From: Alphaproteobacteria bacterium
GTDB taxonomy: Bacteria; Pseudomonadota; Alphaproteobacteria; UBA8317
Direction of reading: 5' to 3'
NCBI GenBank assembly: GCA_038131935.1
Contig: JAYPQH010000035.1
Coordinates: 1 to 51,997 of the forward strand
DNA length: 51,997 nt
How positions within the stretch are numbered: position 1 is the first letter of the stretch; every line of letters begins with the position of its first letter. Shown piece by piece: positions 1-51,997 of the stretch. A model generated the notes under the pieces. It was not told the DNA's origin, made no database searches, and saw only the letters and a program-made list of their open reading frames with translations. The position numbers and the translations under genes were made by a program.

Positions 1-3000
1 AGTTGACGCATTGGTTTTCAGCCGGCTGACGGGCAGGGGTGTTTTGTTTAATGGTAGTGATGAGCAGGTTGTTTTTAAAGGTGTAACCCTTGATCCTTGG
101 ACAGCGATATACAACGGCCAAGTTGTTGACCTTAGTACGTTACCCTTGAATGCGTTAGATCCTAGAGGTGGTGACTTTAGTGCTGATATTGACATTATTT
201 TAACCTCTAAGGACGATTATTTTAATCTTACGGGTTATGGTGATGACATTGAGTTTCATTGGAGTGCAGGTGATGATGTACTTGATGGCAACTTCAACAA
301 CACGGAGTTATATCTACGTAAATTAAATGAAGGTTTAACGCTTGACCTTACAAGCACGAGTGAGACGCTGGGGTTTTGGGTTGCTACAGAGTCTGGCACG
401 ATAACTGTAAATATTGATTCCAATGAACGTTTTTTGATTGAAGGTACCTCTGGTGATGATGTCATCACAGGTCGGGATTATGTATTTGAGCAGATACAAG
501 TAAATGGTGGTTCAGATACGGTTTCTGGTGGTATTGGAGACGACTTTTTCCGTTTGCGTGATTTGACCGCGCAGATGCGGATAACAGATTATGAATATAA
601 CGAGTCTATCTGTTTAAACACCCAACTCCATTTAGTGGTGATGATATCAGCATTGTTTACAATGCGGATTCAGAACAGACAGAAGTTTATCTTACTAAAG
701 CTGGGTGCTGCACTTGGTGTGGATGTCAGCCGTCCAACAATCATTCTTGATGGTGAATTCACAAGCTGTTACACAGCCAAGGTGAAGTTGGTTGGGGAAA
801 TTGGTCAAGCTTGAGCTTTTTGAAACCTAATGATTTTTCAAGTTGGTTAGAGGAAGCTTTGAAGCGTCCTGTTCTTGCGGAAGATTTGGCAACTGCTGTT
901 CATACAAGTAATTTAAAAATTAACTTTAATGACTTTGCTTTGCCGACGGGTGACGTGGGTGTTTTGTTTAATGGTAGTGATGAGCAGGTTGTTTTTAAAG
1001 GTGTAACCCTTGATCCTTGGACAGCGATATACAACGGCCAAGTTGTTGACCTTTAGTACGTTACCCTTGAATGCGTTAGATCCTAGAGGTGGTGACTTTA
1101 GTGCTGATATTGACATTATTTTAACCTCTAAGGACGATTATTTTAATCTTACGGGTTATGGTGATGACATTGAGGTTTTCATTGAGTGCAGGTGATGATG
1201 TACTTGATGGCACTTCAACAACACGGAGTTATATCTACGTAAATTAAATGAAGGTTTAACGCTTGACCTTACAAGCACGAGTGACGCTGGGGGTTTTGTG
1301 GTTGCCACAGAGTCTGGTACGATAACTGTAAATATTGATTCCAATGAACGTTTTTTGATTGAAGGTACCTCTGGTGATGATGTCATCACAGGTCGGGATT
1401 ATGTATTTGAGCAGATACAAGTAAATGGTGGTTCAGATACGGTTTCTGGTGGTATTGGAGACGACTTTTTCCGTTTGCGTGATTTGACCGCGCAGATGCG
1501 GATAACAGATTATGAATATAACGAGTCTATCTATTTAAACACCCCAACTCCATTTAGTGGTGATGATATCAGCATTGTTTACAATGCGGATTCAGAACAG
1601 ACAGAAGTTTATCTTACACAAGCTGCGGGTGCTGCACTTGGTGTGGATGTCAGCCGTCCAACAATCATTCTTGATGGTGAATTCACACAAGCTGTTATTA
1701 GCCAAGAGTGAAGTTGGTTGGAAATTGGTCAAGCTTGAGCTTTTGAAACCTAATGATTTTCAAGTTGGTTAGAGGAAGCTTTTGAAGCGTCCTGTTCTTT
1801 GCGGAAGATTTGGCAACTGCTGTTCATACAAGTAATTTAAAAATTAACTTTAATGACTTTGCTTTGCCGACGGGTGACGTGGGTGTTTTGTTTAATGGTA
1901 GTGATGAGCAGGTTGTTTTTAAAGGTGTAACCCTTGATCCTTGGACAGCGATATACAACGGCCAAGTTGTTGACCTTAGTACGTTACCCTTGAATGCGTT
2001 AGATCCTAGAGGTGGTGACTTTAGTACTGATATTGACATTATTTTAACCTCTAAGGACGATTATTTTAATCTTACGGGTTATGGTGATGACATTGAGTTT
2101 CATTGGAGTGCAGGTGATGATGTACTTGATGGCAACTTCAACAACACGGAGTTATATCTACGTAAATTAAATGAAGGTTTAACGCTTGACCTTACAAGCA
2201 CGAGTGACGCTGGGGGTTTTGTGGTTGCCACAGAGTCTGGCACGATAACTGTAAATATTGATTCCAATGAACGTTTTTTGATTGAAGGTACCTCTGGTGA
2301 TGATGTCATCACAGGTCAGGATTATGTATTTGAGCAGATACAAGTAAATGGTGGTTCAGATACGGTTTCTGGTGGTATTGGAGACGACTTTTTCCGTTTG
2401 CGTGATTTGACCGCGCAGATGCGGATAACAGATTATGAATATAACGAGTCTATCTATTTAAACACCCCAACTCCATTTAGTGGTGACGATATCAGCATTG
2501 TTGTTTTACCCAAATTGCGGATTCCACCTGCAGAACAGACAGAAGTTTATCTTACACAAGCTACGGGTGCTACACTTGGTGTGGATGTCAGCCGTCCAAC
2601 AATCATTCTTGATGGTGAATTCACACAAGCTGTTATTGGCCAAGGTGAAGTTGGTTGGGGAAATTGGTCAAGCTTGAGCTTTTTGAAACTATCAACCAAT
2701 CAGAATGAAGAAGATACAAACGAACAAGATCAGAATATGACAGAAAAGCCATTTCTTTATTTTCCATTGCACCAAATACAAACAAAGCAACTGTTGGTAG
2801 TCCAATTACAGAGTGCAACAAGTTATGATGATTGGAATATTGAAAACCTCTATTCGCGCAATGATGGTGAATATCTTGAGTTCAAGGATGTTATAGGTGA
2901 CGTTTATCCAAATAGTATTTATGCGGGGCGAAGCTCTGCTTTGCTGACTATTGAGGAGGGCGAAGTCTTTGTTGGTAACTTAAATATTTTTGATACTGAC

Positions 3001-6000
3001 AATGACAAACTTGAAATCTCTGTCCAGTATGATGATCAACAACGTGAGGATACAATCACCGATAGCTCTATGTTCATTATGGATGGTGAACAAAATCTAT
3101 ATTTTAAAAAAGCTCCAGATTTTGAAAACCCCTTAGACAACAATGGACAATTGCAGGCTAATGAGGAATGGAGTGTTGCTGGGGATAATCTATATTTTCT
3201 CTCAGTGGTTGCTGAGAGCGGGGCTGTAAGAGACGGTCATTATTTATTAACTATACTAGACCGTGATGAAGAAGAAATTGAATCCTGGAAAAATTGCACT
3301 AGTTCTTGATCATATCTTTCTTTGATCTCGCGGAAGAAACAGCTATTAAAGTCTGATTTGGGACGTATGCCTACGATGACCAACAAAACGTTGATTATAC
3401 CTATTCTTTTGCGTCAGGAAATGACAGTGCAATATTTGCAATTGATGCGGAAACGGGCGAGCTTAGTCTCTCGAAAAGTCGAGTGAATGAACAAGCTACG
3501 GCTTTACAATTCAAGGGGATTGCTGCAACTAGATGTTGGTGGTTCCGTTGGCGTTCTGGCATTGATGTGAATGTTACAAGTAGTTTACAGTGCGTATTGT
3601 CAGAGACAACAATGATAATTCTTTTGTTTGGCACCCAAAAATAAAGATGAATTTTTTGAGCTACCTGAATAGCGCTGATGACCCTGATTATCCATATGAC
3701 AGTGGATATTATGCACGTTCACTTAACATATCCAAAGGCGAGAACTCTATACTTGTTACTTACCAAGGCGAAAGAGAAATAGAAGGTGGGCAACTTGGTG
3801 CTGTTTTGGCTCAACTTTATGATTCCTCTGGGGAACGGTTAGGGGGTGAGTACTTAATTAGTGATGTATTAGATCAAGGTCATTCTCAGGCATCAGCCTA
3901 TCTTGGTGACGACTTGTATTTGGTAACATGGTCCACCAACAGCCCAAACGAAGGCTCATTGCCTGAATGGGAAAATTTCGCTGCACTTGGCAAAATTATA
4001 AATGCAGCTACAGGTGAAACAGGAGCTACATTTATCATCAAAGATGCGATATCATTAATGATAAGACCTATGACATATCAATAGACGATTGAAGTAATAT
4101 ATTCGCGTCATGGCATGAAGGTGACTCATCTTAGAGAATCAGCGACTACAGCAGAACAGGACTGGGTACCTGTTCAAACAGGAAATCTGCGTGGGGTAAT
4201 TAATGAATCACTAACAACGGAAGAGGATTTAATTTATTTTACCGATGACGTTTACGTTGAGCCAGCAAATAACGCCCCGAAATTGAGTCCACACAGTTAT
4301 CTTGGATCAGAAAGTTTAGATTTTGATTTTAATGTTGAATCTCAACTTATAAAATGGTCTTGGGCTTAGTACTGGCAGCACAGGCGAAACTTGGTTTTAT
4401 TATGATCAAAAATTACGACTACCAGACACAAAATGATGCATTTACATTTTACCAGTAAATATTCCTGAGAAGTGGGATCCCCGCCATTCCCCATTCGTGA
4501 AAACGAATTTGTTTTGTTACAATCGGAGAGGGTAATGTTTATGCTGTCGAGAATATGTCGAGGTTATAGACTCTCTGATGGTGATAGTAGATCTGGGCTT
4601 GATTATCAGGCATGGCAACATGCAGAAACGCTGAGCATAAGAGATGATATTCAGCAAAATAGCTTGATATTCCAGGCTTTTGCGGAAGATGCAGATGAAG
4701 ACCCTTTGATATATTCAATATCAGGTGTGAATGCAGGCCTTTTATCAGTAGAGGCAACCACAGGGAAAATATTTCTAAATGATGTTTCAAGTTTGAAGTC
4801 GTTGAATGCATTAGAGTTCAGTATATCTGCATCAGATGGTACTTTAACAACAACTGAAGATGTATTCATTAAAGTCACTGAACCAAATGAAATTGATGAG
4901 GAACCTGACCCAATTAACAGTGCGCCCATCGTTTCGACTGATCTTTTGTTTTTCTCAGTCGATGCAGGAGCTAATATATCAGGCGCAATAAACGCATCAG
5001 ATCCAGACGAGATGCGCGTTATTGTTTAGTGTTGCAACGGCCCCCAAAAAGGGAACAGCTACTGTGACATCTGAGGGCGTTTTTACATATACTCCTAATG
5101 TAGACACAGACGGTGGCGACGGCTTCACGATTCAAGTTTCTGATGGAAGTTTAGCAGTAACAAAAGATGTTTTTGTTGCAGTTAACCCAACAGACGATAA
5201 TAATCAAAATAATGAAGACAAAAACAGTGCACCCATCGTGAGCACGGACATACTCTCCTATTCAACAACGCCAGAAGAGCCAATTTTAGACTCTATAACT
5301 GCTGTTGATCCGGATGGTGACGAGCTTTTTTACACAATAATCGTAGACCCATCTCAGGGAACGGTTGATATCACATCAGATGGCAGTTTTACATATACCC
5401 CTCAAGTTAATGCTGAAGGAATAGACAACTTCACGATAAACATTTCAGATGGTGATCTGTCTGTAAGTAAAGAGGTTGTGGTTAATGTTTTACCTGATAC
5501 TGACATTGAGGATAGAGATGATGTTGATGGGGCTATCACTTTAGATTTTTCCGAACTCGATAATGGGCACATACTCTTGAACATGTATGTGGACGCAACA
5601 TCAAAAGTAGAATCTTTAGATTTTACACTGGACTGGAATATTCTCGATGTTGATTACGTAAGCTCGAAATTTATACCAGGCTGGACCTTTTAGATAATAG
5701 CAATGAGGCAGGTAGCCGAATTTTTAGTGGTTACAGTTTGAATGGTTTGAAGGGGACATCTTCCGAATTGATCGGCCAAATAACTCTTGAGCCAAGTGCT
5801 GATCTTGATAATACAAAGATTGTGATCAGTAACATTCTTATTAACGACGATGATGGATCTGATACGGTTGATACTCTTAATTTCGCAACAGGGCATAGTG
5901 TTTCAGGTGATGTCAGTCATTGGAATGGCTTACTTCCTCTAGATGGCATCGTCACATTAGCTGGTGTTGACGCAGAATCTAAAAATGATCTTATTCAATT

Positions 6001-6804
6001 TCGTGATTTTGAATTGTTGGCAGATGGCACCGCAACGGTTGAGTTGTGGGCAAATATTCTTGATGGTTCAGCTGGCAGCATAGATTTTGGAATTAGACAT
6101 TCTTCAAGTTTAGCGCTTAAAGAGTATTCACTCGGATCGTCCTTTGATGAATGGGAAACGCTTATTACCAATAACGAAACTTTGGGAGAGTTACGAATAT
6201 CAGCATTATCGTTAGATTTAACAGAAGCAAATTATATTCGTAATGAGAAACTTTTGGGAAATTTCCACTTTGATATTTTAAATGATGAGGATCATACATG
6301 ATTACCCAATTTGGTGGGGATGTAGGTGGTGTAAGCGCTGATGAAAGTGACCTTTATGTACAAACAGTTACAACGGAAGGAGGTAATTATTCATTTAAAG
6401 ATATTCCAGATGGTTCGTACCAAATACATGTAAGCAAGGATACAATTGATCTTCCTAGGGGAGCTATAAAGGCATCGGATGCATTAGCTGCTCTTAAAAT
6501 CGGGGTAGGTGTCACGCAAGATGCAACGCCACATCAATTGATAGCAGCAGATGTCAATCAAAATGGAAAAGTAAATTCTGCCGATGCCCTTGCGATTCTA
6601 AAAATTGCTGTTGGCCATCAGGATGCTGTGGAGAATAAATTTGTTTTCATAGACCAAGCAGCAGACCTACAAGATCTAACTGCTAGAAAAGTCAATTATC
6701 AAACCGGAATTACGTTGGAAACACTTGAGTCTGAGCTTTATGGGCAAGATTTTATTGGCATATTGCTGGGAGATGTTAATGGAAATTATGTGGACTTCGT
6801 ATAA
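1..6804 (+). CDS. Giant extracellular RTX/cadherin-type surface protein (5' end outside window; multiple apparent sequencing frameshifts). Order: ~307-aa repeats, cadherin/Big-type domains, two cohesin-like domains, C-terminal dockerin-like module
   Basis: Consecutive acidic + strand ORF fragments (11-814, 811-1056, 1298-1711, 1810-3309, 3590-4084, 4115-4369, 4472-5029, 5022-5693, 5738-6301, 6298-6804) join across 1-2 nt indels, e.g. GWTF|LDNSNEAGSRIFSGYSLNG at ~5690. RTX-like motifs GTSGDDVITG and GGSDTVSGGIGDDFF. Cadherin-like motifs APDFENPLD, FAIDAETGELSL (~3436-3470), AEDADEDPLIYSISG, NSAPIVSTD x2 and DPDGDELFY. C-terminus has AADVNQNGKVNSADALAILKIAVG...LLGDVNGNY. It could be more than one gene. 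Confidence 0.7.
41..2689 (+). repeat. Three near-identical tandem coding repeats with a ~920-924 bp period (~307 aa)
   Basis: GTTTTGTTTAATGGTAGTGATGAGCAGG recurs at 41, 961 and 1885. Copies differ mostly by small indels. The third copy diverges after ...AGCTTTTTGAAAC at ~2689. Confidence 0.95.
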
Positions 6805-6818
6805 AAAGGGAATGTTTC

Positions 6819-8465
6819 ATGGCACTTAATACGATGAATATAAATGACATTACCTCAGAGACTTCACCATTATCCTTGAGGAATATAGTTATTGTTGACG
6901 ATGTTCTGACGGTTGAATTGTGGGTTAATCCCGATGGACAATCGTTGGAGAGTTTTGACTTTTACGATGTTACATTTGATGCGGGTATAGCGACGTTAGA
7001 TAATGTTGATGAGCTCTTGTATCAGGTATGGTACCTTAACCTCTAAGCGGCAGTTGTTGACGATGTTCTGACGATGTTGATGTTTGATAGATCCCGATGG
7101 ACAATCGTTGGAGAGTTTTGACTTTTACGATGTTACATTTGATGCGGGTATAGCGACGTTAGATAATGTTGAAGCTCTTGTATCAGGTTGGACAGTAACG
7201 GATTCTCAAGCGACAGCTGGTAATGTGAACATAGGTGGGTATAGTCTTGATCCTATTACGTCGGAGACAAGTTTTCTTAAGTTAACATTTACACTCATTG
7301 ATAAGACAAAAGATCTTGTTTTAAATTTTGATGATGTAGACACAGAACTAACCGTCAATGATGGCGTTTTAATAGAGGGGATTGCGAACCAAACCCTTTA
7401 CCAAGCTGATACCAATGTTGAGGATACGTCTTGGCTAATTTTGGAACCACAGAAAGCGACAGCAGACGAACTTATTTTGGATGTTCGCATTGATGGGGCA
7501 AAACTTGCTGAATTGGTGCCTGATCTTGATGCTGTTTCAGCACTTGCATTTGCGTTGGATTATGACTCACTAGATGAGTTTGAAGCTTTAGCAGGTAGTG
7601 ATGATATTGCATCCTTCTCAACGAAGGGTACGTCAGATCACCTTAATGGTAGCAATACGTTAACCAAACATTAAACGACGCCTTAGGTGATGTATTCCAA
7701 GTCTTTCAAGCACCTATAGATACCTCAACATTAGGTGCATCGGATACCTTCGGTTTTGTAAATTTTGTCAAAACACCTGCTGTTGACTTAGCTGATCTTC
7801 TTGCCAGCACGGATGCATTTGGGGCCTCGTCCAATGATGGTAAGATTGGTGAGCTGGTCTTGAACCCAAAAGCTAATGGGCCTGTGGATATAAAAATTAC
7901 CAATATTTATATTGCAGAAGATCCTACCCCTATTTTGTCGGACCCTGATGGTGTCACCTATAGCTTTGAGGTAGGCGGACATAATGTTTTGGTAAATTAT
8001 TGGTCTGAAACATCCAATGCAGAGATGCCAGCTATTTCCAATCAAGAGTTTGTGTTCTCATCAGCCAACTCAACTGTGACAGCTACCACAGATGCTACAG
8101 GTGCTTTAGATGCGCAGGCTCTACTTTCGAGCACATATACAGCCGTAGGGACGAATACGTCGGCAGAGAGTGCGATATCTATATCTGATGTGATTGCGAC
8201 GTTGAAAGCTGCGGTAGGCATAACTGAGCTAACAAATTATCAGGAGCTAGCCGCAGATGTGAACCAAGATGATCAGGTGACGATTTCAGATGTGATCAGT
8301 GTTCTGAAAATAGCTGTTGGCATTGAAGAGGGTGGAACACTTATTTTGACAGACCAAGGTAATGATGAGTTTACCATCACCAGCAACACAACTGAATTGA
8401 CCGCTGTGGCATTGGGAGATGTTGATGGCTCTTGGGCAAACACTGCTGTTGCAGATATTTTGTGA
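6819..8465 (+). CDS. Surface protein with two cohesin-like domains and a C-terminal dockerin-like module (scaffoldin-like; frameshifted fragments joined)
   Basis: RBS AAGGGA precedes ATG 6819. Fragments 6819-7046, 7084-7674 and 7860-8465. Cohesin-like patterns: VELWVNPDGQSLESFDFYDVTFDAG...GWTV...GNVNIGGYSLDPITSETSFLKLTFT and LDVRID...VSALAFALDYD...KIGELVLNPK...IKITNI. C-terminus: ISISDVIATLKAAVG...AADVNQDDQVTISDVISVLKIAVG...LGDVDGSW. Confidence 0.65.
6928..7188 (+). repeat. Direct duplication of ~100 bp (period 163 bp) inside the first cohesin-like domain
   Basis: ATCCCGATGGACAATCG...GCTCTTGTATCAGGT occurs at 6928-7027 and 7091-7188, with a garbled spacer containing fragments of GTTGACGATGTTCTGACG. 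Confidence 0.9.
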
Positions 8466-8650
8466 TGATCCGTAGGGTTTGAAAAATTTGGTTTGTAAAG
8501 CCTAGTGCGTTCGCGGCTTTTAACCTGTTGGTTTGGTACTCTTATTTTGGGAAGGTTTCAGGTCATTTCAAACCTCAAGACTTCTAGGCATCTTACTGGG
8601 TGGTGTTTCCTATCATGTGTTAAATGGCTCTAAACCAAAGGATGTTTGCC

Positions 8651-9562
8651 TCACATCCTTTGCTTGGCATCTGCAGCAATGCGAATGAGGGCATCTACAT
8701 GCTGTTTGGAGAGGTTTAATTCATGCCTTAATCGGGATATTTTCCTTAACTCTTCACGGCTAATAACACCGTCTGCAAGCGCATCAGCGATTTCTGCTTC
8801 CATCCGTGCTCTTTTCTGATCCATTTGTTTTGAAAAGGAAGTTGCTACCAAACCAGCAAGCATGGCGACGACGCATACCCCAACGACCGCTGTTAATGCG
8901 CCCAGAAATTGCCCCAAAGGTGTAATAGGAGATACGTCACCGTAGCCTACAGTTGTGAGTGTGACGATAGACCACCACATTGTCTGTGGTATGGAGACAA
9001 ATTTTTCCGGTTGTACATGGTTCTCCGCAGCATACATGAGTGCGCTCGATGCGAAAATAGAAACAGCAAATAAGTACAAAACAGCTAAGAAAGATTCACG
9101 CTCAGCGTAAATCGCTTCCCCCAAATCATCAAAAGCAGATGAGTAATGCGATATTTTGAGTATCCGCACCAATCTTAAAAGCCTCACCCAACGACTATCA
9201 AATCCACCTAGGAATAACTGGATAAGCGAGGGTAGTATAGCGATGAGGTCAACCAAACCGGTAAAACTGAATATATATTCACAGCGTTTGCCAAAGGAAG
9301 TTTTTCGTAGGCTTGATTGGTTGGCATCGGCACACCACAACCTTACAAGATATTCGATGGTAAAAATAGCCAGCGATACCACTTCAAACATGTGCAAATA
9401 CTGACCGATAACCGTATAAATTGAGTCGACAGACTCAAGGCAAATCGCAAGAAGATTTGCGATGATTAAAATGGCCAGAAACCGATCGACCATCATACTT
9501 GCCCGGTCGCCTTCATCTGCTTTGTTTAGAATTTCATAAATTCGAGCTTTGGTCATGGTCAT
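8651..9562 (-). CDS. 6-TM voltage-gated-type potassium channel (ion transport protein)
   Basis: S4 motif RWVRLLRLVRILKI and selectivity filter TLTTVGYGD. Confidence 0.92.
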   Translation of the reverse strand: MTMTKARIYEILNKADEGDRASMMVDRFLAILIIANLLAICLESVDSIYTVIGQYLHMFEVVSLAIFTIEYLVRLWCADANQSSLRKTSFGKRCEYIFSFTGLVDLIAILPSLIQLFLGGFDSRWVRLLRLVRILKISHYSSAFDDLGEAIYAERESFLAVLYLFAVSIFASSALMYAAENHVQPEKFVSIPQTMWWSIVTLTTVGYGDVSPITPLGQFLGALTAVVGVCVVAMLAGLVATSFSKQMDQKRARMEAEIADALADGVISREELRKISRLRHELNLSKQHVDALIRIAADAKQRM

Positions 9563-9579
9563 TAAGGCTTGTTGGGGTG

Positions 9580-11250
9580 TTAGGATAGCCCAACCATTTT
9601 ACCTTCCTTATCTGTATCAATGGAAAGAGCTGCAGGAATTCGAGGAAGGCCTGGCATCGTCATTACGTCTCCACAGATGGCGACAATGAAGCCAGCACCA
9701 GCGCTCAAACGCACCTCTCTGACCTCCAAAATATGGTCGGTTGGGGCACCGCGCGCCAGTGGATCGGTACTGAAACTATATTGTGTTTTGGCAATGCAGA
9801 CAGGTAGATGGCCATATCCTTCTTTTTCCCATGAAGCTAACTGCTGTCGTACCTTGTTTGAGGTTTGTATGCCTCGGGCTGCGTATAATTTTTCAGCGAT
9901 GCTCTCTATTTTAGACAATAAAGACTGATCATCCTCGTAGGTAAAATGAAGACTCGGTGTATCACTATTTTGGGCAATATTTGCCACAGTCATGGCCAAT
10001 TCTTTTGCACCTGCGGAGCCCTGTTCCCAATGGCGGGCGAGGATTGCTTGGCAACCATGGCTTTCAACATATTGGCTGATGGCAGAAAGTTCTGCATCTG
10101 TATCTTTTACAAAGTGATTGATCGCTACAACAATATTCAAACCAAATGACTGTAAGTTCTTGATATGGCGACCAAGGTTGGCGCAGCCTCTGATCACCGC
10201 GTCCGTGTTTTCTTGGGTGAGTTCTGTGAGCGGTACACCACCATGCATCTTCAAGGCGCGGACAGTCGCCACAAGAACAACAACCTGAGGTACCAAACCA
10301 GTTTTGCGACATTTTATGTTCAGAAATTTTTCAGCACCAAGATCAGCACCAAAACCAGCTTCTGTGACAACAAATTCCGAAGCTTTCAAACCTGTTAGCG
10401 TTGCCATAACGGAATTACATCCATGGGCGATATTGGCGAAAGGGCCCCCATGAACAAGCGCTGGATTATGTTCTAGAGTTTGCACCAAATTAGGCTGCAT
10501 GGCTTGTGCCAGCAATGCTGACATGGGGCCTACAGCGCCAATATCCTTACAGGTGACCGTGCTGCGATCAAAGCGTTGGCCAATAATAATGTTACCCAGC
10601 ATATTTTTTAGATCTTGAAGGTCCTTAGCCAAGCAAACAATAGCCATGATTTCAGAGGCAGCAGTTATATCAAAGCCTGTCTGCTGCGTGTATCCGTTGG
10701 CTGATCCCCCAAGGGCAGAGATCATATCACGCAGAGATCGATCATTTACGTCCATTGTTCGGCGCCATGAGACCCTGCGTGGGTCAATTTGCTGTTCATT
10801 GCCCCAATACAAATGGTTATCAATCATGGCTGACAACAAGTTATGTGCTGAGGTAATCGCGTGTAAATCACCGGTAAAATGAAGATTTATATCTTCCATG
10901 GGAACAATTTGTGCATGGCCTCCTCCGGTTGCGCCACCCTTTGCACCGAAGCATGGTCCTAATGAGGCCTCGCGAAGACATAATGTTGTTTGATAACCAT
11001 TGGCATTAAGTGCATCGGCTAGACCTATAGAAGTTGTGGTCTTACCTTCCCCAGCGGGCGTCGGACTGATGGCTGTCACCAAGATCAGCTTGCCAAGTCG
11101 TTGAGGCAATGCGTTCAGCGCAGAGAAAGAAATTTTGGCTTTATCATGACCAAAAGGAATAATGTCTTGCTCTGAAAACCCTATGGTCTTTGCGATATCC
11201 TTTATGGGCAATTTAGGCGCTGCTTGAGCAATTTCCAGATCACTTTTCAT
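9580..11250 (-). CDS. fhs: Formate--tetrahydrofolate ligase
   Basis: Motifs [50 protein letters not shown] and MTMPGLP. Start set at MKSDLEIA, downstream of a GAGG RBS. Confidence 0.97.
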
Positions 11251-11342
11251 GATAACCTCATAAAAATTAGACAAAATTCGTAACGCTGATCCCAGAATAC
11301 CATATTTTGTACCCTCCTCATAATTTGTACCCTGATGGTTAT

Positions 11343-12506
11343 TTATGAGGACGGAAAAGGCATTGCTTGCCGATCAATTAATGCGCGAAGGAATTCTTCG
11401 CACATGGTCAATTGTTCAAGGCTTACATATTCATTAGGTTTGTGAGCCTGTTCGATGGAACCAGGGCCGCATATAATGGTTGAATATCCAGCATCTTGGA
11501 AAATACCAGCTTCTGTTACGTATGATACAGCTGCGGCTTCTTGGTCTTTGAGAATATCAGAGACAATCTCGCGTGCTCGACCGCCATTTGGTTCTGGGCG
11601 AAATGGTGATGCATTTGCAATTCTGGTGGTCGTGATTGTCGTATCTGGGGCAACTTGATGCATTTTGGCGAGCAATTCATTGGCTTTATTCTGTAAAAGG
11701 TCAGCATAGCGTCCTGGGTCATCCCCGGGTACAGCACGTACATCCCACAAAAACTCACAATGCTCTGATATGATGTTAAGCGCTGTACCACCATGAACAA
11801 CACCGACATGAATGGTTGTGTAAGGCGGATCAAAACGACTATTTGGATCTGCGTTGAGGCGAAGGTCGTCAGCCTGTTCTTGTAAAAAATTTATCAATAT
11901 TGCTGCATTCATCACAGCGCTCACACCTTGATGGGTTAAGCTTGAATGTGCAGCAGATCCAGTCACTACTGTTTTGTAAGCATGCAAGCTTTTATGGGCA
12001 TCGATGATGTTCATCATACTTGGCTCGCCAACGATTACCGCATCAATGGGTGGTAGGTTTTTCTCCATGGCCTCAACCAGTGTAGGAACACCTGTACAAC
12101 CTACCTCTTCATCATAAGATAATGCAAAATGAATTGGTCTTTTGAGTTCTGCTTTAAGCATCTCTGGAACCAAGGACAATCCAACAGCTGAGAAACCTTT
12201 CATGTCACAGGTCCCTCGTCCATAAAGTCTGTCACCTTTTTCCGTGAGTGTGAATGGATCCGTATCCCAAGGTTGGCCCTCAACAGGTACAACATCAGTA
12301 TGCCCAGATAAAACGATGCCTCCTGCAACTTGCGGTCCAATGGTGGCAAAAAGATTGGCCTTTGTTCCTTCTTGATTGTATACCAAGTGCGAAGGAATAT
12401 GATGGTCTTGTAAGTAATTTTGCACGAATTGAATAAGTTCTAGGTTCGACTGTGATGAGATGGTGTTAAAGCCAACCAATTTGGTGAGCATATCTTGTGC
12501 ATTCAT
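11343..12506 (-). CDS. argE: Acetylornithine deacetylase (M20 family)
   Basis: Motifs [34 protein letters not shown] and [14 protein letters not shown]. Confidence 0.88.
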
Positions 12507-12633
12507 CTGTAATCTCCAAAAACGCGATGGTATCTAAAACAACGGTTCTTCCAACACCAATAATTGTCAAGTGACACTAGTCTTTTATGTATTTTTTGCT
12601 ACCCTTGCACATCAATTCAAACAAAGAGTGGTG

Positions 12634-13950
12634 ATGATGGTACAAGAACAAGGTCGAGGATCGTTTGCACAAATCGTAGGTGATGACGAGAATTTAGCCG
12701 CTGAGAGACAAGAATTAACCGCACTTGGTCTTCAACAAATGTCACAATATGGGCAAAATATCTTGGCGTTTGTTGATGATGCTGTCCCACAAAGTGATCA
12801 TAGCAGTTTCCATTCCGAACAATCTCTCAGCGGCCTTATGATAGGTATCAAAGATATTATCGACACAAAGTGCCATCCCACCCAATATGGCTCACCTATT
12901 TACGAAGGCTATCAGCCGAAAGCAGATGCCAGCGTGGTTGCCAAAGCGAAATCACATGGTTGTATGATTTTGGGTAAGACTGTCACGACAGAATTCGCAA
13001 ATGTCTCTCCTGGCAAAACAAAAAATCCCTTTCGTCTCACACATACCCCGGGTGGATCTTCTAGTGGATCAGCTGCAGCCGTCGCTGCTGGATTTCTTCC
13101 CATGGCTTTAGGAACTCAAACGTCCGGGTCGATTATCAGACCTGCATCATTTTGTGGGGTTGTGGGCTACAAGCCAACTTATGGCTTGGTATCTAAAGCT
13201 GGGGTAAAAGCATTATCGGGGACTTTAGATACGGTGGGTGGATTTACAAGATATGTCAGGGATATGCGTGTTCTTGCACAACTTCTTGCCCCCCAGGCTG
13301 GTTTTCGAAGGGAACAGATACCTTTAGAAGGGCTTAGGGTCGGTCTTCTCTCTTGGCCCATGCAAAGTGAGGCCAATGATGATGCCCTGATGCGGCTTTC
13401 TGATGTCGCGCGATCGCTTGAGATGAAAGGTGCCATGATCAAAGACGTTGATTTACCCCATAGCTGGAGCTTTTTGTTTTCCGATCAGCAAACCATCATG
13501 GCTGTAGAGAGTCTCGATAACCTCTCGGATGAATTTCTTAACCACAAGCCTCAACTCTCAGATGCATTATGCCAATTGCTCGTGGATGCCCAAGATATCG
13601 CTGCAGCTGACTATCTACAGGCAAGACAAAGAGCCTTAATGGCAGAGCAAGAAGGTGCAAAATTGTTCCAACAATTTGATGTACTCCTTTGTTTGTCGAC
13701 CAAAGGTGAGGCGCCGGAGGGATTGGCAAATACCGGCGATCCTATGTTCAATCGCATGTGGACATTGCTTGGTTATCCTACACTTACATTGCCAGCTGGG
13801 GTAGGTGACACAGGTCTGCCTTTGGGTATCCAAGTGGCGCAGAATAAGTTTTGTGATGGACATCTTATCAATATTGCCGAAAGTATTGAGGGTGCATTGA
13901 ACGAGCAGTGTTGGGGACATCAATTTTATAAACTTGATCCAAGACTGTAG
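12634..13950 (+). CDS. Amidase signature family protein
   Basis: Motifs GIKDIID, GKTVTTEFA, PGGSSSGSAAAVAAG and GTQTSGSIIRPASFCG. The start is approximate. Confidence 0.9.
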   Translation: MMVQEQGRGSFAQIVGDDENLAAERQELTALGLQQMSQYGQNILAFVDDAVPQSDHSSFHSEQSLSGLMIGIKDIIDTKCHPTQYGSPIYEGYQPKADASVVAKAKSHGCMILGKTVTTEFANVSPGKTKNPFRLTHTPGGSSSGSAAAVAAGFLPMALGTQTSGSIIRPASFCGVVGYKPTYGLVSKAGVKALSGTLDTVGGFTRYVRDMRVLAQLLAPQAGFRREQIPLEGLRVGLLSWPMQSEANDDALMRLSDVARSLEMKGAMIKDVDLPHSWSFLFSDQQTIMAVESLDNLSDEFLNHKPQLSDALCQLLVDAQDIAAADYLQARQRALMAEQEGAKLFQQFDVLLCLSTKGEAPEGLANTGDPMFNRMWTLLGYPTLTLPAGVGDTGLPLGIQVAQNKFCDGHLINIAESIEGALNEQCWGHQFYKLDPRL

Positions 13951-13979
13951 GCTGTAAACATAAAATTTTGGGGGTAAAA

Positions 13980-14720
13980 ATGTTGTATCAAAAAGAAAGG
14001 ACAGACTTGGCTTGTGCGCTACGTTGGGCTGTCCGTTATGACCTGCATGAAGGGGTATGTAATCATTTTTCGATGGCGCTCCCCAATGATGATGGGGTTA
14101 TGAAAGGTGATCGTTTTTTGATCAATCCCTATGGGGTTCATTGGTCACAGATGAAGGCTTCAGACATCATTCTCGTTAATGATGAGGGCGAGGTTTTGGA
14201 TGGAACCCGGGAAGTAGAACCAACCGCCTTTTTTATTCATTCTCGCGTACATAAAGCTGCACCCGGGGCTGTAGCCGTGCTGCATACCCACCAACCTTAC
14301 GCGACGGCGCTCACCATTATAGAGCAGGGACGTTTAGAAATGTGTGAGCAGAACGCCCTCATGTTTGATGGGCGCCTATCTTACGATGATGATTATGAAG
14401 GGTTGGCCTTGGATGGTGCAGAGGGCGATCGTTTAGCCCGAAAACTAGGAAATGGACAAATTTTGATGATGGCAAGTCATGGTGTGATGACCACGGGTAT
14501 CAATGTAGCTGAGGCATTCACGGACTTGTATTATCTCGAACGTGCAGCACGCTTACAAATTCTTGCCGCGTCCACAGGCAAGCCACTGCGCACCATATCA
14601 GATGAAATACGCGCGCATGCACGACAACAATTTGTAACCGAGAGAGCCATCGTTGCTGAAAGGCATTTCCGTGCGTTGGGCGACATCTTGGATCGTGAGG
14701 AGCCCGAATACCGTCATTAA
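13980..14720 (+). CDS. Class II aldolase/adducin family protein
   Basis: Motifs EGVCNHFS, FLINPYG, AFFIHSRVH, VLHTHQPY, SHGV and YYLERAA. Confidence 0.9.
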   Translation: MLYQKERTDLACALRWAVRYDLHEGVCNHFSMALPNDDGVMKGDRFLINPYGVHWSQMKASDIILVNDEGEVLDGTREVEPTAFFIHSRVHKAAPGAVAVLHTHQPYATALTIIEQGRLEMCEQNALMFDGRLSYDDDYEGLALDGAEGDRLARKLGNGQILMMASHGVMTTGINVAEAFTDLYYLERAARLQILAASTGKPLRTISDEIRAHARQQFVTERAIVAERHFRALGDILDREEPEYRH

Positions 14721-14824
14721 TCTATGTTGGATAAACTGATATAACGGTATCATTGTAACATTACTCAAGCTTTTGGGTTGGGAAGATGTTACCAGATGCA
14801 AACAAAAATATACGAGGAAATACA

Positions 14825-15757
14825 ATGCGTACCGTCGTCACTGCCGCGGCACAGATGGGGCCCAATCAACGTTCTGATACAAGAACAGATATCGTTTCAA
14901 GAATGATGATGCTCATGAAGGAAGCCTCTGCACAAGGTGCTGACTTTATTGTCTATCCTGAGTTATGTCTCACAACGTTTTTTCCACGGTGGTATGTGGA
15001 GAATATAGAAGAGTGCGACCACTGGTTTGAGTCAGAAATGCCCAGTGCAGAGACGCAACCTTTATTTGCATTGGCGCAATCACTTCAGATGTCCTTCACC
15101 TTTGGTTTTGCGGAAAAAACACATGATGGACGTCGTTTTAATACCTCTATACAGGTGGAAAGTTCTGGAAAAATTGTAGGGAAATACCGGAAGATACATC
15201 TTCCTGGCCATGATCAATTTGACCCTGATCGAACCTTTCAGCATCTAGAGAAGCGTTACTTTGAACCTGGAGACCTTGGTTTCCCTGTATACCGTACCTT
15301 GGGCGGGCTTTTTGGCATGTGTATTTGTAATGACCGACGCTGGCCAGAAACTTTTCGCTCCATGGGCTTGCAAGGGGTGGAAATGGTTACGTTGGGCTAT
15401 AATACCCCCTCGTCGAATTCCCAAAAGCCAGAGGAAACAGATGAAAAGAGAATGTTCCACTCAAATCTTGTGATGCAGGCAGGTGCGTACCAAAACAGCT
15501 GTTGGGTCGTAGGTGTGGCAAAAGCAGGTGATGAAGATGGCCATCCCATGATTGGGGGGTCAGCAATTATCAATCCAGATGGTGAAATTTGTGTGTCAGC
15601 GGCAACAGACGGTGACGAGTTGTTGGTCTATCCTTGCGATCTTGACGCATGTCATTTTGGAAAACAGACAGTTTTTGATTTTGGCAGACATCGTCGTATT
15701 GAGCATTATCAAAGAATTACCAGCCAAGTTGGTGTGTTAACCCCTCCAGATACGTGA
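14825..15757 (+). CDS. N-carbamoyl-D-amino acid hydrolase (carbon-nitrogen hydrolase family)
   Basis: Glu-Lys-Cys triad in YPELCLTTFFPRW, YRKIHLPGH and ICNDRRWPE, plus QHLEKRYF and GYNTP. RBS GAGGA. Confidence 0.9.
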   Translation: MRTVVTAAAQMGPNQRSDTRTDIVSRMMMLMKEASAQGADFIVYPELCLTTFFPRWYVENIEECDHWFESEMPSAETQPLFALAQSLQMSFTFGFAEKTHDGRRFNTSIQVESSGKIVGKYRKIHLPGHDQFDPDRTFQHLEKRYFEPGDLGFPVYRTLGGLFGMCICNDRRWPETFRSMGLQGVEMVTLGYNTPSSNSQKPEETDEKRMFHSNLVMQAGAYQNSCWVVGVAKAGDEDGHPMIGGSAIINPDGEICVSAATDGDELLVYPCDLDACHFGKQTVFDFGRHRRIEHYQRITSQVGVLTPPDT

Positions 15758-15839
15758 TCACGAAATCACATTGACGTCCCAGTTGTCTCTTGGCAGGCTT
15801 TCATTGTTATTTTGATGGTTAACATCTGGAGTGGTGTCT

Positions 15840-17294
15840 ATGGAGAACCTTGCATTTGCTTCTGCATGCACGCTGGCATCTTTGTTGGCGGAAAAAAAAA
15901 TTTCAAGTGTCGAATTGGTGGGTTTGTATGCAAAGCGAATTGCACAGCATAATGGGACTATCAACGCCATTATTTGGAAGGATCTCGACGCTGCATATGA
16001 ACAAGCACGGCTGTCAGATCAACGTCGGGCTGAAGGCAAGACATTAAGTATTTTTGATGGTGTTCCTTGCACAGTGAAGGAATCATTTCAGGTCTCAGGG
16101 TGGCCAACGACATGGGGTGTCCCAGATCAAAAAAATAATGTCACATCAACAGCATCAGATCTTGTATCTCGATATCTCGGGGCTGGCTTGATCCTCATGG
16201 GCAAAACGAATGTACCCCTTTTGTTATCAGACTGGCAGACATTCAACGATATTTACGGGACAACCTCTAACCCTTGGGGGCATGGTTTGATACCTGGTGG
16301 CTCTTCGGGTGGGTCGGCGGCAGCTCTTGCTGCAGGACTTACGGGATTGGAGGCAGGCAGTGATATTGGTGCATCCATACGTAACCCGGCCCATTATTGT
16401 GGGGTTTATGGCCATAAACCAACCTTTGGTGTTGTGTCCCCACGAGGACAATCACTGGGCGCAGATCTTGCCATGACGGATATTGCTGTTGTCGGACCCA
16501 TGGCACGTTCAGCTGAAGATTTAATTCATGCCTTTTCTATTGTTGCTGGCCCCCCCGATGACATTGCAGCGGGCTGGACATTGTCATTACCAAAACCATC
16601 CCCCAAACCGTTGTCTGATTATCGCGTTGCAATCATAGATAACTCAACAGTCAGCGAAGTTGATGACCAGGTACGAGAAAAACTCCAAGAGCTTGGAAAT
16701 TGGCTTGAATTGCAAGGCACAAAGGTGCATCGGGATGTGCGCCCAGCTTTCTCCGATGAAGAAGCAATGGATGTCTATTTATGGTTGCTACGCGGTGCCA
16801 CATCGAAACGTATGAGTGATGCCTTTGTTGATAGTATCGAGGAACAGCTCGCGGTGCTTCCAAGTCATTATGATTACCAGCGTCGGGCACTTGAAGCACA
16901 ACGTATGTCGCATCGCCATTGGTTACGTTGGGATGAAAAGCGTTTGCAATTGGGCAAGCTTTGGGCGGAATTCTTCAAAGATTTTGACCTCTTACTATGT
17001 CCCGCTGCGGCATCCACTGCGTACCAACATGATCAAGAAAATGAGCGCTTTGCCCGTGTTATTCAGGTCAATGGAAAGGATGTTCCCACCACCGATCAGC
17101 TTTTTTGGGCGGGTCACAGTTGTGTCGCCTATTTACCAGCCACAGTGGCGCCAATTGGTTTGGCAAGAAATGGTCTGCCTGTTGGGGTCCAAATCGTAGG
17201 GCCTAAATTTGGCGATTATGCCTGTATGCAGTTCGCTGCACTGTTAGAAAAATATTATGGTGGATTTCAGATACCACCAAACATGACCACGTAA
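15840..17294 (+). CDS. Amidase signature family protein
   Basis: Motifs TVKESF, GKTNVP, PGGSSGGSAAALAAG and GSDIGASIRNPAHYCG. Confidence 0.92.
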   Translation: MENLAFASACTLASLLAEKKISSVELVGLYAKRIAQHNGTINAIIWKDLDAAYEQARLSDQRRAEGKTLSIFDGVPCTVKESFQVSGWPTTWGVPDQKNNVTSTASDLVSRYLGAGLILMGKTNVPLLLSDWQTFNDIYGTTSNPWGHGLIPGGSSGGSAAALAAGLTGLEAGSDIGASIRNPAHYCGVYGHKPTFGVVSPRGQSLGADLAMTDIAVVGPMARSAEDLIHAFSIVAGPPDDIAAGWTLSLPKPSPKPLSDYRVAIIDNSTVSEVDDQVREKLQELGNWLELQGTKVHRDVRPAFSDEEAMDVYLWLLRGATSKRMSDAFVDSIEEQLAVLPSHYDYQRRALEAQRMSHRHWLRWDEKRLQLGKLWAEFFKDFDLLLCPAAASTAYQHDQENERFARVIQVNGKDVPTTDQLFWAGHSCVAYLPATVAPIGLARNGLPVGVQIVGPKFGDYACMQFAALLEKYYGGFQIPPNMTT

Positions 17295-17314
17295 AAACGA
17301 TTTGGAGACCCAAA

Positions 17315-18698
17315 ATGTCATCTCAAGAACATGATGCAACCCTTATTTTTGCGGATCATATTGCCAATCATCCTTATGAATCACTTCCAACGGAAGCCGT
17401 TCGTGCCGCCAAAATATTTCTTCTTGATAGCCATCGTGTTGGGGTGATGGGTACGAAAGCACCACATGTGCGTGCTTGGTTAGATGGTCTTGCTGATGGT
17501 TCTGGGGCGGGGCGTGGTCGGGTCTTGGCCATGTCGGATAGACTGCCAACCCCAGCGGCGGCGGCTGCAAATGCGTTTTTGATCCATAACTCAGAATATG
17601 ATTGCGTTCATGAGCAAGCCGTTCTCCATCCCATGGCGGTTCTTCTTGGTTCCCTGTTGCCAACAATTGATGAGCTAGGTCCTGATTTATTGATTGATGG
17701 TCGTACTTTGTTGCGCGCAATTATTCTTGGCGTTGATGTTGCCTGTCACATTGGCAGTGCTGTGAACACTGGGCTGAAGTTTTTTCGACCCGCAACGGCA
17801 GGTGGTTTTGGAGCGGTTGCTGCATTGGCAATTTTGCATCAATGCAGCAAAGAGCAACTTTTAGATGCTTGGGGCCTCTATTATGCACAGGCCAGCGGCA
17901 CCATGCAGGCACATAGAGAAGGTTTACCTCTTTTGGCAATGCAAGTAGGTTTTTGTGCCCGAAGTGCGGTAACAGCCATCCATTTGGCAAAACATAACAT
18001 TCCAGGGACCCGCAATACGCTCGAAGGGCCGTTTGGATATTTAAACCTCATGGAGGACGGTTATGATAAAAATCTGTTATGTGGTGAATTAGGAAAAATT
18101 TGGCGTATAACAGAGGTGGCACACAAACCATTCCCTAGTGGACGCGCCACACATGGTGTTGTTGATGGGCTGCGGCAAATGATGCAGGAGCACGAACTGC
18201 ATGGTGAAGATGTTGCCAAATTAGAGGTATCTGTTCCGCCTTTAACATACAGACTTGTTGGACGTCCCGTCCTTGAGGAAATGACCGTAAATTATGCCAG
18301 ACTTTGTGGTCGTTATTGCCTCGCAAGGGTGCTTAAAACAGGTCATCTTGGGCCACAAGATTTTGATCCACAGCTTATTCATGATCCTGATAATGTTCAC
18401 TCGGCGAAGCAAATTTCTATGCTCGAGGACAGGCAACCCTGATCCGAATGCCTTGAGCCCTGTAACATTAAAACTTACGCAAAAAGATGGACAAATATGG
18501 CATAAAACGGTTGATGTTATTTATGGAAATCCTGCTCATGCGATGTCCCAAGAGGCTCATACACAAAAATATTTAGACAATATTGGACTCGTTGGTACCC
18601 AGGTTCATCCAGAAGCTTCAACATTGGTAGATATGGTGCAGGCAATAGAAACCCAAGATGATTGTCGTGTCCTTTTGGATATATTGACCCCAGCATGA
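17315..18698 (+). CDS. MmgE/PrpD family protein (frameshift at ~18420-18440)
   Basis: Motifs HNSEYDCVHEQAVLHP, LEGPFGY and HKPFPSGRATHG. The C-terminal half (NPDPNALSP...YGNPAHAMS) continues in the frame of ORF 18294-18698, whose TGA overlaps the next ATG. Confidence 0.85.
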
Positions 18699-20065
18699 GC
18701 CGTTACTTTCAGCAGATGAGATCAGCGCCTGTGCAAGAGGATTACCCTCTTGCAGACAGGTTTCTGCAACGGTTTTCGACAATGTCCGTAGAGAGCTTAC
18801 GTGCCCTACAAGAACAGCGTTTTGCTCTCATCATGAAGCGTTGTTGGAACATTCCCTTTTATCAACGGCGCTGGCAAAAGGTGGGTTTGGAACCAGGTGA
18901 TATCAAAGGATTGGATGATATCGAAAAAATTCCTCCCTTTACCAAGCGTGATTTGCTGGAGAGCGTGGAAACCTATCCCCCTTTTGGGGACTTTCATGGG
19001 ATGGATGACATGAAAGATAAGTCCCGGGTTATTTTACAAACAACCTCAGGAACAACGGGAACGCCTCAGCCTATTTTGTGGGATGCAACGGATAGAGAAA
19101 TACAGAATATCTTGTTGGCCCGTGCCTACATCATGCAAGGCATGACAGATGATGATGTTGTACATTCTGTTTATGGGTTTGGAATGGTGAATGGCGGTCA
19201 CTACATTAGAGAGGCTGTTCTGCATCATACAGCTGCTCTTCTGTTACCTGCGGGTACAGGCGTGGAAACATCCTCCGTACGGCAAGTACAATTGATGAAG
19301 CAATTTGGTGCTACCATGTTGGTAGGATTCGGAGATTATTTGTTTCATTTGGCACGTGTTGCCCGTGAGCAAGGTCTTATACCTGGCCAAGATATTCCTC
19401 TGCGGATGATCTGTGGGCATATCAATCATGCCACACGACAAGAGCTTGAAGATCTTTGGGGGGGTGCAAAAGTATTTGATTGGTATGGCGTTGGGGATAC
19501 AGGTCTGCTTGCTGCAGAAGGTCCAGATAGAGATGGCCTTTATGTCATGGAGGATGCTCAATATGTTGAGGTTATAGACCCCACCACGTCAAAACAGCTG
19601 GCTGTAGGCGAAAAGGGGTGCGTTTGTGTTACCTCTTTATTCAAATCAACGATATACCCAATTGTCCGCTTCAATGTTCAAGACTTATCAACCCTTCACC
19701 CAAGAGATCCCAACGGGCATAACATTTTTCGCAAAATGGCGGGGTTTCAGGGGCGGCATGATGATATGGTCAAGTTACGGGGTGTAAATGTATTTCCATC
19801 CTCCATTGGTGCTTTTTTTGACCAATATTTTGGGCAAGAAAGTCAATTCGTATGCATTGTTACACGACAAAATGATCGGGATTCTATGGAAGTACTGGTA
19901 GAAATATCTGATGAGCAGCGCAATCATGAACATGTTCAAAAAGCCCTCACAGAACAGTTAGGGGTCTCGGTTCTCGTTTCCTTTGTTCCTCCTGGAGCAA
20001 CGGCAGAGCATACAGGTTTGATGGAACGACAAAAACCTCGCCGACTTATTGATCGCAGAGGTTAA
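18695..20065 (+). CDS. Phenylacetate--CoA ligase (PaaK)-like adenylate-forming enzyme
   Basis: Motifs TTSGTTGTP, DWYGVGDTG and GRHDDMVKLRGVNVFP. ATGA overlap with the upstream gene. Confidence 0.88.
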   Translation: MSRYFQQMRSAPVQEDYPLADRFLQRFSTMSVESLRALQEQRFALIMKRCWNIPFYQRRWQKVGLEPGDIKGLDDIEKIPPFTKRDLLESVETYPPFGDFHGMDDMKDKSRVILQTTSGTTGTPQPILWDATDREIQNILLARAYIMQGMTDDDVVHSVYGFGMVNGGHYIREAVLHHTAALLLPAGTGVETSSVRQVQLMKQFGATMLVGFGDYLFHLARVAREQGLIPGQDIPLRMICGHINHATRQELEDLWGGAKVFDWYGVGDTGLLAAEGPDRDGLYVMEDAQYVEVIDPTTSKQLAVGEKGCVCVTSLFKSTIYPIVRFNVQDLSTLHPRDPNGHNIFRKMAGFQGRHDDMVKLRGVNVFPSSIGAFFDQYFGQESQFVCIVTRQNDRDSMEVLVEISDEQRNHEHVQKALTEQLGVSVLVSFVPPGATAEHTGLMERQKPRRLIDRRG

Positions 20066-21423
20066 CGGTTATCATTTTGGCTTACCATCTGGGTGAGGTG
20101 ATTATTGATACTGTTGAGGGAGGTTGCGATAGGTAATGACAATAAGGAATTGAGAAGCATATCCACATTGGCTTGGTCAAAATCTTTTACGTTTCTTTTA
20201 AACTTTGCACATAAATCCTCTTCGCTCATGGGATTCTCAGGGTCACCTAAGGGTGTGTTGACATGAGCGGTCTCGACCACTTCCCTTGTTGTTGGTTGAT
20301 AGGCCATGACTGTTGTGGGCATGGCACCTGGAAAACGCCGGTTGAGATCATCATCGATGAGCACACGCATCTTATGTCTTAATGCTGCAATATCATCATC
20401 TTGACGGTTTTTTGCATCATACCACCCAACGTCAGGTTCTCCCTTTAAAAGTGTATAGGCTACGGCATGCTGAAGGCTAAACCGTGCCTCATGGTCTGTT
20501 TGAGGCTCAGCGTTGTCACAGAACATTTGGGCTGCTTGGTAGGTGTGTATGTCATAAAAATACTGTTCGGGTTGAGGTACTTTATTCTTCAATTCTAGTG
20601 CGGCTTGAATAGCTGCATGGCTATGGCGGCAGGCGGGCCAGGGTTTGAATGAAACCTCAAATATTTTAAATTGTTGTTCTTGTTGCATGGATGGCAATTG
20701 TTTGGCCGCCTGGGGATATAAGGTTGCAAAAAAGCCCAAGTCACCCTCTAAAATGCTATGTGGCCCGGGCATGTCAACTTGGGAGAGCCAAGCGCTGTGA
20801 ACCGCGGCGCGTGCAGCATGTCCGCAGACCAATGATTTTGATACGGTTGGTTCAAGACGACATTGCCAAAGCCCAGAGGCTTGCATCCCAGCATGACCCA
20901 ATGCGTCGCATTGTTGTTGCTCGTTAAGACCAAAGAGCAAAGCGGATGCGAAACAACCACCAAAAATACCGCATGTACTGGAATTATACCATGAAGAGTA
21001 ACCTTGTTTCGCGGCGCATTCTCCTATGATCAATGCTATTTCATATCCTCGTGTGATGGCTTTTAGTAATGCGTCGCCATCTGCATTGGTAAGTTGTGCG
21101 CTCACAAGTGCTGCAGGAATAATAATATCTCCTGCATGCAAAATGGATGCATTATGAACATCATCCATTTCCAAGATATTGCCCAAACAACCCATAACGA
21201 AGGCTGCGTCGAGATAATGCCGTTTGGTACCAGAGATATCGATACAAGAACCATGCCCAAGGTTTGCCCAAGGTAGATCTATGATGCGCCGACCCTCTGT
21301 TGTTGTTGAAGCCGCAAGTGCAATCCCAAACCAATCTAAAACATGCCATTTGGCCCGATCAATGGTTTCTGAATTGATGGGTCGACGGGCATGTTTGGCC
21401 AAATCAGTGCTCCAAGTTCGCAT
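20062..21423 (-). CDS. MmgE/PrpD family protein
   Basis: Motifs GNILEMDDVH...LHAG, ILEGDLGF, FKPWPACRHSH and GDPENPMS. Start MRTWST follows a GGAG RBS. Confidence 0.9.
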   Translation of the reverse strand: MRTWSTDLAKHARRPINSETIDRAKWHVLDWFGIALAASTTTEGRRIIDLPWANLGHGSCIDISGTKRHYLDAAFVMGCLGNILEMDDVHNASILHAGDIIIPAALVSAQLTNADGDALLKAITRGYEIALIIGECAAKQGYSSWYNSSTCGIFGGCFASALLFGLNEQQQCDALGHAGMQASGLWQCRLEPTVSKSLVCGHAARAAVHSAWLSQVDMPGPHSILEGDLGFFATLYPQAAKQLPSMQQEQQFKIFEVSFKPWPACRHSHAAIQAALELKNKVPQPEQYFYDIHTYQAAQMFCDNAEPQTDHEARFSLQHAVAYTLLKGEPDVGWYDAKNRQDDDIAALRHKMRVLIDDDLNRRFPGAMPTTVMAYQPTTREVVETAHVNTPLGDPENPMSEEDLCAKFKRNVKDFDQANVDMLLNSLLSLPIATSLNSINNHLTQMVSQNDNR

Positions 21424-21575
21424 GATGAAAACTCCAAAATTCAACATCCACAGGAAAAACATCACAAATCTAAAAGCATTTGGATAGTGAAGATTATGAA
21501 AAGTAAATGTTTCAATCTTGTGTTCAACAGTGGAAAGCGCTTTGTTAACGTAAACTTTTCCCGTCGGAGAAAAAA

Positions 21576-22436
21576 ATGACCACACAAAAAAATTTTCTAT
21601 GGCCCAATGGTTCGCGTGTTGCGGTATCGGTTGTTGTAAATATTGAGGAAGCCTCTGAAATGTCGGTGGCAAGAGGAGATAAGCGACCTGACCCTGTTGA
21701 TGAATTGGGGGTGGTGATCAAAGCGCCTGTAAGAAATTATGGCAATGAAAGTAATTATCTATATGGGCTACAAGTAGGGGCAGATCGCGTTTTTGGTCTC
21801 ATTGATCGTTACCAAATTCCCACAACAGTCACTGCTGCCGCGCAGAGTTTGGAGGCTTGCCCAGATTTGGCGCAGCGTTTGGGTCAGTCTCATCATGATG
21901 TCGCAGCCCATGGGTATCGTTGGATTCATCAATTTCACATGGATGAACAACAAGAGCGTGAATTCATTGCCAAAGCCACCGCGTCAATCACCCAAACAAC
22001 CGGTGTCAAACCTAAAGGATGGTTGTCGCGCTATATGCATACGGCAAAAACCCATGAAATTCTGGTAGAACAAGGTTACCTTTATCATATGGACAATTAT
22101 TCTTCAGAACATCCATTCAGGCAAAGATACCCAAAAGGTGATATCGTTGTTGTTCCTTACGCCTTAGATACCAACGACATGAAAATGTGGATTGACCCAG
22201 CCTATACACCAGATCAATGGGCAAAATATGTTTGTGATAGTCTTGATTGGATGCTTGAAGAAGAGGAACAGCCAGCCCTGTTGCTCTCTATTGGTGTCCA
22301 TTTGCGGATTGTGGGTCGCCCTGGACGGATGGCTGCATTCCGACGAATTTTAGACCATATCATGAGCAAGAAAAACATGGTTTGGTGTGCGACCCGACAT
22401 GATATCGCTCATGCCTGGTCAACAGCACATCTTTAA
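21576..22436 (+). CDS. Polysaccharide deacetylase family protein, PuuE allantoinase-like
   Basis: Motifs WPNGSRVAVSVVVNIEE, ESNYLYG, AHGYRW, PYALDTNDMK and IGVHLRIVGRPGR. Confidence 0.85.
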   Translation: MTTQKNFLWPNGSRVAVSVVVNIEEASEMSVARGDKRPDPVDELGVVIKAPVRNYGNESNYLYGLQVGADRVFGLIDRYQIPTTVTAAAQSLEACPDLAQRLGQSHHDVAAHGYRWIHQFHMDEQQEREFIAKATASITQTTGVKPKGWLSRYMHTAKTHEILVEQGYLYHMDNYSSEHPFRQRYPKGDIVVVPYALDTNDMKMWIDPAYTPDQWAKYVCDSLDWMLEEEEQPALLLSIGVHLRIVGRPGRMAAFRRILDHIMSKKNMVWCATRHDIAHAWSTAHL

Positions 22437-22441
22437 GTGTT

Positions 22442-22960
22442 TTAATAATTGTCGAGTTTGTCCTCAACGCTATGCCCACGCATAGGCATGAGCATAGAAC
22501 GGGTGAATGTCATGAAAACCTTACCATCTTGGTTTAGCCCTCTTGTAAACATGGTCACAATTCCTTGGTTGGGGCGGGATTGTGATGCTCGCTTGCTGGT
22601 AACCTCAGTGTCTGCATACAAGGTATCGCCCTCAAAAACAGGTGCAAGAAGTTTGATGTCGCTCCAGCCTAAATTGGCAATGGCCTTTTGAGAGGTATCA
22701 GAGACACTCATCCCAGTCACAATCGCTAGGGTAAGTGTTGAGTTTACAAGAGGCTTTCCGAATTCACTGGCAGCAGCGTAATGATGATCAAAATGCAAGG
22801 GGTGGGTATTCATTGTTAACAGCGTGAACCAGCTATTGTCTGCTTGGGTGATTGTACGCCCGGGTCTATGTTCATAGATATGACCGATTTCAAAATCCTC
22901 AAAATACCGGCCTAGGCTCTCACGAAACCTCATGTCGCCGACTTGTTTAGCTCCATACAT
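22442..22960 (-). CDS. MaoC-family (R)-specific enoyl-CoA hydratase/dehydratase
   Basis: Motifs GRYFEDFEIG, RTITQADN...MNTHPLHFD, ANLGW and PVFEGDTL. Confidence 0.9.
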   Translation of the reverse strand: MYGAKQVGDMRFRESLGRYFEDFEIGHIYEHRPGRTITQADNSWFTLLTMNTHPLHFDHHYAAASEFGKPLVNSTLTLAIVTGMSVSDTSQKAIANLGWSDIKLLAPVFEGDTLYADTEVTSKRASQSRPNQGIVTMFTRGLNQDGKVFMTFTRSMLMPMRGHSVEDKLDNY

Positions 22961-22974
22961 GAAGAATATTCCTT

Positions 22975-23643
22975 TCAAACAAATGTGGTAAACTCTTTAG
23001 GATCAAGTCGCTCGGGCTGGAAGTTGTTTACCTCTGCATCGGCTAAAGGGTAGCCAAGGGACATGCCGCATACAAAAATTTGATCATCAGGAATACCCAA
23101 AATAGGTTTGACGCTATCATGGTAATTGCAAAAAGCTGCCTGAGGACATGTGGCCAAACCTGACCCTATTGCTGCAAGCATAAGGGTTTGCAGGAACATC
23201 CCAAAATCAAGCCAACTTCCTATTTCCATGTCTTGATCAATAGAAAAAAATAAGCCCACGGGTGCATCAAAAAATTTATAGTTGCGTGCATGTTGCTCAT
23301 GCATGGCTTGTTTGTTTTCTCTTGTTATGTTGAGCAAATTATAGAGCCCCCAGCCTGTTGCACGCCTGCGCTCAATATAGGGGCTCCGCCAAGTGACAGG
23401 ATAATAATTATAAGGTCTCTGTCCAGCATCACCAGCGTTATGTCGGGCCAAACAAACATCTGTGATAGCCTTGAGCGTGTCATCTTCGGCCACCCATACC
23501 CTCCAGGGTTGAATATTCGACCCAGATGGCGCCCGCCCTGCGAGACGTAAAAGATGATAAATGGTTTCCCGAGGAACGGGACGCTGCGGATCGAACGCCC
23601 TTATGGAACGTCGTTGAGTGATTGCTTCATCAATTGACACCAT
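22975..23643 (-). CDS. Nitroreductase family protein
   Basis: Motifs RRSIRAF, APSGSNIQPW, FFDAPVG, GLATCPQ and CGMSLGY. Confidence 0.92.
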   Translation of the reverse strand: MVSIDEAITQRRSIRAFDPQRPVPRETIYHLLRLAGRAPSGSNIQPWRVWVAEDDTLKAITDVCLARHNAGDAGQRPYNYYPVTWRSPYIERRRATGWGLYNLLNITRENKQAMHEQHARNYKFFDAPVGLFFSIDQDMEIGSWLDFGMFLQTLMLAAIGSGLATCPQAAFCNYHDSVKPILGIPDDQIFVCGMSLGYPLADAEVNNFQPERLDPKEFTTFV

Positions 23644-23668
23644 CTGCTTTTGAAAACTCCATCCTAAT

Positions 23669-24802
23669 TTAATTTTTTGGGTCTTTGCTCTGTTGCCATA
23701 GCCCTTCATCACTGTTGAGCGGGGCTAATGCAGGTGGGCAAAGGTTTGGCTGTGATGGTTCGCAACGAAACCGAGCAACAGGCATGACCTGAACATAACC
23801 TGTTTCATCCTCTTGCACCGCATGCAGAGCCCGAAGGTTGGCATCATTGAGCGCTTCCCCAATATTATTAATGGGCGCGATACTGATATCCAACTTCTCA
23901 AAGCGTTTCAGCCAATAGTCACGAGGTTTTTTTGAAAATTTTTCACGCAGTAAGCAGATGAGCTCTTGTTGATGGGGACCTGGTCCTTTTGTGCAGGCAT
24001 CATAATGCTCCATCAAGTCCATGTCGTGAAGTAAGTTTCTTGCAAATTTCAATTCCTGAGCACCGAGCACAAACCATTTGTCATCAGCTGAGCAATAGAT
24101 ATTGTAAAGAGCCGCTCCACCGGTCGTTCGTGCATGTTTCCAGTCAGGATCAGGCTCTCCGACTTGTGCCCATCCCGATACATTGGGCAGGGCAGCCATG
24201 ACAGAATGTTGCATGGATATATCTATATAATCACCTTGCCCCGTTTGCTGGCGTCTGATCAGCGCCATGAGGACAGCGCTCAGACCGTTCAAAGATGCCA
24301 ACATATCAGCGACCGCAATGCCCGGCATAACAGGGAAGCCGTCAAAGCCGACGGTGCCTGTTAACCCACCTGCCAACGCCATGGTGGCAAGATCATGAGC
24401 CGGTTTATGCTGATAAGGGCCTTCTTGGCCAAAGGCAGAGAGTGAAACATAGACAACTTGTGGGTTGAAGGCAGAAATATCATCATAAGAGACACCCAAA
24501 CGCGCAGCGACCCCAGGACGAAAGCTTTCTATGATGACATCAGCTTGTTGGGCTTTTTGAAGGAATATTGCTTTTCCATCATCAGATTTTAAATCAAGCT
24601 GGAGAGATTTTTTACCTCTGTTTACATTGCGATGGAGTGAAGGACCCTCGGTGGTCTCAACACCAATCTCACGACCAGGATCCCCTTGAGGTGGTTCAAC
24701 CTTGATAACATCTGCACCATGATCTGCCATGATCATCCCTAGGTATGGTCCTGGTAAAAACATAGAGAGATCAAGAACCTTTATTCCATGTAATTTTGTC
24801 AT
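23669..24802 (-). CDS. CaiB/BaiF family (class III) CoA-transferase
   Basis: Motifs LPGPY...ADHGADVIKVEPP, NRGKKS, ESFRPG and PAHDL (catalytic Asp). Confidence 0.93.
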   Translation of the reverse strand: MTKLHGIKVLDLSMFLPGPYLGMIMADHGADVIKVEPPQGDPGREIGVETTEGPSLHRNVNRGKKSLQLDLKSDDGKAIFLQKAQQADVIIESFRPGVAARLGVSYDDISAFNPQVVYVSLSAFGQEGPYQHKPAHDLATMALAGGLTGTVGFDGFPVMPGIAVADMLASLNGLSAVLMALIRRQQTGQGDYIDISMQHSVMAALPNVSGWAQVGEPDPDWKHARTTGGAALYNIYCSADDKWFVLGAQELKFARNLLHDMDLMEHYDACTKGPGPHQQELICLLREKFSKKPRDYWLKRFEKLDISIAPINNIGEALNDANLRALHAVQEDETGYVQVMPVARFRCEPSQPNLCPPALAPLNSDEGLWQQSKDPKN

Positions 24803-25965
24803 GAATCCCTCAATTTTGCGCGTATAGGACCAAGGATTTCATCATTGTTACCACCCAAAGGCGGGCAAACCTGTAACGATGCCCGCGCTCCATTAATTTT
24901 GATGGGTTGAGCAAGCATTTTTCGCTCTGGACGCTCTGGGTGTGGAACATCCTGCACCATCTTCACCTCTTGGACATGAGGGTTAGCTAGGGCTGTTGGC
25001 ACGTCTAAGATAGGAGCAGCAGGAAGAATTCCAGCGAAGTTATCGATCCATTCGGCTGAAGTTTTCTTTTGGAAATATGTATCGAGGATATCGCTCAACG
25101 CTTCTCGATGTTTCCCCCGCTCAATACCTGTTTTGAATCGTGGATCTTGTGCCAATTCAGGCGCACCAATAATAGCTATCAAGGCATCCCAGAACTTGTC
25201 GGTCATGCACATGACATAAATCCATCCATCTTTGGTGGGAAAGGTTTGTACAGGTGCGATAGATGGGTGCGCACTTCGCGCCATCCGTTGGGGAACAACA
25301 CCACCATTTAGATACCAATGCCCCATGTAGGACAATTGATGGAGTGCCACGTCAAAGAGGCAAACATCCACGTCCGCACCTTTTTGGGTCATTTTGGCGC
25401 GTAGCAGGCTTGCAAGAAGACCAACAGCGCCTGTGGTGCCCGTCAGAAAATCAATCATGGAAGATCCAAATCGTGTGGGGTGATGGTCTGGATCACCTGT
25501 AAGACTCATCAAACCTGCCTCTGCTTGCATCAGATAATCATAGCCAGGCCAATTGCGCCTTTCATTTTCCCGGCCATAAGCAGAAATATGAAGACATACC
25601 AAAGCGGGGTTAACAGCTGAGAGCGTTTTATATTCAAGCCCAAGTTTCTCAGGTTGATCACCACGCAAATTGTTTACCACGGCATCAGCCGTCTTAACCA
25701 ATTCTAACCATTCCTCTCTACCTTGTGGCGACTTGATGTCGAGGGTGATAGATTTTTTGTTTGCACCCCAAGATTGGAAATATTCACTGTCATTTTCTCC
25801 AAGCATGACAGGGCCTACTTTTCTGGATACATCACCACCACGATTAGGGTCCTCAACCTTTATGACTTCAGCTCCAAGGTCTGCAAAAAACATGGTACAA
25901 TAGGGCCCGGCACCAAATTGCTCAAAGGTAAAAACCCGCAAACCTTCTAAAGGACGGTTGTTCAT
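24799..25965 (-). CDS. CaiB/BaiF family (class III) CoA-transferase
   Basis: Motifs AGPYCT...ADLGAEVIKVE, NKKSITLD and PGYDYLMQAEAGLMSLTG. Confidence 0.93.
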   Translation of the reverse strand: MNNRPLEGLRVFTFEQFGAGPYCTMFFADLGAEVIKVEDPNRGGDVSRKVGPVMLGENDSEYFQSWGANKKSITLDIKSPQGREEWLELVKTADAVVNNLRGDQPEKLGLEYKTLSAVNPALVCLHISAYGRENERRNWPGYDYLMQAEAGLMSLTGDPDHHPTRFGSSMIDFLTGTTGAVGLLASLLRAKMTQKGADVDVCLFDVALHQLSYMGHWYLNGGVVPQRMARSAHPSIAPVQTFPTKDGWIYVMCMTDKFWDALIAIIGAPELAQDPRFKTGIERGKHREALSDILDTYFQKKTSAEWIDNFAGILPAAPILDVPTALANPHVQEVKMVQDVPHPERPERKMLAQPIKINGARASLQVCPPLGGNNDEILGPIRAKLRDS

Positions 25966-27119
25966 AGAGGATTCCTCGCAACGAATTGTTTCGCAATAAT
26001 CATGCGCTGAATTTCATTCGTTCCCTCACCTATGCATAACAAAGGTGCATCGCGATACAAACGCTCAATATGATATTCTTTGGAATATCCATAGCCACCA
26101 TGAATACGCATGGATTCGGTAGCATTTTCCAATGCAGCTTCCGAGCAAAAGTACTTGGCCATTCCCGCTTCCATGTCACAGCGCTCTCCACGATCGAATG
26201 CTTGTGCAGCATCTAACACCATCAAACGGGCTGCTCGCGCCCTGGTTGCCATTTCACCAAGCTTTAACTGTATGGCTTGATGTTGATGAATATATTTTCC
26301 GAATGTTTGGCGTGTTTGGGCATAGTCAGTTGCGAGGTTGAGGGCCCCCTCTGCGATTCCTGCACCACGTGCTGCAATATTAATGCGACCAAGCTCTAAT
26401 CCCCCTGTTGCTTGGTAAAAGCCTTGGCCTTCCTCTCCACCTATTAAATTATCTGCGGGAATAAAATAATTATCAAAAACAAGCTCTCCAGAATCTATAG
26501 ATTTGTACCCCAGTTTTTGAAGTTTTCGTCCAACCGTAAAGCCTTCTTGCTTGGGAGCAATGAACAAACTCATACCTTTATGGCGAGGGTCAGCTTCTGG
26601 ATTTGTTTTCACCAGCAATGCAAAGCAGTGGCCCTCCACACCATTGGAAATCCAGGTTTTGGTTCCATTGATCACGTAACCATTGCCTTGGGCTCTCGCT
26701 GTCATTCGGATACCTTGAAGGTCTGTACCTGCATCTGGCTCTGTTAGTGCCAGTCCACCGCGTATCTCACCGGTCGCAAGCTTTGGAAGCCACTCCTCTT
26801 TTTGTCCCTTGGTGCCGTAACGCTCAATGGCCAAAGCGAGCATGAGGTGGGAGTTAAATATACCTGCCAAAGCCATCCATTCTTGAGAAATACGCATGAT
26901 TATCTGAGCATATGTGGTCGCTGATAGCCCCAAACCACCATATTCCTCAGAAATCATGGCGCCAAAAAGCCCCAATTCTTTCATTTGCTCAACTATTGCA
27001 GCTGGCCATTTGTCTTCATGATCATGTTCCATGATAACGGGGCGCACATCCTTTATCATCCATCTATCGATGGTTTCTAAAATCTGCGTTTCAAAATCAG
27101 GGTCTACATTGATCGTCAT
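25962..27119 (-). CDS. Acyl-CoA dehydrogenase
   Basis: Motifs LTEPDAGTD, INGTKTWISNG, RQTFGK, HGGYGY and IGEGTNEIQR. Confidence 0.95.
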   Translation of the reverse strand: MTINVDPDFETQILETIDRWMIKDVRPVIMEHDHEDKWPAAIVEQMKELGLFGAMISEEYGGLGLSATTYAQIIMRISQEWMALAGIFNSHLMLALAIERYGTKGQKEEWLPKLATGEIRGGLALTEPDAGTDLQGIRMTARAQGNGYVINGTKTWISNGVEGHCFALLVKTNPEADPRHKGMSLFIAPKQEGFTVGRKLQKLGYKSIDSGELVFDNYFIPADNLIGGEEGQGFYQATGGLELGRINIAARGAGIAEGALNLATDYAQTRQTFGKYIHQHQAIQLKLGEMATRARAARLMVLDAAQAFDRGERCDMEAGMAKYFCSEAALENATESMRIHGGYGYSKEYHIERLYRDAPLLCIGEGTNEIQRMIIAKQFVARNPL

Positions 27120-27440
27120 CACACACTCCCGGAGGCTTTAATGGTTTTCGTTTTGGCGGTGATGGCAAAGGTGACACCACTGACAAACATTTAAGAAGAA
27201 GATCTGTAGGCTATAAAGCAAATGGCCTTACGTCAATTTGCACGTAAAATATTCTTTCATGCCATTTGTCGCAAATACTGTATGAACTTTGCAGTAATGC
27301 ATATGGAGCGTTTCTTGTTGGTCCTGTTAAGGAATAGGCATGAACAAAAATAGTTTTTTTATGAGCAATAAATAAGGTCTGAGGAAGCTAAAGTTTTTTC
27401 TGTAGAAAATGTTGTTTTATCATATTGTAGAGAGGGATGT

Positions 27441-28325
27441 ATGTTCCATTCCATATTTTTGCTTCTGTTGTTGCCAATGGCGGCGTTTTGCCAAGACATA
27501 GTAGGGGTAAGACCGACCTTTACCGACCGTAATCTCACCATGCCACCCAATCATGAGAGCATTGTCTCACGCATGTGGATGCCTGGCGTAGACCAAGGTT
27601 ATATTCCACAAGGTGTCACCGTGGCTGAGGGAAACGTTATTGTGGCGTCTTACAATTCTGAAGGTGTTACGCCCAAATGCCGGATCTATCGCATGGAACC
27701 GGAGACCATGACCATCACGGGATATTTCGATCTTGGTCATTATTGTGGTCACGCAGGTGGGTTGGCTTATGCAGGTTTGGGTCGACTATTCATCTCAGAT
27801 ACTTGGCGGCTTTATGAAATTGATCTTACAAAGGCTTTCTCACAAACGCAGTCTGAAGAAATGCTTGTGCGTTCATATTCTCTCAAGTTTCCGCTTCGGG
27901 GTTCATTTTTGGCCTATCATGATGGCGAGCTATGGGTTGGTGCATACAAAAAATCTGGCCCTGGCGCCGTGCATGCGCTTCCCCTTCAAATACTTGAAAC
28001 CAAGGACTTACCCAGCGGCTTAGGGCTTGAGCATGTCCGTATGACCTTGGATATTGCAGCCAAATCGCAAGGGGCAACATTTGATCATGAGGGCTATTTG
28101 TGGCTCAGCCAATCAAACAGCCAATTTGGGCGCATACAGAAAGTTAACCCAAGAAATGGTCATGTTTTGGCTGAATATCCTGTTGTTGCAGGTATCGAGG
28201 ATTTGGGTTTTGATCATCGTGGTTTGTTGTGGTCGGCAGGTGAGGCTGGAACAAGAAAATGGCACAATTGGCCAACATTTTTTCCTTTAATTTTCGCTAT
28301 AGACCCTAAAATCTTAAAGCCATGA
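27441..28325 (+). CDS. Exported hypothetical protein, probable beta-propeller
   Basis: N-terminal signal-peptide-like MFHSIFLLLLLPMAAFC. Repeated blade-like motifs PQGVTV, HAGGLAY, SQGATFD and IEDLGFD. RBS GAGGG. Confidence 0.7.
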   Translation: MFHSIFLLLLLPMAAFCQDIVGVRPTFTDRNLTMPPNHESIVSRMWMPGVDQGYIPQGVTVAEGNVIVASYNSEGVTPKCRIYRMEPETMTITGYFDLGHYCGHAGGLAYAGLGRLFISDTWRLYEIDLTKAFSQTQSEEMLVRSYSLKFPLRGSFLAYHDGELWVGAYKKSGPGAVHALPLQILETKDLPSGLGLEHVRMTLDIAAKSQGATFDHEGYLWLSQSNSQFGRIQKVNPRNGHVLAEYPVVAGIEDLGFDHRGLLWSAGEAGTRKWHNWPTFFPLIFAIDPKILKP

Positions 28326-28388
28326 ATATATCACGTCGAATATTTTATTTTGTATCATCTCATATGCATTGAATAAGGTTGGTGTCTT

Positions 28389-29585
28389 ATGGATTTGTTT
28401 TCATTGCTTTATGCAACATCCTTCGCGTTAAGCCTTCTTTCGTGGAGTGCTTATATGTCAAGTTATTCCATCGATCTCATGGACATCACAGTTCCTCCAA
28501 GTTTTGAGCAATCGGGTTATACAAGCACAATGTTAAATGATTTCGTGCTCGACGAAATTCAGCATATCTACCGCTCCGCGCAGCTTGATAGAGAGACGTT
28601 AGAAGAGCAAAGTTTACTTCAAGCTAAGGCCGAAGATGTTCTGTCAACCTCAGGTCTGAAAAGTGTATTTGAGTTGGGTGCCTTGGCCATGGGTGTGAAC
28701 CCTATACAAGTTAAGATCAGTTTGATTGATGAAAGTAAGGAGCGCATGAAGGTTGTGGTGCGGCTTCATGATGGCGGACGTAAGAAAATGGTTGTGCGGT
28801 TTGTCGAGAACCCTAAACCTGCAGATGTTGTGCGTATAGCAGCTTATGAAACAATCAATTTGGTGAGTCCAACAACGATATTATGGTACCATTTTGTGGA
28901 GGAATTGTATGCTCTTCCCCCAAAGCCATCAGGTGACCATTTTGTGCAAACGCTCAAGATTATTGAAGAAGGCCTTAAAGATTGTGAACGGCGTTTTCCT
29001 GACATAAGTGAGCGCTGTAGCCCTGATATGGTGGCACAATTTGAGATGGCTCATGTCAATGTGCTCGGTATTGTGGGGCGCACAGAGGAAGCATTACAGA
29101 CATTAAATGCGTTTATTGAAGATCATCGCTTCAAAGAGGCATCATCCGACGTTCGGTCTATGTCATTTGCGATAAAGGCCTTCGTTCTCATGCATGCTCA
29201 ACATTTGGAAGAAGCTCAAGAATCCCTATCACAAGCAACCCAAATATCACCAAATATTGGAAAAACATTTGCTGAGTTTGGATCAGGACATTTTGACAGA
29301 GGAGGCTTTGAACATGCCAACCAGCGTTTTGGTATGGCCATGAAATTGCATTATAGTGATAAGAAAATGTTGCAACAATATGCTTATGCGTTGAAGCAAA
29401 TTGAAGGTCAAACCTACACCGATCGCATGTTAGAAACATGGTATGATCTGGGGTTCACCAACAAAAATCATGTTCGTGATGCTGCCTGTTACGTAAAAAG
29501 TAGATTATGCCACCAAAACTTGACGTCTCAACTGTCTTGGTGGGACGTATGGTATTGGATGCCTGTATATGGTGATGGACATTAA
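28389..29585 (+). CDS. Membrane-anchored TPR-like hypothetical protein
   Basis: Hydrophobic N-terminus and helical TPR-like segments (GRTEEALQTL, HLEEAQESLSQATQISP, GGFEHANQRFGMAMKL). Confidence 0.6.
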   Translation: MDLFSLLYATSFALSLLSWSAYMSSYSIDLMDITVPPSFEQSGYTSTMLNDFVLDEIQHIYRSAQLDRETLEEQSLLQAKAEDVLSTSGLKSVFELGALAMGVNPIQVKISLIDESKERMKVVVRLHDGGRKKMVVRFVENPKPADVVRIAAYETINLVSPTTILWYHFVEELYALPPKPSGDHFVQTLKIIEEGLKDCERRFPDISERCSPDMVAQFEMAHVNVLGIVGRTEEALQTLNAFIEDHRFKEASSDVRSMSFAIKAFVLMHAQHLEEAQESLSQATQISPNIGKTFAEFGSGHFDRGGFEHANQRFGMAMKLHYSDKKMLQQYAYALKQIEGQTYTDRMLETWYDLGFTNKNHVRDAACYVKSRLCHQNLTSQLSWWDVWYWMPVYGDGH

Positions 29586-29601
29586 CAAAAATTCCCGAAA
29601 C

Positions 29602-29634
29602 GTCCTGATGATGTCCTGGTTAGATTGTCAGGAC
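29602..29634. terminator. Hairpin between convergent genes, possible bidirectional terminator
   Basis: GTCCTGATGAT-N11-ATTGTCAGGAC, an 11-bp stem with two G-U pairs. Confidence 0.5.
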
Positions 29635-29659
29635 AGATAGAACGCTCACTGCTTTTATT

Positions 29660-32600
29660 TTAGGCAATTTCTGGAAGCCATGACCCATCTACGTCGCCTA
29701 AGATCACCAGCTCTAAGCTTATATCATCAATCAAAAAGAATTCATCTTTATAGCCGTCCTCAGTTTTTGCCAGCACATGGCTTTCGATGTTGCTGTCGAT
29801 ACCTACGGCCTTTTTGAGTATCGATATCACATCACTCACACCAATATTTTGGTCTTGGTCGACATCTGCTGCGATTTGAGCCCAAGCATCTAGTTCCGTG
29901 ATCCCCACGGCATGCTTGAGGGTCGCAATCACATCACTCACAGAAATGGCTTTGCTGGCATTGATATCACTGTCTAATGTAACAGAGGTTTTGCTACCCT
30001 TGCTTAGCGCGGAAAAATCCAATGCTGAGGAGGTAGACGTTATGTTTGTAGATTCTATGCTGGCTTCATAAAATATGGATGGTTTCTCGCCTGTAATATC
30101 GATCGCCGCTAATGATTGGGTATCAAGTGAACCACCAAATTCACTATGGCCCCAAGTGACCACATTTTTGCCAGGCTCTATATATTCAACCTTGAAGTTA
30201 AAATCTGCGACAGCCTCTTGGGAGCCAGCGTAGGAGATTGGTGCATGGCCTTCCCATTTTTCGGGACTTACCAAAGCTGCAAATGCTGCGTCTGAAGCAA
30301 AATATCTTCTACATCAGTGGTTTCAGACATCACTGATATGATATCCGTATTGTAGTCATCCCCAAAATCACCCCAAGTGATGAGCTTGGCATCACTCATC
30401 AAAAGGGCAAAGCCACGGTCTGTTGCCATGGCATCTACAATGGTCGCGTCACTACCCTTCAAAAGTCCTTTTACCGATAGTGAGTCTGCTCCAAAGCCAT
30501 CAACACCCCAGCTTGTGAGCATTCCATCCTCATGAATGGCAACAAACGCCCCACGGTTTGCAACAATATCAACCACCTTGTTTGACCCATCAAGTCTATC
30601 GGCGAGATGCTGGCTCTCACCACCGAATACAGGGTCCCCCCATGTGAGAACTGAACCATCTTCGCAAAGGGCTGCAAACGCACCTGAGGTGCTGAAAATT
30701 TCTGTTATTGTAGAGGTGGATAATTTATGGGCAATTGCGCTCGAATCCCCGCCTTTTTGGGCATTGCCCCATGTCAAGATTTCACCATTTTCATACAACG
30801 CTGCAAACGCTGATTCTGTTGCAGAAATCGCAATAACTGTCGCATCTGTAGCTTGCAGTGCGTCGGCAACTGAACTTGCGTCCCCTCCATTTTCTGCATT
30901 ACCCCAAGTGGCTATCGTTCCATCTTCAAAAAGTGCGGCGAAGGCCAATGTGGTTGCAAAAATATCTACTGCAGCGACATCCATTTGCTGAAGATTGCTA
31001 TCAAATACGCCACCATCTGTGCTGCTTCCCCAGGCTCTTATCACCCCATCCGTGTCAATTGCTGCAAAAGCGGATGTGTTGGAGGTGATTTTTTCGATCA
31101 CAATGTCGTCCAAATGAGGGTTAGAACCTCCGCGTTCTGGGTCTCCCCATGTGATCACTGTTCCGTTCTCAAGCAAGGCTGCAAATGCAAATTTGCTTGA
31201 TGCAATATCAACAACGGCTATGGAGCCGTCTAAGTTATTTGCAGCGTCACCTAAAAAACCGCCTAAATTGGGGTCTCCCCAAGCCACCACAGACCCATCA
31301 GCCAAAATGGCTGCGAACGCTTGGTTGTTCGAAACAATTTTTTGCACATCTTTGAGTGCTTCTTTTACGTCACTGACATCGCCACCAGCAGTCTTATTTC
31401 CCCAAGCCACCACTGAGCCATCTGTGGTGATGGCTGCGAACGCTGATGCGTTACGATATGTAGAGAAGTCATGGCCAGGATAAGCATGGGATAACTCATT
31501 GTTGGTAGGTAAGCTTTGCTGCAATTTTGACGTATTTGTTGGCCCGGAGGTGCTCATTTCTTGTCCCGACGCACCCTCAACCATAAGCAGATTGTTTAAA
31601 GACGGTGATTGTATCCGTGCTTGAGGGCTATTGGGTGCCTCAGCGATGTAGGCATATGACTCATCGATCATCTGGCTACCTAACAATGCATCATAAAAGC
31701 TATTGTAAATGGCAAACCAAAAATATTCTTCTGGATCGCTAAACCAGTCATCAATAATGGGAATGGAAATGGTTTTCTCAATATCGCCAATATCGAAGGT
31801 CACAGATTGGGGAACGCCTGCCCATTCCACATCAAAAAGGCCAGCGCTTCCAAAATCTATATTGTACCAAATGGTTTCGGACGTGGTTGAAGCACTTCTT
31901 TGAATGATAAATTCAGCATGGTCGCCCTCATAGGCATAAAAATTTGCTTCAGGGCCTGAAACAGAGAATTGCCCCGTTTCATTGGTATTCTTTTGATCAA
32001 GAATTGTGATCGTTGCGTAAGATGTATAATCAATGCCTTCAATTGCAGAGGCTTCCGTTTCATAAAGGTCGATAAAGAAGTATTCATCTGACTCGGTAAG
32101 GTCATCATTCCATACAGCCACGGAAAGTTGGATCTCTGTCTCACCATCTTGGAAGTTCAAAGCTGTGGGACTTAGGGCTTCATAATCTTCATCTTCCGTA
32201 GCGGTTGTGCTCGATGTCCGGGCAAAGATCGTTGACGCACCGGAGGATGAATTTCTGGTAATCGTCACAATGGCATCATCACCCTCGGTGACAGTAATCT
32301 CATCTGTAATCACATAGCTATAGCTGGTTGGCTCATAGGTATCGATATTGTCTTGGACAATTTCAATGGTTGCGTAATCAAACCAAGTACCTGTCTGTGC
32401 GTCAGCCTTGGTTTGGTAAAGATCAAGCCAAAATATTTCACCATCGTCGTCTATGCCATCTTGTAAAATGTCAATAGATGCGGTTGCAATCGCAGAACCA
32501 TCTTGGAAGCTAATCGCTTGCTGGGACAAGGCCACAAAATCTTCATCACCTGTATCCAGATGTGAGGTGGATACATATATCGTAGACTCTCCTTCGGTTG

Positions 32601-35600
32601 TATCGCGCATTATCTCGATTGCAAGGGTTTCACCTTCCGCAGCTTGAAATTCTGATTGAGGCAAACTGTAGGTAATATCTGCGACAACCTCTGCTCTATC
32701 TTGAATGGTCACGGCTACAAAATCTGTATAGTTAAGATTTTGTGCATTTTCATATGTATCGAACAGGTCAACCCATAAGAACTCATCACCCTCGATTTCA
32801 TTATCAAGAAATGTTTCTAGTGAGACTGTTTTTTCCAGTTCGCCTGGAGAAAAAATAATTGGGAGGTTGGTAACTGTTTCCAGATCTGAGCTATCTGCAG
32901 TTGATAAAGTTGTTGAAAGGTAAACTTTTGCACTGCCAATGTCTGTATCACGACGTACCGTCATGGTGATGTCGTCACCTTCGATGGCTGATATATCATC
33001 CTCAACAATGTCAAATTGTGCAGGTTGAAATGTTTGGTCTTCTGTTTCAGGCAGAAGAGTCCCAGTCCCAAAGGCTATATAATTCCCAGCAACTGCATCT
33101 GCTTTGGTTTGAAAAACATCCAACCAAAAATATTCTTCATCAGCTTCAATTGTGTTGTCAGCATATGTTTCTATACTGATAACCAAGGACTCTTGGTTGC
33201 GTGCGAAGGTAAATTTCTCTGCGTTCATACCAACAAAGTCATTTGCACTGGTGTTACCATGGGTTGTACTCACAAAGATTGTAGAGCTCTTGCCAAGGTC
33301 ACCTTCTCTCGTGATCGTAAAGGTAATCGTATCACCCTCAGCGACGGCTTGTGGATCAGTCACAAGGTAGCTGTATGTAGACTTTTTGGTTGTGTCATCT
33401 TGAATGGTTATGAGCTTATAATCTTTAAGTTGACTGGGCTGTGCGTTCGAAGATGTATAAAGGTCAATGTAAAAATTTTCTGAAAATTCTTCCTTATCAT
33501 CGCTAAAAGTCTCAATGGTGACGGTTTTTGATAAGTCTTGGGCACCAAAAGACACGATCAATGGATCATGAATTTCAAAATCGTCCGCATGAGCGGTACT
33601 TGGAGAGGTAATGATATATAGGTTTTGGGCGACACCTCGGGCACTTCTTGAAATGGTAACGGTTACAGGATCACCCTCTGTTACAATGTCACTCTCGAGC
33701 TGCATTTTGTAGGTGACATCAGTGTCATCCTGTGGTGCCACGTCTTGGATCGTGAAGGTTGCAAAGTCGTGATAATGACCGGCTTGACCATCTGGTTTGG
33801 TGAGAAAAAGGTCTAACCAAAATACCTCCCCATCCTCTTCAACATTGTCATGGTATGTTGATACTTGGACGTGTTTTTGGGTCTCGTAGGGTGCAAATTG
33901 AATTTCTTGCAGTGCTATTTCTTGGAAATCATCGCTGTCTGCACTGCTCATTGTTGTGCTGACATAAACTGAAGATGTGACAGAGGCACTTCCCACTCTT
34001 TCAATGGTAACAGTAGCAGAGTCACCTTCATCCAAGGTAAAGTCCCTTGTATCATCTGAAATTTTATAACTGAATTCGTTGCTGTCGTCTTTTTCCGGGT
34101 CCTGCAGGAAAGCTGTTATTCTGGTGGATGCAAATTCGTCACTGCTTTTCTGAAACAAATTTAGAGCAATTGTTTCTATTTCCTCGTTGTTATTATCCAC
34201 AAATGTCTCAACAGAAACGACTTTTTCTATTTCTTTGCTTGAAAAAGATATGGCAAAGCGCTGAGATAAATGAACATCATTTTCATCTGCGGTAATCCCA
34301 ACAATTTCTGCATAGACAGTCGAACTCGTTGGTTCGTGACCTTCGGGGAAATAACGATTAATGCTGAAGGTAATATCATCTCCCTCAGTGGCAGGGTTGC
34401 TTAAGGTAGCATCTGTGCTGAGCTCATAATTGGCGGCTACAAATTTTGCATCTGCAATAAAAGCGGTGGCATAGGTTTCCACATTTTCTGATGTGGCGGT
34501 GCGATAAAGATTATAATCAAAGGATTCTACCGTTTCGAGCCATGTGTCTTCGGCAACATCAACGGTAAAAGAAATAGCTTGTTTATTTGCATCAAAGGTA
34601 ATCAAGCGCTCTGTAGCATTTTTGAGATCAGAGCTTGCTGCGGTCGTGAATATGGGTTTGAGGTATACGCTTGATACGGTTCCACTGCCCATTCGATGCA
34701 CTGTGAATGTAATTTCTGTACCTTCTTCAGCGGCCTTGCCTATGGTATCAGCGCTGGATGTGATGGCGTATTCATACTCTGTTGGGGTAGCATCCATGAT
34801 CCATGCTGTTGCTTCTGCCAGGGCATCCGTGGCGTTGACAGAGGGGAATAGCTTAATCTGAAAAGATTCTGTTCCTTCAATCATCAAGTCTTGATAGGTC
34901 GCAATTTTTACATTTGTACTTGTCTGTTTGCCATCAAAGTCAACTTTGATAAAATTTTTAGCGCTAAAATCATCTTCATCGGCACTATGTCCCAAAGTAG
35001 ATGTCGACATGTAAATTGTTGATGGGCCTGACAAATCACTTCTGGTGATTGTTGCAATAACATCAGAACCTTCGACAACGGGACTGGTGAGGGTGCTATT
35101 TGTATTTAACGCGTAGGTGATCGCGACATTTGCATCAGCAATATTCGCCTCAGACGTTGCAATCGCTGTTGTGTCTTGGAGGGTTTTGTATAGTGCAAGT
35201 GAAAAGGCTTCAGTACCTTCATCCGAAAAATTATCGGCGAAGGTTGCAATATCTACAAAATGGCTGGTTGCGGAGCTGCTGAAGGTAATAGGGATGAGTG
35301 TCTTTGCTTCAAAGTCAGCTTCAGAGGCTGTATCAGCGATGGTTGAGATATAGATGGTATCTGAAGTGCCGGCCTGATCTCGATTGATGGTAAAACGAAT
35401 GTTTTGCCCCTCCATAACAGGTTGTGATGAGGCGTTATTCGATAGCGTATAGGTATATTCCTGAGGTTGATTTGAGGTTCCTATGGGGTCTGTGACAGCG
35501 ATCAACAATGATTTGCTATACCACAGACTATCAAGATCAACATCAAATTCTACTTTGTAGTTGCTCGTGTTGGAGCCACCCCAAGGGTTGCGAATGGTAA

Positions 35601-36690
35601 ATGTGTCATCATTCGCATTGTAGCCAAGAATTTCATGTGCGTGCCCTCCAACAATGGTAAGGGCGCCGCTGTCATCATAAATTGAATCCCATGAGCCTAG
35701 CCAACCAATTCCGCCGGCATCTAAGGCATCAATGACACCTTGTTTGAATTCACCAGCAAAACTGTAACTAACGAAGGAGTCGCGATTGGTGCCATCATTC
35801 ATACTCCATTGGCCATAATAGTCATATTCAAGGCCAGTGAAGAATTTGAGAGGAGAGGCCCATCCCCCTTCAACAGCTTGATAGCTTACCTCACCTGTCC
35901 AGTCGTCACGACCAGCAATATTGTATTGACCATTCATTTGGACAAAGGCTTTTTCAATTAAGGATGGCCACAATTCGCCTGAAAGGCTCTTGCTGTTATT
36001 TCCTGTAAACGCGATGCGGTTCCAACTTGTCACGGGCAATGAAGTGCTCACTGTTGTGAACATGATTTCATCATCTATGAAAAAACGCACGCCATAGGTG
36101 TCGTTACCATTGTCGATGAATAAACTCTCTATAGCACCATCTTTTGCAGCTAGGGCGCCAAATGAAGCCACAACATAACAGGTTCCTGCTTGTCCTTGTG
36201 AAACGTCCGTTTCAGACGTGCCAGACACAAATAATGGGCCGGTTGCTTGGGCATAATCAAAGGATGATTGGGCTGCTTTACCCGTGGCCGTGTCTCCACC
36301 AGCAATGGGCATGGGTAGGTCCGTTCCCAAAAACCATTCCCCAATCAACCTGGTTGCGCTTTGTTCACTCATATTGGCTTGAGCGTTGCCAACAGAAACG
36401 GCTTGGTCCGCGGTCTTTGTACCACCCCACCAGAGCTGGTTTGCAGGGTTTGAATAGATGACAGCCTGGGTGATGTAGCGTACATAATCGCTCTCGAAGA
36501 GGTTTTCATCAAAGGCTGTGGAAAACATATTCTTGAGGTCTGTAATTTCTATCTCAGAAAAGCCATTACTCGCCGTTTGTGTGAGAATGTTGAGGGCGTC
36601 ATTATAGTCTAGAATATTATCGCTGAGGGCTTCGTTGAGATGCAGGGTGATTTGCTCGCTTTGGATGTTATCAAACAGTTCACTTGTCAT
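29660..36690 (-). CDS. Giant (~2340 aa) extracellular protein: calpain-type (C2) cysteine protease, 11 Calx-beta repeats, ~10 RCC1-like repeats, C-terminal dockerin-like module (one frameshift at ~30300)
   Basis: Catalytic triad motifs QGQAGTCY, GGHAHEILG and IRNPWG, plus LWPSLIEKAF. Eleven xxEG..T.TI.R...D...EG.E.F.L.L repeats. Repeats of AFAA...DGSV..WG....GG. Adding one base to the A4 run at 30299-30302 restores DIFASDAAFAALVSPEKWEG and joins ORF 29660-30274, which ends ISVSDVIATLKHAVG...AADVDQDQNIGVSDVISILKKAVG...LGDVDGSW. Confidence 0.88.
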
Positions 36691-36943
36691 CCTTTGATGT
36701 CCTTCAAACGGCAACGTGATACGTTGTTTTGGAATTACCACTACGAAGAAGGTATCATGGTTTCAAAAAATGTTACAGCTTTTGGTTTCAAGCCCAAAAG
36801 CTGCATTTAGGGTTAATTTTTTTCCGATGATTGAGCATATGCGATGGTTGGCACCATGATTTTTACAACATCGGATTTCATCTCCGATATGGCAACCAAA
36901 CATGTCATAGGTAAAAAGGAACTGTTTTTTAGTGGGAAACATC

Positions 36944-38125
36944 ATGGATTTTGATGTGATTGTTATTGGTGCTGGAGCCGCGGGCTTATTCTTTGCGGGG
37001 CTTGCTGCTCAAAAAGGTATGAAGGTTCTGGTCCTCGATCATCGGGCAAAAATTGGTGAAAAAATTAGGATTTCAGGCGGAGGGCGCTGTAATTTTACCA
37101 ATATATATTCTCAGCCAAGTAATTTCTTATCTCAAAATCCGCATTTTGCTAAATCTGCTTTGGCACGTTTTACCCCAGATGATTTTTTAAAACTGGTCCG
37201 AAAATACGGAATTCCCTACCATGAGAAAAAAATGGGGCAAATGTTTTGTGATCACTCCGCACAAGATATTATTGATATGCTCTTTGCCTTATGCCCTGAA
37301 GAATATGTGACATTTCAGCTTGGTCAGCCTGTCCAGGCAGTGCAGCGACAAGAGGATAAATTTACCCTTACAACTGCTGACCAACATATATCATGCCCGC
37401 GCCTTGTTATTGCTACTGGTGGCTTGTCCATCCCCAAAATAGGAGCAACAGGCTTTGGTTACGACGTTGCGCGGCAATTTGGATTGAATGTTATCACCAC
37501 CCGCCCCGCGCTTGTTCCTCTCACCTTTGATGATGAAATGGCTCGTATTTGTCGCGAGTTGAGTGGCCTTTCGGTTGAGGCCAAAGTTATGCTTGGTACA
37601 ATAGCCTTCCAAGAGGGATTGTTGTTTTCCCATCGTGGACTGACGGGGCCCTCTATTTTGCAAATTTCTTCCTATTGGCAAGAGGGTATGGATATTACCG
37701 TCAATCTTGCGCCGCAGGAGCAATTGGATAAATGGCTGCAAGAGGCACAAAAAAGTAAAGGCAAACAGGATATTCATACGGTACTGGCTGCGGTGATGCC
37801 GCAGAGACTTGCAGCGCAGATATGTAATGTTACCGGGCAAACAGGACGTATTTCCGAATTATCCAAAAAATCCCTGGCAACATTATCCACCTTGGGAAAT
37901 GCATGGCAGCTCCACCCCATTGGCACTGAGGGCTATAAGAAAGCAGAGGTTACATTAGGCGGTGTGGACACCCATGAGTTATCGTCAAAAGATATGCAGG
38001 CAAAACGATGCCCTGGTTTATATTTTATCGGGGAAGTGGTTGATGTTACAGGCCATTTGGGTGGTCATAACTTCCAATGGGCCTGGGCTTCTGCCCATGC
38101 AGCAGCAACCCATATGAGCGTGTAA
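36944..38125 (+). CDS. HI0933/YhiN (BaiN-like) NAD(P)/FAD-dependent oxidoreductase
   Basis: Motifs IGAGAAGL, ISGGGRCNFTN, ATGGLSIP, AEVTLGGV and GEVVDVTGHLGGHNFQWAWAS. Confidence 0.93.
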   Translation: MDFDVIVIGAGAAGLFFAGLAAQKGMKVLVLDHRAKIGEKIRISGGGRCNFTNIYSQPSNFLSQNPHFAKSALARFTPDDFLKLVRKYGIPYHEKKMGQMFCDHSAQDIIDMLFALCPEEYVTFQLGQPVQAVQRQEDKFTLTTADQHISCPRLVIATGGLSIPKIGATGFGYDVARQFGLNVITTRPALVPLTFDDEMARICRELSGLSVEAKVMLGTIAFQEGLLFSHRGLTGPSILQISSYWQEGMDITVNLAPQEQLDKWLQEAQKSKGKQDIHTVLAAVMPQRLAAQICNVTGQTGRISELSKKSLATLSTLGNAWQLHPIGTEGYKKAEVTLGGVDTHELSSKDMQAKRCPGLYFIGEVVDVTGHLGGHNFQWAWASAHAAATHMSV

Positions 38126-38129
38126 ATTT

Positions 38130-39008
38130 TTACTGAATTATAATTTCCTTAAACATATCACATAAAAGTGGGTGAAAATTTTCATAGAGTTTGTGCCGTA
38201 CACTTTGACTCCGCCACACAAGAGCAATCTGTCGAGGCTGTGCATTTTTGAGCGCTGTTAACCTGAAAGTATCTTGGGTTTTTGGCAATGATTTGACAGC
38301 TAATGCAGGAACCAACGTTGACCCAAATCCAGAGGCCACCAATGCCATTAACGTATGAAGGTTCGTTGTGGCGTAGGATGTGTCATGATGAAACCGGCCC
38401 GGCAAAGCAGAAAGCGCGTGTTTTTGAAGACAGTGACCTTGGCTGAGCAATAGCAAAGGCTGAGTTCGCTCTTCTTGCCAAAATGGTTCTTGAATAGGAG
38501 ATGCAAGGTAAAAGGGGTCATCTCCAATGACAGCCGTTTTAAGTGACCCTGTGTCGAATGGAAGGGCAATAATGCCTAAGTCAATTGCACCTTCGTGAAG
38601 CTTTTGTAAAATATTTTCCGTGATGTCTTCATGCACAAAAATTTCAAGTTTGGCATAATTCATCTGTAAAATATTGGTGATGTCACTCAGTAAATATGGT
38701 GCAATCGTGGGTATGATGCCTAAATGTAAAGGACCTTCTTCAGGTTGGAGGGCGTGAGCTGCGTCAATGTGGATGTCATGAATTTGGCGCAGAATATCCC
38801 GTACTTTAGGCTCAATTTTACGCCCAAATTCTGTGAGTCGAACGTTTTTGTTGTCCCTTTCAAACAATATCACGTTAAGACGCAATTCAAGCTCTCGAAG
38901 CCCTGAGCTAAGGGTGGGTTGTGTGACAAAGCATTTTTGTGCTGCCCTCGTGAAATTTTGCTCCTCAATCAATGCAATAAAAAATGATAAATGTCGTAAC
39001 GTAATCAT
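38130..39008 (-). CDS. oxyR: LysR-family hydrogen-peroxide sensor OxyR
   Basis: HTH NFTRAAQKCFVTQPTLS, LGIIPTIAPYLL and GHCL peroxidatic Cys. Divergent from katG. Confidence 0.85.
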   Translation of the reverse strand: MITLRHLSFFIALIEEQNFTRAAQKCFVTQPTLSSGLRELELRLNVILFERDNKNVRLTEFGRKIEPKVRDILRQIHDIHIDAAHALQPEEGPLHLGIIPTIAPYLLSDITNILQMNYAKLEIFVHEDITENILQKLHEGAIDLGIIALPFDTGSLKTAVIGDDPFYLASPIQEPFWQEERTQPLLLLSQGHCLQKHALSALPGRFHHDTSYATTNLHTLMALVASGFGSTLVPALAVKSLPKTQDTFRLTALKNAQPRQIALVWRSQSVRHKLYENFHPLLCDMFKEIIIQ

Positions 39009-39034
39009 GAGGACCACCTTTGATTATTAAATAA

Positions 39035-39071
39035 ATTTATTATTACAATAATAATTATTGATTTTTCAAAT
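39035..39071. promoter_or_regulatory. Putative OxyR operator in the oxyR-katG intergenic region
   Basis: ATTT-N7-CAAT-N7-ATTG-N7-AAAT: four dyad-symmetric tetramers with the spacing of the known ATAG-N7-CTAT-N7-ATAG-N7-CTAT consensus. Confidence 0.65.
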
Positions 39072-39142
39072 GATATTTTTTTGTCTACACCTGCCTCCAC
39101 GCACCAGATGTACTGCTTTGGTGCTGTTTTCATCAAACGTAA

Positions 39143-41362
<2,220 letters not shown>

Positions 41363-41381
41363 GTACCTATGAGCAGGGACC

Positions 41382-41412
41382 TGTGTCAGGTTCCCAAGAA
41401 TCTGACACATTT
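41382..41412 (+). terminator. Rho-independent terminator after katG
   Basis: TGTGTCAGGTTC-CCAA-GAATCTGACACA, a 12-bp stem with one G-U pair, followed by TTT. Confidence 0.7.
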
Positions 41413-41588
41413 CAAAATGATATCGGTTACGCGTGATCTATCGGCCAGGATTGATAAATACTGCGGGTTAATCTTCAATGATAATATCGTTTGGTATAAA
41501 GTAACCTACATGACGCTGCGCTCTGATAGATAAGGAGTATTGCTCACTTTTTAGTCTCTGACGTATTCTTGAAATCATAACCTCCAGT

Positions 41589-41852
41589 GTCAATTTTGGA
41601 TGCAGGATCACCAACTATTCCAGCCAAATGAATGATCGAATCCATACCATCCATTGATTTTAATAAAATTCTTAAATCTCGAATATCACCTCGGATAAGT
41701 TGAAAATTAAATTTTTTTTCAAGAAACTTTAATGAATTATTTCCAAAAGACAAATTATCTAAGATTCTAACTTTGTATCCGTTTGAAAGTAATTTAGATA
41801 CCACATGAAATCCTAAATAACCAGCTCCACCAGTAACTAAGACACTGTCCAT
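41589..41852 (-). pseudogene. NAD-dependent epimerase/dehydratase, N-terminal ~88 aa only, truncated at the compositional junction
   Basis: VLVTGGAGYLG, GDIRD and IHLAGIVGDPAS are present. The frame then runs into unrelated higher-GC sequence and stops, so the YxxxK catalytic region is missing. Confidence 0.85.
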
Positions 41853-41896
41853 AGAATGCTGAAAGATGATGGAGATAAATTGTTTACTGTAAATTT

Positions 41897-42786
41897 TTAC
41901 ATGATATTATAACAAAGTTGTAAAAGTTTTTCAGCTAAGTTTGAATTGTTATAATTATTATGAACGTATTCAGAACCATCAAAATTCGATTTTGGGTTTT
42001 CGATAATATGTTTTAAACAAGTTTGGAGTTCATCATAATTAGTTATTTTTTCACAAAAAGGAAAATTAGTATTGGATGCAATCATAGTCCTACCTATTGA
42101 TAAAGTCTCAATAATAGTTGCTCCTGTTGCATCGTGCATAGGCAATCTAATAACAGCTAATGATTTTTCATAAACCTCATGCATATTCTCAATCCAAGAA
42201 ATGCATTCAACGTTTTTATCGTCTTGAAAATATTTTCCACTATTTCTTGTGATTAAAAATTTTACATTAGGAAAATCGCGAACTAATTTTTTAATTAAAT
42301 TTCCTTGATAAAACTTGAAGTCTTTTAATTGAAAATCAGGTAGATAAATTAGAACATGATTCCAATCTTCTAATTTTTGGAAAGGAAATAAGGAATAAAC
42401 AGGTAAGGGTTGTTTTCTTACAGATATTCCTAGTTCATTAAGCTCTTGTGATACAAATTCATCATCAGTAATATTAGCATCAATAAATTTTAATAAAAAT
42501 TTGCTTGTTAATCTCCAAAATAAATTATCTTTAACTCTTCTTATATCAAATCCTATCCAACTCACAATAATTTTTTTTTCCATATTCTAAATCGTAATAA
42601 GCTTAAAATTCCAATTAATGTAACAGTAGGAGAACCAGTATAATGAATAATAGGATAATTATTTAATTCATTTTTAAAATGAATATTTTTTATAGACGGA
42701 GTAATAATTTTGGCTGGAATATCTTTTTTATTTAATTCCTCGACAATGCGTTTAGAAAAAATTCCGCCACCTATTTCAGCAATCAT
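41897..42786 (-). CDS. Glycosyltransferase (GT-B/GT4-like), split by a frameshift in a homopolymer run
   Basis: One extra A in the 9-base run at 42571-42579 gives IWKKKIIVSWIGFD and joins ORFs 42562-42786 and 41897-42583. C-terminal HDATGATIIETLSIGR is GT4-like. Confidence 0.72.
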
Positions 42787-42795
42787 ATAATCACT

Positions 42796-43971
42796 TCACG
42801 TTTTAAATTCAGATATTTTTTTAAGTGTTGACAATGTTTTGTGCAATATTTCTAGCTCATGTTTAATTTCATCTTTTGTTCGCCATCTATGAATATCTAT
42901 AAATAGACTTTCCTTTACAAACTGCTCTCCATTTATACACGGTTCAGAAGGATGATACTTTCTATACAACGGAATTTTGTATTGAACTGTTCTATAACCT
43001 GAACCAATAATTTTTCCGGGTCTAAAATTAATTCCTTTAATATCGGATTTAGTTTCAGATTCTAAGAATTTTTTTCTATTGAGAGTAAGATTTTCTAAAA
43101 ATACATCTCTTTTAATTTTTAATTTTTTGGAATCAAATTTACAACCTAGAATTAAAAATGAATGAAGAACTTGCTTTAGTACAGTTGGTGGTAAAATTCC
43201 TTCTGGTAAGTTTTTAAAAATAAGATTAGCATTATTTCGGAAGGTTGTTAGAATTTTGGGAAGTTTCTTTAATTGAATTCTGCCAAATGCGGCTTGAGAT
43301 TCAGTCATTCTAAAATTATAACCCACTTGTTTATCATCTTTATAATATTCTCCATGATTTCTAATCCTTCGACATTTTTCAGCAAATTCTTCATTATTAG
43401 TTATGATTATGCCTCCTTCACCGAGAGTTGTAATATGTTTTGTTTCTTGAAAACTAAAAACTGCACAGTCACCCATTGAACCAACAATTTTATTTTTATA
43501 TTTTGCACCCATAGCTTGAGCGCAATCTTCAATAACAAAAATTTTTTTTTCTTTCATCTTATCAATCATATCTGAATTGCATGGATGTCCAAGAAGATGC
43601 ACAGGTATGGCGAATTTTGTGAGTTTATTATAATCGAAATTCATACAATAAGAAGATGGATCAATATCAACAAATTGTGGTTTACCACCACATGCAATTA
43701 CTTGAGAAGTGGTTGCTGTGAAAGTAATACATGGTACTGAAACAAGATTTTTTGATGTCACACCAGCAGCTATCTGAGCTACAAAAAGTGCAGTGGTACC
43801 AGAATTGACCGAAATTCCATACTTACATCCATGAAATCTTGCAAAATCTGATTCAAATTTTTGGATTTCTTCTCCACCTAGATATTTATTGGTATAACCA
43901 GATAGATATGATGCATTTTTAATAGTTTTAACTACTGCTTTTATTTCTTCGTTTCCAAATCTTTGAATCAA
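42796..43971 (-). CDS. DegT/DnrJ/EryC1/StrS PLP-dependent sugar aminotransferase
   Basis: Motifs VNSGTTAL, PVHLLG, IEDCAQAMGA, FSFQETKHITTLGEGG and GYNFRMTE. TTG start. Confidence 0.93.
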   Translation of the reverse strand: MIQRFGNEEIKAVVKTIKNASYLSGYTNKYLGGEEIQKFESDFARFHGCKYGISVNSGTTALFVAQIAAGVTSKNLVSVPCITFTATTSQVIACGGKPQFVDIDPSSYCMNFDYNKLTKFAIPVHLLGHPCNSDMIDKMKEKKIFVIEDCAQAMGAKYKNKIVGSMGDCAVFSFQETKHITTLGEGGIIITNNEEFAEKCRRIRNHGEYYKDDKQVGYNFRMTESQAAFGRIQLKKLPKILTTFRNNANLIFKNLPEGILPPTVLKQVLHSFLILGCKFDSKKLKIKRDVFLENLTLNRKKFLESETKSDIKGINFRPGKIIGSGYRTVQYKIPLYRKYHPSEPCINGEQFVKESLFIDIHRWRTKDEIKHELEILHKTLSTLKKISEFKT

Positions 43972-44002
43972 ATTAATCTACTCAAATTGAATGATTTCAA
44001 AT

Positions 44003-45337
44003 TTAATTCATTGCACCCATGATAGAATCAAGAGTTTGAGAACCACCAATACCTAATTTTTGTTTTTTACGTATAATAGGCGCAAGTTTATCACTAAATT
44101 TTTCAATCAAACGTGATTGAGCTATTCTAAGATCTTTATTTGATAAGTGATCAGAATGCCATAGTGTATTTGAAAATTCATCGACTTCAGACCAATCCAT
44201 TTCATCATATTCCTTTTTCCAGTAAGCAGTACCAGGATAAGGAGCTAAGATAGAAAAACCAATAATATCAGGCTCAATTTCCTCAATAAGTTTTTCAGTT
44301 TCATAGATTGTTTGATTAGATTCTAAGGGAGTTCCTAACAGACAGTAAGTTCTTCGTTTAATTCCAAATTTTTTTGAGACTGCAAATGCTTTTCGAATCA
44401 TATCTACTGTGGTACCCTTATTGATGTGCCTATGGATTTCTGCTGAACCAGATTCAAGACCCATCCAAAATTCTTCACAATTAGCTTTTTCAGCCCATTG
44501 ACATATTTCCTCATCAACTTTATCAACTCTCATATTACATCCCCAAGGAACATCGAGTTTTTGATCAACCATTTCTTTACACAATTTTATAAAATGTGCC
44601 TTTGAAGGATTAGTTTCTGCATCATTCATCTTGAAAAAAGAAATTTTAAATCTATCTTTTACTTCTAACATTTCTTCAACAACAAGTTTCGGATTTCTTC
44701 CTCTTAATCGCACAGGTCTTTCATAAATAATATCATCATTTTTCTGTTCTACCTTTCTCCAAATTGTACCAAACTGACCTTCAGCACAAAAAGTACATCC
44801 AAACGCACATCCTCTTTCAGTCATTATAGAGGTTACGCGTCTACCTTCATCTTTTTCAGCAATGGAAATGTACCTATTAAGATCAATCGAATCACGATCG
44901 GGGTTTGGTATACTATCTACATCAGCAATAGGTAAACTACTTACTAGCTTTTGTGTTGTATTTCCAGAGATGATATCCAACATGGAGTTTTCTCCTTCGC
45001 CAGCAACGAGAAAATCAATATTAGAATTATGCAGGAATTTATTTGGTTGTAATGAAGGGCCATATCCTCCAACTACAATTTTTACATTTTTGTTTTTTTG
45101 TTTAATTAAATCTGCAAGATGAAGCATATTAGAAACTTGTGGAGTAGTTCCACTAAGTCCCACATAATCAGAATCACTGACATTTTGTATTATTTCGTTA
45201 TCAGAATCAAAATATCCGTCATAAATTTTGACTTCTAAATCACCAGAATAGTATTTTTTAATGTAAGAAGAGACATACATTAAATTTGTTGGTTCCCATA
45301 TGCTAGGATAGCGTGCACGAACTAAACTAACTTTCAT
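44003..45337 (-). CDS. Cobalamin-binding-domain radical SAM protein
   Basis: N-terminal B12-binding-like domain (VGLSGTTPQ, IVVGGYGPS, GEGE), RGCAFGCTFC (CxxxCxxC), GLESGS...INKG and PYPGT. Confidence 0.9.
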   Translation of the reverse strand: MKVSLVRARYPSIWEPTNLMYVSSYIKKYYSGDLEVKIYDGYFDSDNEIIQNVSDSDYVGLSGTTPQVSNMLHLADLIKQKNKNVKIVVGGYGPSLQPNKFLHNSNIDFLVAGEGENSMLDIISGNTTQKLVSSLPIADVDSIPNPDRDSIDLNRYISIAEKDEGRRVTSIMTERGCAFGCTFCAEGQFGTIWRKVEQKNDDIIYERPVRLRGRNPKLVVEEMLEVKDRFKISFFKMNDAETNPSKAHFIKLCKEMVDQKLDVPWGCNMRVDKVDEEICQWAEKANCEEFWMGLESGSAEIHRHINKGTTVDMIRKAFAVSKKFGIKRRTYCLLGTPLESNQTIYETEKLIEEIEPDIIGFSILAPYPGTAYWKKEYDEMDWSEVDEFSNTLWHSDHLSNKDLRIAQSRLIEKFSDKLAPIIRKKQKLGIGGSQTLDSIMGAMN

Positions 45338-45360
45338 TATCACGACATAGTTAATTTTCA

Positions 45361-45369
45361 ATATAAAAA
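45361..45369 (-). promoter_or_regulatory. Putative archaeal-type TATA box of the radical SAM gene
   Basis: TTTTTATAT on the minus strand, ending 24 nt upstream of ATG 45337, which fits leaderless-transcript spacing. The region is AT-rich, so a chance match is possible. Confidence 0.4.
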
Positions 45370-45404
45370 TATCTGATTATGAATAGGCACATCTTAAAAT
45401 TAAT

Positions 45405-45866
45405 TCAATTTAAGTAATCTTGATAACGTAAATCTGTGACTGTTGGTTTAGGAAGACCTCGGGTCTTTCTATACTTTAATGCTCTTTTTGCTAATTTTTC
45501 AAAGAATTGTAAAAAATCTTTAGAATTAGGATCCTTTGATCTAAGGTTTCTTTCCTTTTTGACGCTTTTTTTTAGGATATCCCACATTCGACAAACGACG
45601 TCAGAATAAAGTTCAAAAAATGGAAATTCGTCCAGATATCCATATTCCATTAAAAATCCAATCTCATCAAAATCACCTTGAACTTTAATTATATGATTTT
45701 GAATATCATCTAATGCAAAAGAAGAATTTTGGTTATTTTTTTTATTATCAAGATAATATTCATAAATGAACTTTCGTGATTTTCGATTCTCATCATTTCG
45801 AAGAATTCTTAACGTTTCAATTAGAACAAGAGTTTTGTCAAATTCGGCATGAGTGTTTGAATTCAT
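45405..45866 (-). CDS. Hypothetical protein (DUF4760-like helical domain)
   Basis: Pattern FDEIGFLMEYGYLD...MWDILK...R...FFEKLA. Confidence 0.55.
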   Translation of the reverse strand: MNSNTHAEFDKTLVLIETLRILRNDENRKSRKFIYEYYLDNKKNNQNSSFALDDIQNHIIKVQGDFDEIGFLMEYGYLDEFPFFELYSDVVCRMWDILKKSVKKERNLRSKDPNSKDFLQFFEKLAKRALKYRKTRGLPKPTVTDLRYQDYLN

Positions 45867-45873
45867 TTCTATA

Positions 45874-46845
45874 TCACATACTCAGTATATTATATTTCAT
45901 AAGAGTGCCACCCCATTTCTCTTTGTATCGATATATGCCTTTGTCTTTTTCAGATATAGGTGTTGGATTTACACCAGAAAGATCATAATAATTACAATTA
46001 TTGTTAATTCCTAACTCAATTAAATTCCATTTAATTAGATCTTGTGAATATAGTTTTTCATTGTAATCTAGTTTATCCCTTACAATTTCAAATTCATTGA
46101 TATAATTATTAAATGATGAAAACTTCATTGCACCAATTGGTTTGTCATCAAGATAAGCCATAAATCCAGAATATTTTACTGGTTGTAAAATATCCCATTG
46201 CATTTCCATATGTGATAATGTGATAGAATTATCAATTTTAGAATTGTTCATCTCTAAATGATACAAATCAACTAGATCATCTTTTTTCATTGGTTTAACA
46301 ATTACATTTCTTGATAGCGAACGTTCAATATTTTTCCTAGCAGAGTGTTTTTCCATTTTATTCCAAATGGCATTAGAGTCAGATTTCAAATCAATTACGA
46401 AAGTAGCCCATTGTTTTATTGAAAATGATTTCATGTGTTCTAACATTTTGTAAGAAAATGGATGCTCAGAACCCCAAACTTTAAAATTTTTTTTCATTAA
46501 AAATTTTCTTAATTCATTTTTAATTTCTTCTTGATAATCAAAGTCAAAAATCACAGGTCCATAAATCCATCTAGCCAAAACTGATTTTATATTTGGAATG
46601 AAATGTAGAATTTTTCCTTTAATACCTTTTTTGATTAAAAAAGGATATAACACTAATCCTAATTGACCAACTATTTTTCCATTATTATTTATGAATTCAA
46701 GAAACAATGGTTTGTTTCCAAAGATCTGTTCAGAAATGATATACTCTTTAGTTTGAAAAAATGTTCCTGTGTTAACTCCTAACAATCTTTGATTCCAACA
46801 TTTATCAGGTTCATCCAAAATTTCAATTTTTATTGATTGTTCCAT
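45874..46845 (-). CDS. FemAB/FemX-like GNAT-fold acyl/aminoacyl transferase
   Basis: Motifs WNQRLL, FFQTKEY, YGPV, ATFVIDL...W..M....RKNI, LIKWNLI, YYDLSGVNP and GIYRYKEKWGG. Confidence 0.8.
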   Translation of the reverse strand: MEQSIKIEILDEPDKCWNQRLLGVNTGTFFQTKEYIISEQIFGNKPLFLEFINNNGKIVGQLGLVLYPFLIKKGIKGKILHFIPNIKSVLARWIYGPVIFDFDYQEEIKNELRKFLMKKNFKVWGSEHPFSYKMLEHMKSFSIKQWATFVIDLKSDSNAIWNKMEKHSARKNIERSLSRNVIVKPMKKDDLVDLYHLEMNNSKIDNSITLSHMEMQWDILQPVKYSGFMAYLDDKPIGAMKFSSFNNYINEFEIVRDKLDYNEKLYSQDLIKWNLIELGINNNCNYYDLSGVNPTPISEKDKGIYRYKEKWGGTLMKYNILSM

Positions 46846-48258
46846 TCAAAATCAACTCCTAAATAATCAAATAATTCTTTATTATGATTCTCAAAATGGG
46901 TTTTTAGTTGTAAAAATGTAGAATCTTGCATTTTTTCATAGTTTCTTTTTCTCAATTTTTCATATTTTTTCAAATAATATTTTTCTAATTGAAGAAATTC
47001 TAAAACCTTTGAATATATTAAAGAAGGATTCAAATTAAATTCTTCACTATTAATGAACATGATTTGATCTCTTGGAAATAAATTCATCCAGGGTTTTATT
47101 TGAAATAGATATTCACCAGATTTAATATAAGCCCTATGAGGATAGTTGATTCCGTCATTATTTTCATTATTTTGCATTTTTTCAAATTCTCCCTCTATTC
47201 TAGATGGTTCAATTTTTATTGCTTCTTCAAATTCTAGATCTTCTTGTTTATTTTGTTTTTCCATTTGATAATGTGAATATGCTCTTGTAACAGGATTTCT
47301 TAACATAACAATAATTTTCATTTTTTTTGAAAAATTATATGCTCTTTTTGCAGCTAAAGGATGAGTCATGTAGTGAGGGGTTGCTTCACCAGTAATGTAT
47401 TTTTTTATAAATTTTTTCATGAAAAAATTTTTCCCAAATGAAAGGAAAACAATTAACATACCATGCATGTCCTCTATCAAAATATCTATCAAAGAAATGA
47501 ATTTGTTTTGTAAGTGATTTTCCTATTTGTGGATGCATCATAAGGTAATCAAATAATGAAGATGTTCCACATTTTGCAGCACCAATAATTAAAAAATCAG
47601 GTTTTACATGAAGGAATTGAAAACAAATGCAGTAAGCAGCAAATAATTTTTTTAATAATTTATGAAGAATTGATGATTTAGAAATTTTTTTGGTAAACTT
47701 ATGACGAAATAATTTATCCTTAGTAATATTAGGAGATATAGATTTTTTTGATTCTAAAATTGCATATGAATAAACACTCGTAAAATCAAAATAATATGAC
47801 CAGAAAAATGTTTTTAAATTTTTATTCTTAATAGACTTAAAATTATTTAGTTTAAATTTTTTTTCTAATTGGAATGATGAAAATTTGTTTGGATAATAGC
47901 CATCAGGATCTTTGGATAAAGCTTTCAAATTCATTATTATAATTATTGCTATTCCTTTGGGCTTCATAACACGATAAATCTCTGAAATAAAATCATCAAT
48001 TTTTTCCACATAAGGGATTACAGAATATGATGTAATAAAATCAAATGTGTTATCATTAAAAGGTAAATTTTCACCTATTGCAAAAATATTAGGTCTTTGT
48101 TCTTTAGAATTTGAAATTTCAGAAAAAATATCAATTCCAACATATTCAGAATTAAAGAAATTCATATAAGGTTTTTTTCCACAGCCTATGTCAAGACCGA
48201 TTTTTTTGTTTTTTGAATATTTTTTTGTTAAATATGTTGCAAACCAGTGTAAAGCCAT
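46830..48258 (-). CDS. Class I SAM methyltransferase fused to a PAPS-dependent sulfotransferase (frameshift at ~47400)
   Basis: LDIGCG and LPFNDNTFD...RVMKPKG are followed in the same frame by PDFLIIGAAKCGTSSL (5'-PSB loop). Removing one base from the 7-base run at 47400-47406 continues into ITGEATPHY...LRNPVTRAYSHY (3'-PB motif). Confidence 0.78.
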
Positions 48259-48266
48259 CTACTCAC

Positions 48267-49229
48267 CTAATTTTTTCTATCAAGAATTGGCCTATATTGA
48301 TTTTTAAAATTGACTAGATTAATCATTACAAAACTTGGAATTTTATCATTATCAAGTAAATTCAGAAATTTATCAATTGTAAATTTTTCAACATCATTAA
48401 TGGTACCAATAAAAGGAATATCTAGATCACGCGGAATGTAGGAATCTATATGATAACCTAAAGATTTGAAAAAAAGAAGAAATTCTTTTGTTCCTATTAT
48501 TCCCAATTGTCTTTTGTGTAATTCTAATGAGATTATAGGTCTAAATTTTCTTATTGTTTTTTCAAGACCTTGTATAATTTTTAATTCATATCCTTCTGCA
48601 TCCATTCTAATAAAATCAATATGGGATAATTCCAATTGAGAAATAATTTTATCCCCTATTACTACTTTGACATTTTTAATTGTTCCAGAAGTTAATGGAA
48701 TTGGTTCAGAATCTAAAAGAACTTTTCCACCATTTGATTTAACATTCTCAAAAAAACGTGTTGTTATTTCTTCATTTCCGCAAGCAACATTATATGAAAT
48801 GATATTTTGAATATTATTCAATTTTATATTTTTTTCAAAAAGTTCATAATTTTTCTTTACTGGTTCAAATACAATAACCAAGCCTTTTTCACCAACTAGT
48901 TTGCTTTCTAACATTGCATAATATCCAATATTTCCACCAATATCAATACAAGTCATATTCTTTTTTATGAGATTTGAAATTAGTTTAGTATTTATTGGTT
49001 CATGGATTTTAAAGATAGATAATTCTTTAGATATACCTGGATCGTTTGGAAAAACATTCATTAAAAGATCATTTACCAAAATAGGGTTTCTTTTTGGATA
49101 ATAACTGCGAATAAATCTAAATAAAAAATGTACTGAGCATCTTAATGAGACGATTAAACCATAAGTGTTAAAGTAATGTTTTAAAGAAATTTTCATCTTG
49201 GAAATTCCTCTGGGTTTGTTAATGCTCAT
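48267..49229 (-). CDS. FkbM family methyltransferase
   Basis: Motifs IDIGGNIGYYA, FEPV..NY and IRMDAEGYELKIIQG. Confidence 0.9.
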   Translation of the reverse strand: MSINKPRGISKMKISLKHYFNTYGLIVSLRCSVHFLFRFIRSYYPKRNPILVNDLLMNVFPNDPGISKELSIFKIHEPINTKLISNLIKKNMTCIDIGGNIGYYAMLESKLVGEKGLVIVFEPVKKNYELFEKNIKLNNIQNIISYNVACGNEEITTRFFENVKSNGGKVLLDSEPIPLTSGTIKNVKVVIGDKIISQLELSHIDFIRMDAEGYELKIIQGLEKTIRKFRPIISLELHKRQLGIIGTKEFLLFFKSLGYHIDSYIPRDLDIPFIGTINDVEKFTIDKFLNLLDNDKIPSFVMINLVNFKNQYRPILDRKN

Positions 49230-49328
49230 TTAATTTATTAAAAAAAGTCAGGTATTTATTAAATATTGAAGAATAATTAAACTAAAAAATAAAATAAATA
49301 GCAAACTTTATGGCTAAGATAATTAGGT
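49230..49328. promoter_or_regulatory. Divergent promoter region with TATA-like boxes
   Basis: TTAATAAATA (minus strand, 49253-49262) lies ~24 nt before ATG 49229. AATAAATA (49293-49300) lies ~28 nt before ATG 49329. Confidence 0.4.
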
Positions 49329-50824
49329 ATGTCAAAAATTAGAGTTACTTATTCTGGATTAATATCATTTGGAGTCAGAATTTCATCTGTTTTGACAGGA
49401 TTGATTTTCACACTAATTATAGGTCGAGAATTGAGTGTTTTGGAATTTGGAACTTGGGGTTTGATAAATAGTATAATGATTTATGCATTAATTCTAAGTC
49501 CTATTGTAAATTATTGGATGACTAGAGAAATTGCTAGAGGAGAAAATTCTTCTAAAACAGGATTACTAATGTCAACAGCATTTAGTGGATTGGGTTCAGT
49601 AATTTTTTTAGTTTCATCTTTTTTTATAATGAATGAGACAAATGTTGATAATTATATAATTTGGATTTCAATAATTTTGGTCCCTGTTACATTTATCAAT
49701 AATTCTCTATCTGCTATTAGTGCAGGGTTCAGACCAGAGATTACGAGTTATGCATCAATTGGATTTGAAATTTCAAAAATAATTATTGCAATATTGTTGG
49801 TACATTACTTACAAACAGGTTTAGAAGGTGCAATAATTTCAGTAATTATTTCATATTTTGTGAGCATAATTATATCAATAATTTTTTCGTTTAAAAAATT
49901 AATTACTGAGTTAAAATTTGTATATATAAAAAAATGGTTTAAATTATCATGGATACCTACCTATCGAAGTTTACCATCATTTTTTGCCATGTCTGATGTA
50001 ATAGTTTTTTCAGTATTAACTGGCTCAGTTACAGGTGTAGCATATTTCACTTCTGCAAGAACTATCAGTTATATTGTAAATAATATTAGAGGATTGAATA
50101 TAGGATTATATTCGAAATTACTGGAAACGGAAAATCATAGTTTTTTAGAACAAAATTTAATTAAATTTTTTTATTTAGGATTTCCACTAACTGCTTTTTC
50201 AATAATTTTTGCAAAACCAGCTCTATTTGCAATTAATCCAGAATATATGATTGGTTTTATTGTTGCGATGGTGTTAAGTGTAAGGATGTTTATTAAATCA
50301 TTAAATCAAATGTTTTTTGAAGTTTTATTGGGATTAGAAAAAACAGATAAAAATTCTCAATCAACTTTTAAGGATTATTTAAGAAGTAATTTATTCTGGA
50401 TTCCTACTTTCGATCTAATAAGACATGTTACCTATATAGCAATATTAGCTGTGATTGTATTTTTATTTAGAGAAAATACAAATCAGTTAATTGATCTAGT
50501 TTTAATTTGGAGTATAATTGGATTAATTACTGAAATTCCTCTTTTGGTATTTACCTAAATAAAACAAAAAAATCAGTAAATTACAAAATTAAAAAAAATC
50601 TATTAGTAAAATACATGATTATAACAATAGTTGTTTTTGGAATAACTAGTATAACTATGGAAGAGTTTTTAGAATATGAAAATAATATTTTTAAATTTTT
50701 ACCAAACTTGGTAATGTATGCTATCAGCTCAATAATTTTCTATATATCGGTGACTTATGTTTTGGATAAACCTACAAGAATACTAATTAACACAATTTTA
50801 AAAGAGTTGAAAAATATTGGATAA
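49329..50824 (+). CDS. Multi-pass membrane protein, polysaccharide/oligosaccharide flippase-like (frameshifted at ~50550-50610)
   Basis: Many hydrophobic segments and an RELSVLEFGTWGL...YWMTREIARG N-terminal signature. ORF 50615-50824 supplies the last TM helices. Confidence 0.75.
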
Positions 50825-51959
50825 TTACATATTCATTATTTGGAATGCAGCAAGAAAATATGAGGATGAAATAATTTATGATATTTCAAAAAAATTTGAA
50901 ATTCGAGAAGTATTTGAAGTCACTTGGACAAATGAATTTTTTCTTGAAAATATGAGTAGATTTTATGGCCCAAAACTAGTAGATGTTAAAAAGAAAGTGG
51001 AAATGTGTAAAAAAGAGCCATTTCTTATAATTATTGTAAATGATAAAAATTCTACTTATGGAAAAAGACGAACTTCACTTGGAATGGAAAATGTAAACAT
51101 AAATCTTTTTGAATTTAAAAAACAATTAAGAAAAAAATATGATGTAGGATACGCAATACATAACAGTTTTACAAGAAAAGAGACAAATGACGATTTAACA
51201 CTATTATTTGGAAAATCCTATAATGATTTTTTTATTTCATTTCCAATTAAATGGGATAAAAAAATTAAAAAATGTGAAAAAAATTTAATTGGATTTAATG
51301 GATGGAATAATTTTTCACAAATGACTTATGTTCTAAATTCAACAATAAATTATGTTATTTTAAGAAATTTTGATTCAATTAGTGATAATTTAGAAAATTA
51401 TAGTCATAATGATATTGATATTTTAACAGATGATTTTCTAAAAATGCCATATATTACAAATGGAGGAAAATCAGCATTGAATAAATTTTCAGATATTTTT
51501 ATTAAAATTCATAATAATAAAATCAAATTAGATATTGCAAATACAAAAGATAATGTTTATGACGAAAAGTGGTATAAGGATATTTTAAAAAATAAAATAT
51601 TACAAAACGGGTATTATACACCAAATTTGGAAGATCAGTTTTACACTTTAATTTATCATATTAATTACTATCAAAAACCAATTACTGCCGAATATCAAAA
51701 TAAATTATTACAAATTGCAAAAAAATTAGAAATAAAATGTTCAAATGATCCAGATAGAAATGAGTGGATTGAAATATTGTTTAAATTTATGAGAAAAAAA
51801 CATTATTTGAAAACAACTTCAATAAATTACAAATTTAAAAATTATAAATTATTTAGACTGTTCAGAATATCAATATACCTGTGGCAAGAACATGGCAGTA
51901 AATTTTTGATGGAAGCAATAAAAACTAAAATTAAAAATATTAAATTAAAAATGATCTAA
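50817..51959 (+). CDS. Hypothetical protein with a nucleotidyltransferase-like C-terminal half
   Basis: TTG start overlapping the upstream gene. Motifs YVILRNF and NDIDILTDD (DxD). 380-aa open frame. Confidence 0.65.
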   Translation: MDNYIFIIWNAARKYEDEIIYDISKKFEIREVFEVTWTNEFFLENMSRFYGPKLVDVKKKVEMCKKEPFLIIIVNDKNSTYGKRRTSLGMENVNINLFEFKKQLRKKYDVGYAIHNSFTRKETNDDLTLLFGKSYNDFFISFPIKWDKKIKKCEKNLIGFNGWNNFSQMTYVLNSTINYVILRNFDSISDNLENYSHNDIDILTDDFLKMPYITNGGKSALNKFSDIFIKIHNNKIKLDIANTKDNVYDEKWYKDILKNKILQNGYYTPNLEDQFYTLIYHINYYQKPITAEYQNKLLQIAKKLEIKCSNDPDRNEWIEILFKFMRKKHYLKTTSINYKFKNYKLFRLFRISIYLWQEHGSKFLMEAIKTKIKNIKLKMI

Positions 51960-51997
51960 TTTATAATTAGAAAATTATTGTTTAAAATATGAAGATT

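Follow-up and report, generated by a model that had tools for sequence, protein, structure and literature searches.

The window, i.e., the whole stretch of 51,997 nucleotides that was analysed, contains three genes, A, B and C, ending at 6804 (+), 8465 (+) and 29660 (-), respectively, each with a homologous terminal module (Table 1). These are best explained as genes of an uncultured alphaproteobacterium that encode giant, acidic (pI 4.05-4.41 across all translated pieces), calcium-binding extracellular proteins; on the host assignment we agree with the original prediction. Their modules are of the cohesin-fold and dockerin-like types and belong to a widespread, uncharacterised non-cellulosomal family; we regard this cohesin-fold and dockerin-type identity as highly probable. 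Gene A includes two cohesin-fold domains, namely D1 and D2, and gene B includes one, D3. In the C-terminal module of each protein, a small beta-rich domain is combined with a dockerin-like EF-hand helix pair and a conserved C-terminal extension. As assembled here, each of the three genes has a disrupted reading frame.

Table 1. Features of genes A, B and C, with positions in the window
Feature	Position	Strand	Basis
A, upstream part: three tandem repeats of ~921-923 bp, RTX-like calcium-binding units, in several frames	1..3309	+	direct repeats, HemolysinCabind
A, middle: cadherin / Big_9 / Cadherin_5, and a domain in common with P0016	3357..5525	+	Pfam, homology
A, D1, cohesin-like	5526..5893	+	40-55% identity to D1 of P0016 and P0007
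A, probable first half of CarboxypepD_reg-like beta-sandwich hosting inserted D2	5894..5968	+	family-consensus block
A, D2, cohesin-fold	5969..6360	+	AF2, Foldseek
A, second half of CarboxypepD_reg-like sandwich	6343..6441	+	sub-cut-off Pfam
A, dockerin-like module, C-terminal extension and stop codon	6463..6804	+	Dockerin_1, alignment
A, tail	6463-6801	+	mutual alignment
B, start and D3 (cohesin-like)	6819..7410	+	D2-family profiles
B, D4 (frameshift near 7653-7674)	7411..7982	+	
B, beta-rich linker domain, contiguous, preceding the dockerin-like module	7983..8171	+	homology
B, dockerin-like module, extension and stop codon	8172..8465	+	alignment; Dockerin_1 16.0 bits
B, tail	8172-8462	+	mutual alignment
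C, tail piece in the other frame, ending in the dockerin-like module	29660..30274	-	alignment
C, tail	29663-29959	-	mutual alignment
C, main frame, 2157 aa	30268..36741	-	calpain domain ~35578-36234, eight Calx-beta, RCC1 repeats

Composition and integrity of the three genes

The upstream repeats of A are spaced 921 and 923 bp, with cores that are 97-100% identical, and match HemolysinCabind at 16.8-19.6 bits, under the cut-off of 23 bits. In the middle of the gene, Big_9 and Cadherin_5 score 77.2 and 59.2 bits, and positions 3584-4264 match residues 34-263 of P0016 at 72%, across an in-frame stop at 4082-4084; further in-frame stops start at 4367. For A, described as an RTX/cadherin adhesin stalk, cadherin/Big_9 and RTX-like repeats are supported; the Big_9 and Cadherin_5 matches are solid, and the other Pfam matches behind the RTX and cadherin calls are sub-threshold. 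A run of T near 5687-5693 contains a one-base frameshift that breaks D1 in two, and the last strands of D2 lie beyond another frameshift near 6289-6301. D2 is probably inserted within a CarboxypepD_reg-like beta-sandwich. The first half of this sandwich would be a block that the family consensus shows as conserved ahead of the cohesin-like domain (no Pfam match, low model confidence); the second half has sub-cut-off matches to CarboxypepD_reg (22.8 bits) and SdrD_B (21.7 bits) at residues 19-51 of its piece. In total, at least four frame changes fall within 3357-6804, and additional breaks within 1-3309.

Gene B begins with an ATG 14 nt past the stop codon of A. An imperfect 163-bp tandem duplication (6892-7188), the 82-nt core of which is 100% identical, breaks up its D3. 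The linker domain is common to P0001-P0004 at 88-96% and aligns with the sandwich of P0005, whose CarboxypepD_reg match is sub-threshold. Identity between B and P0002 is 71-76% ahead of the duplication junction and 94-96% after it, and in P0002 the B tail is preceded by ~710 additional N-terminal residues. B had been proposed to be an adaptor made of two cohesins and a dockerin. D3 and the tail are retained, but D4 is not (see below), and the adaptor as a whole is doubtful, because it is joined over a frame-breaking duplication with a jump in identity, and because of the extra residues in P0002.

Gene C scores above the Pfam thresholds for Peptidase_C2 (49.2 bits), Calx-beta (147.9 bits) and RCC1_2 (90.4 bits), and the region of its active-site Cys aligns with calpain-3 (E 2.8e-7). 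These matches support the calpain-type protease domain ascribed to C. A single frameshift lies near 30300.

Given this state of the genes, it is a sizeable possibility, if somewhat below an even chance, that the three are nonfunctional remnants or artefacts of the assembly and that no working complex of their products exists in this genome; such an outcome is compatible with any of the readings considered below. It is suggested by the frame changes, the in-frame stops (at 4082 and from 4367) and the upstream breaks of A, by the duplication in B together with its frameshift near 7660, and by the frameshift of C. In addition, the jump in identity between B and P0002 resembles a chimeric join, and the remaining genes in the window are mostly matched by their family profiles over the full length. 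However, some of the breaks fall in homopolymer runs or amid the near-identical 921-bp repeats, which are error-prone for sequencing and assembly. A metabolic gene near 18440 may be frameshifted too, so some errors would be generic, and the relatives P0002, P0003, P0004, P0007 and P0016 are intact.

Cohesin-fold domains and dockerin-like tails

The AF2 model of D2 has pLDDT values of 77-94 for residues 111-210 of the modelled piece. When this model was compared with the PDB using Foldseek, cohesins accounted for 35 of 39 among the matches listed, including all 28 rows through rank 33. The best of the matches listed was the Archaeoglobus fulgidus cohesin 2xdh, with an E-value of 1.1e-3, and none of them was at or below 1e-3. 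The equivalent domain of P0007 gave TM scores of 0.75-0.80 to 10 of 10 Atlas rows, seven of which list PF00963; Atlas rows also place cohesin domains on outer-membrane secretins. Thus, as modelled, D2 has the cohesin jelly-roll fold, as had been anticipated, and not a generic Ig or CBM fold. A Pfam assignment failed, that is, cohesin PF00963 had no match in any piece from the window, nor in P0002 or P0007.

D1 and D3 are predicted to share the fold of D2, because they are homologous to it by profile comparison. A search with the D2-family profile detected D3 in P0002, the intact relative of B (residues 713-818, E 7.9e-13), as well as the D3 pieces of the window (E 5.7e-8 and 2.4e-5), and matched the two D1 halves of the window weakly (E 0.021 and 0.7). 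In profile-profile comparisons with the D2 family, the probability was 96.6% for D3 (E 5.6e-10) and 91.8% for D1 of close homologues (E 7.5e-7). For D4, by contrast, it was 0.5%, and so its assignment as a cohesin is not confirmed. The D2-family profile search revealed no relation of D4 either, the Pfam search gave no match, and its AF2 model is of low confidence; a feature search leans toward cohesin-containing clusters (score 0.90), which we take as a lead only. Hence, of the four cohesin-like domains originally predicted, D1, D2 and D3 form one family and D4 stands apart. Their predicted positions were roughly correct, but every domain besides most of D2 is split over reading frames, D2 reaches ~6360, and D3 holds the duplication.

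An alignment of the three tails spans 96 consensus columns, 28 of them invariant, in agreement with the prediction that all three proteins end in one shared module. Relative to the tail of A, identity is 41% for B and 33% for C; over 134 residues the C tail shares 46% identity with the tail of P0002, which is of the B type (E 1e-20), and the A tail is 64% identical to that of P0007. Pfam Dockerin_1, for which the cut-off is 22.9 bits, scores 25.5 bits in A, above this value, and 16.0 bits in B, below it; the same search gave no match in the C tail. Each tail has a canonical second calcium loop, and the first loop is degenerate, clearly so in A. Dockerins or dockerin-bearing cellulosomal chains make up 12 of 15 tail-profile matches to PDB sequences, and precomputed PF00404 annotations are found on 15 of 87 relatives. 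Matches to solved dockerins by sequence are weak (E 0.007-0.02), and a generic EF-hand protein scores equally. With Dockerin_1 above cut-off on A and mostly dockerins among the PDB profile matches, the view of the tails as dockerin-like EF-hand modules is upheld. The B-type tail also occurs at 91-94% identity on four other proteins, whose N-terminal parts differ.

Putative docking and its alternatives

Members of the family are giant proteins that are secreted, and they occur in Alphaproteobacteria, green sulfur bacteria (Chlorobiaceae among them) and others. Among 98 proteins scanned, the tail occurs alone in 51 and together with one to three cohesin-like domains in 42; one protein has just a cohesin-like domain, and four have neither module. 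Proteases, adhesins and repeat proteins are found among the tail-only members. Single genomes may encode both tail-only and cohesin-bearing proteins, as seen in the genome of the window itself and at the Chlorobaculum loci L002, L003 and L010. In 39 of the 42 proteins with both modules, the cohesin-like domain ends 23-35 residues ahead of the tail; extra cohesin-like domains far from the tail, such as D1 and D3, occur in 7/98. The two modules thus usually form one fixed unit in cis, which fits intramolecular packing and polymerisation alike.

As to export, a crude test for a hydrophobic N-terminus was positive in 2 of 77 Met-starting members; B and C have no such N-terminus. Type I secretion signals sit at the C-terminus; in 79 of 93 proteins the tail either forms this end or lies no more than ~44 residues from it. 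ABC, HlyD and OEP genes flank family genes at 3 of 8 Chlorobiaceae loci; in the window, we found neither type I secretion genes nor a recognisable anchoring protein. In P0003, TIGR03661, a target domain of type I secretion, scores 28.8 bits and is located internally at 174-249.

Based on these data, we propose that proteins of the A/B/C type would need no Sec signal for export, with type I secretion as the most likely route, and that their acidic EF-hand and RTX parts would then fold upon reaching extracellular calcium. The dockerin-like tails could subsequently dock on the cohesin-fold domains of sister proteins, so that tail-only cargo, e.g., the calpain protein C, would be held at the cell surface by the cohesin-bearing A and B. 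Docking among A, B and C is plausible; binding in trans between the two kinds of module, in the manner just described, we advance tentatively, at less than even odds. The explanation as a whole, including modules, export and putative docking, we place slightly below an even chance.

In weighing this explanation, we counted in its favour the modelled fold of D2 and the homology of D1 and D3 to it, the dockerin traits of the tails, the tail-only and cohesin-plus-tail classes, their co-occurrence per genome, the B-type tail on four different proteins, the scarcity of hydrophobic N-termini, the secretion genes in Chlorobiaceae, and the pairing proposed for Chlorobium (see below). Counted against it were the fixed cis spacing, the lack of a PF00963 match, the modest Foldseek E-values, the weak tail matches, the lack of an assignment for D4 and the degenerate first calcium loop, as well as the three broken genes and a window devoid of type I secretion genes or an anchor.

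It is also conceivable, though less likely than not, that cohesin-like domain, sandwich and tail constitute an intramolecular C-terminal unit, i.e., a calcium-triggered folding cap and/or a type I secretion signal that does not connect one protein to another. The fixed spacing to the tail, the apparent insertion of the cohesin-like domain inside the sandwich in the family consensus, the near-terminal position of the tail, the adjoining secretion genes in Chlorobiaceae, and the extension after the dockerin helices, which is kept throughout the family, are all consistent with such a unit. Nevertheless, about half of the proteins scanned have the tail with no detectable cohesin-like domain, and the distant extra domains, including D1 and D3, produce unequal numbers that would be unexpected for a pure cis pair. 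Moreover, in P0003 the tail is appended behind the internal TIGR03661 domain, and therefore is not simply that known signal.

Alternatively, the tail could be a retention module for another ligand, such as an outer-membrane protein or a surface glycan, with the cohesin-fold domains serving as spacers or in adhesion. Tail-only proteins are indeed the largest class, sequence alone cannot separate the tail from a generic EF-hand pair, and the cohesin domains on outer-membrane secretins make acceptors beyond the family conceivable. We nonetheless consider this alternative improbable: no candidate acceptor was found within the window, and it would have to be a coincidence that cohesin-fold and dockerin-like modules repeatedly appear together, per protein and per genome.

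Relation to known systems

A 2009 survey in FEMS Microbiol Lett reportedly found such modules beyond cellulolytic organisms, frequently with the two kinds side by side on a single protein and with no function assigned to them. The Archaeoglobus fulgidus cohesin 2xdh, the best listed structural match of D2, is of this kind. The cellulosomal type I/II pairs of Clostridia (PDB 1ohz, 1anu, 2ccl) have the jelly-roll fold in common with D2, and cellulosomes also resemble this family in the calcium loop and helix of the dockerin type and in the pattern of tail-only cargo versus cohesin plus tail. Here, however, there is no Pfam cohesin match, the first calcium loop is degenerate, and the pairing is putative. 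The cargo consists of adhesin repeats and proteases instead of carbohydrate-active enzymes, none of which is present in the window, as had been noted originally. The host is Gram-negative, export is probably Sec-independent, and the window shows neither a CBM nor an SLH or sortase anchor.

The cohesin-like modules of Clostridium perfringens glycoside hydrolases (PDB 2jh2, 2vo8), which the D2 structure matches, are likewise non-cellulosomal and carried on large secreted enzymes, and their dockerin-like partners have been shown to bind. Unlike A, B and C, that system comprises Sec-secreted glycosidases of a Gram-positive bacterium. LapA and the ice-binding RTX adhesins are giant, acidic proteins with calcium-binding repeats that are exported by type I secretion without a Sec signal; their C-terminus is an RTX block with the secretion signal, and their retention is N-terminal. 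This family shares with them the giant size, the acidity, the calcium-binding RTX repeats, the probable lack of a Sec signal and the adjoining ABC, HlyD and OEP genes, but its C-terminus is a cohesin/dockerin-like unit, and in the window the RTX matches are below cut-off and secretion genes are absent.

A 2026 preprint describes two proteins of Chlorobium chlorochromatii, namely Cag_2037, an RTX protein with an N-terminal cohesin, and Cag_2038, a BIg protein with a C-terminal dockerin, whose pairing was proposed from AlphaFold 3 modelling (bioRxiv 10.64898/2026.03.19.712371). Like the proteins analysed here, these are of giant size, carry RTX or Ig repeats and come from a Gram-negative bacterium that is not cellulolytic; they are also tied to type I secretion, as we infer for this family. 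In that account the modules reside on two proteins, whereas most members of the present family have both in cis at the C-terminus; here, in addition, the host is an alphaproteobacterium and the tail is found on a calpain protein.

Structure of genes A, B and C

The plus strand between 1 and 8465, on which A and B lie, contains no clean genes and consists of a chain of open frames whose register shifts repeatedly. Within the first region (1-3309) the repeat cores are 97-100% identical, and the rest of A (3357-6804) requires at least four frame changes, with in-frame stops at 4082-4084 and from 4367. In B, domain D3 is broken by an imperfect 163-bp tandem duplication (6892-7188) whose two copies share an 82-nt core that is 100% identical, and domain D4 is split by a frameshift near 7660. 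The identity between B and its intact relative P0002 also changes across 6843-7100, from 71-76% before the duplication junction to 94-96% after it. The duplication and the jump in identity suggest recombination, or a chimeric join of two paralogous or strain variants, and the make-up of B is the least secure. C is broken once, by a frameshift near 30300, and continues in a tail frame of 204 residues that ends at 29660.

Features of genes A, B and C in the window
Feature	Position	Strand	Content
RTX-like repeat region	1-3309	+	three tandem repeats, start-to-start spacing 921 and 923 bp
Rest of A	3357-6804	+	cadherin, Big_9, Cadherin_5, then beta-rich D1 and D2, then C-terminal module
Stop codon of A	6802-6804	+	
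Start of B	6819	+	ATG, fourteen bases past the stop of A
B	6819-8465	+	D3, D4, beta-rich linker, C-terminal module like that of A
C, main frame	30268-36741	-	2157 residues; calpain-type domain, eight Calx-beta domains, RCC1 repeats

The pieces of all three proteins are strongly acidic (pI 4.05-4.41). The calpain-type domain of C scores 49.2 bits with Peptidase_C2 (PF00648), against a cut-off of 23.8; the region of its catalytic Cys is aligned with calpain-3 in a significant stretch, and for the His and Asn motifs there is only another calpain-3 stretch, not significant alone. The search hit P0006 is an open frame from the window itself. The 3' end of C is adjoined (27441-29585) by two intact frames, 294 and 398 residues long, neither of which matches any Pfam or NCBIfam family.

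Because A, B and C are all broken, the value of the window itself is limited. It may well be, at somewhat less than an even chance, that nothing here is functional in this genome, the three genes being relics or mis-assembled. Sequencing error is a live alternative to decay, since some of the breaks fall in homopolymer runs and near-identical repeats, and since a metabolic gene of the MmgE/PrpD family may be frameshifted near 18440, which bears on indel errors in the assembly. This gene (17315-18698) ends after position 100 of a 173-position C-terminal profile, and an overlapping frame (18294-18695) shows a weak (E 0.084), in-register match to the C-terminal end of the paralogue at 20065-21672.

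The remaining genes have ordinary metabolic functions, and for those that belong to a curated family the match mostly runs from end to end; the window contains no tRNA gene. Its formate-tetrahydrofolate ligase is 99-100% identical to proteins named 'MAG: Alphaproteobacteria bacterium' at NCBI; Candidatus Puniceispirillaceae is among the next relatives, which are 66-67% identical. The guess that the host is an alphaproteobacterium therefore holds. Between 42000 and 51997 the G+C content falls from about 0.45 to 0.25-0.31, over genes for a PseC-like aminotransferase, a B12-binding radical SAM enzyme, FkbM and other methyltransferases, a sulfotransferase, a FemAB-like protein and a polysaccharide-synthesis protein. 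In composition this sugar-modifying stretch seems foreign, and it resembles an island of surface-glycan genes.

Cohesin-like domains and dockerin-like tails

The original prediction had proposed four cohesin-like domains, D1 and D2 in A and D3 and D4 in B. The Pfam cohesin family PF00963 matches neither P0002 nor any piece of the window at E up to 0.1, and does not match P0007, the closest intact relative, at E up to 0.01; a distant relative, P0005, does pass it (26.8 bits, cut-off 24.1). The D1/D2 piece likewise gave 0 matches at E up to 10 among the sequences of solved structures. The fold of D2 was assessed by modeling the in-frame piece 5654-6298 with AF2 and a 40-row alignment, which yielded a confident model of the D2 domain (pLDDT 77-94). 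In a Foldseek search of the PDB with this model, cohesins make up 35 of the 39 matches listed and fill every row down to rank 33. Top of the list is 2xdh, a non-cellulosomal cohesin from Archaeoglobus fulgidus. The E values of the matches are modest, from 1.1e-3 upward, and target-normalised TM-scores in the first ten rows are 0.42-0.56, for a modelled domain that lacks its last strands. The equivalent domain in the Atlas model of P0007 reaches TM 0.75-0.80 to ten cluster models, and seven of these ten clusters list PF00963. The Foldseek and Atlas matches show D2 to have the cohesin jelly-roll, a nine-stranded flattened beta fold.

A profile of the D2 family finds D3 of P0002 at E 7.9e-13, and profile-profile comparison with the same family gives 96.6% for D3, 91.8% for D1 and 0.5% for D4. 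It follows from homology with D2 at the sequence level that D1 and D3 probably share its fold. With D2 assigned by structure and D1 and D3 by homology, the cohesin fold holds for three of the four domains claimed. D4 stays a candidate: neither profile nor profile-profile comparison relates it to the D2 family, and it has no Pfam match. In a feature search with D4, 20 of 30 matches fall in sets where 13-18% of members carry PF00963, which is a lead only. A whole-protein AF2 model of P0002, which would have covered D4 and the N-terminal 710 residues, was discarded for its mean pLDDT of 40; a Foldseek PDB search with it returned nothing significant (best E 0.18).

Six of the ten Atlas neighbours of the P0007 domain are clusters of outer-membrane secretins, most with a cohesin domain, from Pseudomonadota, Acidobacteriota and Nitrospirota. 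These secretin cohesins could be candidate acceptors for the dockerin-like tails.

The tails of A, B and C are homologous by alignment, those of B and C being 41% and 33% identical to that of A, and the C tail is 46% identical to the B-type tail over 134 residues. Dockerin_1 (PF00404), with a cut-off of 22.9 bits, scores 25.5 on the A tail and 16.0 on the B tail, and has no match on the C tail in a Pfam scan; two relatives fall just under the cut-off (P0007, 22.4 bits; P0016, 21.9). A single module shared by the three proteins, as had been predicted, is borne out by the alignment. A profile of the three tails gave 15 matches at E up to 10 among PDB sequences (best E 0.011), 12 of them to dockerins or dockerin-bearing cellulosomal chains. 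Larger tail and family profiles did no better, yielding weak dockerin, EF-hand and cadherin matches among which a generic EF-hand protein scores equally. In each of the three tails the second calcium loop is canonical, positions 1, 3, 5 and 12 being occupied by an acidic or amide residue. The three-tail alignment shows a conserved first helix with a degenerate calcium loop, the degeneracy being clear in A; beyond the tail helices comes an extension that is also conserved. The low-confidence P0002 model places three helices at 1099-1144. We conclude that the tail is a divergent EF-hand module of the dockerin type, borderline by sequence alone.

The wider family and its export

The B-type tail recurs at 91-94% identity on four other proteins, namely P0002 (the intact relative of B, with 1192 residues, about 710 of them N-terminal additions), P0004 (an FG-GAP/cadherin protein of 1988 residues), P0003 (an RTX protein of 417 residues) and P0001 (a fragment). 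Over its C-terminal 430 residues A shares 54-64% identity with P0007, a tandem-95 repeat protein by its NCBI name, from an Alphaproteobacteria MAG. A search with this region returned 87 proteins, whose domains include Big_5, DUF4347, FG-GAP/VCBS, Calx-beta, RCC1, lectin, serralysin, M10 and subtilase; in precomputed annotation, 18 carry RTX repeats (PF00353), 15 carry PF00404 and 4 carry PF00963.

We scanned 98 proteins with our own profiles of the cohesin-like domain and the tail. Nearly half (48/98) have one tail and no detected cohesin-like domain, 35 have one cohesin-like domain and a tail, 7 have two or three such domains and a tail, 3 have two tails, 1 has a cohesin-like domain only and 4 have neither module. 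In 79 of 93 proteins the tail is C-terminal or nearly so, and in 39 of the 42 proteins with both modules the cohesin-like domain ends 23-35 residues ahead of it. The family consensus, together with sub-threshold Pfam matches, suggests that the cohesin-like domain may be inserted within a small CarboxypepD_reg-like beta sandwich.

An exhaustive search of representatives with the D1/D2 piece gave 10 proteins at E 1e-3 or better, four of which (P0009, P0011, P0012 and P0014) show no family domain on re-scan. Scanning species-representative genomes with the tail alignment gave 56 loci, and the tail was found in 45 of the 56 once fetched. None of the 56 exceeds 48% identity (over a short segment), none is close to the window, and none is an intact orthologous locus. 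Nine carry a cohesin-like domain, of which seven belong to Chlorobiaceae and two to a Burkholderiales MAG. Family genes often stand several in tandem, and tail-only and cohesin-bearing genes co-occur in one genome. In two loci, one from a Gammaproteobacteria MAG (L001:2-10687) and one from a Porticoccaceae MAG (L006:1-10480), a frame of more than 2800 residues with subtilase, PPC, P-domain, serralysin-C and RTX domains is directly followed by a frame of about 660 residues ending in a dockerin-like tail; in L006 yet another tail-bearing frame, the third, comes next and has TSP3 repeats. Family genes in Chlorobiaceae adjoin transposase genes of the DDE_3 and PDDEXK_2 types (L008:2221-3282, L008:10984-12363, L005:13643-14599, L018:10464-11345), and those of L008 also adjoin a ShlB/FhaC-type two-partner-secretion transporter.

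RTX repeats in the window pieces score 16.8-19.6 bits, under the cut-off of 23, and those of P0003 (45.6 bits) and P0007 (32 bits) are above it. No gene for an ABC transporter, membrane-fusion protein or outer-membrane factor is present in the 52-kb window, nor at the loci L001, L006 and L017. Genes for an ABC transporter, HlyD and OEP stand beside family genes in three of eight Chlorobiaceae loci, and the cultured green sulfur members, in Prosthecochloris vibrioformis DSM 260 and Chlorobaculum sp. 24CR, lie beside type I secretion operons. By a crude test, a hydrophobic N-terminus is present in only 2 of the 77 members beginning with Met. Given these transporter neighbours and the scarcity of hydrophobic N-termini, type I secretion is the likely export route of the family. 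A sorting tail of the T9SS was rejected for the window, Por_Secre_tail being found on distant relatives of Bacteroidota type only. In P0003 a type I secretion C-terminal target domain (TIGR03661, 28.8 bits, cut-off 17.6) occupies residues 174-249, and a sandwich and dockerin-like tail are appended behind it; the signal usually stands last in a protein, which makes this internal position unusual.

Possible docking and comparison with known systems

From the folds, homologies, architectures and gene neighbourhoods established here, we propose that the proteins would be exported without a Sec signal, that calcium outside the cell would trigger their folding, and that the tails would dock onto cohesin-fold domains. 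Docking in trans, between proteins, is a plausible reading that falls a little short of an even chance. It is favoured by the unequal numbers of cohesin-like domains and tails, by the many tail-only enzymes, and by the near-identity of one tail type on unrelated proteins. The fixed spacing between cohesin-like domain and tail speaks for a different arrangement, in which the two form an intramolecular unit in cis that acts as a folding or secretion cap; in the light of the same unequal numbers and tail-only enzymes, we regard this as rather unlikely. That the tail, so often present with no cohesin-like domain detected on the same protein, binds another ligand seems improbable to us. A complex prediction that combined D3 and D4 of P0002 (residues 705-1032) with the B-type tail (residues 1088-1192) and two calcium ions, made with alignment A4 and run with no controls, gave a score of 0.02 and a mark of 0.32, and speaks neither for nor against binding.

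Taking trans docking further, the family might form a calcium-switched, type I-exported putative cohesin-dockerin mesh of adhesins, proteases and repeat proteins, self-assembling at the surface of abundant uncultured Alphaproteobacteria, green sulfur bacteria and other Gram-negatives. Its branch points would be proteins with additional cohesin-fold domains (A, B), and its cargo the proteins with a tail only, such as the calpain protein C, serralysins and subtilases. We hold this fuller reading only tentatively and consider it unlikely as it stands; if true, the mesh would amount to a cellulosome counterpart that is Gram-negative and non-carbohydrate. Trans docking would explain how Gram-negative cells retain giant secreted proteins and proteases at their surface, and would supply new calcium-switched affinity pairs for protein engineering. 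Packing in cis would make the modules a C-terminal cap, for folding or secretion, of a new kind. The family also offers concrete handles on non-cellulosomal modules, namely a compact unit of cohesin, sandwich and dockerin with many sequences, tail-only proteases and adhesins as possible cargo, and cultured members.

In fold and in its pattern of scaffold and cargo, the family resembles cohesin-dockerin systems. A cellulosome proper was considered and rejected: A, B, C and the neighbouring genes carry no glycoside hydrolase, CBM or SLH domain, in agreement with the earlier statement that no carbohydrate-active enzyme is attached in the window, and a system with neither CAZyme, CBM nor anchor is not a cellulosome. 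Non-cellulosomal cohesin and dockerin modules were reportedly catalogued in 2009, and their role has been open ever since.

Among the papers that a literature search listed, none describes the family in Alphaproteobacteria or a dockerin-bearing calpain. The genome paper of Saccharophagus degradans notes unexplained dockerin- and cohesin-like modules. The nearest described case is that of Chlorobium chlorochromatii in a 2026 preprint, in which an RTX protein with an N-terminal cohesin is proposed, from AlphaFold 3 models, to pair with a BIg protein bearing a C-terminal dockerin (bioRxiv 10.64898/2026.03.19.712371). Overall, the original prediction is confirmed in part as to what was observed and supported in part as to its interpretation. 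The modules of A, B and C belong to a known, barely characterised sort.
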